Part shown: piece after piece, positions 1-64,000 of the stretch | Layout of the letters: the number at the start of each line of letters is the position of its first letter | Position numbering within the stretch: position 1 is the stretch's first letter | Source: Mesotaenium endlicherianum | Lineage: Eukaryota | Assembly (NCBI GenBank): GCA_009602735.1 | Contig: WELA01003606.1 | Coordinates: 142,770 to 206,769 of the forward strand | Direction: 5' to 3' | Length of the DNA: 64,000 bases | Notes under the pieces: generated by a model | The model's input: the letters and a program-made list of their open reading frames with translations, nothing else | Told to the model about the DNA's origin: nothing | The model's database searches: none | Made by a program: the position numbers and the translations under genes

Positions 1-477
1 AGTTTGCATATATTTTAATGTTTTCAAATATATTTGGAGTAGTATTGTGTGGAGTCAAGTGTGAATAGGTACTCTAGTAACTTGGTTCATGTCCTTTGAA
101 CCTTCCAAGGCATTTTCGAAGTTAGAGGAAAGACCTAGAAGAACTCCATGTGGCACAAGTCAGATGTGCCATTTTTAGGTCAAAAGGACTTGTGTACATT
201 ATTCTAGAAAGAGGTGGCAAGTTTTGGGATGTGTTGGGTGCCAACACATCAACATACACCTTCCTAGAAATTACTTATGTAGCAAGTATATAAACAAGAG
301 CTAGAACATAGAAAGACATTCCAGAATCACTCTTGTACTTGCCAAAATCCAGAAATATATTAACTTTCAAGAAGCCATCTCTCTTTCAAGAAGCTACCAC
401 TTGTGTTCAAAGATCCTTGTCTTGAATAGATAAAGTATTCTGTTTTACTAAGTACTTTATCTATCTGTTTCACTACA
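1..477. repeat. Family D LTR, truncated by the window start, inserted in a family-A pol fragment
   Basis: Near-identical to 12290-12792. Ends ...TCACTACA at 477 and contains a TATATAAA box near 288. Confidence 0.85.
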
Positions 478-687
478 TATGCTCTCCACTGTTTGAGAAC
501 ATGAATGATAGCAAGCAGCTCTTAATCGTGTACATAACAATTTATCTTAGTTAAATCGAATTTCATACTCGTACAGTTTAGGGTGCCACTCTTACTTTAC
601 CTTACCATCCTTTGTGGTTTTGTCAGCAGGCTGCAACAAAATAACACCCATGGCAAAGTCAAAAGCATCAGAAACCACCTGCACGAG
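478..687 (-). pseudogene. Family A pol fragment (RNase H)
   Basis: Encodes [25 protein letters not shown] and LKQWRA, matching the family-A RNase H elsewhere in the window. Confidence 0.85.
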
Positions 688-1608
688 TATAACATTTCTG
701 CTTTTCGAGAGGATCTTTCCTCGATATTCAAGGAATATATAAATGAAGTGGGAAGAAAATCTATATACTTGTCCAAATTGACAAATCCTCGAGAAAACGA
801 AAATGAAAACTAACGTAGAATGTGTGCTTGTGAGAGTTGCACTCACAATGACTCTGCAGGTATTTATACCTGCAGGACGTGAGGCACTGGAGTGCTTCGA
901 TTCACCACCTAGGGCACTGGTTCATGTCAACGAAAACAGGCAAAGGGGCACGACCCATTTTGGCTGAATGCTCGAAACGCGCCGTTTGGCCGTTTGGAGA
1001 CTTTTTGACGGTTTCCAAAAAAACCGTTTTGCGCCAAACGGGCGTTTTCGCGTTCTCGCGACTTTCCGAAAAGTCGCAACTGTTCGCGGAGTCGCGTACA
1101 CATGCTTCTTGTCATGAACCGGTAGTTATAAAAACTACTTCGCTAATCGGTCAGGTGTGAACGTTTCAAACGACAGGTCGCAAGTTTGAAATTGCTCGGA
1201 TGCAAAGTCGCTTTGCATATTAGGTGTCGTTTGACTTTTACGACTGTTTGTTCGTCATAACGACTGGTCGTAAATCCAAAATCTGTGACTGTGCATTATC
1301 CGAAATAATGACAATCAAAATTACTTAATCAAACAATGGTTAATTAAGTTATCATCTCATAATTAATCAAAGTAACTTCATGAATAACTATGTCGTACTT
1401 TTGCGAAGTAGTCGAATTACGTTACGACGCTTTTTGCAATAGTATCTCGGTCGTTTCGCCAATCGACCGGGAATTAATCGGCACATGCGTGTGGCGAATA
1501 ATTCAATGTGATGCAATCATTTATCAAATAATGTATGATAAATAGTATAACGTATTTAGGTAATCGGGAAAACGTCCCAAATACGCCTAGAAAGCTCAGT
1601 TCGTTACA
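688..1608. repeat. Family C LTR with non-matching flanks
   Basis: Inverted homologue of 8275-9258, ending ...GTTACA. Left flank is A pol and right flank is A LTR; no TSD. Confidence 0.8.
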
Positions 1609-1718
1609 AGGCAGTTCGCTGCTGCCGAGTACGGCAGCCAGCTGACTGTCAAAGAATGTGTCAGCAAGCTGACACAAGTCAACAAGCTGACCTAGTGGAC
1701 TTCAGCCTGCTGCTCTCG
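1609..1718 (-). repeat. Fragment of an older family A LTR, interrupted by element A1
   Basis: Matches the A-LTR segment GGCAGTTCGCTG...CAGCCTGCTGCTCTCG. Confidence 0.8.
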
Positions 1719-2468
1719 TGAAATAAATCGACTTACAAATAGGCAATTCACGATTAATAAAGATCTTTATATCTGCGAGTAATCTTTATGGCAAGTTCTA
1801 TAAACTGACTAAACAACAAAAGACAAACGTACTGCCGATGAACAATACTCGAAGTCAAATGCAAGTAAACGAGCATCAATAATGCAATCAGTAAACTCGT
1901 ACATAAGCAAGGCTAGAAGACAGTGCGTATCAATGGCTTCTCGCCTTGGATTCAGATATCTCTCAGTAAGCAGTACAAGAGAGTTGGCCTCGTTTTTGAA
2001 TGCCGAACTCGAGAGCAATACCTAGCATACGTACATGGAATGAGTTTTTACTGTTCAATGGCAAGTGCGATGGCACCGCCTACCCGGGCGTTAACCACGT
2101 TGGTAGGACCTCGGATAACCAAATCCACAGCCATCTCCCATCATCCCGAATTGCTATCCACCTTAAGGGTGTCATCTGGCCACTCATCTAGCACACCACA
2201 CTTAGATGCATAGCTAGGCAGTTCGCTGTTGCCGAGTATGCAGCCAGTTGACTGTCAAAGAATGTGTTAGCAAGCTGACAGAAGTCAACAGGCTGACCTA
2301 ATGAACTTCAGCCTGCTGCTCTCGGCTGAGTCATTTAACTAAGTATTAAGTATCCAGCAGGCTTAAATCCGGCAGACTAAATATTTACTAAAGTTCAGCA
2401 GGCTAATTTATCTATCTATTATTATATCTAAATAAATATTATGTATATCCAATATATTGATTCATTCA
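1719..2468 (-). repeat. Family A LTR (3' LTR of A1)
   Basis: TG...CA ends, homologous to the other A LTRs, with the PPT complement TTCCTCCAACTT immediately after. Confidence 0.85.
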
Positions 2469-2589
2469 ATTCCTCCAACTTAAATTATCGTCAACTTGAC
2501 AACACTTTTATTATTACTAACAACAAAGTAGCACACATGTAACACAACCAATTGAATCTAAATAAAGACAATAGCAAACTAAGTACCAG

Positions 2590-4225
2590 AGGCTCGGTCT
2601 TCTCGGGAGCGAGACCTGGAATCGAATCTCCTTCTCCTGTCTCACGGTCTCCTGAAACCTGGGGGCTTAGGCCAGGGTGGCCCAACGGGTGAACGCAGCA
2701 ACTGGGCAGCCTGCTCTTGCACTGTCTGCAAGTTGATGGAGACCGCTCTCTCCTGTGCAGCTCTCAAACCGACAAGGACATACACTGGCATACCCGAGGG
2801 GTGCTGCATGACATGGGCTACGGGTACATGCCCTCTATGAGAGGGGGATGCTGGCTGCCTCCTTGGCAGCCCTTTTGTCTGCTCTTTCTGACTGAGTCTC
2901 ACCTCCTGGGGTGGGACTCCTCCTGCTGAAACTCCCCAACCACTGGAGATCTGGGTCTCTTGGTGGGCTGATATCCTTAAGCTGATGCAAGGCTGCCTGT
3001 GCCACGGACCTTTCAATTTGCTGCAGAGTGGGGGATGTAGCAGTGATCTGTGCCTCAACAGGGCTAGACTCCTCTCCGGCGCCTTCCTCCTCTTCGTCCT
3101 CCGGCTCCTCTAAGACTTCTGGAGTCTCTTTGGTCATCTCCTCCAGCCGCTCTCGAGGAAAAGAGTATCCCACTTACTTCCCCCTTTTGGGTGCAAGTGG
3201 GTGTTGCTGGGTCCTGACCGCATACAGGTCTTTCTCCCCTTGCTTACTTGCCCATTTGGCGTAAGCATGTTTCCCCTTGGAGAAAGAGTCTCTAGCCCTG
3301 GTCCTATCCTCCTGTGTCTCCTGACTCATGCAGTCCTTTACTCCATTTAGCCTTGGATCCCATGCTGCAATGTGAGGTGGCAGCACTATCTTGCCCTGCA
3401 AATCGTCTTCCTCAGCTCTGTCATTTTGCTGGTCCTTCATAGTGATGGTCATCCAGCGCCAGTCAGGGGGCTGTAGAAAGAAGCAAGATCCGTCCTCTTC
3501 AAAGTACAGGGTTACCAATGACCTGAGAAATCCAGTTGGCTGGTCTCCCTGGCCAAGAACTCCCAGCTTCTTCTCTCCACCTCGTTATACATGGCCTTGA
3601 ACCGGTTATGGGAAGTGGTATCCTTGAAGCAGTGTGTATGCATAAGGTTCATAGGGATAAACTAGTCTGTGCCCCAGATCCCAGGTATTGGCACCGTTCA
3701 AGATTCATCAATCTGGGCCAATGCTTTGGCCTCCCGGATCGTATACCCCACCATCCTGGCATAGGCATGGTACAATAGGAGCCCCGTGCTGACTTCAATG
3801 TACTTGTCAAAATTTTGGGCTGACTCCCCTTCCCGCTGCAGTATGTCCCTTTGTAATTCACTTTGGTTCCTGTGGGCGTCCTTGAAGGCCTCCTCCAAAA
3901 GATCAAAGCCCTTGCCCATGATCGTGTAGCGGTAGCTTTTGATTCTCCTCTGTTCCTCCTCAGCCTGCTGCTTCTGTCTCTCCGCAGCCAACCTTTGTTC
4001 CTCCGCCTTCTTGGCTTCCTCTGCAGCTTTTTTGTCCTGCTCCTCCTGTCTCAACCTTGCTTGTTCTTCCTCCTCCTTCCTCTTTTGAGCCTCCCGATGT
4101 AGTTGGAGTCGCTCTGATTCTCGAGAAGAGGTGGAGGATGATTCGATGTCGCCATGGAACTTCTTGTACTCCGCCTGTGCCTTGTCTGTCCTTCTTTTCC
4201 TCTTGAGTTCAGACAATTGAGTTAT
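2590..4225 (-). pseudogene. ORF3 accessory gene of A1 (allele I), disrupted; start codon reads ATA; 3' end approximate
   Basis: ORF pieces 3698-4234, 3174-3518, 2835-3173 and 2642-3058 are collinear with ORF3 of A2 and A4 (YRYTIMGKGFDLLEEAF, PPDWRWMTI, LPPHIAAWDPRLNG, GHVPVAHVMQHPSGMP). Confidence 0.85.
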
Positions 4226-4654
4226 CCTGCTCATTCATACCACAATGGAGTTAGTGTAGTCATGATATCATGCACAGGATTGAGTATTTTGACAGGGAAG
4301 AACATAGTAGAGGGAGTTAGGGCATGCAATACCTCGTGTAAGTAAATTGAAAGTGCGAGTGTGCTTGAGAGAGAAGTAAGTGTGAGCGCAGTTGAATGTC
4401 AAGGATGAATGTGCAACGACAATTGGTAATTGGCTAGTTTTTGAGATGTTTATCCCACTCCCTCCAACTTAATGTTTAAGGTGGGTTGCTTGTTTCAACA
4501 ATCACTGGGCTGCCTGTCACAACTGTCACTCACTGTCAACAACTGTCACTTTCTGTCACTAACTGTCCCTTTAGGCCACGTTTGGCCACATTTTCCCACC
4601 AACTTAAATGGAGACAGGACCTCTTGTCACCTTCCCATGTCAACTGAAATGACA

Positions 4655-7189
4655 TTTAGGAAGGTGTTTAGCCTCCCGAAGGTAAAAGCATTTCAACGCC
4701 CCTTTGGCATTGGTCACATGATCCTTAGATTCTCGGCAGTCCCCAGAGGCATGGTAACCTTCCATCTGACCAGATATTTCATGACATATTTAGATATTTC
4801 ATGACATATTTAGATGATCGACGGACTTCTAAAATCTCATCAACCTCATATTCCTCAGGGTCACCTTCCCGGAGAGCGGGGACCGGTTCCAGTTGGACAG
4901 GTAACCGACCTGTAAATAGTGTGCCACCTTTGATGTACAATTCCAGGAAGGAGACGTTAAAGACTCGGTGATCCTTGTATTCCGCTGACATGTTTAGTTC
5001 GTAAGCAATCTGACCGACACACTGCACCACCGAATATGGATCAACCCAAATCAGACCAAGCTTTTTCTTGACCACACCAGGCAGGTACAGGTGTTGAGAA
5101 TGCAATTTGACCAAATTCTCCTTCGAAAATGTCAGCTCCCTACGGTATTGATTAGCGTATTTTTGTTGATTTTCCTGCCCTTTGTGCAGATTGTGTGGGA
5201 CTTCTAACAGGGTGTCAGCAAACTCCTGAGTTAACTAGAGTGAGACCAAATTGTCAATCCCTTCAAGGTGAGTTAAAGACTCCCCTAGTACATCTGAAGG
5301 AGACTTAGGAACTCTACCCAGACTGAGTTCAAAAGGAGTCTTTCCCGTTGACGCGTGCACCGCTCTTTTAACCGCAAACTGAATTTGAGGCAACAGGTCA
5401 TCCCAATTATCTTGTTTTTGGTTAATATATGCTCTCAGCACCTTTTGAAAAACTCGGTTAGTTCTTTCAGTCTGCCCATCAATCTGAGGGTGGTTTGCTG
5501 TGCTGAGCTGCTGTTTGACTCCCATTAACCCCGTTAAAGCTCTCCAGAACGTACAGGTAAATTTTGAGTCTCTGTTTGAGATAATATTAGAGGGTAGCCC
5601 ATGTTGGCATATTACATGGTTGTAGAACTGTCGCAATTTTGAGTGCAGTGACTTTGACAGTGGTAGGGTTGAAAATGACCATTTTGGTCAGTTTATTTAC
5701 TACTACGAGTGTAGAATCATGCCCATTGGCAGTCCTTGGTAGTGTTACCACCCAATCTATGGATATTGTTTCCCATCGTCCACCTGGAATAGGTAGTGCT
5801 TGTATTACCCCCCCGGGTGGGATGTGTCTAGACTTGTTTTTCTGACACTGATCACAGGAGTCAACACATGTTTCGCCAATTTGCCAACAATTTTGGCTTG
5901 CCCCAAATGTCCACCCAATACAGTGTCATGAGCCTGACTCAATAATAAAGACCTTAGTTCCAAGTTACTAGGAATCACCAACTTCAGCCGTCTTGAAGTG
6001 GTTTCAGTTACCCAGAGTCCTCCTTTCAGCCTATGTGTATTAGCAGGACACACACCATCAGTGGGATTGGGCTCAAATGTTAAGTCAGAAAGGTAGGCTG
6101 TCCTAAGTTGTTCAAGGAAGGACTTTTTGACTTTTAGTGATGTGAGTGCACAAATGACTTATCTACAGCGTGCTGACTAAAGTTCCTTTCTTGCAAGTCA
6201 GGTCGTCTAGAGAGTGCATAGCAGGATTCAACTTCCCTGGTTTGAAGTCAATCTGGACTTGGAACTGCTCCAGCATCTGGCTCCAGCGGTTCTCCCTCCT
6301 CGACAGCTTGGACTTCTTGTGGAAGTGAGTCAAGGTGAGGTGATGTATAATCATATTATAAGCTTTGCCATGTAAGTATGCTCTTAACTGTTTGAGAACA
6401 TGAATAACAGCCAGCAGCTCTTTATCATGTACAGAATAATTAATCTTAGCTGGATTGAATTTCATAGACTCGTACAGCTTAGGGTGCCACTTTACTTTAC
6501 CTTACCATCCTTTGTGGTTTTGTCAGCAGGCTGCAACAAAATAGCACCCATGGCAAAGTCCAAAGCATCAGTAACCACTTGCACAGGTTTGCTGGGGTCA
6601 TACACAGCTAAGACTGGGGCAGAACAGAGAGCATCTTTAAGGGTCTGGAAGGCAGCTTGCTGCTCTCCCCCCCACACATACCCTATGTCCTTCTTAGTAA
6701 GGTCAGTCACTTTACTGGCCTTTGTAGAATAATTTCCAAAGAATCTCCTATGGTAGTTAGCCATCCCAAGGAAGAATCTAACTTCCGAGACAGACTGTGG
6801 TACAGGCCAATCCCTTATGGTTTGGATTTTCGTAGGATCCACACTGATGCCTTCCTTGCTGACAACGTGGCCCAAGAATTTGATACTTTCCTTCAAAAAA
6901 TCACAATTGCTCATTTTGGCATATATATGATTCCTTCTTAGAGTGTCCATGACTGTCTTTAAGTGCTCAGCATGCTCAGCTTCATTTTTAAAGAGAATTC
7001 AAATATCATCCAAAAGGTCTTGCACAAACGTATCCAAGTAAGGTTTGACTATGTCATTCATAGCACCCATGAAGGTTGCAGGAGCATTAGTCAGTCCAAA
7101 CGGCATCACATTAAACTCATAGTGTCCATAACGTGTGCGAAAGGCAGTCTTGTGTTGAATACCTTCAGCAATTTTGATTTGATGATAAC
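4655..7189 (-). pseudogene. A1 pol, 3' part (RT-RNase H-integrase-chromodomain), disrupted
   Basis: Motifs [42 protein letters not shown] and EEYEVDEIL, with many stops and frameshifts. Confidence 0.9.
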
Positions 7190-7933
7190 TGAAAGAGGCA
7201 GAGTGCCCCAGTGGAAGCGTAGTGACTCACGAGGAACAAAGCTGGTTGCAATCATACTCAAGAGTGCAGCGGCATTTTGCTAAGAAAGCTTAGGAAAATT
7301 ACTTGACATTTTGAGTGGCAAGAAACTGCTCACAAATGATGTAGGGTGGAAGGCCTTGTCATTACAAACCCGTAGAAATTTACAGAAGTGAAAACTGATA
7401 AGAAACAAAGAAGTTATGCCTATTTATAATTTTCTGCCTAAGTGCTCCTCCCTAAGAGGAAGCTACGGAATTTCCTAAGTGTTCGTCAAATCGTCCCTTT
7501 CGGAATATTCGTGAGTAAGCCGGATCAGTCTAATCTGACGAGTCGGGCCAAATTGACGTCCACATACATGCATCGACATTACTAGAATTTTCTATCTTAG
7601 ACGCGCTAGGCTAAACCGAAACTTCTAGGTAAATCGTCCTAGTCGGCACTCCGCGTCAGCCGAACTTACGTGAAGGTTCGAGTTCATTCTAACGGGCCAG
7701 ATCGCTCGACGCTATCGGTCAATCCGACGGTCGCGCTCACCGCGAATTAAGGACAGTCGTCAGCCGACCTCAAAACTAATTAAACTTCGAAAATCCATAA
7801 TTCTCTCAATACTTGACCAAATTCGATGAACTTTATATCAAAATGACCACAAAAATGCACTCTACACTACTATACAATCAAAACATACTTTCATGAAACT
7901 CAAAAATGCACTTTCTAAACCTATGACCTTACA
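7190..7933 (-). repeat. Family B LTR (3' LTR of B1)
   Basis: Reverse-complement homologue of 18131-18874, followed by the PPT complement TCATCCCCCTCCTC. Confidence 0.92.
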
Positions 7934-10413
7934 TCATCCCCCTCCTCAAGATGCGACGTCCTCGACACATTCTGCAAATAACGTCTCAACTTATCCTTAC
8001 AATGAGTCAAGTTGGCCTCTGGCTCCCAAGTGTTGTCGTCCGCATGGTAGCCCTTCCACTTGACCAGATACTCTTGAACAAGTCGTTGACCTCGCTTGAC
8101 TCGTCGATCGCCGACAATCGCCTCCAAGTCATACTCCAATACATCATCAATCTCGACCGGTGGTGGCGGTGTGGGTAGTCGTCCTGGATGTCCTTCGTTC
8201 GGGTCAATGTATGGCCGCAAACAACTAACATGGAACATATCATGGATACGCCAGCCTGAAGGAAGTTCCAACTTTGTAACGATCCGAGCTATTTTAGGCG
8301 TATTTGGGACGTTTTCCCAATACCTAAAGAACGTTATACTATTTATCATATTATTTGATAAATAATTGCATCATATTCACTTATTCGCCACACGTGTGTG
8401 CCGATTAATTCCTGGTCGATTGGCGAAACGACCGAGATACTATTGCAAAAAGCGTCATAACGTAACTCGCCTACTTCGCAAAAGTACGACATAATTATTC
8501 ATAAAGTTACTTTGATTAATTATGAGATGATAACTTATTAAATCATTGATTGATTAAGTTGATTTGATTGTCATTATTTCGACAGTGCAAAATCACAAAT
8601 TTCGAATTTACGACCAGTCGTTAATACAAACAAACCGTCGTATCAAGATACGAACAAACCGTCGTATCAAGATACGAACAAACCGTCGTAAAGACAAACG
8701 AAACGAAATATGAAGAGTCGCTTTGCATCGACGCGGATTTGAACCCGCGACTTGTCGTTTGAAACGTTCACACCTAAACCAATTGGCCAAGAAGTTATTC
8801 GTAACTCCTGGTTCATGACGTAATTATTTGAACGTGACTCCGCGAACAGTCGCGACTTTTCGAAAAGTCGCGACTTTTCGAAAAGTCGCGAGAACGCGAA
8901 AACGCCCGTTTGGCGCGAACTGCTAGTCTGAAAACCATTGAAAAGTCTCCAAACCGCCAAACAGCGCGTTTCGAGCATTTGGCCGAATGGGACACGTCCC
9001 TTCGACCGTTTTCGTTGAACATGAACCAGTGCCCTAGGTGGTGACTCGAAGCACTCCAGTGCCTCATGTTCTGCAGGTATAAATACCTGTAGAGTCATTG
9101 TGAGTGCAACTCTCACAAGCACACATTCTACGTTAGTTTACATTTTCGCTCTTTCGAGTATTCGTCGATTTGCACAATTATACAGATTTTCCATCCACTT
9201 GAATTAAATATTCCTTGAATACCGAGGAAAGATCCTCTCGAGAAGCAGAAACGTAACAAACTTGTAGGTCACTGGATTCACCTGCTTGAGCACCACAAAG
9301 GGACCTGTAAATCGTGCCCACAGTTTCCTCTTGCCTGTGAAAGGTAGATTCTCTGTTGACAAGAGTACTTTGTCACCCACATGGTATGTCACTTCCCTCC
9401 TGTGCTTGTTGGCATACTTGACCTATTCCTTCTGTGCCTTCCGAATACACGTCTTCGCCATATCCCAAGTCTTGGCCATCTGCTCCATAAAAGCTTGTGT
9501 AGTAGGAACTTGAGTCTCCTTGGCCTTCTCCAACAAGATGTTCCCTGGATGATATACTTCTCTCCCATAAACCATAGCGAATGGTGACTGCTTGGTCGAT
9601 CCCTGCATGCTGTTGTTGTAGGCAAAATCCAATCCTGGTAACTTCTTGTCCCACTCTGAAGGGTCCTCCATAGTGAAACTCCTGAGCACCTCTTGCAGAG
9701 TTCTGTTGAGACTCTCACTTTGCCCGTCTGTCTGAGGATGATAGGAAGTGCTCATACTCAGCTTGGTCCCCATCAAAGTAAACAATGACCGCCAAAAGTT
9801 GCTTGTAAACCTTGNACCGCGGATCCCGGTCTGAAACAATCACCTTCGGTAACCCATGTAGCCTGAAAATATGATCAAAGAATAGCCGTGCCACATCCGC
9901 TGCCGTAGAAGTCTCCTTCATGGGAATGAAGTGAGCCATCTTGCTGAGTCTGTCAGACACAACCCATACTGCATCGTGCCCATGACCATTGACTCGTAAC
10001 GATGTGATGAAGTCCATAGCAATCTGCTCCCAAGGATACTTTGGAATAGGCAGGGGCTGCAATGTACCTCCCTTCTTTTGATTTGGTGTCTTGTTTCTCT
10101 GGCACGCATCACAACTCCTGATCCACTCCTCGATGTCCTTGTCCATATTTCTCCAATAGTACTCCCGCTTCAGCACGCTTGCCGTCTTCTCGCTTCCAAA
10201 GTGTCCAGCATACAAGCAATTATGATGCTTCGCAAGTAGTAAGTCTCGTACCTCCTTAATGTCAGGTACCACCACTCTCTTGGAATCACCATAATACCAT
10301 ATGCCGTCCTTCTTCTGCATACTCATGTTGGACTCAGCTGCTCCACCATCAGCAAACTCTGGGTCCTCCTCATAACCTCTCTTAAGCTTCTCCTTGAAGT
10401 CCATACTCTCCAT
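7921..10413 (-). pseudogene. B1 integrase plus chromodomain, interrupted by a C solo LTR
   Basis: HHNCLYAGHFG..CDAC zinc finger, AMDFITSL, SDRDPRF, FTGPF, and chromodomain EYDLEAIV..EYLVKWKGY..NTWEPE. Confidence 0.9.
8275..9258. repeat. Family C solo LTR
   Basis: TGTAAC...GTAACA ends, TSD AACTT at 8270-8274 and 9259-9263. Internal 24-bp (~8625-8690) and 18-bp (~8850-8890) tandem repeats; CpG-rich. Confidence 0.9.
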
Positions 10414-11439
10414 GCTGCATTTGCTAGACTACCACCCCAGAGTGTAGACTTGGGAGCATTGTTCGTTCAAATGCAGTCGCAAATGGCGACCATGTATCAG
10501 TCCCAACAGGAGGACAAAAGAATCATAATGTCTCTACTGCGAGACAGAGACCAACTGGAGTCTCAAACCACTGGTGGTGGTGGCCGAGGGCCTAGTAAGC
10601 CCAAGCCGAAAACACCCCAGGAATATGATCCTGAGGGAAACAGAAAATATTACCTGATCAAGTTTCTCGCGGATGTTGAGCAGTGGCTGGAGAACTACTC
10701 AGAATTGCAAGATTACGAGAAGGTCAGGCACACCGGTGCGCTACTAAAAGGCAGTGCCGCAGACTGGTGGCTAGACTGGAAAGGAGAGCGTAAGGCTCGG
10801 CAACTCGGTGACCCTACGTGGGTAGAGTTTGTAGAGAAGTTGCATGAGAAGTTTAATGTCATCAACCAGCAGGAGAAAGCTATCTATGCGATGATCTCCC
10901 TCACACTGAAGCAGACCACTTCAGTTGCTGAGTTTTCTCAAAAGTTCCAGGAGAACATGATGAAGCAGCCAGACTTGCCAGAACGGTATAGGATAGCATA
11001 CTTCACGTGTGGCTTGAAATCCGAAGTCTCTGGTCATTTCGCTGAGAAGAAGTATGAGAAACTGGCTGACTTGATCCAGGATGCTGATGCCTGGGATCAG
11101 CAGCAGTTCAATCACAAGCGCCAGAGTAACGCTTTGGTGTCTAAGATTGTCAAAAAGCCCCACGGTTCCTACAATGCAATTGAAGAAGACCAGGCTGAGG
11201 ATGATCAGGGTGATGGATATGAGTATGAGTATAATGCCATACAGTCTAGAGGTAGAGGTGGTTTCGCTCGAGGCGGCTATGGAAGAGGTGGTGGTAAGAC
11301 TAAGCCGAGACCAGCCTCAGCAGAATCGATTTGCTTCCATTGCCAGCAGCCAGGTCACTTCAGAGAGCAGTGTCCAGACAAGCACCTCCCAAAAGTCGAG
11401 AGAAAAGACCAGCTTTTAAAAGACAGCAACAGTCAGTAA
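10412..11439 (+). pseudogene. gag: A2 gag (N-terminus deleted)
   Basis: Retrotransposon capsid motifs LLKGSAADWW and LKQTTSVAEFSQKF, an RGG tract, and CCHC knuckle CFHCQQPGHFREQC. Confidence 0.9.
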
Positions 11440-14400
11440 TCCAGTCTACTGACTGTGAGGATGCTAGAGATAGTGAGTCGTCACTAGCTGCCCTCGTAGC
11501 AGGTATTATGGGTCCTGCTGAACTGGATTCACTATGCATGCCTGACAACCAAATAAAGGAGACCATCAGCAATAAAGACATCCAGAGAGTGGACACTCTG
11601 GATGCTCTTGTTCCACCTGATGTCCAACATTTCTTTGCTAAGTCAGGAGAACAATGCGAAAGTCAGGAAAAGACAGTCCCCCCTATTCTACTGCATTGCA
11701 TGATTGCAGGTAGGAAGGTGAGGACATTTGTTGACGGAGGAGCGTCACAAAGTTTTATCCATAAGGACTTAGTTAAGCGGCTAAGACATCCTACTGTCAC
11801 CCAAGGGAATAGAAAAATATTCCTTGGAGATGCCTCAAATATCCCGGGAGGAGTTATAACCAAGCCTATTGAGGTCGAGTTAGGTTCTGGCATTACAGTT
11901 CTAACTGAAACGCTTACATTTGAGGTACTCAACACTGGCTTTTATGATCTCGTGCTAGTCAGGACCGGGCTGAATAGACATCAAGCTGAAGTGTGTTGGA
12001 GCAGAGGTACAGTGAAAGTGAGAGGAGCCAGTAATGGGCAGACTGACTTGGCACCCACCAGTGCTCTTCCTCTTGTCCTGTGTGGATGGCAATTGAAGGA
12101 ATAGAGGAGGCTTCCAGAAGAATGCAAGTTGCTGAATGCAATGGAGTTTGTGAAAAGCTCGAACCAGAAGGAAGACAGAATGTTCTGTCTGCTGCTAAGA
12201 GAGGTACCTCCTAAACCTGAAGAAGTGGTTGAGGAAAAGGTAAGCCCTTGGAGCACCCTATTGCTGCGAAAATTGTTGCTCAGTACACGGGTAGTGATTT
12301 GAGTCATTTTATATTAGTTCGCATATATTTTAATGTTTTCAAATATATTTGGAGTAGTATTGTGTGGATTCAAGTGTGAATAGGTACTCTAGTGACTTGG
12401 TTCATGTCCTTGGAACCTTCTAAGGCATTTTCGAAGTTAGAGGAAAGACCTAGAAGAACTCCACGTGGCAAAAGTCAAATGTGCCATTTTTAGGTCAAAA
12501 GGACATGTGTACATTATTGTAGAAAGAGGTGGCAAGTTTTGGGATGTGTTGGGTGCCAACACATCAACATACACCTTCCTAGAAATTACTTATGTAGCAA
12601 GTATATAAACAAGAGCTAGAACACAGAAAGACATTCCAGAATCACTCTTGTACTTGCCAAAATCCAGAAATATATTAACTTTCAAGAAGCCATCTCTCTT
12701 TCAAGAAGCTACCACTTGTGTTCAAAGATACTTGTCTTGAATAGATAAAGTATTATATTTCACTAAGTACTTCATCTATTTGTTTCACTACAACACGGAT
12801 GTATGTAATATGCCTCCGTGACTACCCCCTAAGAGAGAAGTAGATTACAGGATAGATTTATTTCCTGGGAGTCAACCACCCTGGCAACGCACTTATGGCT
12901 TGTTTTATGTAGAGAGCGAGGAGTTGAAAACACAGATTGCAGAGCTTGAGGAAAATGGTTATATTTCTCCCAGTAAATCACCTTACGGCGCACCCATCCT
13001 ATTTGTTAAGAGAAACGATGGCAGTATGCGGATGTGTGTGGATTACAGAGCTCTGAATAAAATTACAGTAAAGAACAAGTATGCTTTACCCAGAATCGAG
13101 GACTTGCTTGATACCCTGTCTGGTGCTAAGGTGTTCAGAAAAATAGATCTCAAGAGTGGTTATCATTAAATCAGAATTGCTGAGGGGGATGTACACAAGA
13201 CTACCTTCCGCACACGTTATGGACACTATGAGTTCAACGTGATGCCATTTGGACTGACTAATGCTCCTGCGACCTTCATGGGTGCTATGAATGACATTTT
13301 CAGACCTTATTTGGATAAGTTTGTGCAAGTTTTCCTGGATGATATTTTAATTTTCTCTAAAGATGAAGCTCAGCACACTGAACACTTAAAGACAATCCTG
13401 GACACTCTGAGAAAAAATCACTTATATGCTAAAATGAGCAAGTGTGATTTCTTTAAAGAAAGAATTGAATTCTTAGGCCACGTTGTCAATAAAGACAACA
13501 TCAGTGTGGATCCTAAGAAAGTCCGGACCATAAGGAACTGTCCAGTACCACAGTCTGTCTTTGAACTTAGATCCTTCCTCGGGTTGGCTAACTACTATAG
13601 GAGATTTATTGAGAATTTTTTACAAAGGCCAGGAAACTGACTGACCTTACTAAGAAAGACATAGGGGACGTGTGGGGGGAAGAGCAGCAGGCTGCCTTCC
13701 AGACCCTTAAAAATGCTCTTTGTTCTGCCCCAGTGCTAGCCGTGTATGACCCCAGCAAACCGGTGCAGGTGGTTACTGATGCCTCTGACTTTGCCATGGG
13801 TGCTATTTTGTTGCAGCCTGCTGACAAAATCACAAACGATGGTAAGGTACGGCAGGAGTTGCATCCTGTGTTGTACGAGTCTATGAAATTTAATCCAGTG
13901 GAGATTGATTACTCAGTGCATGATAAAGAGCTGCTAGCTATCATTCATGTGCTCAAACAGTGGAGAGCATACTTACATGGTAAAGCTTTTAAGGTGATTA
14001 CAGATCATCTAGCTCTCACTCACTTTCAGAAGAAGTCCAAGCTGTCGAGGAGGGAGAACCGCTGGAGCCAGATGCTGGAGGAGTTCCAAGTCCAGATCGA
14101 CTACAAACCAGGGAAGTTGAATCCAGCTGATGCACTCTCTAGAAGACCTGACTTGCAAGGAAGAAACTTTAGTCAGCATGCTGTAGATAAAGTCCTGTGT
14201 GCACTCACTTCACGAAAGGTGAAAAAGTCCTTCCTTGAACAACTTAGGAAAGCCTACCTTTCTGACCCAACATTTGAGCCCAGCCCCACTACTGGTGTGT
14301 GTCGTGCTACTGCACTCGGGTATAAACTTGAGGGAGGGGTCTGGGTGACTGAAACCACTTCAGGCAGGCTGAAGCTGGTCATTCCTAATAACTTGGAAAT

Positions 14401-15688
14401 ACGGTCCCTTTTATTGAGTCAAGCACATGACAGTCTACTGAGTGGGCATTTGGGGCAGGCCAAAACTGTTGGCAAACTGGCAAAACATTATCATTGGGAG
14501 GGATTGCCCCGGGTGGTCTTGAAATATGTGAAGTCCTGTGATCAGTGTCAAAGAAATGAGTCTAGGCACACACCCCCGGGAGGTCTCTTGCAACCGCTGC
14601 CCATCCCAGCGGGCCGCTGGGAAACTATATCCATGGACTGGGTGGTTACACTACCACGAACTGCTAATGGGCATGATTCGATACTGGTAGTCGTGGATAA
14701 AGTGACAAAAGTGGTCATTTTCATCCCCACTACTGTCAAAGTAACTGCGCTCGAAACAGGGAGACAGTTCTACAACCATGTAGTATGCCAACATGGACTA
14801 TCCTCTAATATCATCTCAGACCGAGACTCAAAATTTACCTCTAAGTTCTGGAGAGCTTTAATGGGGTTAACGGGAGTCAAACAGCTGCTCAGCACAGCAA
14901 ACCACCCTCACACTGATGGGCAGACTGAAAGAACAAACCGAGTTCTGCAGGAGGTGCTGAGAGCATATATTAACCAAAAACAAGATAATTAGGATGACCT
15001 GTTGCCTCAAATTCAGTTTGCGGTCAACAGTGCGGTGCACGCGTCAACGGGCAAGACTCCTTTTGAACTCAGCCTGGGTAGAGTCCCTAAGTCTCCTTTA
15101 GATGTACTGGGGGAGTCTTTAACTTACCCTGAAGGGATTGACAATCGGGTCTCCCTCCAGTTAACTCAGGAGTTTGCTGACACCCTGTCAGAAGTCCAAC
15201 AAAACCTGCATAAAGCTCAAGAAAACCAACAAAAATACGCTAATCAACACCGCCGGGAGCTGACATTTTCTAAGGGCGATTTAGTCAAACTGCATTCTCA
15301 GCACCTGTACCTCCCTGGTGTGGTCAAGAAAAAGCTTGGCCCCGTCTGGGTCGGTCCATATTCGGTGGTACGTCGTGTTGGTCAGAATGCTTACAAACTG
15401 AACATGTCGGCGGACTACAAGCGTTACCCGGTCTTTAATGTCTCCTTCCTGGAACCATACATCAAAGGTGATACACTGTTCACAGGTCGGCAACCCTGAG
15501 GAATATGAGGTCGATGAGATTTTAGACGCTCGCTCGGTCCGTCGATCGTCTAAATATGCCATGAAGTACCTCATCCGATGGAAGGGTTACGATGCCTCTG
15601 GGGACACTTGGGAGTTCAAACACCAGCTGAACAATGCCAAGGGGCGTTGAAAAGGTTCCACCTTCGGGCGGCTTGGGCACCGCCCTAA
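11415..15688 (+). pseudogene. pol: A2 pol (PR-RT-RH-IN-chromodomain) in the -1 frame, disrupted
   Basis: FVDGGAS protease, [10 protein letters not shown] and [19 protein letters not shown]ase H, HHCC and DDE integrase, WVGPY, chromodomain YLIRWKGYDASGDTWE. Confidence 0.92.
12290..12792. repeat. Family D solo LTR (503 bp)
   Basis: Termini (G)GTAGTGA...TCACTACA and TSD ACACG at 12285-12289 and 12793-12797; interrupts A2 pol. Confidence 0.88.
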
Positions 15689-15927
15689 CTGTCCCTTCAG
15701 TAGACATGGGCAGGTGACAGGAGGTCCTGTCTCCATATAAGTTGGAGGAGGATGTGACAGTTAGTGACAGTTGTGACAGGCAGCCCACCTTTAAAATTAA
15801 GTTGGAGGGAGTGGTATTCTATTTCGGGATCAACCGGAAAATCACTGATAACCATATTACACACTCAACCTGCGCTCACACTCACTTTCTCTCTAACTCA
15901 ATTTTCCCTTATATTCACTCACACCAG

Positions 15928-16035
15928 GTATTTCACACTAGGAACTCTCCCGATCGCGTTCCTCTTCATCAAGGGCACTCAGTAGCGGCAAAAAATCATG
16001 ACCTCACTAACTGCATTGTGTTTATGATTGAGCAG
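15928..16035 (+). other. Predicted spliceosomal intron in the ORF3 5' leader of A2
   Basis: CAG|GTATTT donor, CACTAAC branch site, GAGCAG|GATG acceptor. Equivalent introns in A1 (4227-4332), A3 (31913-32018) and A4 (40537-40644). Confidence 0.7.
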
Positions 16036-16036
16036 G

Positions 16037-17698
16037 ATGACTCAAAAGTCGGAACTCAAGAGGAAGAGAAGGGCGGAAGAGGCACATGCAGAATACTCGC
16101 AATTCCGTGGAGACGTCGAATCATCCTCCATCTCCGCTTGGGAATCACAACGACTCCAACAACAGCGGGAGGCACAGAAGAAGAAGGAGGAGGAGGAGGC
16201 CAAACTGAGGTAGGAAGAAATGGACAGAAAAGCTGCACAGGAAGCCAAGAAAGCAGAGGAGGAGAGGCAAGCTGAGGAGAGGCGGAAGCATCAGGATGAA
16301 GAAGAGGAGAGGAGAATCAGCAGCTACCGCTACACAGTACTGGGCAAGGGCTTCGATCTACTGGAAGAGGCCTTCAAGTATGCTCAGAGAGGTCGCAGTG
16401 AGTCACAGAAGGACATCCTCCAGAGGGAAGGAGTGACATCCGAAAACTTTGACAAGTATATAGAGGCCAGCACGGGGCTCCTCCTCTACCACGATTACGC
16501 CAGGATAGTAGGATATACGGTCAGAGAGGCCAAGGCAATGGCCCAGGTGCACGAAGCAGGGGCTGTATCGATTCCTGGTATCTAGGGGGAAGATAGGGTC
16601 ATCAGGATGATCCCCATGGACGCAGACAGCTTTAAGGACTCCACATCCCATAACAGGTTCAAGGCCATGTATAATGAGGTGGAGAGAAGGAGCTGTAAAT
16701 TCTTGGCCAGGGAAACCAGTCAGCTGGACTTTGCAGGGCACTGGCACCCTTGTACTCTGAAAGGGACAGACCCTGCCTTCTTCCAGAAGCCCACCGATTG
16801 GCGGTGAATGACCATCAACATGAGGGACCAGCAGATTGAGAGGGCGACGGATGAGGATTTCCTGACAGACCTAAAGGGGAACATAGTATTGCCCTCTCAC
16901 ATTGCGGCTTGGGACCCAAGATTGGATGGAGTCAGAGACTGCATGAGCCAAGAAATGCAGGGGGACAGAAGTAGGGCCCGAGAGTCATTCTCAAAAGGGA
17001 AGCACGCTTATGCCAACTGGGCAAGCAAGCAGGGGAAAAAGGACCTGTATGCGGTCCGAACTCAGCAGCCCCGACCAGCACCCAAAAGGGGAAGGTCAGT
17101 GGGATATTATTTTTCTCGGGAAGAACTGGAGCAGCTGACAGAAGAGACCCCAGAAGTCTCAAAGGAACCCGGGGACGGAGAGGAGGAGGAGTCAGAGGAA
17201 GACGAGGAGGAAGGCGAGGAGGAGGACACTAGCCCCGCCGTGATCCTGACACCTGCCACATCCCCTGTAAGGGAGAAGACTGAGTCGGCCCTGCAGCAGC
17301 TCGCTGAAGAGGAGGATATCACTTGGCTGGGAACTGCCATGGGACAGAGCCCATCTCCAGGCACGGAGACCTAGTCAGACAGGGCAGACAAGAGGGCTGC
17401 TAGAGTAATAGCCAGAGGCCTGCCAGCATCTCCCTCGCAGAGAGGGCATGTACCCTTAGCTCATGTCATGCAACATCCTTCTGGGATGCCGATATATGTA
17501 CCAGTCAGTTTGAGGGATGCCCCGGAAAAGGCTGCCTCCATTCAGTTTCAGACCGTGCAGGAGGAAACAGCACAGTTACTGCGTTCTCTGCCGGGTCCCG
17601 ACATGGAGCCTCCCTCTCTGACAGGCTTCAAAAGACCCCAAGACAGGAGGAGGACTCACTCCCCTAACCATAGGGCCCCAGGGGCATCTCCCTCCTAA
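16037..17698 (+). pseudogene. ORF3 accessory gene of A2 (allele I), 553 codons in one frame with 4 nonsense substitutions
   Basis: ORF pieces at 16028, 16220, 16607, 16808 and 17468 are all in frame. Layout: KRKRR, coiled-coil, conserved core, acidic tract, C-terminal GHVPLAHVMQHPSGMP. Confidence 0.9.
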
Positions 17699-18906
17699 GG
17701 GCGGAGGGCCAGGGGCATAGCATGCTAGATGGGAGAGGGATCAGTAATTTCAGTTGGGGAAACCTATGTACCCTTTGTCAATGTTGTCGAGGCGACAACG
17801 TGTTAAGTTGGAGGGACTGTAATGAATCAGTATATTGGTTGATATAATATTTATTTAAATAAAACAGTTTAATAAGTTCAGCCTGCTAAACTCTAGTTAA
17901 TAATCAGTCTGCTGGACTTTATATTTAATATCAGTTTAATGACTCAGTCGGAAGCAGCAGGCTGGAGTCAGCTTAAGTCAGCTTGCTGACACATTCTTTG
18001 ACAGCCAGCTGACTTTCGTACTCGGTAGCACCGAACTGCCTCGATATGCATCTAAGTGTGATATGCTAGATGAATGGCCAGATGACATCCCTACGATGGA
18101 TGGCGATTCGGGATGATGGGAGATGGCGGTTGTAAGGTCATAGGTTTATAAAGTGCATTTTTGAGTCTCATGAAAGTATGATTTGATTGTATAGTAGTGT
18201 AGAGTGCATTTTTGTGGACATTTTGATATAAAGTTCATCGAATTTGGTCAAGTATTGAGAGAATTATGGATTTCCGAAGTTTAATTAGTTTTGAGGTCGG
18301 CTGACGACTGTCCTTAATTCGCGGTGAGCGCGACCGTCGGATTGACCGACAGCGCCGAGCGATCTGGCCCGTTAGAATGAACTCGAACCTTCACGTAAGT
18401 TCGGCTGACGCGGAGTGCCGACTAGGACGATTTACCAAGAAGTTTCGGTTTAGCCTAGCGCGTCTAAGATAGAAAATTCTAGTAATGTCGATGCATGTAT
18501 ATGGACGTCAATTCGGCCCGACACGTCAGATTAGACTGATCTGGCTTACTCACGAATATTCTGGAAGGGACGATTTGACGAACACTTAAGAAAATCCGTA
18601 GCTTCCTCCTAGGGAGGAGCACTTAGGCAGAAAATTATAAATAGGCATAACTTCTTTGTTTCTTATCAGTTTTCACTTCCGTAAATTCCTACGGGTTTGT
18701 AATGACAAGGCCTTTCATCCTACATCATTTGTGAGCAATTTCTTGCCACTCAAAATGTCAAGTAATTTTCCTAAGCCTTCTTAGCAATATGCCGCTGCAC
18801 TCTTGAGTATGATGGCAACTAGCTTTGTTCCTCGTGAGTCACTACGCTTCCACTAGGGCACTCTGCCCTTTTCATCTGGTATCGGAGCAGGGCTGATTAT
18901 TATATT

Positions 18907-19925
18907 ATGGATTCGCAGTCGGTAGCTGGAGGAGGCAAACGTGTTGAGCATGTTGAGCGCGCGGGGCAGCAGGCAGCACCAACAATGACCAGAGAGCAAC
19001 AAGAGATGCAGGCGATGCTAAGGCAATTGGAGGAGAAGTCTACACCCAGTTTCAACAAAATATGCGCGCGGAGGTGGAGAGAATGGTGCGAGTTGTTATG
19101 GGGAACGTCGCTTCGACGAGTTCGGCACCTGCACCTGTTGTGCCACCGATTCATGTTAACCCAGTGGTGCAACCAATTATTCCACCCGCATCAGGAGTGC
19201 GTGCGCCTAAGCCTGAAGTTTATACTGGAGAGCGTGGATCGCCGTCTGTTCATCAATGGATTTTTGGAGTGAAGAACTTTATGGAGTACTCTGCGCTCAC
19301 GCCCGACAGGCAAGTCGCCTTTGTCATAACTTTGCTGCAGAAGAGTGCTGGAGCTTGGTATGAACGAGAAGAGCAGTTGTTTGGAGTTCCTGCTACTGTT
19401 GATCAGCTCTTTGAAGGCTTGAAGAGGCAATTTCAACCTATTGCACCCGAGGCTACCGCTCGAGATCTATTGGTGCGCCTTCGTCAGCGAGGAAGCGTTC
19501 AGGAGTATGTATCGCGCTTCAACGAGCTGGTGCTTCAATGTCCATCCATGCACGAGTCGGAGATGATGGACAAGTTCAAGAGGGGACTCAAGCCAACTGT
19601 GGCCAAGGAAGTGGCGCTCAAGGACCCTACCAGTCTTGGAGAAATGATGGCATTGGCAACAAGGGTCGACGCTGTGGAGTATAGTCAGAGGCAGTGGGGC
19701 AGCCACAACTTTGGAGGATATCGACACTTTGGATCTCAAGCGCCAAGCACGAGTGGACAAGGCCCAGTACCCATGGAGTTGGGACTTGTGCAGTACCAGC
19801 GCAGGCAGCAGAATTTCAAGCCGAGAGGACCGTGCTATAGTTGCGGCAAGCTTGGACATCTGGCTCGAGACTGTCATGTGAAGGCGAAGCAACCTCAACA
19901 GCAGGAAAAAGGAGGACGCCAGTAA
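18907..19925 (+). pseudogene. gag: B2 gag (one frameshift near 19045)
   Basis: PKPEVYTG, LRQRGSVQEYVSRF, GPVPMELG, and CCHC knuckle CYSCGKLGHLARDC. Confidence 0.9.
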
Positions 19926-22900
19926 GTCGTTCTGGGGTGTCTACTGGCGTGAAGACGAGAACTCACAAGGAGGTTATCCCCAGGAGCCTGCCGAGAAGCA
20001 AAAGACGAGATGTTGACAAGCCTCTCATCGTGGAAGGAGTGGTCGACGGCAACAAGGCGAAGTGTATGGTCGACAGTGGCGCAAGTGCAGATTTTGTGCA
20101 CAAGAAGCTGGTGGAACAGTGGCGAATCCCTGTGCAGAAGCATTATGAGCCTAAGGAGGCAATTTTGGCTAATGGGCAGAGACTCAAGTGTGGTGCACCT
20201 ACGAAAGCTATTCACGTGGAAGTAGCGGGGCACCAGAATCAGGAAGTCATGGAGCAGGCAGAGTTAGGTCACCATGCGGTGATATTGGGCCGACCATGGC
20301 TNACCATGAGGTGATATTGGGCCGACCATGGCTAAGAAAAGCCAACCCTCAAGTGCACTGGAGCACAGGACAAGTGAAAGTCCAAGGGTGTGATGGTCGA
20401 ATGGAGACAGCAAAACAGGTTGAGGTAGATACGACCACAAGTAACTGTCTTCTGTCGAGCCTGCAAGTTAAGAAGCTATGCAGGGCGAATCAGGTGAAGG
20501 AGATGCACCTTGTTTCGGTGATCCAGGCCAGGTCATCAGATGGAGCAAGCGTGATTCCTAACAGCCTGGGCGAATGTACATCGCCGGAGGAGCAAGTAGT
20601 GGTGTCTGATCCCCTTGCTCAGAAGGAGCAGAGCCCAACTGCTCAAGAGAAGAAGCCTGCTGAGATGCCTGCCCAAATTAAGGCGCTTTTGGAGGAGTTC
20701 AAGTGCGTATTTCCTGAGGAACTACCTGCAGGATTACCTCCACAGAGAGCTATGGAGCACCGGATTGAGTTGGAACCAAGGAGCAAGCCACCAGTGAGAC
20801 CCGCCTATCGACAATCGTTTGCGGAGTTGGATGAGTTGAAGAAGTAGCTGACAGGGTTGTTGGAGAAGGGATTCATCCGACCCAGCGAGTCTCCATTTGC
20901 AGCGCCAGTCTTATTTGTGAAGAAGAAGGATGGGACTATGAGGATGTGTGTTGACTATCGGGCTCTCAACAAGGTCACCATCAAGAACAGGTACCCACTT
21001 CCACGAGTGGACGAGTTGATTGACAGGCTTGTCGGGGCGAAGTATTTCTCAAAGATCGATTTGAGGAGTGGCTATCACCAGGTACGGATTGCGGAAGGAG
21101 ACGTTCAGAAGACTGCTTTCAGAACTCGCTATGGTTTGTTCGAGTTCACAGTCATGCCTTTTGGATTGACTAATGCACCTGCTACATTCATGAAACTTAT
21201 GAATAGTATCTTCACGCCCTACTTGGACCAGTTTGTGGTGGTATTTTTGGACGACATCCTGATCTATTCAAAGACCTTGGAGGAGCATGTGGGGCATCTG
21301 AGGAAGGTGTTGGAGGTCTTGAGAGATCAAAAGCTGTGTGGGAAGATGAGCAAATGCGACTTCTGTCTCAAGGAGGTCGAGTTTCTTGGACACATAGTGG
21401 GAGCTGAAGGAGTCAAGGTGGAGCAGAAGAAGGTGCAAGCAGTCAGAGATTGGCCGGTACCTGCTGATATTCATCAACTCAGGAGTTTCCTCGGCATGGC
21501 GAATTATTATCGACGTTTCATTGAAGGATTTGCCAAGGTATGTGCACCGCTCACGGACATGTTGAAGAAGCAGGAGAAGTGGCTATGGGGTGACAAGGAG
21601 CAGCAAGCATTTGAGAAGATTAAGGAGCTGTTGACACAGGCACCTTTGTTGGCAATTGCAAGTCCAGAGCTTCTTTTCACCATCATCACAGACGCGTCAA
21701 ACTTTGCAATGGGAGCCATTCGTCTCCAGGACCAGGGCAAAGGATTGCAGCCTGTGGCATATGAGAGCAGGAAGTTGAGTCCTGCTGAGCAAAACTATGC
21801 AGCACACGAGCGGGAGATGTTGGCTATTATCCAGGCTTTGAGGATTTGGCGATGTTATGTGGACGGCCGGAAGGTGTTCATAAAGACCGACCACAAGAGC
21901 TTGGAGAAGTTTATGACGCAGCCAACGTTGAAACCAAGACAAGCAAGGTGGATGGAGTTTCTGCAACAATTTGACCACAAGATTGAGTACTTACCTGGGA
22001 GACGCTCTATCCAGGAGGTGTGACCTTGCAGCTGTTTCAGTCATTAAGGAGAATATGGACTTCAAGAAGAAGCTTCAGAGAGGTTATGAGGAGGACCCAG
22101 AGTTTGCTGATGGCGGAGCAGCTGAGTCCAACTCGAGCATGCAGAAGAAGGACGGCATATGGTATTATGATGATTCCAACAGAGTGGTGGTACCTGACAT
22201 CAAGGAGCTACGAGACTTACTACTTGCGGAGCATCATGACTGCTTATATGCTGGACACTTGGAAGCGAGAAGACGGCAAGCGTGCTGAAGCGAGAGTACT
22301 ATTGGAGAAATATGGACAAGGACATTGAGGAGTGGATCAGGAGTTGTGATGCGTGCCGAGGAAACAAGACACCAAATCAAAAGAAGGGAGGTACATTGCA
22401 GCCCCTGCCTATTCCAGAGTATCCTTGGGAGCAGATTGCTATGAACTTCATCACATCGTTACCAGTCAGTGGTCAAGGGCACGATGCAGTATGGGTTGTG
22501 TCTGACAGACTCAGCAAGATGGCTCACTTCATTCTCATGAAGGAGACTTCTACGGCAGCGGATGTGGCACGGCCATTCCTTGATCATATTTTCAGGCTAC
22601 ATGGGTTGCCGAAAGTGATCGTTTCAGATCGGAATCCAAGGTTCACTAGCAACTTTTGGCGGTCATTGTTTACTTGATAGGGACCAAGCTGAGTATGAGC
22701 ACTTCCTATCATCCTCAGACAGACGGGCAGAGTGAGAGACTCAACAGAACTCTGCAAGAGGTGCTCAGGAGTTTCACTATGGAAGACCCTTCAGAGTGGG
22801 ACAAGAAGCTACCAGGGTTGGAGTTTGCCTACAACAACAGCATGCAGGGATCCACCAAGCGGTCACCATTCGCTATGGTTTATGGGCGAGAAGTATATTA

Positions 22901-23561
22901 TCCAGGGAACATCTTGTTGGAGAAGGCCAAGGAGACTCAGGTTCCTACTACACAAGCTTTTATGGAGCAGATGGCCAAGACTTGGGATATGGCAAAGACG
23001 TGTATTCGGAAGGCACAGGAAGAGCAGGTCAAGCATGCTAACAAGCACAGGAGGGAAGTGACATTCCATGTGGGCGGCAAAGTACTCTTGTCCAAAGAGA
23101 TCATACCTTTCACAGGCAAAACGAAACTGCGGGCACGATTTACAGGTCCCTTTGTAGTGCTTAAGCAGGTGAACCCAGTGGCCTACAAGTTGGAACTTCC
23201 TTCAGGCTGGCGTATCCATGACGTGTTCCATGTCAGTTGTTTGCGGCCATACGTTGACCCGAATGAAGGACATCCAGGACGACTACCTACACCGCCACCA
23301 CCGGTCGAGATCGATGACGTATTGGAGTATGAAATGGAGGCGATTGTCGGCGATCGACGAGTCAAGCGAGGTCAACGATTTGTCCAAGAGTATCTGGTCA
23401 AGTGGAAAGGGTACCATGCGGACGACAACACTTGGGAGCCAGAGGCCAACTTGACTCATTGTAAGAGTAAGTTGAGACGTTATTTGCAGAATGCGTCGAG
23501 AACGTCGCATCTTGAGGAGGGGGATGATGTAAGGTCAGAGGTTTATAAAGTGCATTTTTGA
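19904..23561 (+). pseudogene. pol: B2 pol (PR-RT-RH-IN-chromodomain) running into the 3' LTR; one stop and several frameshifts
   Basis: [71 protein letters not shown]. Confidence 0.93.
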
Positions 23562-25082
23562 GTTTCATGAAAGTATGATTTGATTGTATAGTAGTGTAGA
23601 GTGCATTTTTGTGGTCATTTTGATATAAAGTTCATCGAACTTGGTCAAGTATTGAGAGAATTATGGATTTCCGGAGTTTAATTAGTTTTGAGGTCGGCTG
23701 ACGACTGTCCTTAATTCGCGGTGAGCGCGACCGTCGGATTGACCGACAGCGTCGAGCGATCTGGCCCGTTAGATAGAACTCAAACCTTCACGTAAGTTCG
23801 GCTGACGCGGAGTGCCGACTAGGTCGATTTACCTAGAAGTTTCGGTTTAGCCTAGCGCGTCTAAGATAGAAATTTCTAGTAATGTCGATGCATGTATATG
23901 GACGTCAATTCGGCCCGACACGTCAGATTGGACTTATCTGGCTTACTCACGAATATTCTGGAAGGGACAATTTGACGAACACTTAGGAAAATCCGTAGCT
24001 TCCTCCTAGGGAGGAGCACTTAGGCAGAAAATTATAAATAGGCATAACTTCTTTGTTTCTTATCAGTTTTCACTTCTGTAAATTCCTACGGGTTTGTAAT
24101 GACAAGTCCTTTTATCCTACATCATTTGTGAGCAGCTTCTTGCCACTCAAAATGTCAAGTAGTTTTTCTAAGCCTTCTTAGCAATATTCCGCTGCACTCT
24201 TGAATATGATTGCAACTAGCTTTGTTCCTCGTGAGTCACTACGCTTCCACTAGGGCACTCTGCCCCTTTCAGTGGTGGATTTGGTTAACCGAGGTCCTAC
24301 CAACGTGGTTAACTCCCGGGTAGGCGGTGCCATCGCACTGGCCGTTGAACAGTAAACTCATTCCATGTACATATGCTAGGCATTGCTCTCGAGTTCGACA
24401 TTTGGAAACGAGGCCAACTCTCTTGTACAGCTTATTGAGAGAGATCTGAATCCAAGGCGAGAAGCCATTGATACGCACTGTCTTCTAACCTTACTTATGT
24501 ATGAGTTTACTGATTGCATTATTGATGCTCGTTTACTTGCATTTGATTTACGAGTGTTGTTCAGTGCTAGTGTGTTGTCCTTTTGCCGTTTAATCAGTTA
24601 ACTTAAAATCCATAAAGATTACTTGCTGATATAAAGATCTTTATTAATTGTTGATCGCCTATTTGGTAAGTCGATTCATTTCATCGTATCTACCTCCACC
24701 TGTTTCGCTGTCTCCATTCGACCATCACGCCCTTGGACTTTCACTTGTCCTGTGCTCCAGTGCACTTGAGGGTTGGCTTTTCTCAGCCATGGTTGGCCCA
24801 ATGTCACCTCTTGGTGACCCAACTCTGCCTGCTCCTTAACTTCAGTACTCTGGTGCCCCGCTACTTCCACGTGAATAGCTTCCGTAGGTGAACCACACTT
24901 GAGTCTCTGTCCATTCGCCAAAATTGCCTCCTTAGGCTCATAATGCTTTTGCACAGGGATTCGCCACTCTTTCACCAGCTCCTAGTGCTCAAAGTTTGCA
25001 CTTGCGTCACTGTCGACCATACACTTCGCCTTATTGCCGTCGACCACTCCTTCCACGATGATAGGCTTGTCAACGTCTCGTC

Positions 25083-25539
25083 AAGTGTTCGTCAAATCGT
25101 CCCCTTTGGAATATTCGTGAGTAAGGCAGATCAGTCTAATCTGACGTGTCGGGCCGAATTGACGTCCACATACATGCATCGACATTACTAGAATATTCTA
25201 TCTAAGACGCGCTAGGCTAAACCGAAACTTTTAGGTAAATCGACCTAGTCGGCACTCCGCGTCAGCCGAACTTACGTGAAGGTTCGAGTTCATTCAAACG
25301 GGCCAGATCGCTCGACGCTGTCGGTCAATCCGACGGTCGTGCTCACCGCGAATTAAGGACAGTCGTCAACCGACCTCAAAACTAATTAAACTTTGGAAAT
25401 CCATAACTCTCTCAATACTTGACCAAATTCGATGAACTTTCTATCAAAATGACCATAAGAATGCACTCTATACTACTACACATTCAAAACATACTTTCAT
25501 GAAACTCAAAAATGCACTTTATAAATCTATGACCTTACA
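25083..25539 (-). repeat. Partial 5' LTR of B1 (U5 end, PBS and gag deleted)
   Basis: Homologous to the first ~457 bp of the B LTR, fused to protease sequence at 25082/25083. Confidence 0.85.
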
Positions 25540-28500
25540 ATAACCACTCTTGAGATCTATCTTACTGAACAATTTAGCACCAGACAGGGTATCAAGCAAA
25601 TCCTCGATTCTGGGTAAAGCATACTTATTCTTTACTATACTTCTGTTAAGAGCTCTGTAATCCACACACATCCGCATACTACTATTCTTTTTCTGAACAT
25701 ATAGGATGGGTGCGCCATAAGGTGATTTACTGGGGGAAATATAACCATTTTCCTCCAGCTCTGCAATCTGTGTTTTCAACTCTTCGCTCTCCACATAAGA
25801 CAAGCCATAAGTGCGTTGTCAGGGTGGCTGACTCCCAGGTAATAAATCAATCCTGTGATCTACTTCCCTCTTAGGGGGTAGTCCTGGAGACATATTATAA
25901 ACATCATTGCACTGAGCAACGATTTTTGCAGCAGTAGGGTGCTTCGGAGGGCTTACCTTTTTCTCGACCACTTCTTCAGGTTGAGGAGGTACCTCTCTTA
26001 GCAGCAGACAGAACATTCTGTCTTCTTTCTGGTCCCAGTTTTTGGATGAACTCCATTGCATTCAGCAATTTGCATCCTCCTAGAAGCCTCTTCTTTTCCT
26101 TCATTTGCCATCCATACAGGACAAGAGGAAGAGCACTGGTGGGTGCCCAGTGAGTCTGCCCATCACTGGCTCCTCTCACTTTAATTGTACCTCTGCTCCA
26201 ACACGCTTCAGCTTGATGACTATTAAGCCAGGACCTGCCTGGCACGAGATCATAGAAGCTAGTGTTGAATACCTCAAATGTAAGCATTTCAGTTAGAACT
26301 GCAATGCCAGAACCTAACTGGACATCAATAAGCTTGGTTATAATTCCTCCCGGGATACTTGAGGCATCTCCAAGGAATATTTTTCTATTCCCTTGGGTGA
26401 CAGTAGGCAGCCTTAGCCGCTTCACTAAGTCCTTATGGATGAAAGTATGTGACGTCCCTCCGTCAACAAATGCCCTCACCTTCCTATCTGCAATCATGCA
26501 AAGCAGTAGGATAGGGGGCACTGTCTTTTCCTGACTTTCGCATTGTTCTCCTGACTTAGCAAAGAATTGTTGGACATCAGGTGGAACAAGAGCATCCAGA
26601 GTTTGCACTCTCTGGACGTCTATATTGCTGATGGTCTCCTTTATCTGGTTGTCAGGCATGCATAGTGAATCCAGTTCAGCAGGACCCATAATACCTGCTA
26701 CGAGGGCAGCTAGTGACGACTCACTATCTCTAGCATCCTCACAGTCAGTAGACTGGATTACTGACTGTTGCTGTCTTCTAAAGGCTGGTCCTTTTCCTTG
26801 ACCTTTGGAAAGTGCTTGCTAGGACACTGCTCTCTGTAGTTGCCCAGCTGCTGGCAGTGATAGCAAACAGATTTTGCTAAGGCTGGTCTCGGCTTAGTCC
26901 TACCACCACCTCTTCCATAGTCACCTCGATAGTAACCACCTCTCCCTCTAGACTGCATAGCATTATACTCATACTCATACTCATCACCCCGATCATCCTC
27001 AGCCTGGTCTCTTTCTATTGCAATGTAGGAACGGTGGGGCTTTTTGACAATCTTAGACACTATAGCATTACTCTGGCGCTTGTGATTGAAATGCTGCTGA
27101 TCCCAGGCATCAGCATCTTGGATCAAGTCAGCCAGTTTCTCATACTTCTTTTCAGCAAAATGACCTTAGACTTCGCATTTAAAGCCATACCTGAAGTATG
27201 CTATTCTATACCGCTCTGGCAAGTCTGGCTGCTTCATCATGTTCTCCTGGAACTTTTGAGCAAACTCAGCAACTGAAGTGGTCTGCTTCACTGTCAAGGA
27301 TGTCATGATTTATTGAGTCGAGGATGACGTATAAAACCAAGCTGTACGTGTGTGAACCATCAACCTAGGAAGATTGACTTTGCATTAACTTTACGCATCC
27401 ATATATTGACCTTTTCTAGATTTCCGAGTCACCAAAGTGTAGCGCGTCGAAGCATTTTCCGAATGGCACCGGTTTCGCGTCATTTGGTTAATTATCGAGC
27501 GAGATACACGCGATCTAGTCCGCACTCCTTTCTGCACCTAGCGAAATCACACCAAATGGCCAACTTGTGACTCAATGCACCCAAAGGTGACAATGTTGAC
27601 TATTCGTGATCCCAAGGACCCCTAGCTTTGTGCGCACAAATCCGCGAGCCCTTTAGACTACATAAGTCTTGCATTCCATAGTATAAGTGCATCATTGAGG
27701 CTATAACTTGGTGACTGCATCACCTACCCCTAGAGGAAGCTTCCTCAAGTTCCAGATTCACTTTTGAGGCGCTATCTAGGTAGAACTACCCAAGGTAAGC
27801 TCCACCAATGAGAGACACTTAGCATGTTTTACGTGCTTTGCTTTGATTGGTTTGAGTTATGCTTAGCCTATAGGAGTCCTAGTACATGCCCTGTACACAT
27901 TAGTGGATATAAGAGAGCCTCCTACAGTGACTACATACATTGGATCCGCCGCATACGACGCCGGGTTTCTAGGAGTATAAGTGCTAGAGGTGTCCCTAGA
28001 GGGACATCTTCTTAGAAGTCCCATTATGCCAATTGTAAGTCACAGAGACTATCAGTAAAGCTTACACTTTTATCTCTTGTGTTTTCAGGACCACATAGTC
28101 TCTCTCTTGTGAAGGGCAAGCCTTGCTGGCTTCCAGTCACAAGAAGAACTTAACAAGTAGTGAGCAAAGTCACAGCTTATACCCTCTGCCATAGGACTAC
28201 TCTTGAAGATCATGATGTGCTTCCAGAGATCTTTTGGGCCAGACTTTATTAGTTGTTTTCTTACCATATTACAGTTTTGACGTGCTCACTCTGGAGAGTA
28301 CACACTCCTTAATTAAAACATTTGACGCTTGATTGTCTTCTATCTATAAAGCCACATGTATTATAGACTTCATTACAGCAAAGCCTGCTTGCTTATTATG
28401 CATTGCTTGTGTTGATAATACGCACCCGACCTCCTACCGCACAACAAGGAGATCATTGCATAGATAGCTTTCTCATACTGATTGATGACATCAAACTTCT

Positions 28501-29386
28501 CATGCAGTTTCTCGACAAACTCTATCCAAGTAGGGTCACCGACCTGCTGAGCCTTACGCTCTCCTTTCCAATACAGCCACCAGTCTGCTGCACTGCCTTT
28601 CAGTAGAGCACCAGTGTGCCTGACCTTCTCGCAATCTTGTAGTTCTGGGTAGTTCTCCAGCCACTGCTCAACATTAGCGAGAAACTTGATCAGGTAATAC
28701 TTTTTGTTTCCCTCAGGATTATAATCCTGGGGAGGTTTCAGCTTAGGCTTACTAGGCCCTCTGCCACCACCACCAGTGGTTTGAGAACCCAGTTGGTCTC
28801 TGTCCCGCAGCAGAGACATTAAGATTCTTTTGTCCTCCTGTTAAAACTGATACATGCTCGCCACTTGCGATTGCATTTGCACAAATAATGCTCCCAAATC
28901 CACACTCTGAGGTGGGAGTCTAGCAAATGCAACAGTAGCAATGGCATCCACTTGCTGAGTAGTGTCCTCAACAGTCCCTCTCGCTCCTGCAGCAGCATTT
29001 CCTGCCGCATTCAGCCGGTCACGTATTTGACCTAGGGGTACATTGATATGTACAGCAGGAGGTGGGTTCAGAACATTGGCCCTTGATGCCATAAGTTCTT
29101 CAACAGTGCGCTCGTCAGCTGGCTGTCCTTCCCTCCTTTCTGTGTCTTCAGCGGCCTTTGCTAATTGTTCAGCTTCTAATTTGGCTCTCTCCTCCTCGGC
29201 TTGCTGTGCTGCGACTGCGGCAATAGCAATTTCCTCATCTGCAACCTCTCTAGCTGCAGTATCTGCCACTGTTTCAGAATAGGTACGGGTTCCCGCTACA
29301 TGGCTTTCCGCCTGGTTTTGGACATTCTCGGTATCCTGGTTCTCCATGTCTTGGGAGTTGCTTGTTTGAGACCTTGTCCCTACCAT
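25540..29386 (-). pseudogene. A1 gag plus 5' pol (PR, RT start), interrupted by an E solo LTR
   Basis: MVGTRSQTSNS start, [41 protein letters not shown]. Confidence 0.9.
27301..28446. repeat. Family E probable solo LTR (~1.15 kb)
   Basis: TGTCA...ACAACA insertion in A1 gag flanked by an (A)AGGA duplication. No coding capacity and single copy in this window. Confidence 0.7.
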
Positions 29387-29420
29387 ACAAAGAAGACTCT
29401 GATAACTGCTCCGATACCAC

Positions 29421-30122
29421 TGAAATGAATTGTCTTACCTAATAAAGATCTTTATATCAGTAAGTTATCTTTATGGATTTTCCGTTAACTGATTAAACGG
29501 CAAAAGGACAACACACTAGCAGTGGACAACACTCGTCAATCAAATGCGAGTAAACTAGCATCAACAATGCACTCAATAAACTCATACATAAGCAAGGTTA
29601 GAAGACAGTGTGTATCAATGGCTTCTCGCCTTGGATTCAGATCTCTCTCAGTAAGCTGTACCAGAGAGTTGGCCTCGTTTTTAAATGCCGAACTCGAGAG
29701 CAACGCCTAGCATATGTACATGGAATGAGTTTACTGTTCAACGGCCAGTGCGATGCCACCGCCTACCCGGGAGTTTACCACGTTGGTAGGACCTCGGTTA
29801 ACCAAATCCACCGCCATCTCCCATCATCCCGAATCGCCATCCATCATAGGGATGTCATCTGGCCATTCATCTTGCATACCACACTTAGATGCATATCAAG
29901 GCAGTTCGCTGCTACCGAGCACGGAAGTCAGCTAGCTGTCAAAGAATGTGTCAGCAAGCTGACTTAAGCTGACTTCAGCCTGCTGCATCCGGTTGAGTCA
30001 TTAAACTGATACTAAATATAAAGTCCAGCAGACTGACTATTAAGTAAAGTTCAGCAGGCTGAATTTGATTTACTATTACATTTAAATGAATATTATATCT
30101 ACTAATATACTGATTCATTACA
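29421..30122 (-). repeat. Family A LTR shared by A1 (as 5' LTR) and A3 (as 3' LTR)
   Basis: PBS complement at 29408-29419 on one side and PPT complement ATCCCTCCAACTT from 30123 on the other. Confidence 0.92.
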
Positions 30123-30234
30123 ATCCCTCCAACTTAACTTGTTGTCGCCTCGACAACATTAAACTGCAGGAGTCTTTAATCAGGAAGCTGAACTTGACCC
30201 GCCTCTCCCAGTGACTGTCCCTTCAGCCTGTTGC

Positions 30235-31911
30235 CTAGGGGGTTATTCCTGGGGCTTCAGGATCAGGAGACCGAGATCTGGACCTAGATCTGGACAGCCC
30301 TCTAGGTCTGTCAGCTGGCCTTCTAAAGAACCCCGTTTGCTCTAAAGTTGGACCTCGAGGAGAACGAAGGATGGTAGCCTGCTCTTCACCCACTTGGGTG
30401 TTGATCCCCACAGAGACAGGCATTCCAGTAGGATGCTGAAATACATTGGCAAGAGGTACATGCCCCTGGGTGGAGGGGGAGGCGGGCATACCTCTGGCCC
30501 ACCCGCGTGTCCCTCTTCTGGCACCCCTGTCCTCTGGAGATTTCTGCCTATGTCTGCTGCCCAGTACAGTCAGATCAGCTTCTTCCCCTGCTTGGGCAGG
30601 TGGGCTGGGGGAGCGAGTGCGGGGTCCAGTTGCCTCCATGACGGGGATCACGTTCCAAATACCTGATCGTGGTTCTTTGGGAAGTGCCCCTGCCTGCCCC
30701 TGGGTCTCCTGAGTACCAGCTGCTGATGCTTCTCCTCTGCCTTGTTCTTCTTCTTCATCGTTTTCATCCTCCTCCTCGGAGAGAGTAGGGGTCTCGTCCA
30801 CTAAGTCGTCCTGCTCCCTAGTAGACATGGAGTAGTCTACCGACCTCCCTTTCTTAGGGCGCGCTGGAGGTTGCTTGGCCTTTAGCCTGCTGATATCTAT
30901 CCGGCCTGCATTCTTCGCCCATTTGACGAAGGCATGCTTTCCCTCAGAGAAGTAGTCTCTCCCCCTCCTCCTGTGCTCCTTATTCTCTGCATTCATATTG
31001 CTCAGGTAGCCATTCAGCCTGGGGTCCCAAGGGGCAATGTGAGGTGGTAGGATGAGATAGCCGTCTAGGCCATAGTGGAAGTCATCCGGTTGGGCTCGGT
31101 CACAATCCTGCTTCTTATTTGTCACGGTCATCCACCTCCAGTCTGTTGGCTGCTGGTAGTAGTGGGGTCCGACCTCAGCCTTCCTCAGTTTACACGAGAA
31201 CCAGTGGGGAGAGAACATCTGCTGTCCTGCTTCCCTGGCCAAGTACTCCCAGCTCCTCCTCTCAACTTCATTGTAAGCTGGCAGTAATGTGAGGTAGAAT
31301 ACCGTATCCTTAAAGCTATCGGGCCGCATGCTCACCATCCGGATGAGTCTCTGATCTCCCACTATTCCCGGTATGGGGACCGGCTTGTCCTCTGAATCAT
31401 CTGCATGGTACCGGGCCTGCTCTGCTGTATAGCCCACCATCTTGGCATAATCTTCGTAGAGGACCACACCAGTGTGTGTCTCGATGTACCTATCCAGTGC
31501 TGCAGTTCCTTTCCTCTATAGCAGTGTTGTCTGTTCCAGCTTGTTGATCTCTTGGGCTGCCAGCAATGCTTCCTTCAGGTTATCAAAGTTTCGGCCACCC
31601 ACCACAGTATGCCTGTAAGTGGCCAAGCTGTTCTGTCTGTCCGCTACAATCTTTTTCCTTCTCTCCTCCTCTGCCGCTGCCGCTTCCTCTTGTCGTTTCT
31701 TCTGTCTCTCCTCCTCAGCTTTCCTGAGGTTTTCCGCTTCCTGATCCTTCTTCCTTTGTGCCTCTTCTGCCGCCTCTTGTTGTCTGCGGACCCTTTCTTG
31801 TTCTCTCTTGGTGAGGGACGTCGCCGCCAGCTCCTTCTGGTATTGCTCCATTGTCCTCCCGGCTTCTTCTGCCTTGCGCTAACTGTCCTCCTTTTGTGTG
31901 GTGGGAGCCAT
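30235..31911 (-). pseudogene. ORF3 accessory gene of A3 (divergent allele II), 558 codons with 2 in-frame stops
   Basis: ATG at 31911 is in frame with ORFs 31516-31851 and 30235-31467. Shares DSFKD, YNEVERRS, QPTDWRWMT, LPPHIAPWDPRLNG, FSEGKHA and GHVPLANVFQHPTGMP with allele I. Confidence 0.88.
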
Positions 31912-32278
31912 CCTGTACATGAAACCAGGGCATAAGTTAGTAGGATATCGACCTTTGTCATAGGGATTGCAGGCAGGAAGTATGTTTGTATTAGTATGGT
32001 GGATTCGCTCCTGTTTACCTTACAGGGTGATTGCTAAAAGTCGACGTAGTTGCGGTGCGCTAACATAAACGTATGAATATGTTTTAAGTTGAGTTAAGTG
32101 AAGTTAGCTCAAGGTGCTTTATGTGGGCCAGGCTGTCCCATCTGTCACTATGCTGACACTTAGGATTCACGTAACTGTCCCTTTATCGCTCTCGTTCACT
32201 AATTGTCATATATTTTCCCCTCCAACTTAAATGGAGACAGGACCGCCTGTCACCTTCCCATGTCAACTGAAATGACAG

Positions 32279-35200
32279 TTATGGAGGGGCTCCAGCCGCC
32301 CGAAGGTGGAACCGTTTCAACGCCCCTTTGGCATTGGTCAAATGGTCCTTCAATTCCCAAGTGTCCCCAGAGGCATCGTAACCCTTCCATCGAATGAGGT
32401 ACTTCATGACATATTTAGACGATTGACGGATCGAGCGCGCGTCTAAAATCTCCTCAATCTCATATTCGTCAGAGTCGCCGTCCCTGACAGCGGGGACCGG
32501 TCCCGGTTGGACAGGGTACCGACCCGTGAACAGTGTATCACCTTTGATGTATGGTTCCAGGAAGGAGACATTAAAGACCGAGTGACCCTTGTATTCGGCT
32601 GACATGTTCAGGGGTGTAAGCATTCTGACCGACACGACGCACCACCAAATATGGACCGACCCAGACAGGGCCAAGCTTTTTCTTGACCACACCAGGGAGG
32701 TACAGGTGCTGAGTGTGCAGTTTGACAAAATCGCCCTTAGAAAATGTCAGATCCCGACGGTGTTGATTAGCGTATTTTTATTGGTTTTCTTGGACTTTGT
32801 GCAGGTTTTGTTGGACTTCTGACAGGGTGTCTGCAAACTCCTTACTTAACGGTGGTTTGCTGTCCTGAGCAGCTGTTTGACTCCCATTAACCCCATTAAA
32901 GCTCTCCAGAACTTAGGGGTAAATTTTGAGTCTCTGTCTGAGATGATATTAGAGGGTAGCGTATGTTGGCATACTACATGGTTGTAGAACTGTCTCGCTG
33001 TTTCGAGTGCAGTCACTTTGACAGTTGTGGGGATAAAATTGACCATTTTTGTCAGTTTATCTACGACTACCAGTATCGAATCAAGCCATTGGCAATTTTT
33101 GGTAGTGTGACCACCCAGTCCATGGATATAGTCACCCAGTCCATGGATATAGTTTCCCAGCGTCCAGCTGGGGTGGGGAGTAATTGCAAGAGACCTCCCG
33201 GTGGTGTGTGCCTAGACTTATTCTTTTGACACTGATCACAGGATTTTACATATTTCAAGACCTCCCGGGGCATCCCTTCCCAATGAAGTTGTTTTGCCAG
33301 TTTGCCAACTGTTTTGGCGTGCCCCAAATGCCCACCCAGTAAACTGTCATGTGCTTGACTCAATAAAAGGGACCTTATTTCCAAGTTATTAGGAATGACC
33401 AGCTTCAGCCTGCCTGAAGTGGTTTCAGTTACCCAGACCCTTCCCTTAAGCTTATACCCGAGTGCAGTAGCACGACACACACCAGTAGTGGGGCTGGGCT
33501 CAAATGTTGGGTCAGAAAGGTAGACTTTCCTAAGTTGTTCAAGGAAGGACTTTTTCACCTTTCGTGAAGTGAGTGCACACAGGACTTTATCTACAGCATG
33601 ATGACTAAAGTTCCTTTCTTGCAAGTCAGGTATTCTAGAGAGTGCATCAACAGGATTCAACTTCCCTGGTTTGTAGTCGATTTGGACTTGGAACTGCTCC
33701 AGCATCTGGCTCCAGCGGTTCTCCCTCCTCGACAGCTTGGACTTCTTCTGAAAGTGGGTCAGAGCTAGATGATCTGTAATCACCTTAAAAGCTTTACCAT
33801 GTAAGTATGCTCTCCACTGTTTGAGTACATGAATGATAGCTAGCAGCTCTTTATCATGCACTGAGTAATTAATCTCCGCTGGATTAAATTTCATAGACTA
33901 ATACAACACAGGATGCCACTCCTGCCGTACCTTACCATCCTTTGTGGTTTTCTCAGCAGGCTTCAACAAAATAGCACCCATGGCAAAGTCAGAGGCATCA
34001 GTGACCACCTGCACCAGCTTGCTGGGGTCATACACGGCTAGCACCGGGGCAGAACAAAGAGCATCTTTAAGGGCGTGGAAGGCAGCCTGCTGCTCTTCCC
34101 CCCAAACATACCCTATGTCCTTCTTAGTAAGGTCAATCAGTTTACTGGCCTTTGTAAAATAATTCTCAATAAATCTCCTATAGTAGTTAGCCAACCCGAG
34201 GAAGGATCTAACTTCAGAGACAGACTGTGGTACTGGCCAGTCCCTTATGGTCTGAACTTTCTTAGGATCCACACTGATGCCGTCTTTACTGACAACGTGG
34301 CCTAAGAATTCAATACTTTCTTTAAAGAAATCACACTTGCTCATTTTAGCATATAAGTGATTTTTTCTCAGAGTGTCCAGGACTGTCTTTACGTGTTCAG
34401 CGTGCTGAGCTTCATCTTTAGAGAAAATTAAAATATCATCCAGGAAAACTTGCACAAACTTGTCCAAATAAGGCCTGAAAATGTCATTCATGGCACCCAT
34501 GAAGGTCGCAGGAGCATTTGTCAGTCCAAATGGCATCACGTTGAACTCATAGTGTCCATAACGTGTGCGGAAGGCAATCTTGTGTTCATCTCCATCAGCA
34601 ATTCTGATTTGATGATAACCACTCTTGAGATCTATCTTACTGAACACCTTAGCACCAGACAGGGTATCAAGCAAGTCCTCGATTCTGAATAAAGCATACT
34701 TGTTCTTTACTGTAATTCTGTTCAGGGCTCTGTAATCCACACACATCCGCATACTGCCATCCTTTTTCTTAACAAATAGGATGGGTGCGCCGTAAGGTGA
34801 TTTACTGGGAGACATATAACCATTTTCCTCAAGCTCTGCAATCTGTGTTTTCAACTCCTTGCTCTCCACATAAGACAAGCCATAAGTGCATTGCCAGGGT
34901 GGCTGACTCTCAGGTAATAAATCAATCCTATGATCTACTTCCCTCTTAGGGGGTAGTCACGGATCCGTGTACTGAGCAACAATTTTCGCAGCAGTAGGGT
35001 GCTCCAGAGGGCTTACCTTTTTCTCCACCTCTTCTTCAGGTTGAGGAGGTACCTCTCTTAGCAGCAGACAGAACATTCTGTCTTCACTCTGGTTCCAGCT
35101 TTTGACGAACTCCATTGCATTCAGCAACTTGCATCCTTCTGGAGGCCTCTTCTTTTCCTTCATTTGCCATCCACACAGGACAAGAGGAAGAGCACTGGTG

Positions 35201-36567
35201 GGTGCCAAGTCAGTCTGCCCATCACTGGCTCCTCTCACTTTAACTGTACCTCTGCTCCAACACACTTCAGCTTGATGTCTATTAAGCCAGGACCTGCCTA
35301 GCACGAGATCATAAAAGCCAGTGTTGAGTATCTCAAATGTAAGCGTTTCAGTTAGAACTGCAATGCCAGAACCTAACTGGATGAAATGTATCGACTTACC
35401 AAATAGGCGTTTAACAATTAATGAAGATCTTTATATCAGCAAGTAATCTTTATGGTATTTTTCGTTAACTGGTTTAACGGCAAAGGACAACACACTAGCA
35501 GTGAATAATACTCGTCAGTCAAATGAGAGTAAACTAGCATCAATAATGCAAATCAGTAAACTCATACATAAGCAAGGTTAGAAGACAGTGCGTATCAATG
35601 GCTTCTCGCCTTGGATTCAGATCTCTCTCAGTAAGCTGTACAAGAGAGTTGGCCTCGTTTCCGAATGCCGAACTCGAGAGCAATGCCTAGCATATGTACA
35701 TGGAATGAGTTTACTGTTCAACGGTCAGTGCGATGGCACCGCCTACCCGGGAGTTAACCACGTTGGTAGGACCTCGGTTAACCAAATCCACCGCCATCTC
35801 CCATCATCCCGAATAGCCATCCATCATAGGGATGTCATCTGGCCATTCATCTAGCATATCGCACTTAGATGCATATCAAGGCAGTTCGCTGCTACCGAGT
35901 ACGGAAGTCAGCTGGCTGTCAAAGAATGGGTCAGCAAGCTGACTTATATGGACTTCAGCTTGCTGCTTCCGGCTGAGTCATTAAACTGATAATTATGTAA
36001 AGTCCAGCAGACTGACTATTTAACTAAAGTTCAGCAGGCTGAACTTAATTAACTATTATATTTAAATGAATATTACATCCACTAATATACTGATTCATTA
36101 CACTGGACCTCAATAGGCTTGGTTATAAATCCTCCCGGGATACTTGAGGCATCTCCAAGGAATATTTTTCCCTTCCCTTGGGTGACAGTAGGCAGCCTTA
36201 GCCGCTTAACTAAGTCCTTGTGGATAAAAGTATGTGACGCCCCTCCGTCAACAAATGCCCTCACCTTCCTACCTGCAATCATGCAATGCAGTAGGATAGG
36301 GGGGACTGTCTTTTCCTGACTTTCGCATTGTTCTCCTGACGTAGCAAAGAAATGTTGGACATCAGGTGGAACAAGAGCATCCAAAGTGTGCACTCTCTGG
36401 ACGTCTATATTGCTGATGGTCTCCTTTATCTGGTTGTCAGGCATGCATAGTGAATCCAGTTCAGCAGGACCCATAATACCTGCTACGAGGGCAGCTAGTG
36501 ACGACTCACTATCTCTAGCATCCTCACAGTCAGTAGACTAGATTACTAACTGTTGCTGTCTTTTAAA
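32279..36567 (-). pseudogene. pol: A3 pol, disrupted
   Basis: PR, RT (33898-34878), RNase H, integrase and chromodomain EYEIEEILDAR..YLIRWKGYDASGDTWE. Confidence 0.92.
35382..36102 (-). repeat. Family A solo LTR inserted in the A3 protease region
   Basis: TG...CA ends with TSD CTGGA at 35377-35381 and 36103-36107. Confidence 0.93.
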
Positions 36568-37797
36568 GGCGGGCCTTTTCTCTCGAGCTTCGGGAGGTGC
36601 TTGACTGGACACTGTTCTCTGTAGTGGCCCAACTGCTGACAATGGTAGAAAATGGATTTTGATGAGGCTAGTCTCGGCTTAGTCCTACCACCACCTCTTC
36701 CATAGCCGCCTCGAGAAAAACCATCTCTACCTCTAGACTGTATGGCTTTATACTCATACTCATATCCATCACCCTGATCATCCTCAGCCTGGTCTCCTTC
36801 AATTGCATTGTAGGAACCGTGGGGCTTTTTGACAACCTTAGACACCAAGGCATTACTCTGGCGCTTGTGATAAAACTGCTGCTGATCCCAGGCATCAGCA
36901 TCCTGGATCAAGTCAGCCAGTTTCTCAGACTTCTACCCACGTAGGGTCACCGAGATGCCGAGCCTTACGCTCTCCTTTCCAGTAAAGCCACCAGTCTGCG
37001 GCACTGCCTTTCAGTAGAGCACCGGTGTGCCTGACCTTCTCGTAATCTTGCAGTTCTGGGTAGTTCTCCAGCCACTGCTCAACATCCGCGAGAAACTTGA
37101 TCAGGTAATATTTTTTGTTTCCCTCAGAATCATATTCCTTGGGAGGTTTCGGCTTGGGCTTACTAGGCCCTCGACCACCACCACCAGTGGTTTGAGACCC
37201 CAGTTGGTCTCTGTCCCGCAGTAGAGACATTATGATTCTTTTGTCCTCCTGCTGGGACTGATACATGGTCGCCATTTGCGACTGCATTTGAACGAACAAT
37301 GCTCCCAAGTCTACACTCTGGGGTGGTAGTCTAGCAAATGCAGCAGCAGCATTGGCATCTACTCGCTGAGTAGTGTCCTCAACAGTCCCTCTCGCTCCTG
37401 CAGGAGAAATTCCTGCCGCATTCAGCCGGTCACGTATTTGACATAGGGGTACATTGAGTTGTACAGCAGGAGGTGGGTTCAGAATATTGGCCCTTGATGC
37501 CATAAGTTCTTCAACAGTGCGCTCGTCAGCTGGCTGTCTTTCCCTCCTTTTTGTATCTTCAGCGGCCTTTGCTAATTGTTCAGTTTCTAATCTGGCTCTC
37601 TCCTCCTCAGCTTGCTGTGTTGCGACTGCGGCTATAGCAGCTGCCTCATCTGCACCCTCTCTAGCTGCAGTATCTGCCACTGTTTCAGAATAGGTACGGG
37701 TTCCCGCTACATGGCTTTCCGCCTGGTTTTGGACATTCTCGTTATCCTGGTTCTCCATGTCTCGGGAGTTGCTTGTTTGAGACCTTGTCCCTACCAT
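36546..37797 (-). pseudogene. gag: A3 gag with internal deletion
   Basis: ORFs 36925-37797 and 36546-36911 match the family-A gag. Confidence 0.9.
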
Positions 37798-37831
37798 ACA
37801 AAGAAGACTCTGATAACTGCTCCGATACCAC

Positions 37832-38548
37832 TGAAATGAATTGTCTTACCTAATAGGCGTTTAACAATTAATAAAGATCTTTATATCAGTAAGTTATCTT
37901 TATGGATTTTCCGTTAACTGATTAAACGGCAAAAGGACAACACACTAGCAGTGGACAACACTCGTAAATCAAATGCGAGTAAACTAGCATCAACAATGCA
38001 CTCAATAAACTCATACATAAGCAAGGTTAGAAGACAGTGTGTATCAATGGCTTCTCGCCTTGGATTCAGATCTCTCTCAGTAAGCTGTACCAGAGAGTTG
38101 GCCTCGTTTTTAAATGCCGAACTCGAGAGCAACGCCTAGCATATGTACATGGAATGAGTTTACTGTTCAACGGCCAGTGCGATGCCACCGCCTACCCGGG
38201 AGTTTACCACGTTGGTAGGACCTCGGTTAACCAAATCCACCGCCATCTCCCATCATCCCGAATCGCCATCCATCATAGGGATGTCATCTGGCCATTCATC
38301 TTGCATACCACACTTAGTTGCATATGGAGGCAGTTCGTTGCTACCGAGTACGGAAGTCAGCTGGCTGTCAAAGAATGTGTCAACAAGCTGACTTAAGTTG
38401 ACTTCAGCCTGCTGCTTCCGGCTGAGTCATTAAACTGATACCAAATATAAAGTCCAGCAGACTGACCATTAACTAAAGTTCAGCAGGCTGAACTTAATTT
38501 ACTACATGTAAATGAATATTATATCTACTAATATACCGATTCATTACA
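37832..38548 (-). repeat. Family A LTR (5' LTR of A3), abutting the middle of the A4 3' LTR
   Basis: TG...CA ends and adjacent PBS; followed by internal LTR sequence TTTGGCCATTC. Confidence 0.92.
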
Positions 38549-38881
38549 TTTGGCCATTCATCTAGCACACCACACTTAGATGCGTATCTAGGTAGTTCTC
38601 TGCTACCGAGTACGGAAGTCAGTTGGCTGTCAAAGAATGTGTCAGCACTGACCTAAGTTGACTTCAGCCTGCTGCTCCCGGCTGAGTCATTAAACTGATT
38701 ATTTAATTAAGCTCAACAGATTCAATATTAATTAAAGTTCAGCAGGCTGAACTTATTTAACTATTATTATATCAACCAATATACTGATTCATTACAATCC
38801 CTCCAATTTAACATGTTGTCGCCTCGACACCACTAACACTAGTAACAGCGTGCTGTCCCTTCCGTCCCCAGCCTACTGCCA

Positions 38882-40535
38882 TTAGGAGGGAGATGTCCCT
38901 GGGGCCCTATACTCAGGGGAGCCGGTCCTCCTCCTGTGTTGGGGTTCCTGAAGCCTGGGAGATCTGCATAGGGGCCTCGCGGAGAACGCAGTAACTGGGC
39001 TGTTTTCTCCTGCACAGTCTGAAACTGAAGGGAGGCAGCCTTCTCCTGGGCAGCCCTCAATCTGACAGGTACATATACCGGCATTCCATAAGGAAGTTGC
39101 ATGACACAAGCCAAGGGCACATGCCCTCTCTGCGAGGGAGATGCTGGCAGGCCTCTGGATATCTCCCTAGCAGCCCTCCTGCCCTGTCTGACTGGGTCTT
39201 CGTGCCTGCAGATGGGCTCGGTCCTCTGGCAGTTCCCAGCCAAGTGATGTTCTCCTCTTCAGCGAGCTGTTGCAAGGCCATCCCAGTTTTCTTCCTTACA
39301 GGGGATGTGGCAGGTGTCAGGACCACAGCGGAGCTAGTGTCCTCCTCCTCGCCTTCCTCTTCTTCTTCCTGTGACCCCTCCTCCTCTCCTTCCCCTGGTT
39401 CCTCTGAGACCGCTGAGGTCTCCTCTGTCAGCTGCTCTAGCTCTTCCCAAGAAAAAGAATACCCCACTGACCTTCCCCTTTTGGGTGCTGGTGGGGGCTG
39501 TTGAGGCCGGACCGCATGCAAGTCCTTTTCTCCCTGCTTGCTTGCCCATTTAGCATAAGCGTGCTTCCCTTTAGAGAATGATTCACAGGCCCTGATCCTG
39601 TCCTCCTGCATTTCTTGGCTCATGCAATCTCTTACTCCATCCAGTCTTGGGTCACAAGCTGCAATGTGAGGAGGCAACAGTATGTTCCCTTGTAGGTCTG
39701 TTAGGAAATCCTCATCCTTTGCCTTGTCATTCTGCTGGTCCCTCATGTTGATGGTCATCCACCGCTAATCGGTGGGCTTCTGGTAAAAGGCAGGGTCTGT
39801 CCTTTTCAGAGTGCACGGGTAGCAGTGCCCTACGAAGTCCAGCTGACTGGTTTCCCTGGCCAAGAACTCCCGGCTTTTCCTCTCCACCTCATTATACATG
39901 GCCTTGAATTGGTTATGGGGTGTAGAGTCCTTAAAGCTGTCCGCGTCCATGGGGATCATCCTGATGACCCTATCCTTTCCTCAGATGCCTGGGATCGATA
40001 CAGCTCCTGTCTCATTCACTTGGGCCATTGCCTTGGCCTCTCTGACTGTATACCCTACCATCCTGGCATAATCGTGGTAGAGGAGTAGCCCTGTGCTGAC
40101 CTCGATATACTTGTCAAAGTGTTCGGATGTCTCCTCTTCCCTCTGCAGGATGTTCTGCTGTGCCTCACTGCGACTTCTCTGGGTATACTTGAAGGCCTCC
40201 TCCAGTAGATCAAAGCCCTTGCCCAGTATTGTGTAGCGGTAGCTGCTGATTCTCCTCTGTTCTTCTTCTTCAGCCTGCTGCTTCCGCCTCTCCTCGGCTT
40301 GCCTCTCCTCTTGCGCCTTCTTGGCCTCCTTTGCAGCTATTCTGTCCAGTTCTTCCTGCCTCAGCCTGGCTTGCTCCTCCTCCTCCTTCTTCTTCTGTGC
40401 CTCCCGCTGTTGTTGGAGTCGTTATGATTCCCGAGCGGAGATGGAGGATGATTCGATGTCGCTACGGAATTGCAAGTAGTCTGCATGTGCCTCTTCCGCT
40501 CTTCTCTTCCTCTTAAGTTTCGACTTCTGGATCAT
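38882..40535 (-). pseudogene. ORF3 accessory gene of A4 (allele I), disrupted
   Basis: Collinear with A2 ORF3 (ORFs 39765-39959, 39057-39758, 38882-39109). ATG at 40535 follows CAG|G. Confidence 0.88.
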
Positions 40536-40893
40536 CCTGCCCAATCATAAACAAAATGCCGTCAATGAAGTCATGATACTTTGCCGCTACTGAGTGCCCG
40601 TGGTTAAGAAGAATGTGATAGGGAGAGTCCCTAGTGTGTAGTACCTTGTGTGAATGAGTATAAGAGAGAATTGAGTTAGAGAGAAAAAGTGCGTATGAGC
40701 GCAGGTTGAGTGTGTAGAATGGTTATAAAATTTGCCTGGCTGATCCCGAAACGGAACACACTCCCTCCAACTTAATTTTAAAGGTGGGCAACCTGTCACA
40801 ACTGTCACTATCTGTCACTAATTGTCACATTCCCCTCCGACTTATACGGAGACAGGACCTCTTGTCACCTGTCCATGTCCACTGAAATGACAG

Positions 40894-43800
40894 TTAGGGA
40901 GGGGTGCCAGCCGCTCGAAGGTGGAACCGTTTCAACGCCCCTTTGGCATTGGTCAGTTGGTCTTTAAATTCCCAAGTGTCCCCAGAGGCGTCGTAACCCT
41001 TCCATCTGACCAGGTACTTCTTGACATGTTTAGATGATCGACGGACAGAGCGAGCGTCAAAATCTCCTCCACCTCATATTCCTCAGGGTCACCATCCGGG
41101 ACAGCGGGGACCGGTCTCGGTTGGACAAGTAACCGACCTGTGAACAGTGTGTCACCGTTGATGTACGGTTCCAAGAAGGAGACATTAAAGACTGGGTGAC
41201 CCTTGTGATCTGCTGACATGTTCAGTTTATAAGCATTCTGACCGACACGGCGCACCACCGAATATGGACCGACCCAGACCGGACCAAGCTTTTTCTTGAC
41301 CACACCAGGTAGGTACAGGTGCTGAGAATGCAGTTTGACCAAATCGCCCTTAGAAAAGGTCAGCTCTCGACGGTGCTGATTAGCATATTTTTGTTGATTT
41401 TCTTGGGCTTTGTGCAAGTTTTGTTGGAATTCCGACAGGGTGTCAGCAAACTCTTGTGTTAACTAGAGAGAGACCGGATTGTCAATCCCTTCAGGGTGAG
41501 TTAAAGACTCCCCCAGTACATCTAAAGGAGACTTAGGGACTCTACCCAGGCTCAGTTCAAAAGGAGTCTTGCCCGTTGACGCGTGCACCGCACTGTTGAT
41601 CGCAATCTGGATTTGAGGTAACAGGTCATCCCAATCATCTTGTTTTTGGTTGATATAGGCTCTCAGCACCTCTTGCAAAACTCGGTTAGTTCTTTCAGTC
41701 TGCCCATCAGTTTGAGGGTGGTTTGCTGTGCTGAGCAGCTGCTTGACTCCCTTTAACCCCATTAAAGCTCTCCGAAACTTAAAGGTAAATTTTGAGTCTC
41801 TGTCTGAGATGATATTAGAGGGTAGCGTATGTTGGCATACTACATGGTTGTAGAACTGTCTCGCTGTTTCGAGTGCAGTTACTTTGACAATTGTGGGGAT
41901 GAAAATGACCATTTTTGTTAGTTTATCCACGACTACTAGTATCGAATCATGCCCATTGGCAGTTCGTGGCAGTGTGACCACCCAGTCCATAGATATAGTT
42001 TCCCAGCGGGCAGCTGGGATGGGCAGCGGTTGTAAGAGGCCCCCCGGTGGTGTGTGCGTAGACTTATTCTTTTGACACTGGTCACAGGACTTAACGTATT
42101 TCAAGACCTCCCGAGGTAATCCCTCCCAATGATAATGTATTGCCAGTTTGCCAATAGTTTTGGCCTTCCCCAAATGCCCACCCAGTAAACTGTCATGAGC
42201 TTGACTCAGTAAAAGGGACCTTATTTCCAAGTTATTAGGAATGACCAGCTTCAGCCTGCCTGAAGTGGTTTCAGTCACCCAGACCCCACCCTTAAGTTGA
42301 TACCCGAGTGCAGTAGCAAGACACACACCATCAGTGAGACGGGCTCAATGTTAGGTCAGAAAGGTAGGCTTTCCTAAGTTGTTCAAGGAAGGACTTTTTC
42401 ACCTTTCGTGAAGTGAGTGCACAAAGGACTTTATCTACAGCATGCTGACAAAAGTTTCTTTCTTGCAAGTCAGGTCTTCTAGAGAGTGCATCAGCAAGAT
42501 TCAACTTCCCTGGTTTGTAGTCAATCTGGACTTAAAACTGCTCCAGCTTCTGGCTCCAGCGGTTCTCCCTCCTTGACAGCTTGGACTTCTTCTGAAAGTA
42601 AGTCAGAGCTAGATGATCTGTAATCACCTTACAAGCTTTACCATGTAAGTATGCTCTCCACTGTTTGAGCACATGAATGATTGCTAGCAGCTCTTTATCA
42701 TGCACGGAGTAATTAATCTCAGCTGGATTAAATTTCATTGACTTATACAACACAGGATGCCACTCTTGTTTTACCTTACCATCCTTTGGGGTTTTGTCAG
42801 CAGGCTTCAACAAAATAGCACATATGGCAAAGTCAGAGGCATCAGTGACCACCTGCACAGGATTGCTGGGGTCATACACGGCTAGCAATGGGGCAGAACA
42901 AAGAGCATCTTTAAGGGTCTGGAAGGCATCCTGCTACTCTTCCCCCCACACATACCCTATGTCTTTCTTAGTAAGGTCTGTCTTTGTAGAATAATTCTCA
43001 ATAAATCTCCTATAGTAATTAGCCAACCCAAAGAAGGATCTAACTTCAGAGACAGACTGTGGTATAGGCCAGTCCATTATGGTCTGGATCTTCTTAGGAT
43101 CCACACTGATGCCTTCTTTGCTGACAACATGGCCTAGAAATTCAATACTTTCTTCGAAGAAATCACACTGCTCATTTTAGCATACAATTGGTTCCTTCTC
43201 AGAGTGTCCATGTGCCCCTTTCACCTTGACTGTCTTTAAGTGTTCAGCATGCTGAGCTTCATCTTTGGAACAAGAAAAATATCATCCAAGAAGACTTGCA
43301 AAAACTTATCCAGGTAAGGTCTAAAAATGTCATTCATAGCACCCATGAAGGTTGCAGGAGCATTGGTCAGTCCGAATGGCATCACGTTGAACTCATAGTG
43401 TCCATAACGTGTGCGAAAGGCAGTCTTGTGTTCATCCCCCTCAACAATTCTGATTTGATGATAACCACTCTTGAGATCCACCTTACTGAACACTTTAGCA
43501 CCAGACAGGGTATCAAGCAAGTCCTCAATTCTGGGTAAAGCATACTTGTTCTTTACAGTAATTTTGTTAAGAGCTCTGTAATCAACACACATCCGCATAC
43601 TGCCATCCTTTTTCTTAACAAAGAGGATGGGTGCACCATAAGGTGATTTACTGGGGGAAATGTCACCATTTTCCTCAAGCTCTCCAATCTGTATTTTCAA
43701 CTCTTCGCTCTCCACATAAGACAAGCCATAAGTGCGTTGCCAGGGTGGCTGACTCCCAGGTAATAAGTCAATCCTGTGATCCACTTCCCTCTTAGGAGGT

Positions 43801-44701
43801 AGTCTTGGAGGCATATTGAAAACATCAGTGTACTGAGCAACAATTTTCGCAGCAGTAGGGTGCTCCGGAGGACTTACCTTTTTCTCAACCACTTCTTCAG
43901 GTTGAGGAGGTACCTCTCTTAGCAGCAGACAGAACATTCTGTCTTCCTTCTGGTTCCAGCTGTCGATGAACTTCATTGCATTCAACAATTTGCATCCTCC
44001 TAGAAGCCTCTCTATTTCCTTCATTTGCCATCCATACAGGACAAGAGGAAGAGCACTGGTGGGTGCCAAGTTAGTTTGCCCATCACTGGCTCCTCTCACT
44101 TTAACTGTACCTTTGCTCCAACACGCTTCAGCTTGATGTCTATTAAGCCAGGACCTGCCTAGCACAAGATCATAGAAGCCAGTGTTGAGTACCTCAAATG
44201 TAAGCGTTTCAGTTAGAACTGCAATGCCAGAACCTAACTGGACCTCAATAGGCTTGGTTATAAATCCTCCCGGGATACTTGAGGCATCTCCAAGGAATAT
44301 TTTTCTCTTCCCTTGGGTGACAGTAGGCAGCCTTAGCCGCTTAACTAAGTCCTTATGGATAAAACTTTGTGACGCTCCTCCGTCAACAAATGCCCTCACC
44401 TTCCTACCTGCAATCATGCAATGCAGTAGGATAGGAGGCCTGTCTTTTCCTGACTTTCGCATTGTTCTCCTGACTTAGCAAAGAAATGTTGGACATCAGG
44501 TGGAACAAGATCATCCAGAGTGTGCACTCTCTGGAGATCTATATTGCTGATGGTCTTCTTTATCTGGTTGTCAGGCATGCATAGCGAATCCAGTTCAGCA
44601 GGACCTATAATACCTGCTACGAGAGCAGCTAGTGACGACTCACTATCTCTAGCATCCTCACAGTCAGTAGACTGGATTACTGACTGTTGCTGTCTTTTAA
44701 A
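40894..44701 (-). pseudogene. pol: A4 pol, disrupted
   Basis: ORFs 43236-44462 (PR, RT), 42532-42888 (RH), 41463-42326 (IN) and 40953-41417 (GPY/F, chromodomain). Confidence 0.92.
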
Positions 44702-46150
44702 GGCTGGTCTTTCNTCTCGACCTTTGGGAGGTGCTTGACTGGACACTGCTGTCTGAAGTGACCTGTCTGCTGGCAATGGAAGTAAATCGATTTTGCTGAG
44801 GCTGGTCTCGGCTTCATCCTACCACCACCTCTTCCATAGCCGCCTCGAGGGAAACCACCTCTCCCTCTAGACTGCATAGCATTGTACTCATACCCATATT
44901 CATCACCCTGATCATCCTTAGCCTGGTCTCCTTCAATTGCATTGTAGGAACCGTGGGGCTTTTTGACAACTTTAGACACCAAAGCATTACTCTGGCGCTT
45001 GTGATTGAACTGCTGCTGATCCCAGGCATCAGCATCCTGTATCAAGTCAGCCAATTTCTTATACTTCTTTTCAGCAAAATGACCCGAGACTTCGGATTTC
45101 AAGCCATACTTGAAGTATGCTATAGCGCTCTGGCAAGTCTGGCTGCTTCATCATGTTCTCCTGGAACTTCTGAGCAAACTCAGCACCTGAAGTAGTCTGC
45201 TTCAGTGTCAAGGAGATCATCGCATAGATAGCTTTCTCTTGCTGATTGATCACATCAAACTTCTCATGCAGTTTCTCAACAAACTCTACCCAAGTAAGGT
45301 CACCGAGTTGTTGAGCCTTACGCTCTCTTTTCCAATACAGCCACGAATCTGCTGCACTGCCTTTCAGTAGAGCACCAGTGTGCCTGACCTTCTCGTAATC
45401 TTGCAGTTTTGGGTAGTTCTCCAGCCACTGCTCGACATCAGCGAGAAACTTGATCAGGTAATACTTTTTGTTCCCCCTAGGAGTATAATCCTGGGGAGGT
45501 TTAGGCTTGGGCTTACTAGGCCCTCTGCCACCACCACCAGTGGTTTGAGAACCCAGTTGGTCCCTGTTCCCCAGCAGAGACATTATGATTCTCTTGTCCT
45601 TCTGTTTGGACTAATACATGCTCGCCATTTGCGATTGCATTTGCACGAACAATGCGCCTAGATCAACATTCTGAGGTGGGAGTCTAGCAAATGCAGCAGT
45701 AGCAACGGCATCAACTCGCTAAGTAGTGTCCTCAACAGTCCCTCTCGCTCCTGCAGCAGCAATTCCTGCCGCATTCAGCCGGTCACGAATTTGACCTAGG
45801 GGCACATTGAATTGTACAGCAGGAGGTGGGTTCAGAACATTGGTCCTTGATGCCATAAGTTCTTCGACAGTGCGCTCGTCCGCTGGCTATCCTTCCCTCC
45901 TTTCTATATCTTCAGCAGCCTTTGCTAATCGTTCAGCTTCTAAGCTGGCTCTCGCCTCCTCAGCCTGCTGTGTTGCGACTGCGGCAATAGCAGCTGTCTC
46001 ATCTGCAGCCTCTCTAGCTGCAGTATCTGCCACTGCTTCAGAATAGGTACGGGTTCCCGTTACATGGCTTTGAGCCTGATTTTTGACATTCTTGTTATCC
46101 TTGTTCTCCATGTCTTGGGAGTTGCTAGTTTGAGACCTTGTCCTTACCAT
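44677..46150 (-). pseudogene. gag: A4 gag, disrupted
   Basis: ORFs 45887-46150, 45071-45583 and 44677-45102 match the family-A gag. Confidence 0.9.
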
Positions 46151-46185
46151 ACAAAAGAAGACTGTGATAATTGCTCCGATACCAC

Positions 46186-46903
46186 TGAATTGAATTGGCT
46201 TACTAAAAAGGCGATTAATAATTAATGAAGATCTTTATATCAGCAAGTAATCTTTATGGTATTTTTTGTTAATTGATTAAACAGCAAAAGACAACACACT
46301 AGCAGTGGACAATACTCGTAAGTCAAATGGAAGTAAACTAGCATCAATAATGCAATCAGCAAACTCACACATAGGCAAGGCTAGGAGACAGTGCATATCA
46401 ATAACTTCTTGCCTTGGATTCAGATCTCTCTCAGTAAGCAGTACAAGAGAGTTGGCCTCGTTTCCGAATGCCGAATTCGAGAGCAATGCCTAGCATATGT
46501 ACATGGAATGAGTTTACTGTTCAACGGCCAGTGCGATGCCACCGCCTACCCGGGAGTTAACCACGTTGGTAGGACCTCGGTTAACCAAATCCACCGCCAT
46601 CTCCCATCATCCCGATTCGCCATCCATCCGAAGGATGTCATCTGGCCATTCATCGAGCACACCACACTTAGATGCGTATCTAGGCAGTTCGCTGCTATCG
46701 AGTACGGAGGTCAGCTGGCTGTCAAAGAATGTGTCAGCAAGCTGACCTAAGTTGACTTCAGCCTGCTGCCCCCGGCTGAGTCATTAAACTGATTATTTAA
46801 TAAAGTCCAGCAGACTCAATATTAACTAAAGTTCAGCAGCTGAACTTATTTAACTATTATATTTAATTGAATATTATATCAACCAATATACTGATTCATT
46901 ACA
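46186..46903 (-). repeat. Family A LTR (5' LTR of A4)
   Basis: TG...CA ends with the PBS complement GCTCCGATACCA adjacent. Confidence 0.92.
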
Positions 46904-47359
46904 GTACGCCTAGGTACAAAGAGTTGGCCTCGTTTTCGAATGTTGACCTCGAGGACAATGCCTCGCCTACGTACGTGGAATGAGTTTATTGTTCAACAGC
47001 TAGTGCGATGGCACTGTCTACTCGGAAGTTAACCAATTCTGTAGGACCTCGGCTAACCAAATCCACAGCCATCTCCCATCATCCTAAATCGCCATCCACC
47101 TAAGGTTGTCATCTGGTCACTCATTTAGCATATCACATTTAGATGCATAATTAGGAAATTCACTGATATCGATTACGGCAGTCAGCTGAGTGTCAAAGAA
47201 TGTGTTAGCCAGCTGACCTATAATGGACTTCAGCTTGCTGCTCCCGGCTGATCATTATGATGAATAAAACTAAAAGTCTTTTTAATAATTAAAATTCAGA
47301 AGACTGAATACAATTAAGTATTATATGTATTATATCTACCAATATACTGATTCATTACA
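46904..47359 (-). repeat. Older, diverged family A LTR fragment marking the edge of the TE island
   Basis: Degenerate match to the A LTR, ending ...GATTCATTACA at 47359. Confidence 0.8.
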
Positions 47360-49787
47360 TTACCCTTCGACAAGGATTAAGAAATATGTTTACAACTTGT
47401 TGACTTCAGATTACTGCCATTCTTGGCTATTGGTATTCATTAGAGCTTGGTTACTTTTATTGGTGAATTTCCACATAGGGACATCCGATGCCTCACGTGG
47501 TAGTAGCTAACTTACACTTTGCTTTCACAATATGAGTAAACACTAGTATACTTGAGAGCCTACTATATCCTTCACGTTCTCCAACTTCTTGAATTCTTGT
47601 TTCATTTTTATCTTCTAAGAGGTTTTTTTGTTGTTGTGATATTTGACTTTTGTTTGATGCATTTTACGCACATTGTAATGTCTAAAATCCTTTGGTCTCA
47701 CATGCGCTATTGATGATCTAGTATCATTTTTCTCTCCCTATTTGTTTCTCACGTCGCTATTTTTATTTTTATTTTCTGGTCGCTACTTTCCCTCAAATCT
47801 TAGAAGTGGTGTCTCCTCCCATGGGCCCGTCTGTTATTAACTCATAAAGCATGATAACACGGTGAGATCATGAGAAAACACGTATGTACCGCGATGCTAA
47901 ATGTTTCATGATAGTCTAACGCGTTGACCAGCGTGCAATGCGAGTTCTAACGTTTGCTAAGAGATGTCTACGTTGTTTTACGAAAATGTCGGTGACGGCA
48001 AAAATGCGCAAGTCCAATAGAGTCCAATGTGGTCCAATGCGCGTAGGTTGACTAAAGACAAATACATAACTGCACTTAGCAGGCTTGAGAAAGTTGCTTT
48101 CAAGGATCTTCGCCGACAAAAATCCACACGTTATGATGGTCAAGTAGTTGCAGAATAGTTTGGTGATATGCGAAGGACCCGCATGCCCCAAGATTGACCA
48201 AAAGTTGTATTTTTGAAAACATCCAAGGCTGACCGTCAGCATTTCAAAAAATACCCAACAACTTTTATAGGATTTTATTTTACATCTTGTATCTAATAAA
48301 AATCATCAGAACAAAATGTCCGTAACTTGTTAGGAGATGCATGATTTGCTCCCATTGAGGAGGATTGCAGTTGACATGATTTAGAATTTAACGGAATTTT
48401 AAATCATCCAAAACGTGGAATTACGTATAAATTTTCTCGAATGCAGGGTCTTACCCGGGATGGGGCGAAATAGATCGGGATAGGTAGAGGATAGACGGTA
48501 GTGTACAGCAGCTATATACATGGTTGTATTGTTGCCGAAGACTTCTGAATGGTTCCGATGCATCTCAAGGGGCGTTTGACTGCGTTAGGCGACCAATTAC
48601 TAGGTATCTTGCCAGACCGTGAGTGGAGTATTTCAACAATCCCACGTGGATGAATCTCTCGCTGCACGTCATTCTTTACCTACTGAGCAGGCTGTCATGA
48701 CCTGCGTATGGTCCAGTATGGACTGTACAGAATTCTAGAAGAACTCGAGTGAACCTGCCTGCTGCTGCCTGCATGGATCAGAATGGATGGATGTTCGGGA
48801 CTCGTCTTGTCAACATGCGACGATGCATACAATCTACGACTAATTGAGGGCTAAAATGTACTCATGCAGAAGCTGGCAGAAGCAGTCAAAACCAGAAAGC
48901 TAGACCAATTGCCAAGTCGGACGTACTTCGGTGGTACTCATAAGCACCTTAAGCCAGTTGGCCTCGGCGCGCAGGAGATCAGAGCGCCGTCCATGTGGAC
49001 ATGCCATGTCAATGTTTGGGAGTTGGGACCAGCTATGCTGAGCTAGGACTTCATTTAATTTCAAGTTCTCAACTACCTTCCATCAACTGCCTCGTTCCAA
49101 GCTATGCTGGACCAGGTTGCAGTCTAGAGTCTGGACTGAACTGAACCGAATGTATTGAAGGAATGGGACATGTGCGCGACTAGATGGCGCTGGACGTCGG
49201 CCTATGCACTCTTCGTGATTTTCACAACGACATCGAATCTGAAAAAGTCAACAGCTCAAGCACCCTCGATGATTAGTCGGAGACAGTCTACACCGTCCCT
49301 ACTTGATGAATGAACGTATCATTGCACCGATATTTCTTTATTACCTAGCCCACGCCACACTTGAGCCATCAACCAGCCTAGAGCTCGGAGCTGCTGAAGC
49401 ATGCTGGGGCCACTTGGTAAAAGGACGTATTCTTGGCCGGCAATGAAATGCATAGGTGGAAAGCTGAAGAACGCTCCAGAGTCCCGGAGGTGACAGTCGC
49501 GAGTCGCTTCCACACATCGGTGTGCCCGACTGTGCCCCTCACTGCTCCTGCTTGCTCCTGCTGCCGAGTTACAGATTCCCTGTGTAGTGCGACGAGTGTC
49601 GTGAGCATAAAGCATCTACTGCTTCGCATATCCTGGCGATGGCATACCAGGACGAAGGCCCTTGCCAAGTTCACACAGTTTCCTTTCCCGCACGGTAATG
49701 GTGCTGGGCATGTCTTACTGAGGGTTTCGCGTTGGTCGTAGTTGTCACTAAATCGCTGGAGTACTTTGTTTATCAATAGTCAGGGCC

Positions 49788-52106
49788 ATGGCAATGGTGG
49801 CCAGCGCCAAGCCCTTCGCGGCACTTGATTTTGGTGGAGACTCGATTGTGGACTTCTCGCTTGACTGTGGGGCATTTTCTGGCAATGAAAGTGATGGTCA
49901 ACCAGGGACAAGTGCATTGTCCGATGACCAGACGTGGTCTGGAGCTCCAGGAAGATTTAGGCATATCGATGATTGCACTGATGAAGTCTCTTCTCGTGTG
50001 GCAAATAAGAGCGGAGAAGGACCTAAAGGGCTCACCATTATTAGGCGTCAGCAAGAGGTGTGTGATGTCCAGGAAAAAGGAGTGCAACTAGTGCTCAAGG
50101 TAGGAATAAATAGCTTCCTTCACCCTTTCCCGTCTCCGTCATCCGCAACGACTACGTTGATGGAGTCACAAAGTGAGAAAGAGGCGAGTGGTAGATGCGA
50201 AGCAGGTATCGTCCAGTCATGCCACAGTAGAGCTCCATACGACTCAACCGTCCTGGGTAATATGGATGAGAATACCTATTCAAACTTGTCCGGAGAGGCA
50301 GAACTGGCTGCAGATGGTATAGTTATCATTCCCAAGTGTGTTGACCTGGACACAGTCCCTGCTTCAGCTGAAGATGCAGTTGCCCTAGTTTCTCCATCGT
50401 GCAAAGGTTCTTCAGGACATTCTGGTCAGGCTGATTTGGCAGAAGGGGAGCAATATGGGTGTAATGTGGAGGACAACCAGGAGGAGGGAAGCCACGGTAG
50501 CCAGGGTGCTGGCAGTAGCATTCTTTTAGCTACACCTGAGCAACAAGTCCACGGTGACAGCATGGCAGATGGAGGAGACACTGGGCCAAATAACTCAAGT
50601 CCGTCAAGAGCGGGTCAGGGACATAGTAGTGTACAGTATGCAATTTCGACTCTGCCCCTCAAGAGGAAGCGGGGAAGACCGAAGGGGAGTGGTAGGAAGA
50701 ACAAAGGGCAGACAATGGTCGTGCCCAAGCTGCAGTTGCCTGCAACTTCGAGCTCTATGGGTAATCGCGCCATGTATCTGAAGCTACAGGAACAAAAGTC
50801 AGCAGGCACAAACACGTCCATGCCCAAGCGTCAGCCTGTCACTAGGTGTGACGACGGAAGTGGCAATGTTCTCAACGTGGCACGAAGTCAGAGCTGCAGT
50901 AGGCCTGATGCTCAATACAGGTCTACTCATGGTCATGATGAAGACATAAGGGGCATTAATCGTGCTGGTAGTCATGGGAGCAACCAGTCACTAAATGGCA
51001 GCTCAAAGCAGCCGCCGGTTGGAACTCCGAGGAAACGTGGTAGGCCAAGGAAGCGGCCCACTGAGGAGGGCCCTGTCGTTGTTGAAGTGAAAGAGCAGCG
51101 CCTTCACAGGGGCTTCAGCAGAGATAGTGCATCTGCCTCCCCCTGTCTGGGAGACGAGTCAGCTGGTTGCAGCCTCAAAGGCAGTGCTGCAGTTGATGTC
51201 ACTGTTGTACGGGATCCTGCCTCCACAGGACTTAGTCACAGAGCGTCACTGCAGAGTACAGGAAGTCGTAGCATTGCTTGCAAAAAGGATTGGCTTACTG
51301 TAAGTACGATTGCAAGTGAGGAAGTGAAGCAGGGAGCTGACGACTGCCAGAAGTTGGTCGATGTAGAACTTCCCTTTGCTGAGCCTGCGAGCCCTGATGC
51401 TGATACAGGCACTGACTATAAAAGCGACATCTTGGAAGGAGGTGCCAGTGGATGGGATAGTGAGGACTTTGAGTATCCAAGCAAGCGGCGTCGGTCATTA
51501 GGCAGGCCTAGAGGCAGACCTTCCAGAAAGCAACACTTGCTATCAGTTTGCAAGGACTCTCCTCGTGGCAGGTCAAGCGCGGAGGCTTCTCGAGGTGAGG
51601 GCTCTTCCAGGCATGTCAAAAAGGCAGTCAATAAGAGGCCACGTGGCAGGCCCTCAAAACTCCAAGCAGGGGTTAGGGCCAGTGCCAACAGATGTCAGCA
51701 GCCTATGCAGAAGGAGGAACTCTCCAGCAAAGCAGAGCGGCTTGGAGATCCCAAGCTCTGGCAGGGCATCCATGTGTCAAACGACGTGAGTAATGTGCAC
51801 TGCAGTCTGGAGCAGAAAGGCAACGGCCTCCAAAGCACAGTCAGCTTCCAGCTTCAGGATGATGTGCGAGTGCTTAAGCAGCCTCGCCACACAGTGAACA
51901 ATATAAGGTTGGGCGACCCCGATGGGTCAACCCGTACTTACCAGGAAGTCAATGCGGAGCTGGACGTTCCCTGGCTCCCTTCGCTTCTGGACGAGGTGCC
52001 CCTAGATGAGGAAATCGATACTGCTGCCAACTTCGATATTGAGGGTTCTTTTCCATTTTCGTATCTGGAGGAGCTTAATACCAACGCCTTGCAGCTGGCC
52101 CAGTAG
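49788..52106 (+). CDS. Putative multi-AT-hook chromatin/DNA-binding protein (772 aa, largely disordered; may have additional exons)
   Basis: Uninterrupted 2.3-kb ORF with AT-hook motifs KRKRGRPKG, RKRGRPRK, GRPRGRPSRK and RPRGRPSK, and an acidic-hydrophobic C-terminus. Confidence 0.75.
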   Translation: MAMVASAKPFAALDFGGDSIVDFSLDCGAFSGNESDGQPGTSALSDDQTWSGAPGRFRHIDDCTDEVSSRVANKSGEGPKGLTIIRRQQEVCDVQEKGVQLVLKVGINSFLHPFPSPSSATTTLMESQSEKEASGRCEAGIVQSCHSRAPYDSTVLGNMDENTYSNLSGEAELAADGIVIIPKCVDLDTVPASAEDAVALVSPSCKGSSGHSGQADLAEGEQYGCNVEDNQEEGSHGSQGAGSSILLATPEQQVHGDSMADGGDTGPNNSSPSRAGQGHSSVQYAISTLPLKRKRGRPKGSGRKNKGQTMVVPKLQLPATSSSMGNRAMYLKLQEQKSAGTNTSMPKRQPVTRCDDGSGNVLNVARSQSCSRPDAQYRSTHGHDEDIRGINRAGSHGSNQSLNGSSKQPPVGTPRKRGRPRKRPTEEGPVVVEVKEQRLHRGFSRDSASASPCLGDESAGCSLKGSAAVDVTVVRDPASTGLSHRASLQSTGSRSIACKKDWLTVSTIASEEVKQGADDCQKLVDVELPFAEPASPDADTGTDYKSDILEGGASGWDSEDFEYPSKRRRSLGRPRGRPSRKQHLLSVCKDSPRGRSSAEASRGEGSSRHVKKAVNKRPRGRPSKLQAGVRASANRCQQPMQKEELSSKAERLGDPKLWQGIHVSNDVSNVHCSLEQKGNGLQSTVSFQLQDDVRVLKQPRHTVNNIRLGDPDGSTRTYQEVNAELDVPWLPSLLDEVPLDEEIDTAANFDIEGSFPFSYLEELNTNALQLAQ

Positions 52107-53301
52107 GCGGTAGTAGGCGGTAGGGCTCAGGCGTCGAACTCTCGTCTGTGTCATCTAGTTTAAGCTTGTTCAGCACATGGCGGTTCTGGAGGACACCTGT
52201 GCTTCTTTGAGTTGGACTGCCAGGTTCAATTTGATGATGCCTAGTTGGCATTTTTACTAGTTCAGCTAAGTTTAGGCAATAACGGTGAGCCGCAACAAGC
52301 AATGTTGAGCATTGTAATTGTAAATTTTGTAGGCTGTTCCAACACTAACTCAATGCTGGAGGAGCTCTGTACGATAGAAGCAGTACAAAACTGCTTTTGC
52401 TCTCAGTTGGGGGGCTGTAACATTGTACATATACTTTCTGATCGACTGGTTTTTAGTTCAAAAGAAGTATTTTATGTTCTGACCAAGGGAATGATTATTT
52501 CTTGCATGAACATGTAGAACCGAAAGCAGTGCTCCATGCCTTCACTGTTCGTTTTATACAGACACATCTCTTCAGAAGAATTCATGTTTTAGTGAAGTGT
52601 ATATGGGTCCATCTACAGTATCAGTTCCCATCATGCCCACTGAAAGTAGTAGGGACATTGATTTGGGCTTCACTAGCTTACTGGATATTGTCAACCAACT
52701 TATCGATGGAAATTTGCGACACCTCAGACATGCCCTATTCTCTTGCCAAAGCGGTGTTTCCAACACGAGCAGGATGATGAGCACTTACATCAACGCTTGC
52801 TTGCATTGAGATCTTTTTACCCGCATGCATGGTAGTGAGAACATCTTAGTCCTTTTTGAGAAAGCTACAGAACAACGCAGCCTGCTGTGGTAACTATTGT
52901 GCACTTGTACCATGACATGGTCTTTCAGAGTAGCCAAGAAGCCTGCATTGGACACTGCTATGGGGGCCGCCCATCATCATCCTGCCTGCAACTTATGCAA
53001 CTCAGAAGGGCAAGCATTTGAACTTGCAATGTAAGCTGCTATCTTCTTGTCGGCTTTGTGCTAATCTACTTGCGTACTATTTTTCAAATTTTTAAGGTGG
53101 CGACAGTTACTATTGCTATACAGCAAATGACAGGACCCACACCATCTAAAATACCAATCGAAGTGATGTACTTACAAAGCAACTGCTCCTATCTGAGATC
53201 TGAGCCGTAGCCCAACCTGTGCCTACGCAGTATGTACATCTGCACCAACTTATTTATGTGTAGTACCTTGCTCAAGCGAACGAATCAGAAGAGGCATGCA
53301 A

Positions 53302-56300
53302 TTATACGGGACTTCTTGCAGGAAGAGGAGGTGCAATAGGCTGCACAACAGCAGAAGGGGGGGGTCCATGCTGCAGGAGGCTCCTGTCTCTGACAGCATC
53401 GGCCAGCCAGCGGTGGGACTCCACATAGCGCTTGTATTCACGAAGTGCTTCCAGCTGCTGGCGCACCTGTATTTCCTTCTGCTCCTTGGCTATCGCATGA
53501 GCAGCCCTCAGCTGCGTTATGTTCTCCTCGAGAGCCGCTCTCATCTGCGATATCCTCTCCTCAAAAGCCGCGTCCATGAAAGCGACCTGCGCTCGCAAGT
53601 CACCATGCTTCATGAAAAAGTACCCAACGGCAGGCCCAAACAGACAAGCAAGTCGTAAGCAAGAATGAACCGCTCATCAAGGATGCACTTGAGGGTCAGA
53701 GCGCGGCCCTCCGACAGGCAAGCCAGGAGAAGGAGAAGGAGAAGAAGAAGAAGAAGACAAAGAGAGAGTAGGAACCCTGGAGCAAGCAAGCAAGCACAAG
53801 CAAGCAAAGAGGCACTTTTCTGCCTAGCTGAAGTGCGAAAGCCAACGTGCCCTACCTCGCGCAGGGCGCCATCGATGTAGCACTTGAGGCGCAGCTCCTC
53901 GGCTTCTAGGGGCTCCAAGGGCCGCGGCAGGCTTGCAAGGTGTCTGTAGAACGCCGCATCGATCTGGGCACGCAATGGCGGTGGTGGCGGCAACGGCGGC
54001 GACGGCTGCGGCCCTCTCGGCACGGCCTGCACCGGCACCAGCAGACCGGCACGAGTGCTGCCGACAGCAGCAGGCGCAGAGCTTGCCGGATGTTCACCAC
54101 CCAAGCTTCCAGGTACTATTGTCAGCTGTGCGAGCATCCCACCAGGCATCTCATTGATGCCACCTGTCAGTGTTCCTATACCTGTACCTTCACCAGGAAT
54201 TTGGGACGCAGAGGCCTGGCCAGCTAGCGCGGTGGCACTTGCAGGAGGAGCAATCTGCGCAGGAGTGGCCCTGTTGAATGAGCTGACTGCATTTGCGCCA
54301 CTTGGCATCGCTTCAGAGGGCTGCAGGGCATGCGTGGCGATTAAACCTGCTGCAGCCGCCCTATGCCCCTCGAGTGCGATTCGCGTGGGAGCAACAGAAG
54401 GAGAAGCTCCCTCCAGGGGGCTGGGAGTTCGGGCACCAGGAACGCCGGCCCTCTGCTGCTCCCTCTGAGCCACTGCCAATACAACAGGTGGTAATGAAGT
54501 GGCGGGGCTGGCCTCCGGAGGATTTAACAGCTGGCCTGCCTCTGCGGCAGATGGAGCTGACTCAGCGCCAAGCCGCCGCTTGCGTCCCCGTCCTTGTGAC
54601 CGCAGACATGACAATGCAGCATTGACAGGCTGCTGGGTTCTGAAGCTCTGCTGCTGCCGTCGCTCTCCCAGGCTGACTCCCCTGCTGAGTGCCGGCAACT
54701 GCAAAGTCGCAGCATCACTGCCTCTTGCCACCTCTGAGCGAGCGGCTCTGTCTCCTGCAGCTACAGCTGCAGCTGCCACCTGGACACCTGCGGCCGCGGG
54801 TGGCACATTGCTCAACCTGGGCTGATCATGACGGCCAGCGGCCGGCGTGTGCCCACCCAAAGCCTGGCTGTCAACGGCCCCCGTTGCGCCACGTGGTTCA
54901 GGGACAGCTGTTAGACTCAGCACGGCCGCTTCGTGAGGGGGCGGCTGCAGCAGCTGCTCCAGCTGCTGCGGCTGTCGCACAACCGCCGCCAGGTGCGCGG
55001 CCACAGGACCCTCGTCCACGCCCTCCTCCTTCTCCCACATCTGCACCTCCGCCTGCTGCAGCCGCAACAGCTCCCGCTCCTCCTGCTTCTGCCGCTCCTT
55101 CAGCCGCATCTGCTGCCGCTGCTGCTGTATGCTCAGCCAGTCCCTGGCCTCCTGCTGCGACTTGCGGAGCTGAGCCTTGACGAGCACCTGGTGCTTGCGG
55201 AGCTCGTCGTACGACTCATACGACACCACCCCCGCCACCCGCCTGCTCTTGTCCCCCGCTGCCACCGCCCCAGCTGCCGTCGCTGCTGCTCCTGCCACTC
55301 CCACCCCTCCTCCTCCGCCCTCGCTCTCCTCATGCGCGCCAACTCCGGCGCCTTTCCCTTGCCCCAAAGCACCCTCACGCGCCTTGTGCTGCTGCGACCC
55401 GCCTCGCTCTCCTGCGCTCTCACTTCTGCTGGGCTCCGACTGCGCTGCCACCTGTCGTCGGACGACAGGCTCATGGTGGCGGTCTTGTTGCAAACGCAGC
55501 ATGGGCCCATTTGGCAGAAGAGCATCACCGCTCACTCTGCCCATGATCGTCCCCTCTCCACCACTCCCTCCTTGAGGCTGCTGCAGCTGCTGCTGCTGCT
55601 GCTCCCCAACCCCACCACTCTCACCCCCACCTCCAACCCCACTCCCATCCGCAGCCCCAACTTTTCCACCTCCACCTCCTCCTCCCCCTTCCGCTACGCC
55701 GCTTGCCACAATCACACGTTCCGCTGCCGCCACTGCCGCCACCTCTGCCGCCGCCACTGCCACCATCACCTCTTCTGTCTGCTGCCTCTGCTGGGCCCCA
55801 GCATCCTCACCCTGCTGCGTGGAAAGTAGTGCTGGAACCTCACCTTCCTCGAGCTCTTGGGGCAAAGCCAGGGGCAAGGGCAGGGGCAGGGGCAGGGGTA
55901 GGGCACTTGCTGCACCACCTACATTCGCCACCTCAGCAGATCCGGGACCTTCGAGTGTGCCCTCCCTCTGCTCCTCCGCATCTGCCGCCAGCTGTCTCCC
56001 AGGCGCATCCCCCTCTGGATCCATCATGGCAGCTGCCCCCGCGTCGGCCTCTGTCTCCATGGCCACTCCCCCTTGCTGCTCCTGCCCCTGTTGCTGCAGC
56101 TCCTCCTGCTCCTGCTGCTGCTGCTGCTGTTGCTCCACCCCCACTCCTGTCTCGACCCCGCCCGCCCCGTCTCCTCCCAATCCCCTCTTACCTGCGCCAT
56201 CTTCCTTTGCCCTCACATGCCCTGCGGCGACACCGCTCTCCATTCCGCCCCGCGCTGCCTCCTCCGGTGGCACATCAGAAGTGGCCCCGTGGCTGGCTGC

Positions 56301-56714
56301 AGGCGTGCCATCTGGCGGCTGTTCCGGCGCGGGATAGCACTTTGAGGACAGCTGGCTTTTGAGCTGGAGCATCTTTTCGACTGTCTTAGCCCCTAGCAGC
56401 GGCAGCACCTTTTTGGCTGCTGCCAGAGAGGCCTCCTCGTCCACGCCCACGCCCAACTCCTCCGCCGCAAGCCAGCACTGCACACCCATCACCCACCCAC
56501 CCACCCACGTGTGCCCACCCACACGCCCACAAACTTCCGGCTAAGGCTGCCTGCCCACTGTCTGAAACTCTGCCAGGCAGTCCCTCCAGCCACAGAGAGC
56601 TGGCCTCCCAGCCGCAGCAAGCCCCTCACACCCCATGTCTGCGTGTGCTGGTGTTTTTGAAGGAAAGAATGCTTGTGCTTGCGCGTGTACATGTGCGTGT
56701 GTGTGCACACATCC

Positions 56715-56774
<60 letters not shown>

Positions 56775-59700
56775 AAGCAGTGTATACATCGGGGGGAGGA
56801 GGAGGGCGGGACATGATCGGCCTCATTGGCGCGGCACAGCTGAGACTGAGAAGAGGGCAATGCCATCGAGCGAGGGATCCATGAGAACATAACAAACCCC
56901 CCCCCCCCTCCCTCCCCTCCACCCTCTTCTTCCTCCTTGGTTGGATGCTTGTAGCGCTTGTGCTGGAAACAGCAGAGCATATGTTGACAGACACTGCCTA
57001 TGCCCCAGGCCGACTGAAAGGAGGAGATTTTTCTGGACGCCGTCGTACACCACAAGGAACATTTACCCTGCAAGAGGTAAACCTGTTTGCAACCTGTATC
57101 ACACGTACGTGCGCATATATGATATGCGTCTATACTTATACAAACACCCCGCCCATTTAGCTTGCCTTCCAGCGCGGAATTGAGGGGTACCATGCTGAGC
57201 TCGATGCCCGCAAGAAGGACGGGTCTGTCCGGCAGCATGCGGTTCCGCAAGCGCCGCAGGAGCTCCACGGCCTTCTCGCCCACCCCCTCCTGCACGCCCA
57301 CCCCGCACCCGCACCCGCACCCGCACCCACGCCCCGTCACACTCTCCCTCCTCCCCGGGGTGTAAGCACGCACGCACGTACGCACGCACGCACGCTGGCA
57401 TGCACGCATGCTCGTATGCTGGCACGCATGCCTACTCTCAATTCAACCAAGCACCCGCGAGACATGACACCCAGCATGAAACCGGCCACGCCGGATCTAC
57501 CCACGCCCACAAGACACAACACTTGTGCTTTTGCATGCCCACATGGTCCCAAAGAGCCCCGTAGCCCAGCAGGCAACTCTCTGCCACAGCCCTTTGAGCA
57601 GCCCCATCACCGCCAACCAATGACTCGAGAGGGAAAGGATAGACAGCGGCAGGCAGGCAGGCAGGCATGCAGGCGGGCAGGCAGGTGGGCGAGCGGTCAC
57701 AAACAGTCACAGACACACAGGCAGAGACAGGCACAAGGGGCAGGGGCGACAGGGGGCGAGCACGAGGCAGGCACAGCCAGGCACACACAGACAGGCGGAG
57801 ACAGGCAATCGGGCAGGCGGGCAAGCAGCGGGCAGGCGGGTGGGGACGCACGGGCATGCGGAGGGACGAGCAGAGGCGGCGAATCTCGAGCTCCATGCGC
57901 TCGATGAGCAGCCGCGTCTGCTCGTGCACATCCTCCCGGGCAACGGGAGCAGGAACGGCGGGGCTTGTCGCATGGGGAGCACTTGACGCCAGGGGCGCCT
58001 CCTTCCCGTCGCCCCGGGCTCGGGCCAAACTGGCAGGAGCAGGAGGAGGAGCTTCACCAGGCATCCCCTCCTCCTCATCCTCCTCCACCACCACCTTCCC
58101 CTTCTCCTTCTCCTCTTCCTGCGAACCTCCCTTACCAGTGGGTTGGCCCTCTCTCTGTGCTTTGAGCGCAGTCTCACTCTCGAGCCCTCCTCCTCCGGGC
58201 TGCTTAGGGATCGGGGCTGCGACCGCGGTTGCGCTTGCAGCAGCAGCTGCTTCCTGTCCTCCCTCGTCCTCGACCTCCAGACTCTCTGCACCTCACAACA
58301 CGGCACCGGGCAGGAACGCAAGTAAGAGGGGGCAGAAGACGAGCACGAGTGAGAGGAGGGAGGACAACGCAAAGCCCTCCCTCACAGACGGGAGCAGAAG
58401 AAACTCATTGGACACAACACTTGATCTGCAGCCAGAGAGAGGCCAGAAATGGAGAGAGCAAGTGCGTGATTCCACACATGGCTCTGGCTCTGGCTGAGGC
58501 TGAGGCTGAGGCTCAGGATGTGGCTGATGAGGTATGCTGCGCGGAAGGGCACCTGGCGGCTGCTCGTGCACGTGTGCTTGTGAAAGTGGCAGCCGCAGCT
58601 CCCGCGCCCTGCGCCCGCGCGACGACATCTCCGGAAAGAGCAAACCCTGTGTGCGCGCGCACGTGCCCCCCTGCTCCTGCCCCTCGGCCTTGCCTCCTTT
58701 CTCTCCAGCACCCGCATCAGCACCCGCGTGCACGTTTGCATCGCCATCTGCGTCATGAACTTTGAGAGCGGGCGGCTGGCTTGATGCCTCGCTATCATCA
58801 GCTTCAGTGCCACCACCCCCAGCATGAGGCTCTGAGGGAGTGCCAAGTGGAGGCGTCAGAGGACTTGCAGCAGGGATGGCGGCGAACAGTACAGCAGGCT
58901 CCAAAAAAGCGCCACGTGGAGCTGCTTCAGCAACGGCAGGAGCTGTGGCAGGAACTATAGCAGAACCTGAAGGGACTGCCAGCTCAACATGAAGAGCAGG
59001 AAGAGCATCAGCAGAGTGACCACTAGGAGCTTCTGCTGTGACACGCGGCAGGACAGCGAGAGGAGGTCGAGGAGGGGGGAGAGGAGGAGGCAGTTCTGTG
59101 CCGAGGCCTGCAAGTACAGGTGGCGGCATCTGGGCGGCCCTGTCCCCCGGGCCGCTGTTGTCCTTCCCCACCTCGTCGCCTGCTTTGTCCTGTACTTTTT
59201 CTTCGTCTCCTTTCTTTTTTTCTTCTCCTTCTTTTTCCGTTTCTTCTTCTTCCTCCAGCCGTACTCCTCCAGAGGCTGCCTTTGCTGCTGCAGCTGCCTG
59301 CGCTCCTGCAGCCCCTCCTCCTTCTTCCCTGGCGCCTTCCCTTGCAGGCCCATCCTCTGCAGAAGGAGCTCCAGAGGGTGCTGCTGCATGGCCATGTGGT
59401 GCCTCGTCAGCCTCGCCACTCAGCCTCAGCCTCTTGCTCGGCCTCCTGTCGCCCCCTCCTGCCTCTACTGCGAGGAGCCTTGGAGAGCCGGGGGGAGCCT
59501 CTTTATCTCCCTCTTCTTCTTCTTCTTCTTCTTCTACTGCTCCTGCTGCTGCTGCTGCAGCTGGTGCTGGTGCTGCGGCGGCAGCAGCGGCGGCAGCGGG
59601 AGCGGCGTCGGTGCAGGAGGAAGCCCCGAGGAGGTATTGGCTCCAAAACGTGCGGGGGGGGAGCACCACAGGAGCAGCCTTCTCGCCTGCACAGCGCTCA

Positions 59701-60714
59701 AAGAAGCCGCCACCAACCTCCACAACCCCGCGCTTGCCCTCTTGCCGCCACCTGTCACGCTCTCCTGCGCTCCCCGTCGCGCCGAAGCTGAGCGCCCGGT
59801 CAACAAGGGCCCTAGTCAGCGTCCTGTGCAAGTTTCCCCCTCCTCCTCCTCCTGCCCCTCCTTGTTGCAGCACGTGTAGAGCTATACCGGAGGCCTCGCC
59901 TGCTCCGTCATGCATCCCGCAGCACAGAAGCGCATTCTGCTCAGGTGGGGCCCTACCAGGGGCCGCCCCGTTTGGCTGCTCCCCGCTCCCTGCCTCTGTC
60001 CTTGGCCTGGGCCCTGCTGCCTCCCGCTCACCCTCCTCGGCTGGCAAGGGACGAGCGTACAGCTCCGGGAGTCCCCACTGGAGCAGGCTCTGACAAGCAG
60101 CCAGGAGGTAATGCTCACCACTGCCGCTGCTGTTGCCGCTGCTGCCGCCGCTCTGGCAGTACAGCATGAGAGCGCGCGCCGCCCTGATCTGAGCAGCGAG
60201 TGGTGCTCGCGTGCTGGGGCTCCCGTCAGGTGGCGCTGCTTCCTTGCCGCTTGGGGAAAGCCCCGGGGAAGAAGCGGGATGCTGGCTGGATGCCACCTGG
60301 ATCTGCCCCGCATGCCCACCCTGCTGCTGCTGCTGCTGCTGGTGCCGCTGCTGATGCCCAGTCTCACCCCCCTGCCGGCTCCTTCTGGCGGCCTCGTTGT
60401 CAGATTGCCCCCTTTGGCTGGGCCCAGATAAAGCTGCATCAGCAGGTGGGGGCGTGGGGCCGGTTCCGGAAAAAGAGGAGGGGGACAGCTGCTGCGCCAG
60501 CAGTCTCTCTTCTGCAGTGCCGCGCGTGAAGAGGCGAAGGACGGACACCGCACGCTCACGCGGATGCGTCACTCGAAAGATCGTCTGCCCCCACCCAACA
60601 AGTCACAAGTCAGACCAACCCTGCCCCGCATGCAAACGCGCCTCGCCTTCAAACGAGTGCACACATGTACATATACGTGAGTGCGCGCGAGCGCGTATGT
60701 ATGTGTGTATGTGC

Positions 60715-60766
<52 letters not shown>

Positions 60767-61829
60767 GAGTGTGCACGCGTGGACGCGGGAGCGTGTGTTG
60801 CTCGTGTAAAATTGCAAATAAGATTCTGTATGTCCTTTCACGTCAAGAAGCAGATGCTCATACGTGGGCAGAACAGCTGGGCGGATCACCATCACCCGCC
60901 CGGCCAGCTTACCTCTCTGTCGGCCTCCAAGTCAAGGGAGGAGTCGAAGAGCACAACGGTATCGATGTCAGAGGCCCCCACTCCCCACCTGCACGCCTCC
61001 GGCGAGCTCAGCACAACCCAGCAGCCGGCAAAAAGGGGAGCGTTCTTCTTCTTCTGCTGCTGCTGTTGGACGGTCTCGCGCGCACACTCCAAGGACTGGC
61101 TGCTCCTCAGGCGCACTACGTCCATGGAGGATGGGAACCTGCGGCGCAGATACGTCTCCAGCATGGCTCTCACGGACGCCAGCTGTTGCCAACCACCCCA
61201 CACGCACCACGGGCCAATATCAGCAGAAAGAGGGGGCCGCAACATAAGCTGGATTGATCGGGTGGGCTCGTGTGAATCGCATGCTGTCTGGGAGATGACG
61301 TTGCAATGGGGGACAGTTTTACTGCACGACCAGAAAGAAACGAAGGAGGTAGACGAGCAGGAAAAGGAGGAGCAGCAGCAGCAGGAGGAGGAGAAGGAGA
61401 AAAAAGGAGCAGGAGGAGAAGGAGGACAAGGAAAGTAAAAGGGGACAAGAGGAGGGAAAGCAAATACGTAAGAAGGAAAAAAAAAGGGATGTGGGGAAGA
61501 AGAAGAGAAGGAAGGTTGAAGATTCTGACCTGGCTGATGATGAGGACCTTGCGGGGCGACGACAACGACGACGACGGGGAGGAGGAGCAAAGGGAGCGCG
61601 CTAGAATGGAGTCCAGCACCCGCAGCTTGCCACCGGCGTGCACCATGCGCCGCACGCTGCCCTCGCCCACAGGGAAAGCAGCAGCTGCTGCCACTGCTGC
61701 TGCAGCTGATGTCGGCTCCTCGTTAAAGCTTGCCGCCAGGCCCTCCTCCACCAAGTATGGATGCCCGCAGCACTGCCCCACCCATGGCCCACTTCCGACA
61801 ACGTCACACCCCGACGCACGTGGGTGCAG

Positions 61830-61860
<31 letters not shown>

Positions 61861-63902
61861 GGCGAGCATGCACGTGCACACACGTCGTGCACGTGTGTGA
61901 TGACACGTGGTCCTTATAGTACTCCTGTCAAAGCCGGTCGCAGACCATGCCCTCCGACTCTTCCAGAACGTACACGTGGCGAATTTTCAGTTGGCGACCA
62001 CCCTGACCCCAGAGACGGGAAGGGCATAGGTGAGGCATAGGGACGTGGAAACACAAGTACCGTGCGCGCATGCCATGCTTCAGCACGTTGCTCCTCAGCC
62101 ACCTGCCCGAGTGCGCGCGAGCGCGCCCATGTACGCACCTATTTCTGAGCAAAAGCACGTAGCAAGAGCAGCTTACATGCAACAACACAGACAAGCGCAA
62201 CATTGCCAGCAAAAAGGAGCTCATTTCCCCCTCCATCTCAGAAACCTTCTCTGCCAGGGGAGGGGCTGGGGGGCCGGTGCTCACACCCTCCCTCATCCTG
62301 GAAAGAGTATGGCAAGGTCGTGGTGCATAGCCAGCTGGCACAAGTGTGTGTCAGGTACCTTGAGGAGGTGCAGAAGAACGTCGTGGAGGGTGACGCCCTG
62401 CGCCGATCGCCCGCTCGCTTCCATCAGCACTTCTGCGTGCTTCTCCAAAATAGCCCTGCACCCACAAGAGTGAGAAGGTGGAGCGCCCCCCCCCCCCCCA
62501 CAAGAGGTGGTGGGTAAGACATGATGCATCTGCAACATGGGCCCGCCAAAACGGAGGAGAGCGGTAGGGGGGGAGGGGAGGGGGTGGGGAGAGAAAGGAG
62601 GGGGCCCAACAAGCTGCCGTGTTGAGCACAATGCAGCAGACGGCGGCGACGACAACGGCACAATGCACCACCAGCTCTTCCTTCGATTTGCTTGAAGCGG
62701 GAGAGCACCTGACAGGTGGCATCAGTGAAAGCTGCTGACGTCGTTCACGGCTTTGTTCAGCACAAGAGAGAAAGAGTGAGCGCACCCGGCAGGTGCTTAT
62801 GGTGAAGCTGAGTTCGCGCGTGAGACTGGCCTACAGGGCAAAGGGGGCTAAGGGGGCAAAGCTAGGGTTCAGGATATGGTGGGTGGGTACCTGTAGCAGG
62901 CAGCTTGGTATGTCGTCAGATCGGCTCCAACCCACGCCTCCCAAAACGCCGGGATCTGGGTGGTGGTGGTGGGGACCACGTCCTTGAACGTCCGCCGCAG
63001 GTACACATCCCAGAGGGAGCCCCCGCCGCCAGCTAGCTCGGGAGTCTTGTCCCTCCTGCCCCCAAGGAGCCTGCTGCTGTGCCTGCTCCACGGCATTGCC
63101 GCCGGCGCTGGTGCTGGCGCTAATCCTGATGGAGAGGAGGACGAGCCAGCAAGAGGCAGGGGCTCAGGAACCCCTATGAAGAGTGCCAGGTCGCGTCGGG
63201 CAGCTTCCTCGTCCTGCAGGTCGAGCACACGCGCTTCCACGCCAAAGAGTGAGTGCGCAAATGGATCCCGACACTTAGACAGTCGTACGCCTGCACAAGC
63301 TGAATGGCTCAGAAAGGCCATCTTCTGCAGCCACCCAAAGGACCACGTGGGCTGCTGCTGCTGCGAGATACAACTCCCACCTATACCGGCAGGATGGCGG
63401 GACCTGCCTATTGCTTTCCTGGAGAAGGCAGTCTCTGGAATTTGACAACAGCCTAGCCTACCTATCTAGGTAAGGTGAGAACGTAGCAGCACCAGCACCC
63501 CTGACTGTTGCATGTACGTTGGGAAGGAAGCAAGCGCATGCACCACAGAACCAACGCACTGCAATTGGTCGGCGATATTTGCGCGGTTGCCAGGGCCATG
63601 GCCACACGCTCATCTCTTCCTCGTAGCCCAAAAATCTATGAGATTCTCAATTACGCACGAGTGTCATGTCAAGCATGCATTCATGCGTGCACAGGAGGCA
63701 GCTACGCCTGCTGCGTGGAAGTGGGAAGGGGGGGGGGAGGGGGAAAGCGGAAACTCACGGAGCAAGGGAAGGGAGTGAGGAAGAGGCGGAAGGGGGCCAG
63801 CAGCGCGCCAAATGTCGGCTCCACAAAGCCCTGCAGCGGCCGGGCGGCGCTCTCCTGCACCACCACGGCCTGCCACCTGTGCGACTGAAGTGCAGCCATG
63901 CC
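53302..63902 (-). CDS. MOM1: MOM1-like (MORPHEUS' MOLECULE 1, CHD3-derived) silencing factor; 5' part outside the window. Predicted exons: 63902-63759, 63360-62891, 62455-62359, 61772-61530, 61182-60913, 60584-~58553, 58285-57852, 57289-57191, 56477-53856, 53607-53302
   Basis: GT-AG introns with consistent phases. Degenerate SNF2 blocks: RWQAVVVQE, WEAWVGADLTTYQAACYRAIL, LLKCCGHPYL, GGKLRVLDSIL, KVLIISQ, IDTVVLFDS, LRLFTRGTAEERLL, ACQSLLQWG. CMM1-like: EIRRLCSSLRMPE..LAGIELSMCWLAA..DEEASLAAAK. CMM2-like: PLEAEELRL..coiled-coil..HRWLADAVR. Matched from memory of plant MOM1, not by search. Confidence 0.82.
56714..56772. repeat. (GC)n(GT)n intronic microsatellite
   Basis: Read directly from the sequence. 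Confidence 0.95.
60713..60753. repeat. (GC)n(GT)n intronic microsatellite
   Basis: Read directly from the sequence. Confidence 0.95.
61833..61860. repeat. (CA)n intronic microsatellite
   Basis: Read directly from the sequence. Confidence 0.95.
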
Positions 63903-64000
63903 CTGATGAGCCATTTCACAGAGGAGAGAGAGAGACGAAGGCACGACACGCGTCCGGCGGCTGATTAGAGCGCGAGGGCAGCAGGAGGCCCGGCTCCCCA

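Follow-up and report, generated by a model that had tools for sequence, protein, structure and literature searches.

Organization of the locus

Nested LTR retrotransposons fill the first 47 kb of the window, i.e. of the whole 64 000 nt stretch of DNA that was analysed. Four of the copies, A1 to A4, belong to one family, A, which encodes a Ty3 capsid with a zinc knuckle, a protease, a reverse transcriptase (RT), an RNase H and an integrase, and which shows the LTRs (TG..CA), primer binding site (PBS), polypurine tract and gag-PR-RT-RH-IN order of Ty3/Gypsy LTR retrotransposons. The LTRs are about 720 bp long, the PBS is TGGTATCGGAGC, which we take to be of the iMet type, and the polypurine tract, TAAGTTGGAGGGA, sits ahead of the 3′ LTR. 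The C-terminus of pol, as read by eye, is chromodomain-like (EYEVDEIL..YLIRWKGY..DTWE, with the aromatic residues present); the Pfam Chromo match obtained in the window belongs to a nested element of another family, B, and not to family A. With the chromodomain assigned by eye, family A would be a chromovirus-type Ty3/Gypsy element. Its named RT relatives are mostly from plants, with at most 66% identity among the matches listed; the accessible part of one survey gives chromodomains with an aromatic cage as restricted to algae, mosses and club-mosses (PMC6317226), so that a green alga or a non-seed plant would be the likely host. The features discussed below are collected in Table 1.

Several other insertions and two host genes were noted. 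The family B chromodomain element (18131-24271) is inserted in the 3′ LTR of A2; its 744-bp LTRs are 96% identical and it carries no counterpart of the accessory ORF described in the next section. The LTR at 30122 closes A3 (window positions 38548-37832 and 30122-29421 for its two LTRs); beyond it come a PBS and another gag, as in a tandem element with one LTR in common. A solo family A LTR, flanked on each side by CTGGA, lies in the protease region of A3 (35382-36102). In the U5 part of the LTR (24450-24600), a T-rich stretch beginning with GTATGAGT resembles a further leader intron. Downstream, an expressed host gene (49788-52106, plus strand) consists of a single ORF of 772 aa with several RGRP words, presumably AT-hook-like, and a GC-rich, multi-exon gene (53300-63900, minus strand) has introns packed with microsatellites; one exon of the latter (GKLRVLDSIL..KVLIISQ) recalls, in our estimation, part of an SNF2/MOM1-type helicase. 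The Pfam scan returned no match for either gene.

Table 1. Positions of the features in the window (copy A2 unless another copy is named)
Feature	Positions	Strand	Remarks
3′ part of pol	13796..15700	+	RNase H, integrase, chromodomain; with breaks
TGACA(G) array after pol stop	15700..15800	+	4 occurrences (0.18 expected); candidate enhancer, putative function
First internal polypurine-tract copy	15738..15752	+	followed by TG; left cassette border; in all four copies
TATA-like TTTAAA	15790..15795	+	138 nt ahead of donor; weak, varies among copies
Second internal polypurine-tract copy	15798..15813	+	A1, A2 and A4; absent from A3
Putative 5′-UTR intron	15928..16035	+	108 nt, GT..AG
Branch-site-like CTAAC	16007..16011	+	A at -26
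ORF3	16037..17698	+	553 codons, four internal stops
Polypurine tract adjoining 3′ LTR	17804..17817	+	right cassette border
3′ LTR, first part	17818..18130	+	remainder 24274-24683, beyond nested element
Donor-like GTAAGT in U5	24666..24671	+	18 nt short of LTR end
Putative intron, A1	4227..4332	-	106 nt; ATA after acceptor; in-frame ATG 9 nt upstream
ORF3, A3	30235..31911	-	divergent type with RS-rich tail; 558 codons, two internal stops
Putative intron, A3	31913..32018	-	106 nt; shares only signals and length
Internal polypurine-tract copy, A3	32215..32229	-	similarity to A2 ends here
Skip of ~290 nt in pol tail	32515..32804	+	GT..AG on element-antisense strand; RNA of related copy
Putative intron, A4	40537..40644	-	108 nt; branch word TTGAC

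An accessory gene between pol and the 3′ LTR

Each family A copy carries, in the sense orientation between pol and the 3′ LTR, an ORF of about 555 codons (ORF3), which starts one base past the putative splice acceptor examined below. Stop codons interrupt it in every copy. The dN/dS ratio among A1, A2 and A4 ranges from 0.11 to 0.24, and the ORF3 of A3 retains 42-45% amino-acid identity with the others at saturated synonymous sites (pS 0.76-0.78): ORF3 is a genuine gene under purifying selection. In the protein, the N-terminal part is charged, a core of about 260 residues and a C-terminal block are conserved, and an acidic stretch is present as well; a KRKRR word is found in A1, A2 and A4, and the A3 version terminates in RS repeats. 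Neither a transmembrane helix nor a signal peptide was detected (peak 19-residue hydropathy 0.61-0.80, with A4 read to codon 450 and A1 to codon 240); because it lacks a hydrophobic membrane helix, the term 'env-like' of the first-pass annotation does not suit the protein.

Homologues of ORF3 were found neither in a set of 5.8 billion sequences (searched at near lengths, then at longer ones), nor among 1.84 billion representatives, nor among viral contigs. Pfam assigned no family (one match at E=0.024, below the cut-off) and the PDB sequences gave nothing beyond one match at E=0.74. Structure prediction was poor (two folds, mean pLDDT 36). Two metagenome contig loci considered as possible relatives turned out to be unrelated bacterial-looking genes with one 8-residue word in common.

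In each of the four elements, a near-exact copy of the terminal polypurine tract occurs about 40 nt past the pol stop, followed by TG (ATATATG in A3), and the second internal copy lies 60-135 nt beyond the first in the three copies that have it. When A3 is compared with A2, the pol tail and the LTR are 91% identical (pol pS 0.14), and similarity falls at the first internal tract to resume just before the terminal one; the interval between them is deeply diverged, with 45% amino-acid identity versus 91% identity for pol and LTR. Since the LTRs of A3, as paired here (38548 and 30122), are 97.4% identical, A3 is a young element bearing an old, divergent cassette. ORF3 and its putative intron form a cassette bounded by copies of the polypurine tract, a finding of the present analysis, and the simplest reading would be that cassettes are exchanged through template switching at the repeated tract. 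In a DNA-like sequencing run (X1), the depth of the A2-type cassette was about 20, against 70-130 in the pol tail (contig depth being a rough measure), and a second contig broke off into A3-type sequence, from which we conclude that several cassette types coexist. An origin of the spacer from a family A or B LTR, of which it would be a remnant, received no support, the best local scores (17-24) being all alike.

Splice-like signals ahead of ORF3

The first-pass annotation had proposed that a short conserved spliceosomal intron ends one base before the ORF3 start codon, and its positions and lengths (108 nt for A2 and A4, 106 nt for the other two copies) proved right. The donor AG|GTA and the acceptor CAG|G-ATG (G-ATA in A1) were found in all four copies, as was a YTRAC branch-like word with its A at -25 or -26, which is CTAAC in A1, A2 and A3 and TTGAC in A4. 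Every copy therefore displays the signals of a U2-type intron (GT donor, YAG acceptor and branch word near the 3′ end); a clear polypyrimidine tract is absent. An in-frame ATG lies 9 nt before the ORF3 start, within the putative intron, in A1 and A3, the corresponding triplet being TTG in A2 and A4, so that the match to an acceptor may be partly coding. The four putative introns contain 2, 2, 6 and 3 ATGs. The 170 nt preceding the donor contain none in A1, A2 and A4; A3 has three in the 200 nt before its donor.

The composite pattern of signals is expected by chance 0.03 times per shuffled window (0.02 with block shuffles) and none of 100 shuffles reached four matches; in the real window it matches these four places and no other, the four matches being there by construction, since the pattern was derived from those very copies. 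With the start codon of A3 held fixed, none of 200 000 shuffles of the 301 nt upstream rebuilt all three signals, and the product of the single-signal rates upstream of that codon is about 1e-6. When G-AT was dropped, the looser pattern also matched once in pol, on its antisense strand, at homologous positions of three copies (3 matches, 0.67 expected), which indicates that such patterns may arise once by chance.

The core of the A3 intron is 46-49% identical to that of the other copies, i.e. at the level of shuffled sequences (47-48%). Between A1 and A2, for which the dS of ORF3 is 1.35, the intron core is 46% identical, the last 37 nt 84% and the first 6 nt 5/6, as compared with 70% for the exon-side spacer and 74% for the ORF3 core. 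Because the copies are related, they provide about two independent contrasts rather than four (A3 versus the others, and A1 versus A2); in both, donor, branch word, acceptor and length outlast neutral sites. The earlier argument that A3 reveals selection on the splice signals is therefore upheld: signals and length persist there in spite of a core at shuffle level and saturated synonymous sites in ORF3. Such conservation indicates that the stretch is a real, selected feature. It is probably an intron, with splicing predicted from its signals, and we consider it likely that this intron is in actual use.

RNA and DNA reads across the cassette

Reads were mapped from 6 of the 13 listed runs, over the intron copies of A2, A3 and A4; the share of the raw run that was read amounted to 6% for X5, 13% for X8, 24% for X11 and 24% for X13. 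The single-ORF host gene at 49788-52106 was evenly covered by reads 99% alike, which shows that the runs are from the same species, and it served to set the strand rule (first mates opposite to the RNA in X5, X11 and X13, X8 being unstranded). No joint was seen at the A2, A3 or A4 intron in the six runs, for a sense depth of about 1x and a listing threshold of 3 reads. The mapped stretches took in no junction of a host gene that could have served as a control, the introns of the host having been read by eye. The A4 5′ LTR and ORF3, used as a joint reference, gave no LTR-to-ORF3 joint, again at low sense depth. The sense reads inside the A2 intron were few and unspliced (at 15933, 2 of 5 in X5 and 1 of 11 in X11). 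Over A3-type ORF3, sense depth was 1.2 in both X11 and X13, versus 0.2 and 0.0 one bin upstream, and 0.0 in X5; this excess hints weakly at a short RNA in the sense orientation and could also be a 3′ bias due to poly(A) selection.

Most stranded reads were antisense to the element. Antisense versus sense depth over A2 (15920-16031) was 9.05 versus 0.47 in X11 and 2.74 versus 1.28 in X5; in the A3 pol tail, antisense depths of 5.9, 9.1 and 6.2 stood against sense depths of 0, 0.2 and 0. Antisense RNA spans the pol tail, the spacer and the intron (15160-16100, 31967-32633 and 41305-41971, in runs of three studies) and its coverage stops 60-75 nt inside ORF3. To a large extent these reads represent one haplotype, and a single copy transcribed from a host promoter may be their source. 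The joint of about 290 nt in the pol tail was seen in X8 only (6 reads, 4 starts), a genomic deletion being an alternative source.

In the DNA-like run X1, a single contig over 15708-16632 retains the intron, and no intron-less form was listed (one run, in which contigs lose rare variants).

How is ORF3 expressed?

The explanation that we favour, with a probability of roughly one half, is that the stretch is the 5′-UTR intron of an ORF3 mRNA with an internal start, and that it persists because it is the unspliced genomic RNA that is copied. An internal promoter behind the pol stop would direct a short RNA made of a leader exon, the intron and ORF3; splicing of this RNA would yield the ORF3 mRNA and take out the 2-6 upstream ATGs held by the intron, and the full-length RNA, left unspliced, would serve as the copying template, hence the retention of the intron. 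The TGACA array and the TATA-like word ahead of the donor favour such a promoter. TGACA occurs 4, 5, 7 and 4 times per copy within 100-175 nt near the first internal tract, for 0.2-0.3 expected, the region having been picked by eye. Points against this model are the weakness of the TATA-like word, the three ATGs ahead of the A3 donor, the lack of a clear polypyrimidine tract, the in-frame ATG of A1 and A3, the predominance of antisense RNA, the unspliced state of the few sense reads in the A2 intron, and the failure to see a joint at the intron when X8 did reveal a neighbouring GT..AG joint, with 6 reads.

The first-pass annotation had left two routes to a dedicated ORF3 mRNA, an internal promoter and an env-like long splice, and it is the former that fits better. 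In the long splice, the intron would again be real, and the mRNA would start in the 5′ LTR, the GTAAG of U5 being joined over gag-pol to the ORF3 acceptor, either directly or via a small middle exon ending at the local donor. That GTAAG is present 18 nt before the end in all six complete LTR ends examined, the pol stop of every copy is followed by an acceptor-like (C/A)TAA(C/A)TGTC..TTCAG, and the route is a known one, as the accessible parts of the reports on Athila ORF2 (PMC7197481) and Bagy2 (PMC7264820) indicate. The conservation of these words says little, however, since the LTR and pol-tail DNA around them is 85-97% identical, and the joint reference revealed, at low sense depth, no junction of this kind. 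The direct form, moreover, needs no local donor and leaves its maintenance unexplained; since every lineage retains this donor, it should mark the end of an exon. We consider the long splice unlikely.

It is rather doubtful, too, that there is no intron at all and that the conserved words are a translation-start context (ATG-NNC-AGG-ATG) together with promoter elements, possibly those of an antisense RNA running from ORF3 into pol. The in-frame ATG at -9 is found in the two most divergent copies, A1 and A3, no junction read was obtained (at a sense depth of about 1x), and the antisense RNA that dominates in X11 and X5 ends inside ORF3, so that the words could serve that transcript. What this reading fails to account for is AG|GTA at a fixed distance of 106-108 nt and the YTRAC word at -25/-26, which survives as TTGAC in A4; besides, A2 and A4 have TTG at -9, and the antisense reads, being mostly of one haplotype, may stem from one copy under a host promoter.

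Quite improbable, finally, is an intron whose splicing is immaterial to ORF3, either the relic of a captured host gene, as the insertion-like position of the cassette between polypurine-tract copies might suggest, or a sequence needed only in the DNA or genomic RNA (promoter or packaging), spliced copies dying out, as might be expected from the overlap of intron and promoter in Penelope and Chlamys described in the accessible text of 10.1101/2021.04.23.441226: the GT and AG of a relic would decay once neutral sites saturate, the searches made gave no cellular homologue of ORF3, the intron core, where a DNA-level element should sit, is the least conserved part, and the region folds no better than shuffles.

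An inverted repeat (15758-15767/16004-16013) that might mask the branch site on genomic RNA was likewise rejected, folding no better than shuffles (z from -2.0 to 0.0 in 8 folds), and an Rfam scan of 15600-16200 gave no match.

Relation to known elements

Introns spliced out of the template vanish from new copies, as is established (PMC12786077, in its accessible part). The persistence of a sense intron through round after round of reverse transcription marks the copied RNA as an unspliced one and suggests that there is another, dedicated mRNA. According to what is accessible of two reports, plant LTR retrotransposons are mostly devoid of introns, and the expression and role of their extra ORFs are open questions (PMC12786077, PMC7264820).

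Extra ORFs expressed by splicing are not without precedent, and any function given to ORF3 is a guess. Athila ORF2 and Bagy2 are sense extra ORFs for which a spliced subgenomic mRNA is reported (accessible parts of PMC7197481 and PMC7264820), and they share with SIRE eORF-3′F and ORF3 the position between pol and the 3′ LTR and an acceptor just ahead of the start. Unlike them, ORF3 is carried by an element with a chromodomain (identified by eye), lacks a hydrophobic helix or a Pfam family, is preceded by a full short putative intron with its own donor, and lies on a tract-bounded cassette. Penelope and Chlamys-3_cRei keep a sense 5′-UTR intron at an internal promoter, as far as the accessible text goes (10.1101/2021.04.23.441226), which resembles the model for ORF3, whose promoter is a putative one; these Penelope-like elements, in contrast, copy by another mechanism and their intron precedes the RT gene rather than an accessory gene. 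Functional sense introns are also retained in the plant LTR retrotransposons Ogre and EVADE (accessible parts of PMC12786077 and PMC6317226), where they are located inside gag-pol and control the Gag:Pol ratio; none of them belongs to the leader of an accessory gene at the 3′ end. Internal polypurine tracts are common to family A and to EVADE and HIV, which have central ones in the accessible account of PMC7197481; those of family A, unlike the latter, reproduce the terminal tract almost exactly and are found where pol meets the cassette, and their role in priming is putative. No chromovirus in which a short intron precedes an accessory ORF in sense orientation, within a cassette bounded by such tracts, was encountered in the open-access literature searched; a case of this kind could be described in subscription papers or in the REXdb supplements.

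A possible functional analogue is CERV of the C. elegans element Cer1, a protein of 517 aa made from a spliced mRNA and, in the accessible part of PMC10309623, needed for export of the unspliced genomic RNA. CERV and ORF3 are both orphans, comparable in size and provided with a basic word that resembles a nuclear-localisation signal, a likeness by description; unlike ORF3, CERV has exons in common with gag. The KRKRR word of A1, A2 and A4, the RS-rich tail of A3 and the lack of a membrane helix are at most hints of a Rev/CERV-like role in nuclear export. One may speculate, at long odds, that a chromovirus of the green lineage has in ORF3 a regulator of the Rev/CERV type, carried with a stage-specific TGACA promoter and a 5′-UTR intron on a swappable tract-bounded cassette; its spliced mRNA would yield a nuclear protein routing only unspliced genomic RNA to packaging, hence the intron in every copy, and lineages would trade divergent cassettes on one pol/LTR backbone. 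As to the TGACA words, a TGACA half-site occurs in the Chlamydomonas zygote element ZYRE and in KNOX-BELL sites (accessible part of PMC4889651). The exact ZYRE 9-mer, YGACAYGAC, has two matches in the window, neither within an array, the YGACA half being the only common part; this likeness in sequence can be taken as a lead only.

Family A amounts to a natural experiment, in that backbones with 91% identity carry ORF3 cassettes that agree by only 45%, and it offers sharp tests, the model predicting one junction and one start region.

A last observation concerns the sequence directly after the pol stop (15685-15705 in A2, and also A1, A3 and A4). There, the word TGTCATTTCAGT(G/T)G, TGTCCCTTCAGTAG in A2, resembles both a splice acceptor and the LTR-end/PBS junction of the element (TCATTTCAGTGG), and in all four copies it is followed by a three-codon ATG-GGN/GAC-AGG-TGA.

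Follow-up and report, generated by a model that had tools for sequence, protein, structure and literature searches.

A constrained accessory gene on an apparently exchanged cassette between pol and the 3' LTR of a chromovirus family in Mesotaenium endlicherianum

Results

Two nested Ty3/gypsy families with integrase chromodomains

The window, by which we mean the whole 64,000-nucleotide stretch of Mesotaenium endlicherianum DNA that was analysed (contig WELA01003606.1, positions 142,770 to 206,769), is occupied over bases 1-47,000 by nested LTR retrotransposons. These belong to two Ty3/gypsy families (A and B), each with an integrase chromodomain. Each of the four family-A copies (c1 to c4) has a sense-strand open reading frame of about 555 codons (ORF3) after the chromodomain and before the 3' LTR, and the four translations are related, as had been claimed in an earlier note made from the sequence alone. 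The parts of elements c2 and c3 and the ORF3 copies are placed as follows.

10413-15500, plus strand: gag-protease-RT-RNase H-integrase region of c2, broken, with an insertion at about 12290-12792
15501-15647, plus strand: chromodomain of c2 (PF00385, E 2e-9), in a frame differing from that of the c2 integrase
16037-17698, plus strand: ORF3 of c2, 553 codons with four internal stops, laid out as a basic N-terminus, a charged helical stretch, a core (about residues 96-360), an acidic tract, a conserved C-terminal motif and an SP-rich tail
17818-24685, plus strand: 3' LTR of c2, in two pieces (17818-18130 and 24274-24685) on either side of a family-B element (18131-24271)
29440-38548, minus strand: element c3 between its LTRs (38548-37832 and 30122-29440, 97.4% identical), with the PBS at 37830
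2590-4225, minus strand: ORF3 of c1, with stops, two frameshifts and a mutated start codon; core 75% identical to c2 and c4
30235-31911, minus strand: ORF3 of c3, the divergent cassette type, 558 codons with two internal stops and an RS-repeat tail
38882-40535, minus strand: ORF3 of c4, with stops and frameshifts; core 84% identical to c2

Family A has the features of a chromovirus. Its domains run in the order gag-protease-RT-RNase H-integrase (Pfam and tblastn map), the chromodomain sits at the integrase C-terminus, in frame with integrase in c3, and its LTRs are of the TG...CA form with a PBS and a PPT; a 5-bp target duplication flanks a solo LTR of family A and is seen for family B as well, but none was seen around the whole family-A copies of the nest. 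We take the PBS to be that of tRNA-iMet, a plant-type primer site. Among named proteins, those closest to family-A pol come from Closterium and Tetradesmus (38-49% identity). By eye, the chromodomain retains the cage-type aromatic residues, and group I chromodomains with an aromatic cage are restricted to non-seed plants and algae (PMC6317226). Taken with the primer site and the pol relatives, these residues point to a streptophyte alga or bryophyte as the likely host. The clade signs are mixed, with the tRNA-type PBS fitting Chlamyvir or Galadriel and the overlapping gag/pol frames fitting Tcn1, a clade that is mostly self-priming (PMC6317226). Family B has no ORF3; its PPT and LTR start fall within the last pol codons.

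Several rearrangements accompany the nesting. Family A has a fifth gag-RT block, at 29419-25540. It is the 5' half of c1, which a family-B element has interrupted, leaving a 5-bp target duplication; the block thus belongs to c1, and the count of ORF3 in four of four family-A elements stands. At 29419-30122 (minus strand) the 3' LTR of c3 runs straight into a PBS and c1 gag, forming a tandem pair with one common LTR that is 97% identical to the 5' LTR of c3 and 86% identical to the 3' LTR of c1. Likeness between c1 and c4 is about 91% over the 5' half of c1 and about 85% over its 3' half, which together with the LTR mismatch suggests that c1 may be a recombinant. Inserted in the c3 protease region is a solo LTR of family A (35382-36102, minus strand), flanked by a 5-bp target duplication, and partial family-A LTR starts directly precede full LTRs at 38549-38811 and 46914-47359 (minus strand), suggesting that family A inserted into its own LTRs or was tandemly duplicated. 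Gag and protease share about 130 nt in overlapping frames, shifted alike in each of the four copies (11304-11439, plus strand; 44812-44680, 36678-36558 and 26893-26761, minus strand), as would be expected of a programmed -1 frameshift. Non-coding repeats have also inserted in the elements (692-1609 with 8275-9258; 1-477 with 12316-12792; 27307-28444), of which the piece at 8275-9258, with a TG start, a CA end and duplicated 5-mer flanks, resembles a solo LTR of a third family.

ORF3 was maintained by purifying selection

ORF3 begins about 350 nt past the end of pol. It is in sense orientation, longer than 250 codons, separate from pol and present in 4/4 window copies, which places it in the class described as aORF-3S or eORF-3'F (sense, at least 250 codons, separate from pol, in most copies). 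None of the four copies is intact, each being broken by its own mutations. The sole stop position common to two copies is codon 183 (c2 and c4), where the stop triplets differ, so these were separate events. Counting the terminal stop, the ORF3 frame has 5 stops in c2 and 3 in c3, far fewer than the 10-29 of the other five frames, and the frame is therefore open beyond chance. Where c3 has its first stop, the contigs of runs X1 and X5 all read otherwise, so that this break is private to the c3 copy.

Constraint was estimated by the Nei-Gojobori method with bootstrap on in-frame pieces, skipping codons with a stop or N and leaving out the C-terminal pieces past the c1 and c4 frameshifts. For c2 and c4, codons 1-450 gave a dN of 0.078 and a dS of 0.306 (dN/dS 0.26, 0.19-0.35), with 0.20 for the core alone and 0.46 (0.22-0.99) for the acidic region. 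The c2-c1 comparison gave 0.07 (0.03-0.12) for the core and 0.12 and 0.05 for two pieces; synonymous sites of the c2-c3 ORF3 pair are saturated, hence without a reliable ratio. Five pol controls gave 0.08-0.33, and the constraint on ORF3 is about equal to that on pol. The purifying selection proposed in the earlier note is thus borne out wherever it can be measured (dN/dS 0.05-0.26), and the ratio near 1 that it had named as contrary evidence did not appear in any measurable pair. Values of 0.05-0.26 imply that ORF3 was once a working gene.

The ORF3 protein has nuclear-type motifs and no recognised relative

The KRKRR patch named in the earlier note is present in c1, c2 and c4 and missing from c3; the other motifs that it listed are there too, decayed to differing degrees from copy to copy. 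About 80 residues form a charged helical stretch, after which come the core of about 265 residues and a second basic patch. The acidic tract reaches a net charge of -11 to -18 per 50 residues, and a low-complexity tail holds the conserved C-terminal motif. Each copy has several SP/TP sites (4-9), and the tails of c1 and c3 are R/S-rich. The basic patches are NLS-like, short motifs from which a nuclear location is predicted. In a Kyte-Doolittle scan the best 19-residue hydropathy mean was 0.2-0.8 and the N-terminus was hydrophilic, in agreement with the reported absence of a transmembrane stretch or signal peptide; with no membrane segment, ORF3 is not env-like.

The description of ORF3 as an unrecognised family also held: no relative was found in Pfam, among 1.84 billion representative proteins, in the PDB or in BFVD. 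Against Pfam, the c2 and c3 translations returned just coiled-coil noise under the cut-off and five core rows matched nothing. The profiles for Athila ORF-1 (PF03078), Transposase_28 (PF04195), the plant mobile domain (PF10536), DUF390 and other described extra ORFs gave no match at E up to 1 or 10, a result compatible with remote homology; a match to an already described extra-ORF family, which would have counted against novelty, was accordingly not found with Pfam profiles at E up to 10. Word-index searches confirmed none of 4434 candidates for the c3 core and none of 6865 for the core alignment against longer proteins, and HMMER with the 426-residue stop-free stretch of c3 found nothing among the 1.84 billion representatives. 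There were no ESM Atlas features for ORF3, the single match to PDB sequences had an E of 0.31, phage records yielded no relative, the one pattern match in viral contigs was unconfirmed and none of the 50 and 384 pattern matches in metagenome contigs was confirmed. These collections are poor in eukaryotic transposon ORFs, so the empty searches are weak evidence.

Structure prediction, which the earlier note had recommended for the core, was run with AlphaFold and Foldseek and gave no usable fold match. Two predictions on five-row alignments were poor (pLDDT 44.5 and 38.4), and the fold search with the first model (pLDDT 44.5) had a best Z of 5.3 (rmsd 3.7, 106 aligned) and a Foldseek E never below 0.001. 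As both models are poor, the fold searches are uninformative. The sequence and fold searches that were run returned no homologue, domain or fold suggesting DNA or chromatin binding, and no description of this ORF3 family was found in the open-access literature searched.

The unit between PPT copies appears to have been exchanged between elements

Copies of the PPT mark both sides of the region that contains ORF3. PPT-like words are kept two to three times per element, the second, in c1, c2 and c4, lying 60 nt past the first.

15739-15752, plus strand: first PPT-like word, directly after the pol end and followed by TG, where family B begins its LTR; kept in 4/4 copies
15797-15810, plus strand: second PPT-like word, 14 nt identical to the true PPT; exact in c1, c2 and c4, missing from c3
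17782-17816, plus strand: hairpin and true PPT before the 3' LTR, right edge of the putatively exchanged cassette (folding z -1.9 in c2, -3.9 in c3)

Over the RNase H-integrase region, DNA identity is 93.0% for c2-c3, 92.4% for c2-c4 and 91.5% for c3-c4, with c1 at 85-86% to all. In the ORF3 core the ranking differs: amino-acid identity is 84% for c2-c4, 75% for c1 against these two and 45-50% for c3 against the others, and 96 columns of the core alignment are identical across all four copies. Between c2 and c3, DNA identity is 0.88-0.94 in pol, 0.68-0.81 in the cassette (gapped windows) and 0.93 in the LTR; in sliding windows it drops past about 15,770 and returns at about 17,780, and these limits match the positions of the PPT-word copies. 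Synonymous divergence follows the same division, with a c2-c3 dS of 0.14 in pol and saturation in ORF3, and a dS for c1 of 0.37-0.41 in pol versus 1.2-2.7 in ORF3. A c3 core so divergent on a pol backbone 93% identical to that of c2 implies that cassettes were exchanged between copies, shown here by identity and dS among four taxa rather than by a formal tree test, and the unit between the PPT copies is older than its backbone. Rapid protein evolution of c3 in place of exchange was ruled out, its synonymous sites and leader having diverged too.

Two other candidate features of the cassette were tried and discarded. Its first 287 nt match LTR A or LTR B no better than shuffles do, which ruled out a decayed LTR, and a hairpin before the first PPT-like word was dropped on folding not above shuffles (z -0.5 and -0.1).

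Both cassette types are widespread. In DNA run X1, 12,240 contig records match the c2 region and 7,008 the c3 region, and summed depth is about 60,000-270,000 over the c2-type ORF, about 100,000-460,000 over the c3-type ORF and mostly 420,000-660,000 over the pol end (single contigs, 50-110). These depth sums, which are not copy numbers, show that family A is very abundant and that both types are common. The c2 cassette is found in part under four organism labels, with small shares for B, C and D. In run X5 (organism B) one contig matches the c3 type over 1,248 nt with 66 differences; some single contigs depart from c3 at a conserved motif and then, by eye, resemble c2. On this thin evidence, both cassette types occur under two organism labels.

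A predicted leader intron and a TGACAG array precede ORF3

The space between pol and the ORF3 start codon holds a further set of conserved signals.

15715-15779, plus strand: TGACAG-type array of c2, words at 15715, 15755, 15765 and 15774
15928-16035, plus strand: predicted leader intron of c2, 108 nt, GT...AG, with a branch-point-like word 30 nt before the ATG and the acceptor 1 nt before the ATG
4332-4227, 32018-31913 and 40644-40537, minus strand: predicted leader introns of c1, c3 and c4, 106-108 nt

All four leaders have AG/GTA at 107-109 nt, a branch-point-like word at 29-30 nt and CAG/G directly before the start codon. The 200-nt c3 leader has diverged to the point that 52-159 of 200 shuffles align equally well to the others. 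It nevertheless passes the donor, branch and acceptor tests at the common offsets, a result reached by 0 of 200,000 shuffles (product of the single rates, 8e-7). Among upstream ATGs in the last 240 nt, all lie inside the predicted intron in c1, c2 and c4, and 3 of 5 do so in c3.

TGACAG-type words number 4-7 per element between the pol end and the ATG and are spaced at about 10 nt in c1, c2 and c4. Shuffle means are 0.6-1.0 and 0-2 of 300 shuffles match the count, for a motif that was picked after inspection. No enrichment was seen in the LTRs, pol or family B; within ORF3 itself the word is slightly above chance (13-16 of 300 shuffles). Its reverse complement resembles an auxin-response element. 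The array also resembles a site for TALE homeodomain (KNOX/BELL) proteins: BELL proteins bind TGACAGG/CT (PMC13470011), and KNOX/BELL activate the zygote in Chlamydomonas and Marchantia (PMC8478417, PMC8476127).

Transcription was examined in three polyA runs for c2 and two for c3, with 6-12% of each run covered. The c2 region (3.2 kb) drew 144, 127 and 132 reads from the three runs, mostly sense on the LTR and antisense on the pol end, assuming the usual stranded protocol. The RNA check that had been suggested for ORF3 was answered in part: sense reads fell on the core in one run of three (X23, 16304-16735, depth 3-9, 1-3 start places), and no spliced read crossed the predicted intron in the 6-12% of the three c2 or two c3 runs. 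Over the c3 ORF the two runs gave nothing except three partial matches to the acidic tract. RNA depth at 17168-17275 was discarded as unrelated transcripts cross-mapping to the acidic tract, with loose ends on both sides. Family A is thus close to silent in the sampled RNA runs. Under the same assumption on strandedness, the polyA reads on the integrase end and chromodomain (14900-15760, plus strand; 32188-32700, minus strand) are nearly all antisense and stop near the first PPT-like word, candidate sources being host-gene read-through or an antisense promoter at the cassette edge.

Discussion

Relation to known extra ORFs and accessory genes

Extra sense-strand ORFs downstream of pol and ahead of the 3' LTR form a known class in plant LTR retrotransposons, and their role is a long-standing question (PMC7264820). 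Of 782 Tekay chromoviruses, 18% have a 3' forward extra ORF (Neumann et al. 2019; PMC6317226, Additional file 5), so that, of the contrast drawn in the earlier note, the ending of family B at its chromodomain stands and the idea that extra ORFs are foreign to plant chromoviruses does not. Most extra ORFs of the survey are without a known domain; in the parts of it drawn on here, none is listed for Chlamyvir (44 elements), Tcn1 (1500), Galadriel (270), Reina or CRM, and charophytes are not mentioned (PMC6317226). ORF3 resembles the aORF-3S / eORF-3'F class in position, orientation, presence in all family copies, lack of a known domain and possible splicing. It differs in its host lineage, in a chromodomain type of non-seed plants and algae and in having no transmembrane segment, the comparison with Tekay ORFs being one of descriptions. 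The extra ORFs of sunflower Tekay elements have an NLS, helices and disorder, but are 5' (PMC11728184), and other retrotransposon extras carry known domains (PMC9289625; bioRxiv 10.64898/2026.05.21.726589). The extra-ORF class itself is known; new, as far as searched, are the ORF3 protein family, the clade of its host, a leader intron conserved across copies and old cassette types that were exchanged.

Parallels of layout exist in more distant elements. Maize Grande, of the Retand/Tat group, has an extra 3' gene (gene23, aORF-3R) with a nuclear product and its own promoter (PMC7264820). These two properties, shown for gene23, are predicted for ORF3; unlike ORF3, gene23 is antisense and belongs to a non-chromovirus. 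The tas/bel region of foamy viruses has a spliced leader. In these viruses an accessory regulator lies between the structural genes and the 3' LTR with an internal promoter, and there are central and 3' PPTs (PMC7828637). These are retroviruses, and the analogy is one of layout, not of sequence or fold. The anti-silencing VANC proteins act on short motifs arrayed in the non-coding DNA of their element. VANC is a transposon-borne orphan of VANDAL elements with a coiled-coil (bioRxiv 2024.04.02.587720). VANDAL, however, is a DNA transposon, the MAIL1-like domain of VANC was not detected in ORF3, and ORF3 offers the motif array as its side of the likeness. CERV of C. elegans Cer1 is a novel nuclear phospho-regulated protein made from a spliced mRNA of an LTR retrotransposon (PMC10309623); it comes from an animal element, and general searches surfaced no homology with ORF3. 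For the exchange of cassettes, recombination among Athila families is a precedent (PMC2410132).

A putative nuclear regulator of element transcription

The reading that we favour, tentatively and at somewhat short of an even chance, is that ORF3 is a selected accessory gene on an exchanged cassette, with its own predicted spliced transcript, whose product is a likely nuclear regulator that switches on or shields transcription of the element. It is favoured on the anatomy of the protein (basic patches, a helical oligomer segment, a globular core, an acidic tract and a short motif) together with a leader of its own and a coupling to integrase that is loose; the nuclear location and the anti-silencing or targeting role are putative. 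A promoter inside the element, past the first PPT-like word and ahead of the splice donor, would produce a short non-coding exon joined to the ATG, although the first exon may instead come from the 5' LTR; splicing of this leader would remove the upstream ATGs located in the intron. The TGACAG array may confine the transcript to a narrow stage, for example the zygote, and expression of this kind would leave the transcript nearly missing from ordinary RNA. The protein would enter the nucleus through its basic patches and oligomerise through the charged N-terminal helix. Its aromatic and basic core would bind the DNA or chromatin of the element, while the acidic tract and the conserved C-terminal motif would recruit host factors. 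Template switching during reverse transcription, between homologous sequences around both PPT regions, would shift old cassettes onto young pol backbones. The fuller version of this scheme is a second transcription unit like that of foamy viruses, with a KNOX/BELL-driven internal promoter active in the zygote, a transactivator or anti-silencing protein of new fold and a PPT-bounded module of ancient swapping types that outlast host species boundaries; we regard this combination as rather improbable.

A role in RNA handling is doubtful. Here the product of the spliced RNA, like Rev or CERV, would bind the unspliced genomic RNA and secure its export or packaging despite the splice sites, and a conserved intron in the genomic RNA must indeed survive if the cassette is to be inherited. 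ORF3 has numerous SP sites and, in c1 and c3, R/S-rich tails, features reminiscent of RNA-processing proteins. CERV, a nuclear phosphorylated protein needed for export of Cer1 genomic RNA, sets a precedent (PMC10309623). However, Pfam found no RNA-binding domain in ORF3, the likeness to CERV is not based on sequence, family B thrives alongside without such a gene and the persistence of old cassette types is left unexplained.

We consider it improbable that ORF3 is a silencing suppressor or other antagonist of host defence acting in trans, with two old types each countering a different host factor. Deep types that coexist on one backbone and under two organism labels are the pattern that host conflict would be expected to leave, and Tekay extra ORFs have been proposed to modulate RNA silencing (PMC11728184). 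Against this, all measurable pairs are under purifying and none under positive selection, a comparison of four copies having little power, and neither Pfam nor inspection by eye gave a dsRNA-binding or GW/WG-repeat signature.

About equally improbable is a cofactor that works with integrase and the chromodomain in cDNA import or target choice, the extra PPTs then being central PPTs. PPT-like words are kept two to three times per element, active elements are marked by central PPTs, which have been linked to nuclear import (PMC7197481), and insertions of family A are found both in other family-A copies and in family B. Yet an ORF3 45% identical on an integrase region 90% identical argues against a tight co-evolving contact, and family B nests likewise without ORF3.

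A captured-passenger origin, in which a host gene or second small element was caught between two PPT copies and has no role in transposition, is unlikely indeed. The cassette begins with TG straight after a PPT-like word and has its own predicted intron, as a captured transcription unit would, and all four copies are broken. Its c2-c4 dN/dS of 0.26 at whole-element divergence (dS about 0.3 in both ORF3 and integrase) nevertheless shows selection while inside the element. Protein searches found no cellular relative, an unneeded intron would probably be lost through RNA passage, and the leader has no likeness to LTR A or LTR B. An env-like or movement protein for cell-to-cell spread is highly unlikely: position and orientation fit env-like sense ORFs, some of them spliced (PMC7264820), but ORF3 has no hydrophobic segment (19-residue mean at best 0.2-0.8), its N-terminus is hydrophilic and no viral fold was matched, using a poor model.

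ORF3 comes with handles that most extra ORFs lack, namely a predicted transcript structure, a candidate cis-element and two protein types about 45% identical in one genome; family B adds an ORF-less neighbour control, and the host has public RNA runs. Were ORF3 a true regulator or anti-silencing factor, a chromovirus of a non-seed lineage would be using a retrovirus-like accessory gene. Cassette exchange also shows how accessory genes can be far older than the elements carrying them.

Sequences adjoining the transposon nest

Beyond the nested elements, a 784-codon open frame at 49752-52106 (plus strand), without a Pfam match, contains several AT-hook-like KRGRP or RGRP words. A GC-rich host gene at 53610-62000 (minus strand) is likewise unmatched by Pfam; by eye we take pieces of it to resemble the C-terminus of an SNF2 helicase, in degenerate form, and a C-terminal motif of the MOM1 type. 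A silencing-related gene adjoining a transposon nest, for which this gene is a candidate, would be noteworthy.

Follow-up and report, generated by a model that had tools for sequence, protein, structure and literature searches.

Layout of the window and of the family A copies

The window is a 64,000-nucleotide stretch of Mesotaenium endlicherianum DNA, and positions 1–47,400 of it are a nest of LTR retrotransposons. Four copies (A1–A4) belong to one high-copy family, family A, which is of the Ty3/gypsy chromovirus type and carries a sense open reading frame, ORF3, between pol and the 3′ LTR. LTRs, a primer-binding site (PBS), a PPT and the domain order gag-PR-RT-RH-INT were all found, as in chromoviruses. 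The Pfam search of A3 gag-pol detected protease, RT, RNase H and integrase zinc finger domains, together with weak matches to the Ty3 capsid and zinc knuckle. A chromodomain was present at the pol end (PF00385, 39.5 bits against a cut-off of 25.1), and the best pol matches mostly carry PF00385. The best named pol relatives are from Closterium, Nannochloris, Haematococcus and others, at 31–49% identity. Family A gag and pol apparently lie in different, overlapping frames, from which most Chlamyvir elements differ. The PBS, TGGTATCGGAGC, resembles what we take to be a tRNA-Met site; Tcn1 is self-priming, unlike family A with this presumed tRNA-Met-like PBS.

The whole A3 element runs from 38548 to 29421 on the minus strand. 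Its 5′ LTR (37832–38548), which starts within the truncated 3′ LTR of A4, is followed by the primer-binding site, and the decayed gag-pol (32279–37831) has lost about 250 nt at 32850/32851. A solo LTR of family A is inserted in its pol at 35382–36102 (minus strand) with a 5-bp target-site duplication. The 3′ LTR of A3 (29421–30122), likewise with a primer-binding site after it, doubles as the 5′ LTR of A1. The internal region of A4 lies at 46185–38797 (minus strand), and A2 is on the plus strand at 10413–17817 plus a split 3′ LTR. A B element, which has a matching 5-bp duplication, splits A1 (minus strand) into two parts, 29420–25540 and 7189–1719. Copies A4, A3 and A1 thus form a head-to-tail array (29421–47359) with one LTR common to A3 and A1, and two LTRs begin within truncated LTRs (38549–38796 and 46914–47359).

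Family B (18131–24273 and 7190–25539) is a chromovirus with a similar PBS, and its RT is about 65% identical in DNA to that of family A; its pol ends at its own PPT and LTR, and it has no ORF3. LTRs of two further families (1–477, 12289–12792 and 8274–9254) are inserted in A2 and B, and sequencing runs show the empty-site joints. Rfam returned 0 matches within 29400–38900. Outside the nest, a GC-rich host gene with introns lies at 53600–63500 (minus strand); it contains SNF2/CHD helicase-like exon fragments, gave no Pfam match on raw frames, and is presumably MOM1-like. A 784-amino-acid open frame at 49752–52106 (plus strand) has no Pfam match and contains several RGRP motifs, which we take to be AT-hook-like.

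ORF3 alleles of family A

A3 carries a minus-strand ORF3 of 558 codons at 30235–31911, interrupted in frame by stops at codons 11 and 132. The second of these stops seems confined to this copy, as 202,734 of the 203,708 depth at 31518 in the public run X1 differs from it. The A2 ORF3 (16037–17695, plus strand, four in-frame stops) and the A4 ORF3 (38880–40535, minus strand, with stops, a late frameshift and an approximate end) are of a second type. The A1 ORF3 (2640–4225, minus strand), which has a mutated start codon, frameshifts and an approximate end, is a third allele. The original prediction described two deeply diverged alleles; the divergence holds, and the number is three.

The A3 ORF3 protein is 43–45% identical to those of A1, A2 and A4 over the whole ORF and 46–50% identical in the core, in agreement with the 40–50% predicted for the core. 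A1 is closer to A2 (68% whole, 75% core), at a dS of 1.3–2.0. By DNA block, A3 is 88–94% identical to A2/A4 in gag-pol and 53% in ORF3. The sliding-window comparison that had been proposed gave the expected profile, with 86–99% between A3 and A2/A4 along gag-pol and a drop to 56–68% over ORF3, where A2 and A4 remain at 83–92%. The gag-pol and LTRs of A3 had been called nearly identical to those of the other copies. They are similar, but to a lesser degree, since the gag-pol blocks fall short of this as given above and the LTRs are 90–93% identical to the solo and A4 LTRs; the U3 of the A3 LTR is 88–91% identical to the A2, A4 5′ and solo LTRs.

Module edges, leader and predicted intron

The 5′ edge of the ORF3 module is a predicted hairpin and PPT-like motif after the pol stop (32218–32290, minus strand), with the motif, TAAGTTGGAGGG, at 32229–32218. 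In 50-column windows, A3 is 80–96% identical to A2/A4 until about 32270 and then 28–54% from 32194 on, compared with 67–90% between A2 and A4 in the same windows. At the 3′ edge, a hairpin and the true PPT (30123–30162, minus strand), homology returns at 30162–30123, with 90% identity to A4 over 40 nt and 94.6% to A2 over 37 nt. Both boundaries were therefore located where they had been predicted, the break right after the PPT-like motif (~32215) and the return at the hairpin before the true PPT (~30160). Each edge consists of a predicted hairpin followed by a purine motif. At 32218–32290 (minus strand), a predicted pairing joins the pol-stop sequence to the PPT-like motif 60 nt downstream, with an inner hairpin between them, and the A2 fold is similar.

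The A3 ORF3 leader (31912–32217, minus strand, 306 nt) is overall unalignable with the other leaders, as had been claimed, but immediately beyond the break a short stretch matches A4, and the splice signals are found at equal spacing. A 5′-UTR intron of 106 nt is predicted in A3 at 31913–32018 (minus strand), with an AG|GTA donor, a CTAAC branch site at 31940 and a CAG|G acceptor. In each of the four leaders, an AG|GTA donor lies 106–108 nt upstream of a CAG|G acceptor, which is one base before the start-codon position, and a YTRAC branch site lies 25–26 nt from the acceptor; the predicted introns are 106 nt in A1 and A3 and 108 nt in A2 and A4. In shuffles of each leader, these signals occurred at frequencies of about 0.025, 0.03 and 0.17, in windows set after the data had been seen and with the A2 and A4 leaders being non-independent. 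Because all four leaders retain the predicted intron at the same spacing, the ORF3 module is likely a self-contained gene with its own transcription unit. GCCCA and AT-rich TATA-like words occur upstream in the leaders, and by analogy with plant motifs an internal promoter is likely to lie in the A3 leader.

The joints listed for the RNA runs X21 and X24, of which 6% and 13% were read, include none from splicing. Splicing to the ORF3 acceptor from the LTR end, where there is a GTAAG donor, was also considered and is less favoured, as the listed joints do not include it and the leaders have a conserved donor closer by. The A1, A2 and A4 leaders (4460–4600, 15750–15815 and 40760–40835) contain a second PPT-like motif and several GTGACAG repeats; the A3 leader lacks the second motif, and a 14-nt word is common to A3 and A1.

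Divergence step and incongruent histories

Between A2 and A3, dS is 0.10–0.15 in gag, 0.07 in PR, 0.14 in RT and 0.14–0.16 in RH-INT. It rises to 0.35 in the chromodomain, and ORF3 is saturated (pS 0.75–0.76). Between A2 and A4, dS is 0.29–0.39 in ORF3 versus 0.19–0.31 in gag-pol; because these values are close, the synonymous sites of ORF3 are not intrinsically fast. An excess is also seen between A1 and A2, where the ORF3 value given above compares with 0.28–0.41 for the backbone. The dN/dS of the ORF3 core is about 0.07 (A1–A2) and below 0.26 (A3–A4), and ORF3 is under purifying selection.

The tree and site comparisons cover the four decayed copies only. Informative sites in the gag-pol blocks are distributed 45:20:10 in favour of A2+A3. 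In ORF3, 80 sites support A2+A4, 16 support A2+A3 and 16 the third grouping, and this flip between gag-pol and ORF3 (45:20 vs 16:80) is significant (Fisher p 2e-11). RT-RH-INT groups A2 with A3 and rejects the ORF3 tree (AU p 0.010), so the incongruence predicted between RT and ORF3 trees is present among the four copies. ORF3 alone falls just short of rejecting the pol tree (AU p 0.051). The gag-PR block favours the A2–A4 grouping by 8 vs 5 sites, which is non-significant, and neither tree is rejected by the gag-PR and INT-chromodomain blocks. Module and backbone histories are thus incongruent, at n = 4 copies and an AU p of 0.051 on the ORF3 side, as expected for an exchanged module.

The A3 locus after insertion

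A3 has no target-site duplication. Of the sites at which its two LTRs differ, 17 fall within the first 231 nt and 1 beyond, and the near-identity extends about 180 nt past the LTR. Positions 29230–29890 and 37650–38317, from the two A3 LTR regions, are about 99% identical over about 670 nt, with flanks differing by 5–9%; this tract takes in the LTR except for its 5′ third, then the PBS and the first part of the internal region. It points to recent gene conversion, recombination or local assembly blending, and the A3 locus is reworked after insertion. The LTR pair (97.4%) therefore proves nothing on age, and dating A3 by it was abandoned owing to the converted-looking tract. The case for exchange rests on family-level evidence.

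Abundance of the ORF3 types in public runs

A run search listed 24 runs from 6 studies, 20 of them with part of the stretch, and 4 of the 24 were compared over two stretches. Summed contig depth, which is no copy number, was used for within-run ratios only, with edge and leader bins excluded. In X1, which is possibly the window's own sample, the median depth was 478k for A3 ORF3 (8 bins), 257k for A2 ORF3 (2 bins) and 16k for A1 ORF3 (3 bins). The ORF3 sum of 752k compares with a pol median of 791–807k (791k over 16 bins). In X11, a run of organism C from a separate study that is possibly RNA or DNA, the A3, A2 and A1 types were at 20, 10.7 and 0, giving 30.7 against 29.3 for pol. The ratio of A3 type to A2 type is therefore about 2:1 in both runs, and the sum is close to the pol depth; the two runs carry different organism labels, which may be one species. 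The A3 type is the commonest by depth, and both types ride on pol that is at least 85% like the window copies.

One X11 contig (1328 nt, depth 29.3) matches pol of both copies, with 64 differences from A3 and 66 from A2, and another joins the end of an A3-type ORF3, the PPT and the LTR (29959–30333). For the 5′ junction of the A3 module, no bridging contig or read was among those listed. The original prediction had named an assembly chimera or one-off rearrangement of A3 as cases that would undo it; with the type abundant in two runs, these are unlikely at the family level. In X1, A1-like pol (4941–7088) has about 8 times the depth of A1-type ORF3 (2793–4403), so A1-like backbones may mostly carry other ORF3 types, or a split between two similar pol copies may inflate the depth.

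None of the RNA runs among those listed contains the stretch. X21 has no reads in 7 of 8 depth bins within the A3 ORF3 span, and X24 has some on the A3 ORF3 3′ half and low depth on other alleles; neither has reads on the 5′ part of A3 ORF3 in the portions read. Stranded poly(A) reads of X21 over 32142–32750, at a depth of 4–10, suggest that some family copy gives rise to antisense RNA at the end of pol that encodes the integrase and chromodomain.

The ORF3 protein

The ORF3 protein has a charged, helix-like N-terminal region of about 95 amino acids and an aromatic-rich core of about 260. These are followed by an acidic tract, a conserved tail motif and a low-complexity tail, which in A3 ends in RS repeats. 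Basic motifs are present, namely KRKRR (A1, A2 and A4) and PK(K/R)GR. No transmembrane segment was found (maximum 19-residue Kyte-Doolittle mean 0.75 in A3 and 0.65 in A2), and Pfam, word-index and HMMER searches of ORF3 gave no homology to viral fusion proteins; we therefore rejected env or an env-like protein as its identity. Pfam gave no family at cut-off, with sub-threshold matches of low-complexity type only, and the plant mobile domain, Transposase_28 and Athila ORF-1 were discarded on this ground. The word-index protein search, restricted to lengths of 234–746, returned no homologue, and a full HMMER search with a 3-sequence profile returned 3 matches, all repeat proteins that were unrelated on inspection. 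An Atlas search with residues 1–225 of A3 ORF3 gave no usable match, and scans of metagenome and viral contigs confirmed 0 of 209 and 0 of 48 candidates. AlphaFold2 on 3 ORF3 sequences gave an unusable model (pLDDT 37). From its sequence features, the product is likely a nuclear helper protein. The leading candidate role, to which we give about even odds, is that it would act in trans on the transcription, RNA export or silencing of the element itself, and not as an envelope. VANC is an anti-silencing accessory protein.

Exchange of the ORF3 module and alternative explanations

The claim that the whole ORF3 module was exchanged is sustained by the dS jump, the flip of informative sites and a pol pool common to both types in two runs, and module exchange by recombination is well supported. 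We propose that at least three versions of ORF3, long diverged from one another, sit on a single gag-pol/LTR backbone and are probably block-exchanged by template switching, each being a predicted transcription unit of its own for a likely nuclear helper; we give this reading a probability of roughly 0.72. Co-packaged RNAs would recombine by copy choice, crossing over in homologous flanks, and RT template switching is the route that we infer. The 5′ flank would be the pol end with its hairpin and PPT-like motif, and the 3′ flank the hairpin, PPT and U3. The ORF3 interior, at about 53% DNA identity, would be too diverged to recombine, so the module would travel whole while the backbone is homogenised, and two crossovers would be needed because U3 follows the backbone. 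Since the leader, predicted intron and coding region would move jointly, each swap would deliver a working gene. The module edges may simply be where conserved sequence stops, and the internal PPT-like motif may provide an extra plus-strand priming site or pause. We also considered a special cassette recombinase, but nothing points to one and none is needed.

A few ancient captures of ORF3 from sister families, happening once or twice and followed by neutral amplification of the recombinant subfamilies, would account for the data equally well, and we regard this as quite possible, if short of probable. The four copies require only about two exchanges, one for the A3 type and one for the A1 type. 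According to the available text, canonical Ty1 arose via a single gag transfer and recombination (PMC7055915), and recombination between distant elements is described as rare in the part of PMC6894440 at hand. Against this, one X11 pol contig serves both types at their summed depth and is equidistant from A2 and A3, which suggests that the backbone is still shared, and A2 pairs with A3 in RT-RH-INT and with A4 in ORF3.

Balancing selection in a host-element conflict, the effector-like reading of the original prediction, might instead hold the alleles, for example through differing anti-silencing specificities. In its favour, purifying selection acts on three persisting alleles whose dS is saturated or nearly so, and two of them are common at a similar ratio in runs with two organism labels. 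However, pairwise dN/dS is well below 1, giving no sign of positive selection, a shared amplification burst accounts for the same ratio, the labels may be one species, and neither a function nor a host partner is in hand; we consider this explanation doubtful. Its fullest form, in which self-contained anti-host accessory genes would be ancient balanced alleles crossing species and repeatedly shuffled between two PPT-hairpin edges, seems rather unlikely.

Ectopic recombination or gene conversion at the DNA level between integrated copies, with the chimeras copied later, is suggested by the head-to-tail order of A4, A3 and A1, by the LTR common to A3 and A1 and by the tract of about 670 nt at about 99% identity. 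This route alone cannot account for the A3-type majority by depth, as a transposing recombinant is needed anyway, and we judge it improbable. An origin of A3 by chimeric assembly or by a single rearrangement event would fit the 5′ junction without a listed bridging read, the near-identical LTR tract and the missing target-site duplication. It is very improbable given that in X1 and X11 no ORF3 type has greater depth than the A3 type, that pol depth is reached only when the A3 type is counted, and that a contig of an independent study joins an A3-type ORF3 3′ end to the family LTR. The idea that ORF3 is merely fast-evolving, without any exchange, draws on the high divergence of extra ORFs in plant elements generally (PMC6317226, in the text available) and is hardly credible, being contradicted by synonymous sites that are saturated between A2 and A3 yet at pol level between A2 and A4.

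Comparison with known systems

Extra ORFs downstream of pol are common in LTR elements of the plant lineage, and their function is debated in the available portions of PMC6317226 and PMC7264820. Two ORF3 alleles of about 45% identity, present in bulk on the same backbone, offer a natural controlled comparison of accessory genes, in which allele type can be related to copy age, methylation, expression and insertion site. Family classification based on RT can mask deeply different accessory genes. Among the literature searched, which consisted mostly of titles and abstract openings and did not extend to subscription papers or bioRxiv supplements, we found no published report of family A or of allele-level exchange of a chromovirus ORF3.

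Like family A, SIRE (eORF-3′F), Tekay, Retand, Bagy2 and Grande (gene23) have an extra ORF between pol and the 3′ LTR (PMC6317226; PMC7264820), and such ORFs are described, in the available parts of these papers and of PMC11963269, as having no known function and being very divergent within a lineage. These comparisons run between families, whereas the family A alleles share one backbone. The product of Grande gene23 is nuclear and the gene is driven by a promoter of its own, according to the accessible text of PMC7264820; the gene is antisense, whereas ORF3 of family A is sense. As far as the available text of the REXdb paper goes, eORF-3′F occurs in 18% of Tekay and in none of Chlamyvir, Tcn1, Galadriel, Reina and CRM, nor in any of the algal or moss chromovirus clades (PMC6317226). 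Chlamyvir and Tcn1 are therefore both without eORFs in REXdb, whereas family A has ORF3.

The ORF3s of bdelloid rotifers (PMC5408684) and CERV of Cer1 (PMC10309623) are likewise non-envelope accessory genes of LTR elements, and CERV is described in the text at hand as a nuclear protein required to export unspliced genomic RNA (PMC10309623). No sequence link of either to the family A ORF3 is shown, and the rotifer ORF3 types are unrelated, family-specific proteins, whereas those of family A are homologous alleles. Intra-family recombination during retrotransposition is documented for ONSEN (PMC5668417; PMC6894440, both in part). Its route is likely the same and would account for the mosaic backbone of family A, but the ONSEN partners are closely related throughout and, unlike family A, have no deeply diverged module.

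In retroviral env swapping, as in the BaEV, RD-114, MuLV and FeLV recombinants, the gene that is exchanged likewise comes third, after pol and before the 3′ LTR, and the conserved gag-pol is retained, and template switching takes place in co-packaged RNAs (PMC10536682, as far as its accessible text describes). ORF3 differs in having no transmembrane segment or env homology, and family A is an intracellular element; env is spliced from the 5′ LTR, whereas ORF3 has a predicted promoter of its own and a short UTR intron. Ty1 and Ty1′ are likewise coexisting subfamilies in which one divergent gene was gained by recombination and control of the element is affected (PMC7055915, in the part available). 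There the exchanged gene is gag, with a known role, whereas ORF3 is an orphan extra ORF that is far more diverged and has three alleles. By analogy, the exchange in family A would resemble both env swapping and Ty1/Ty1′, with an orphan conserved gene as the exchanged part and an unexpected 2:1 coexistence of the two types.
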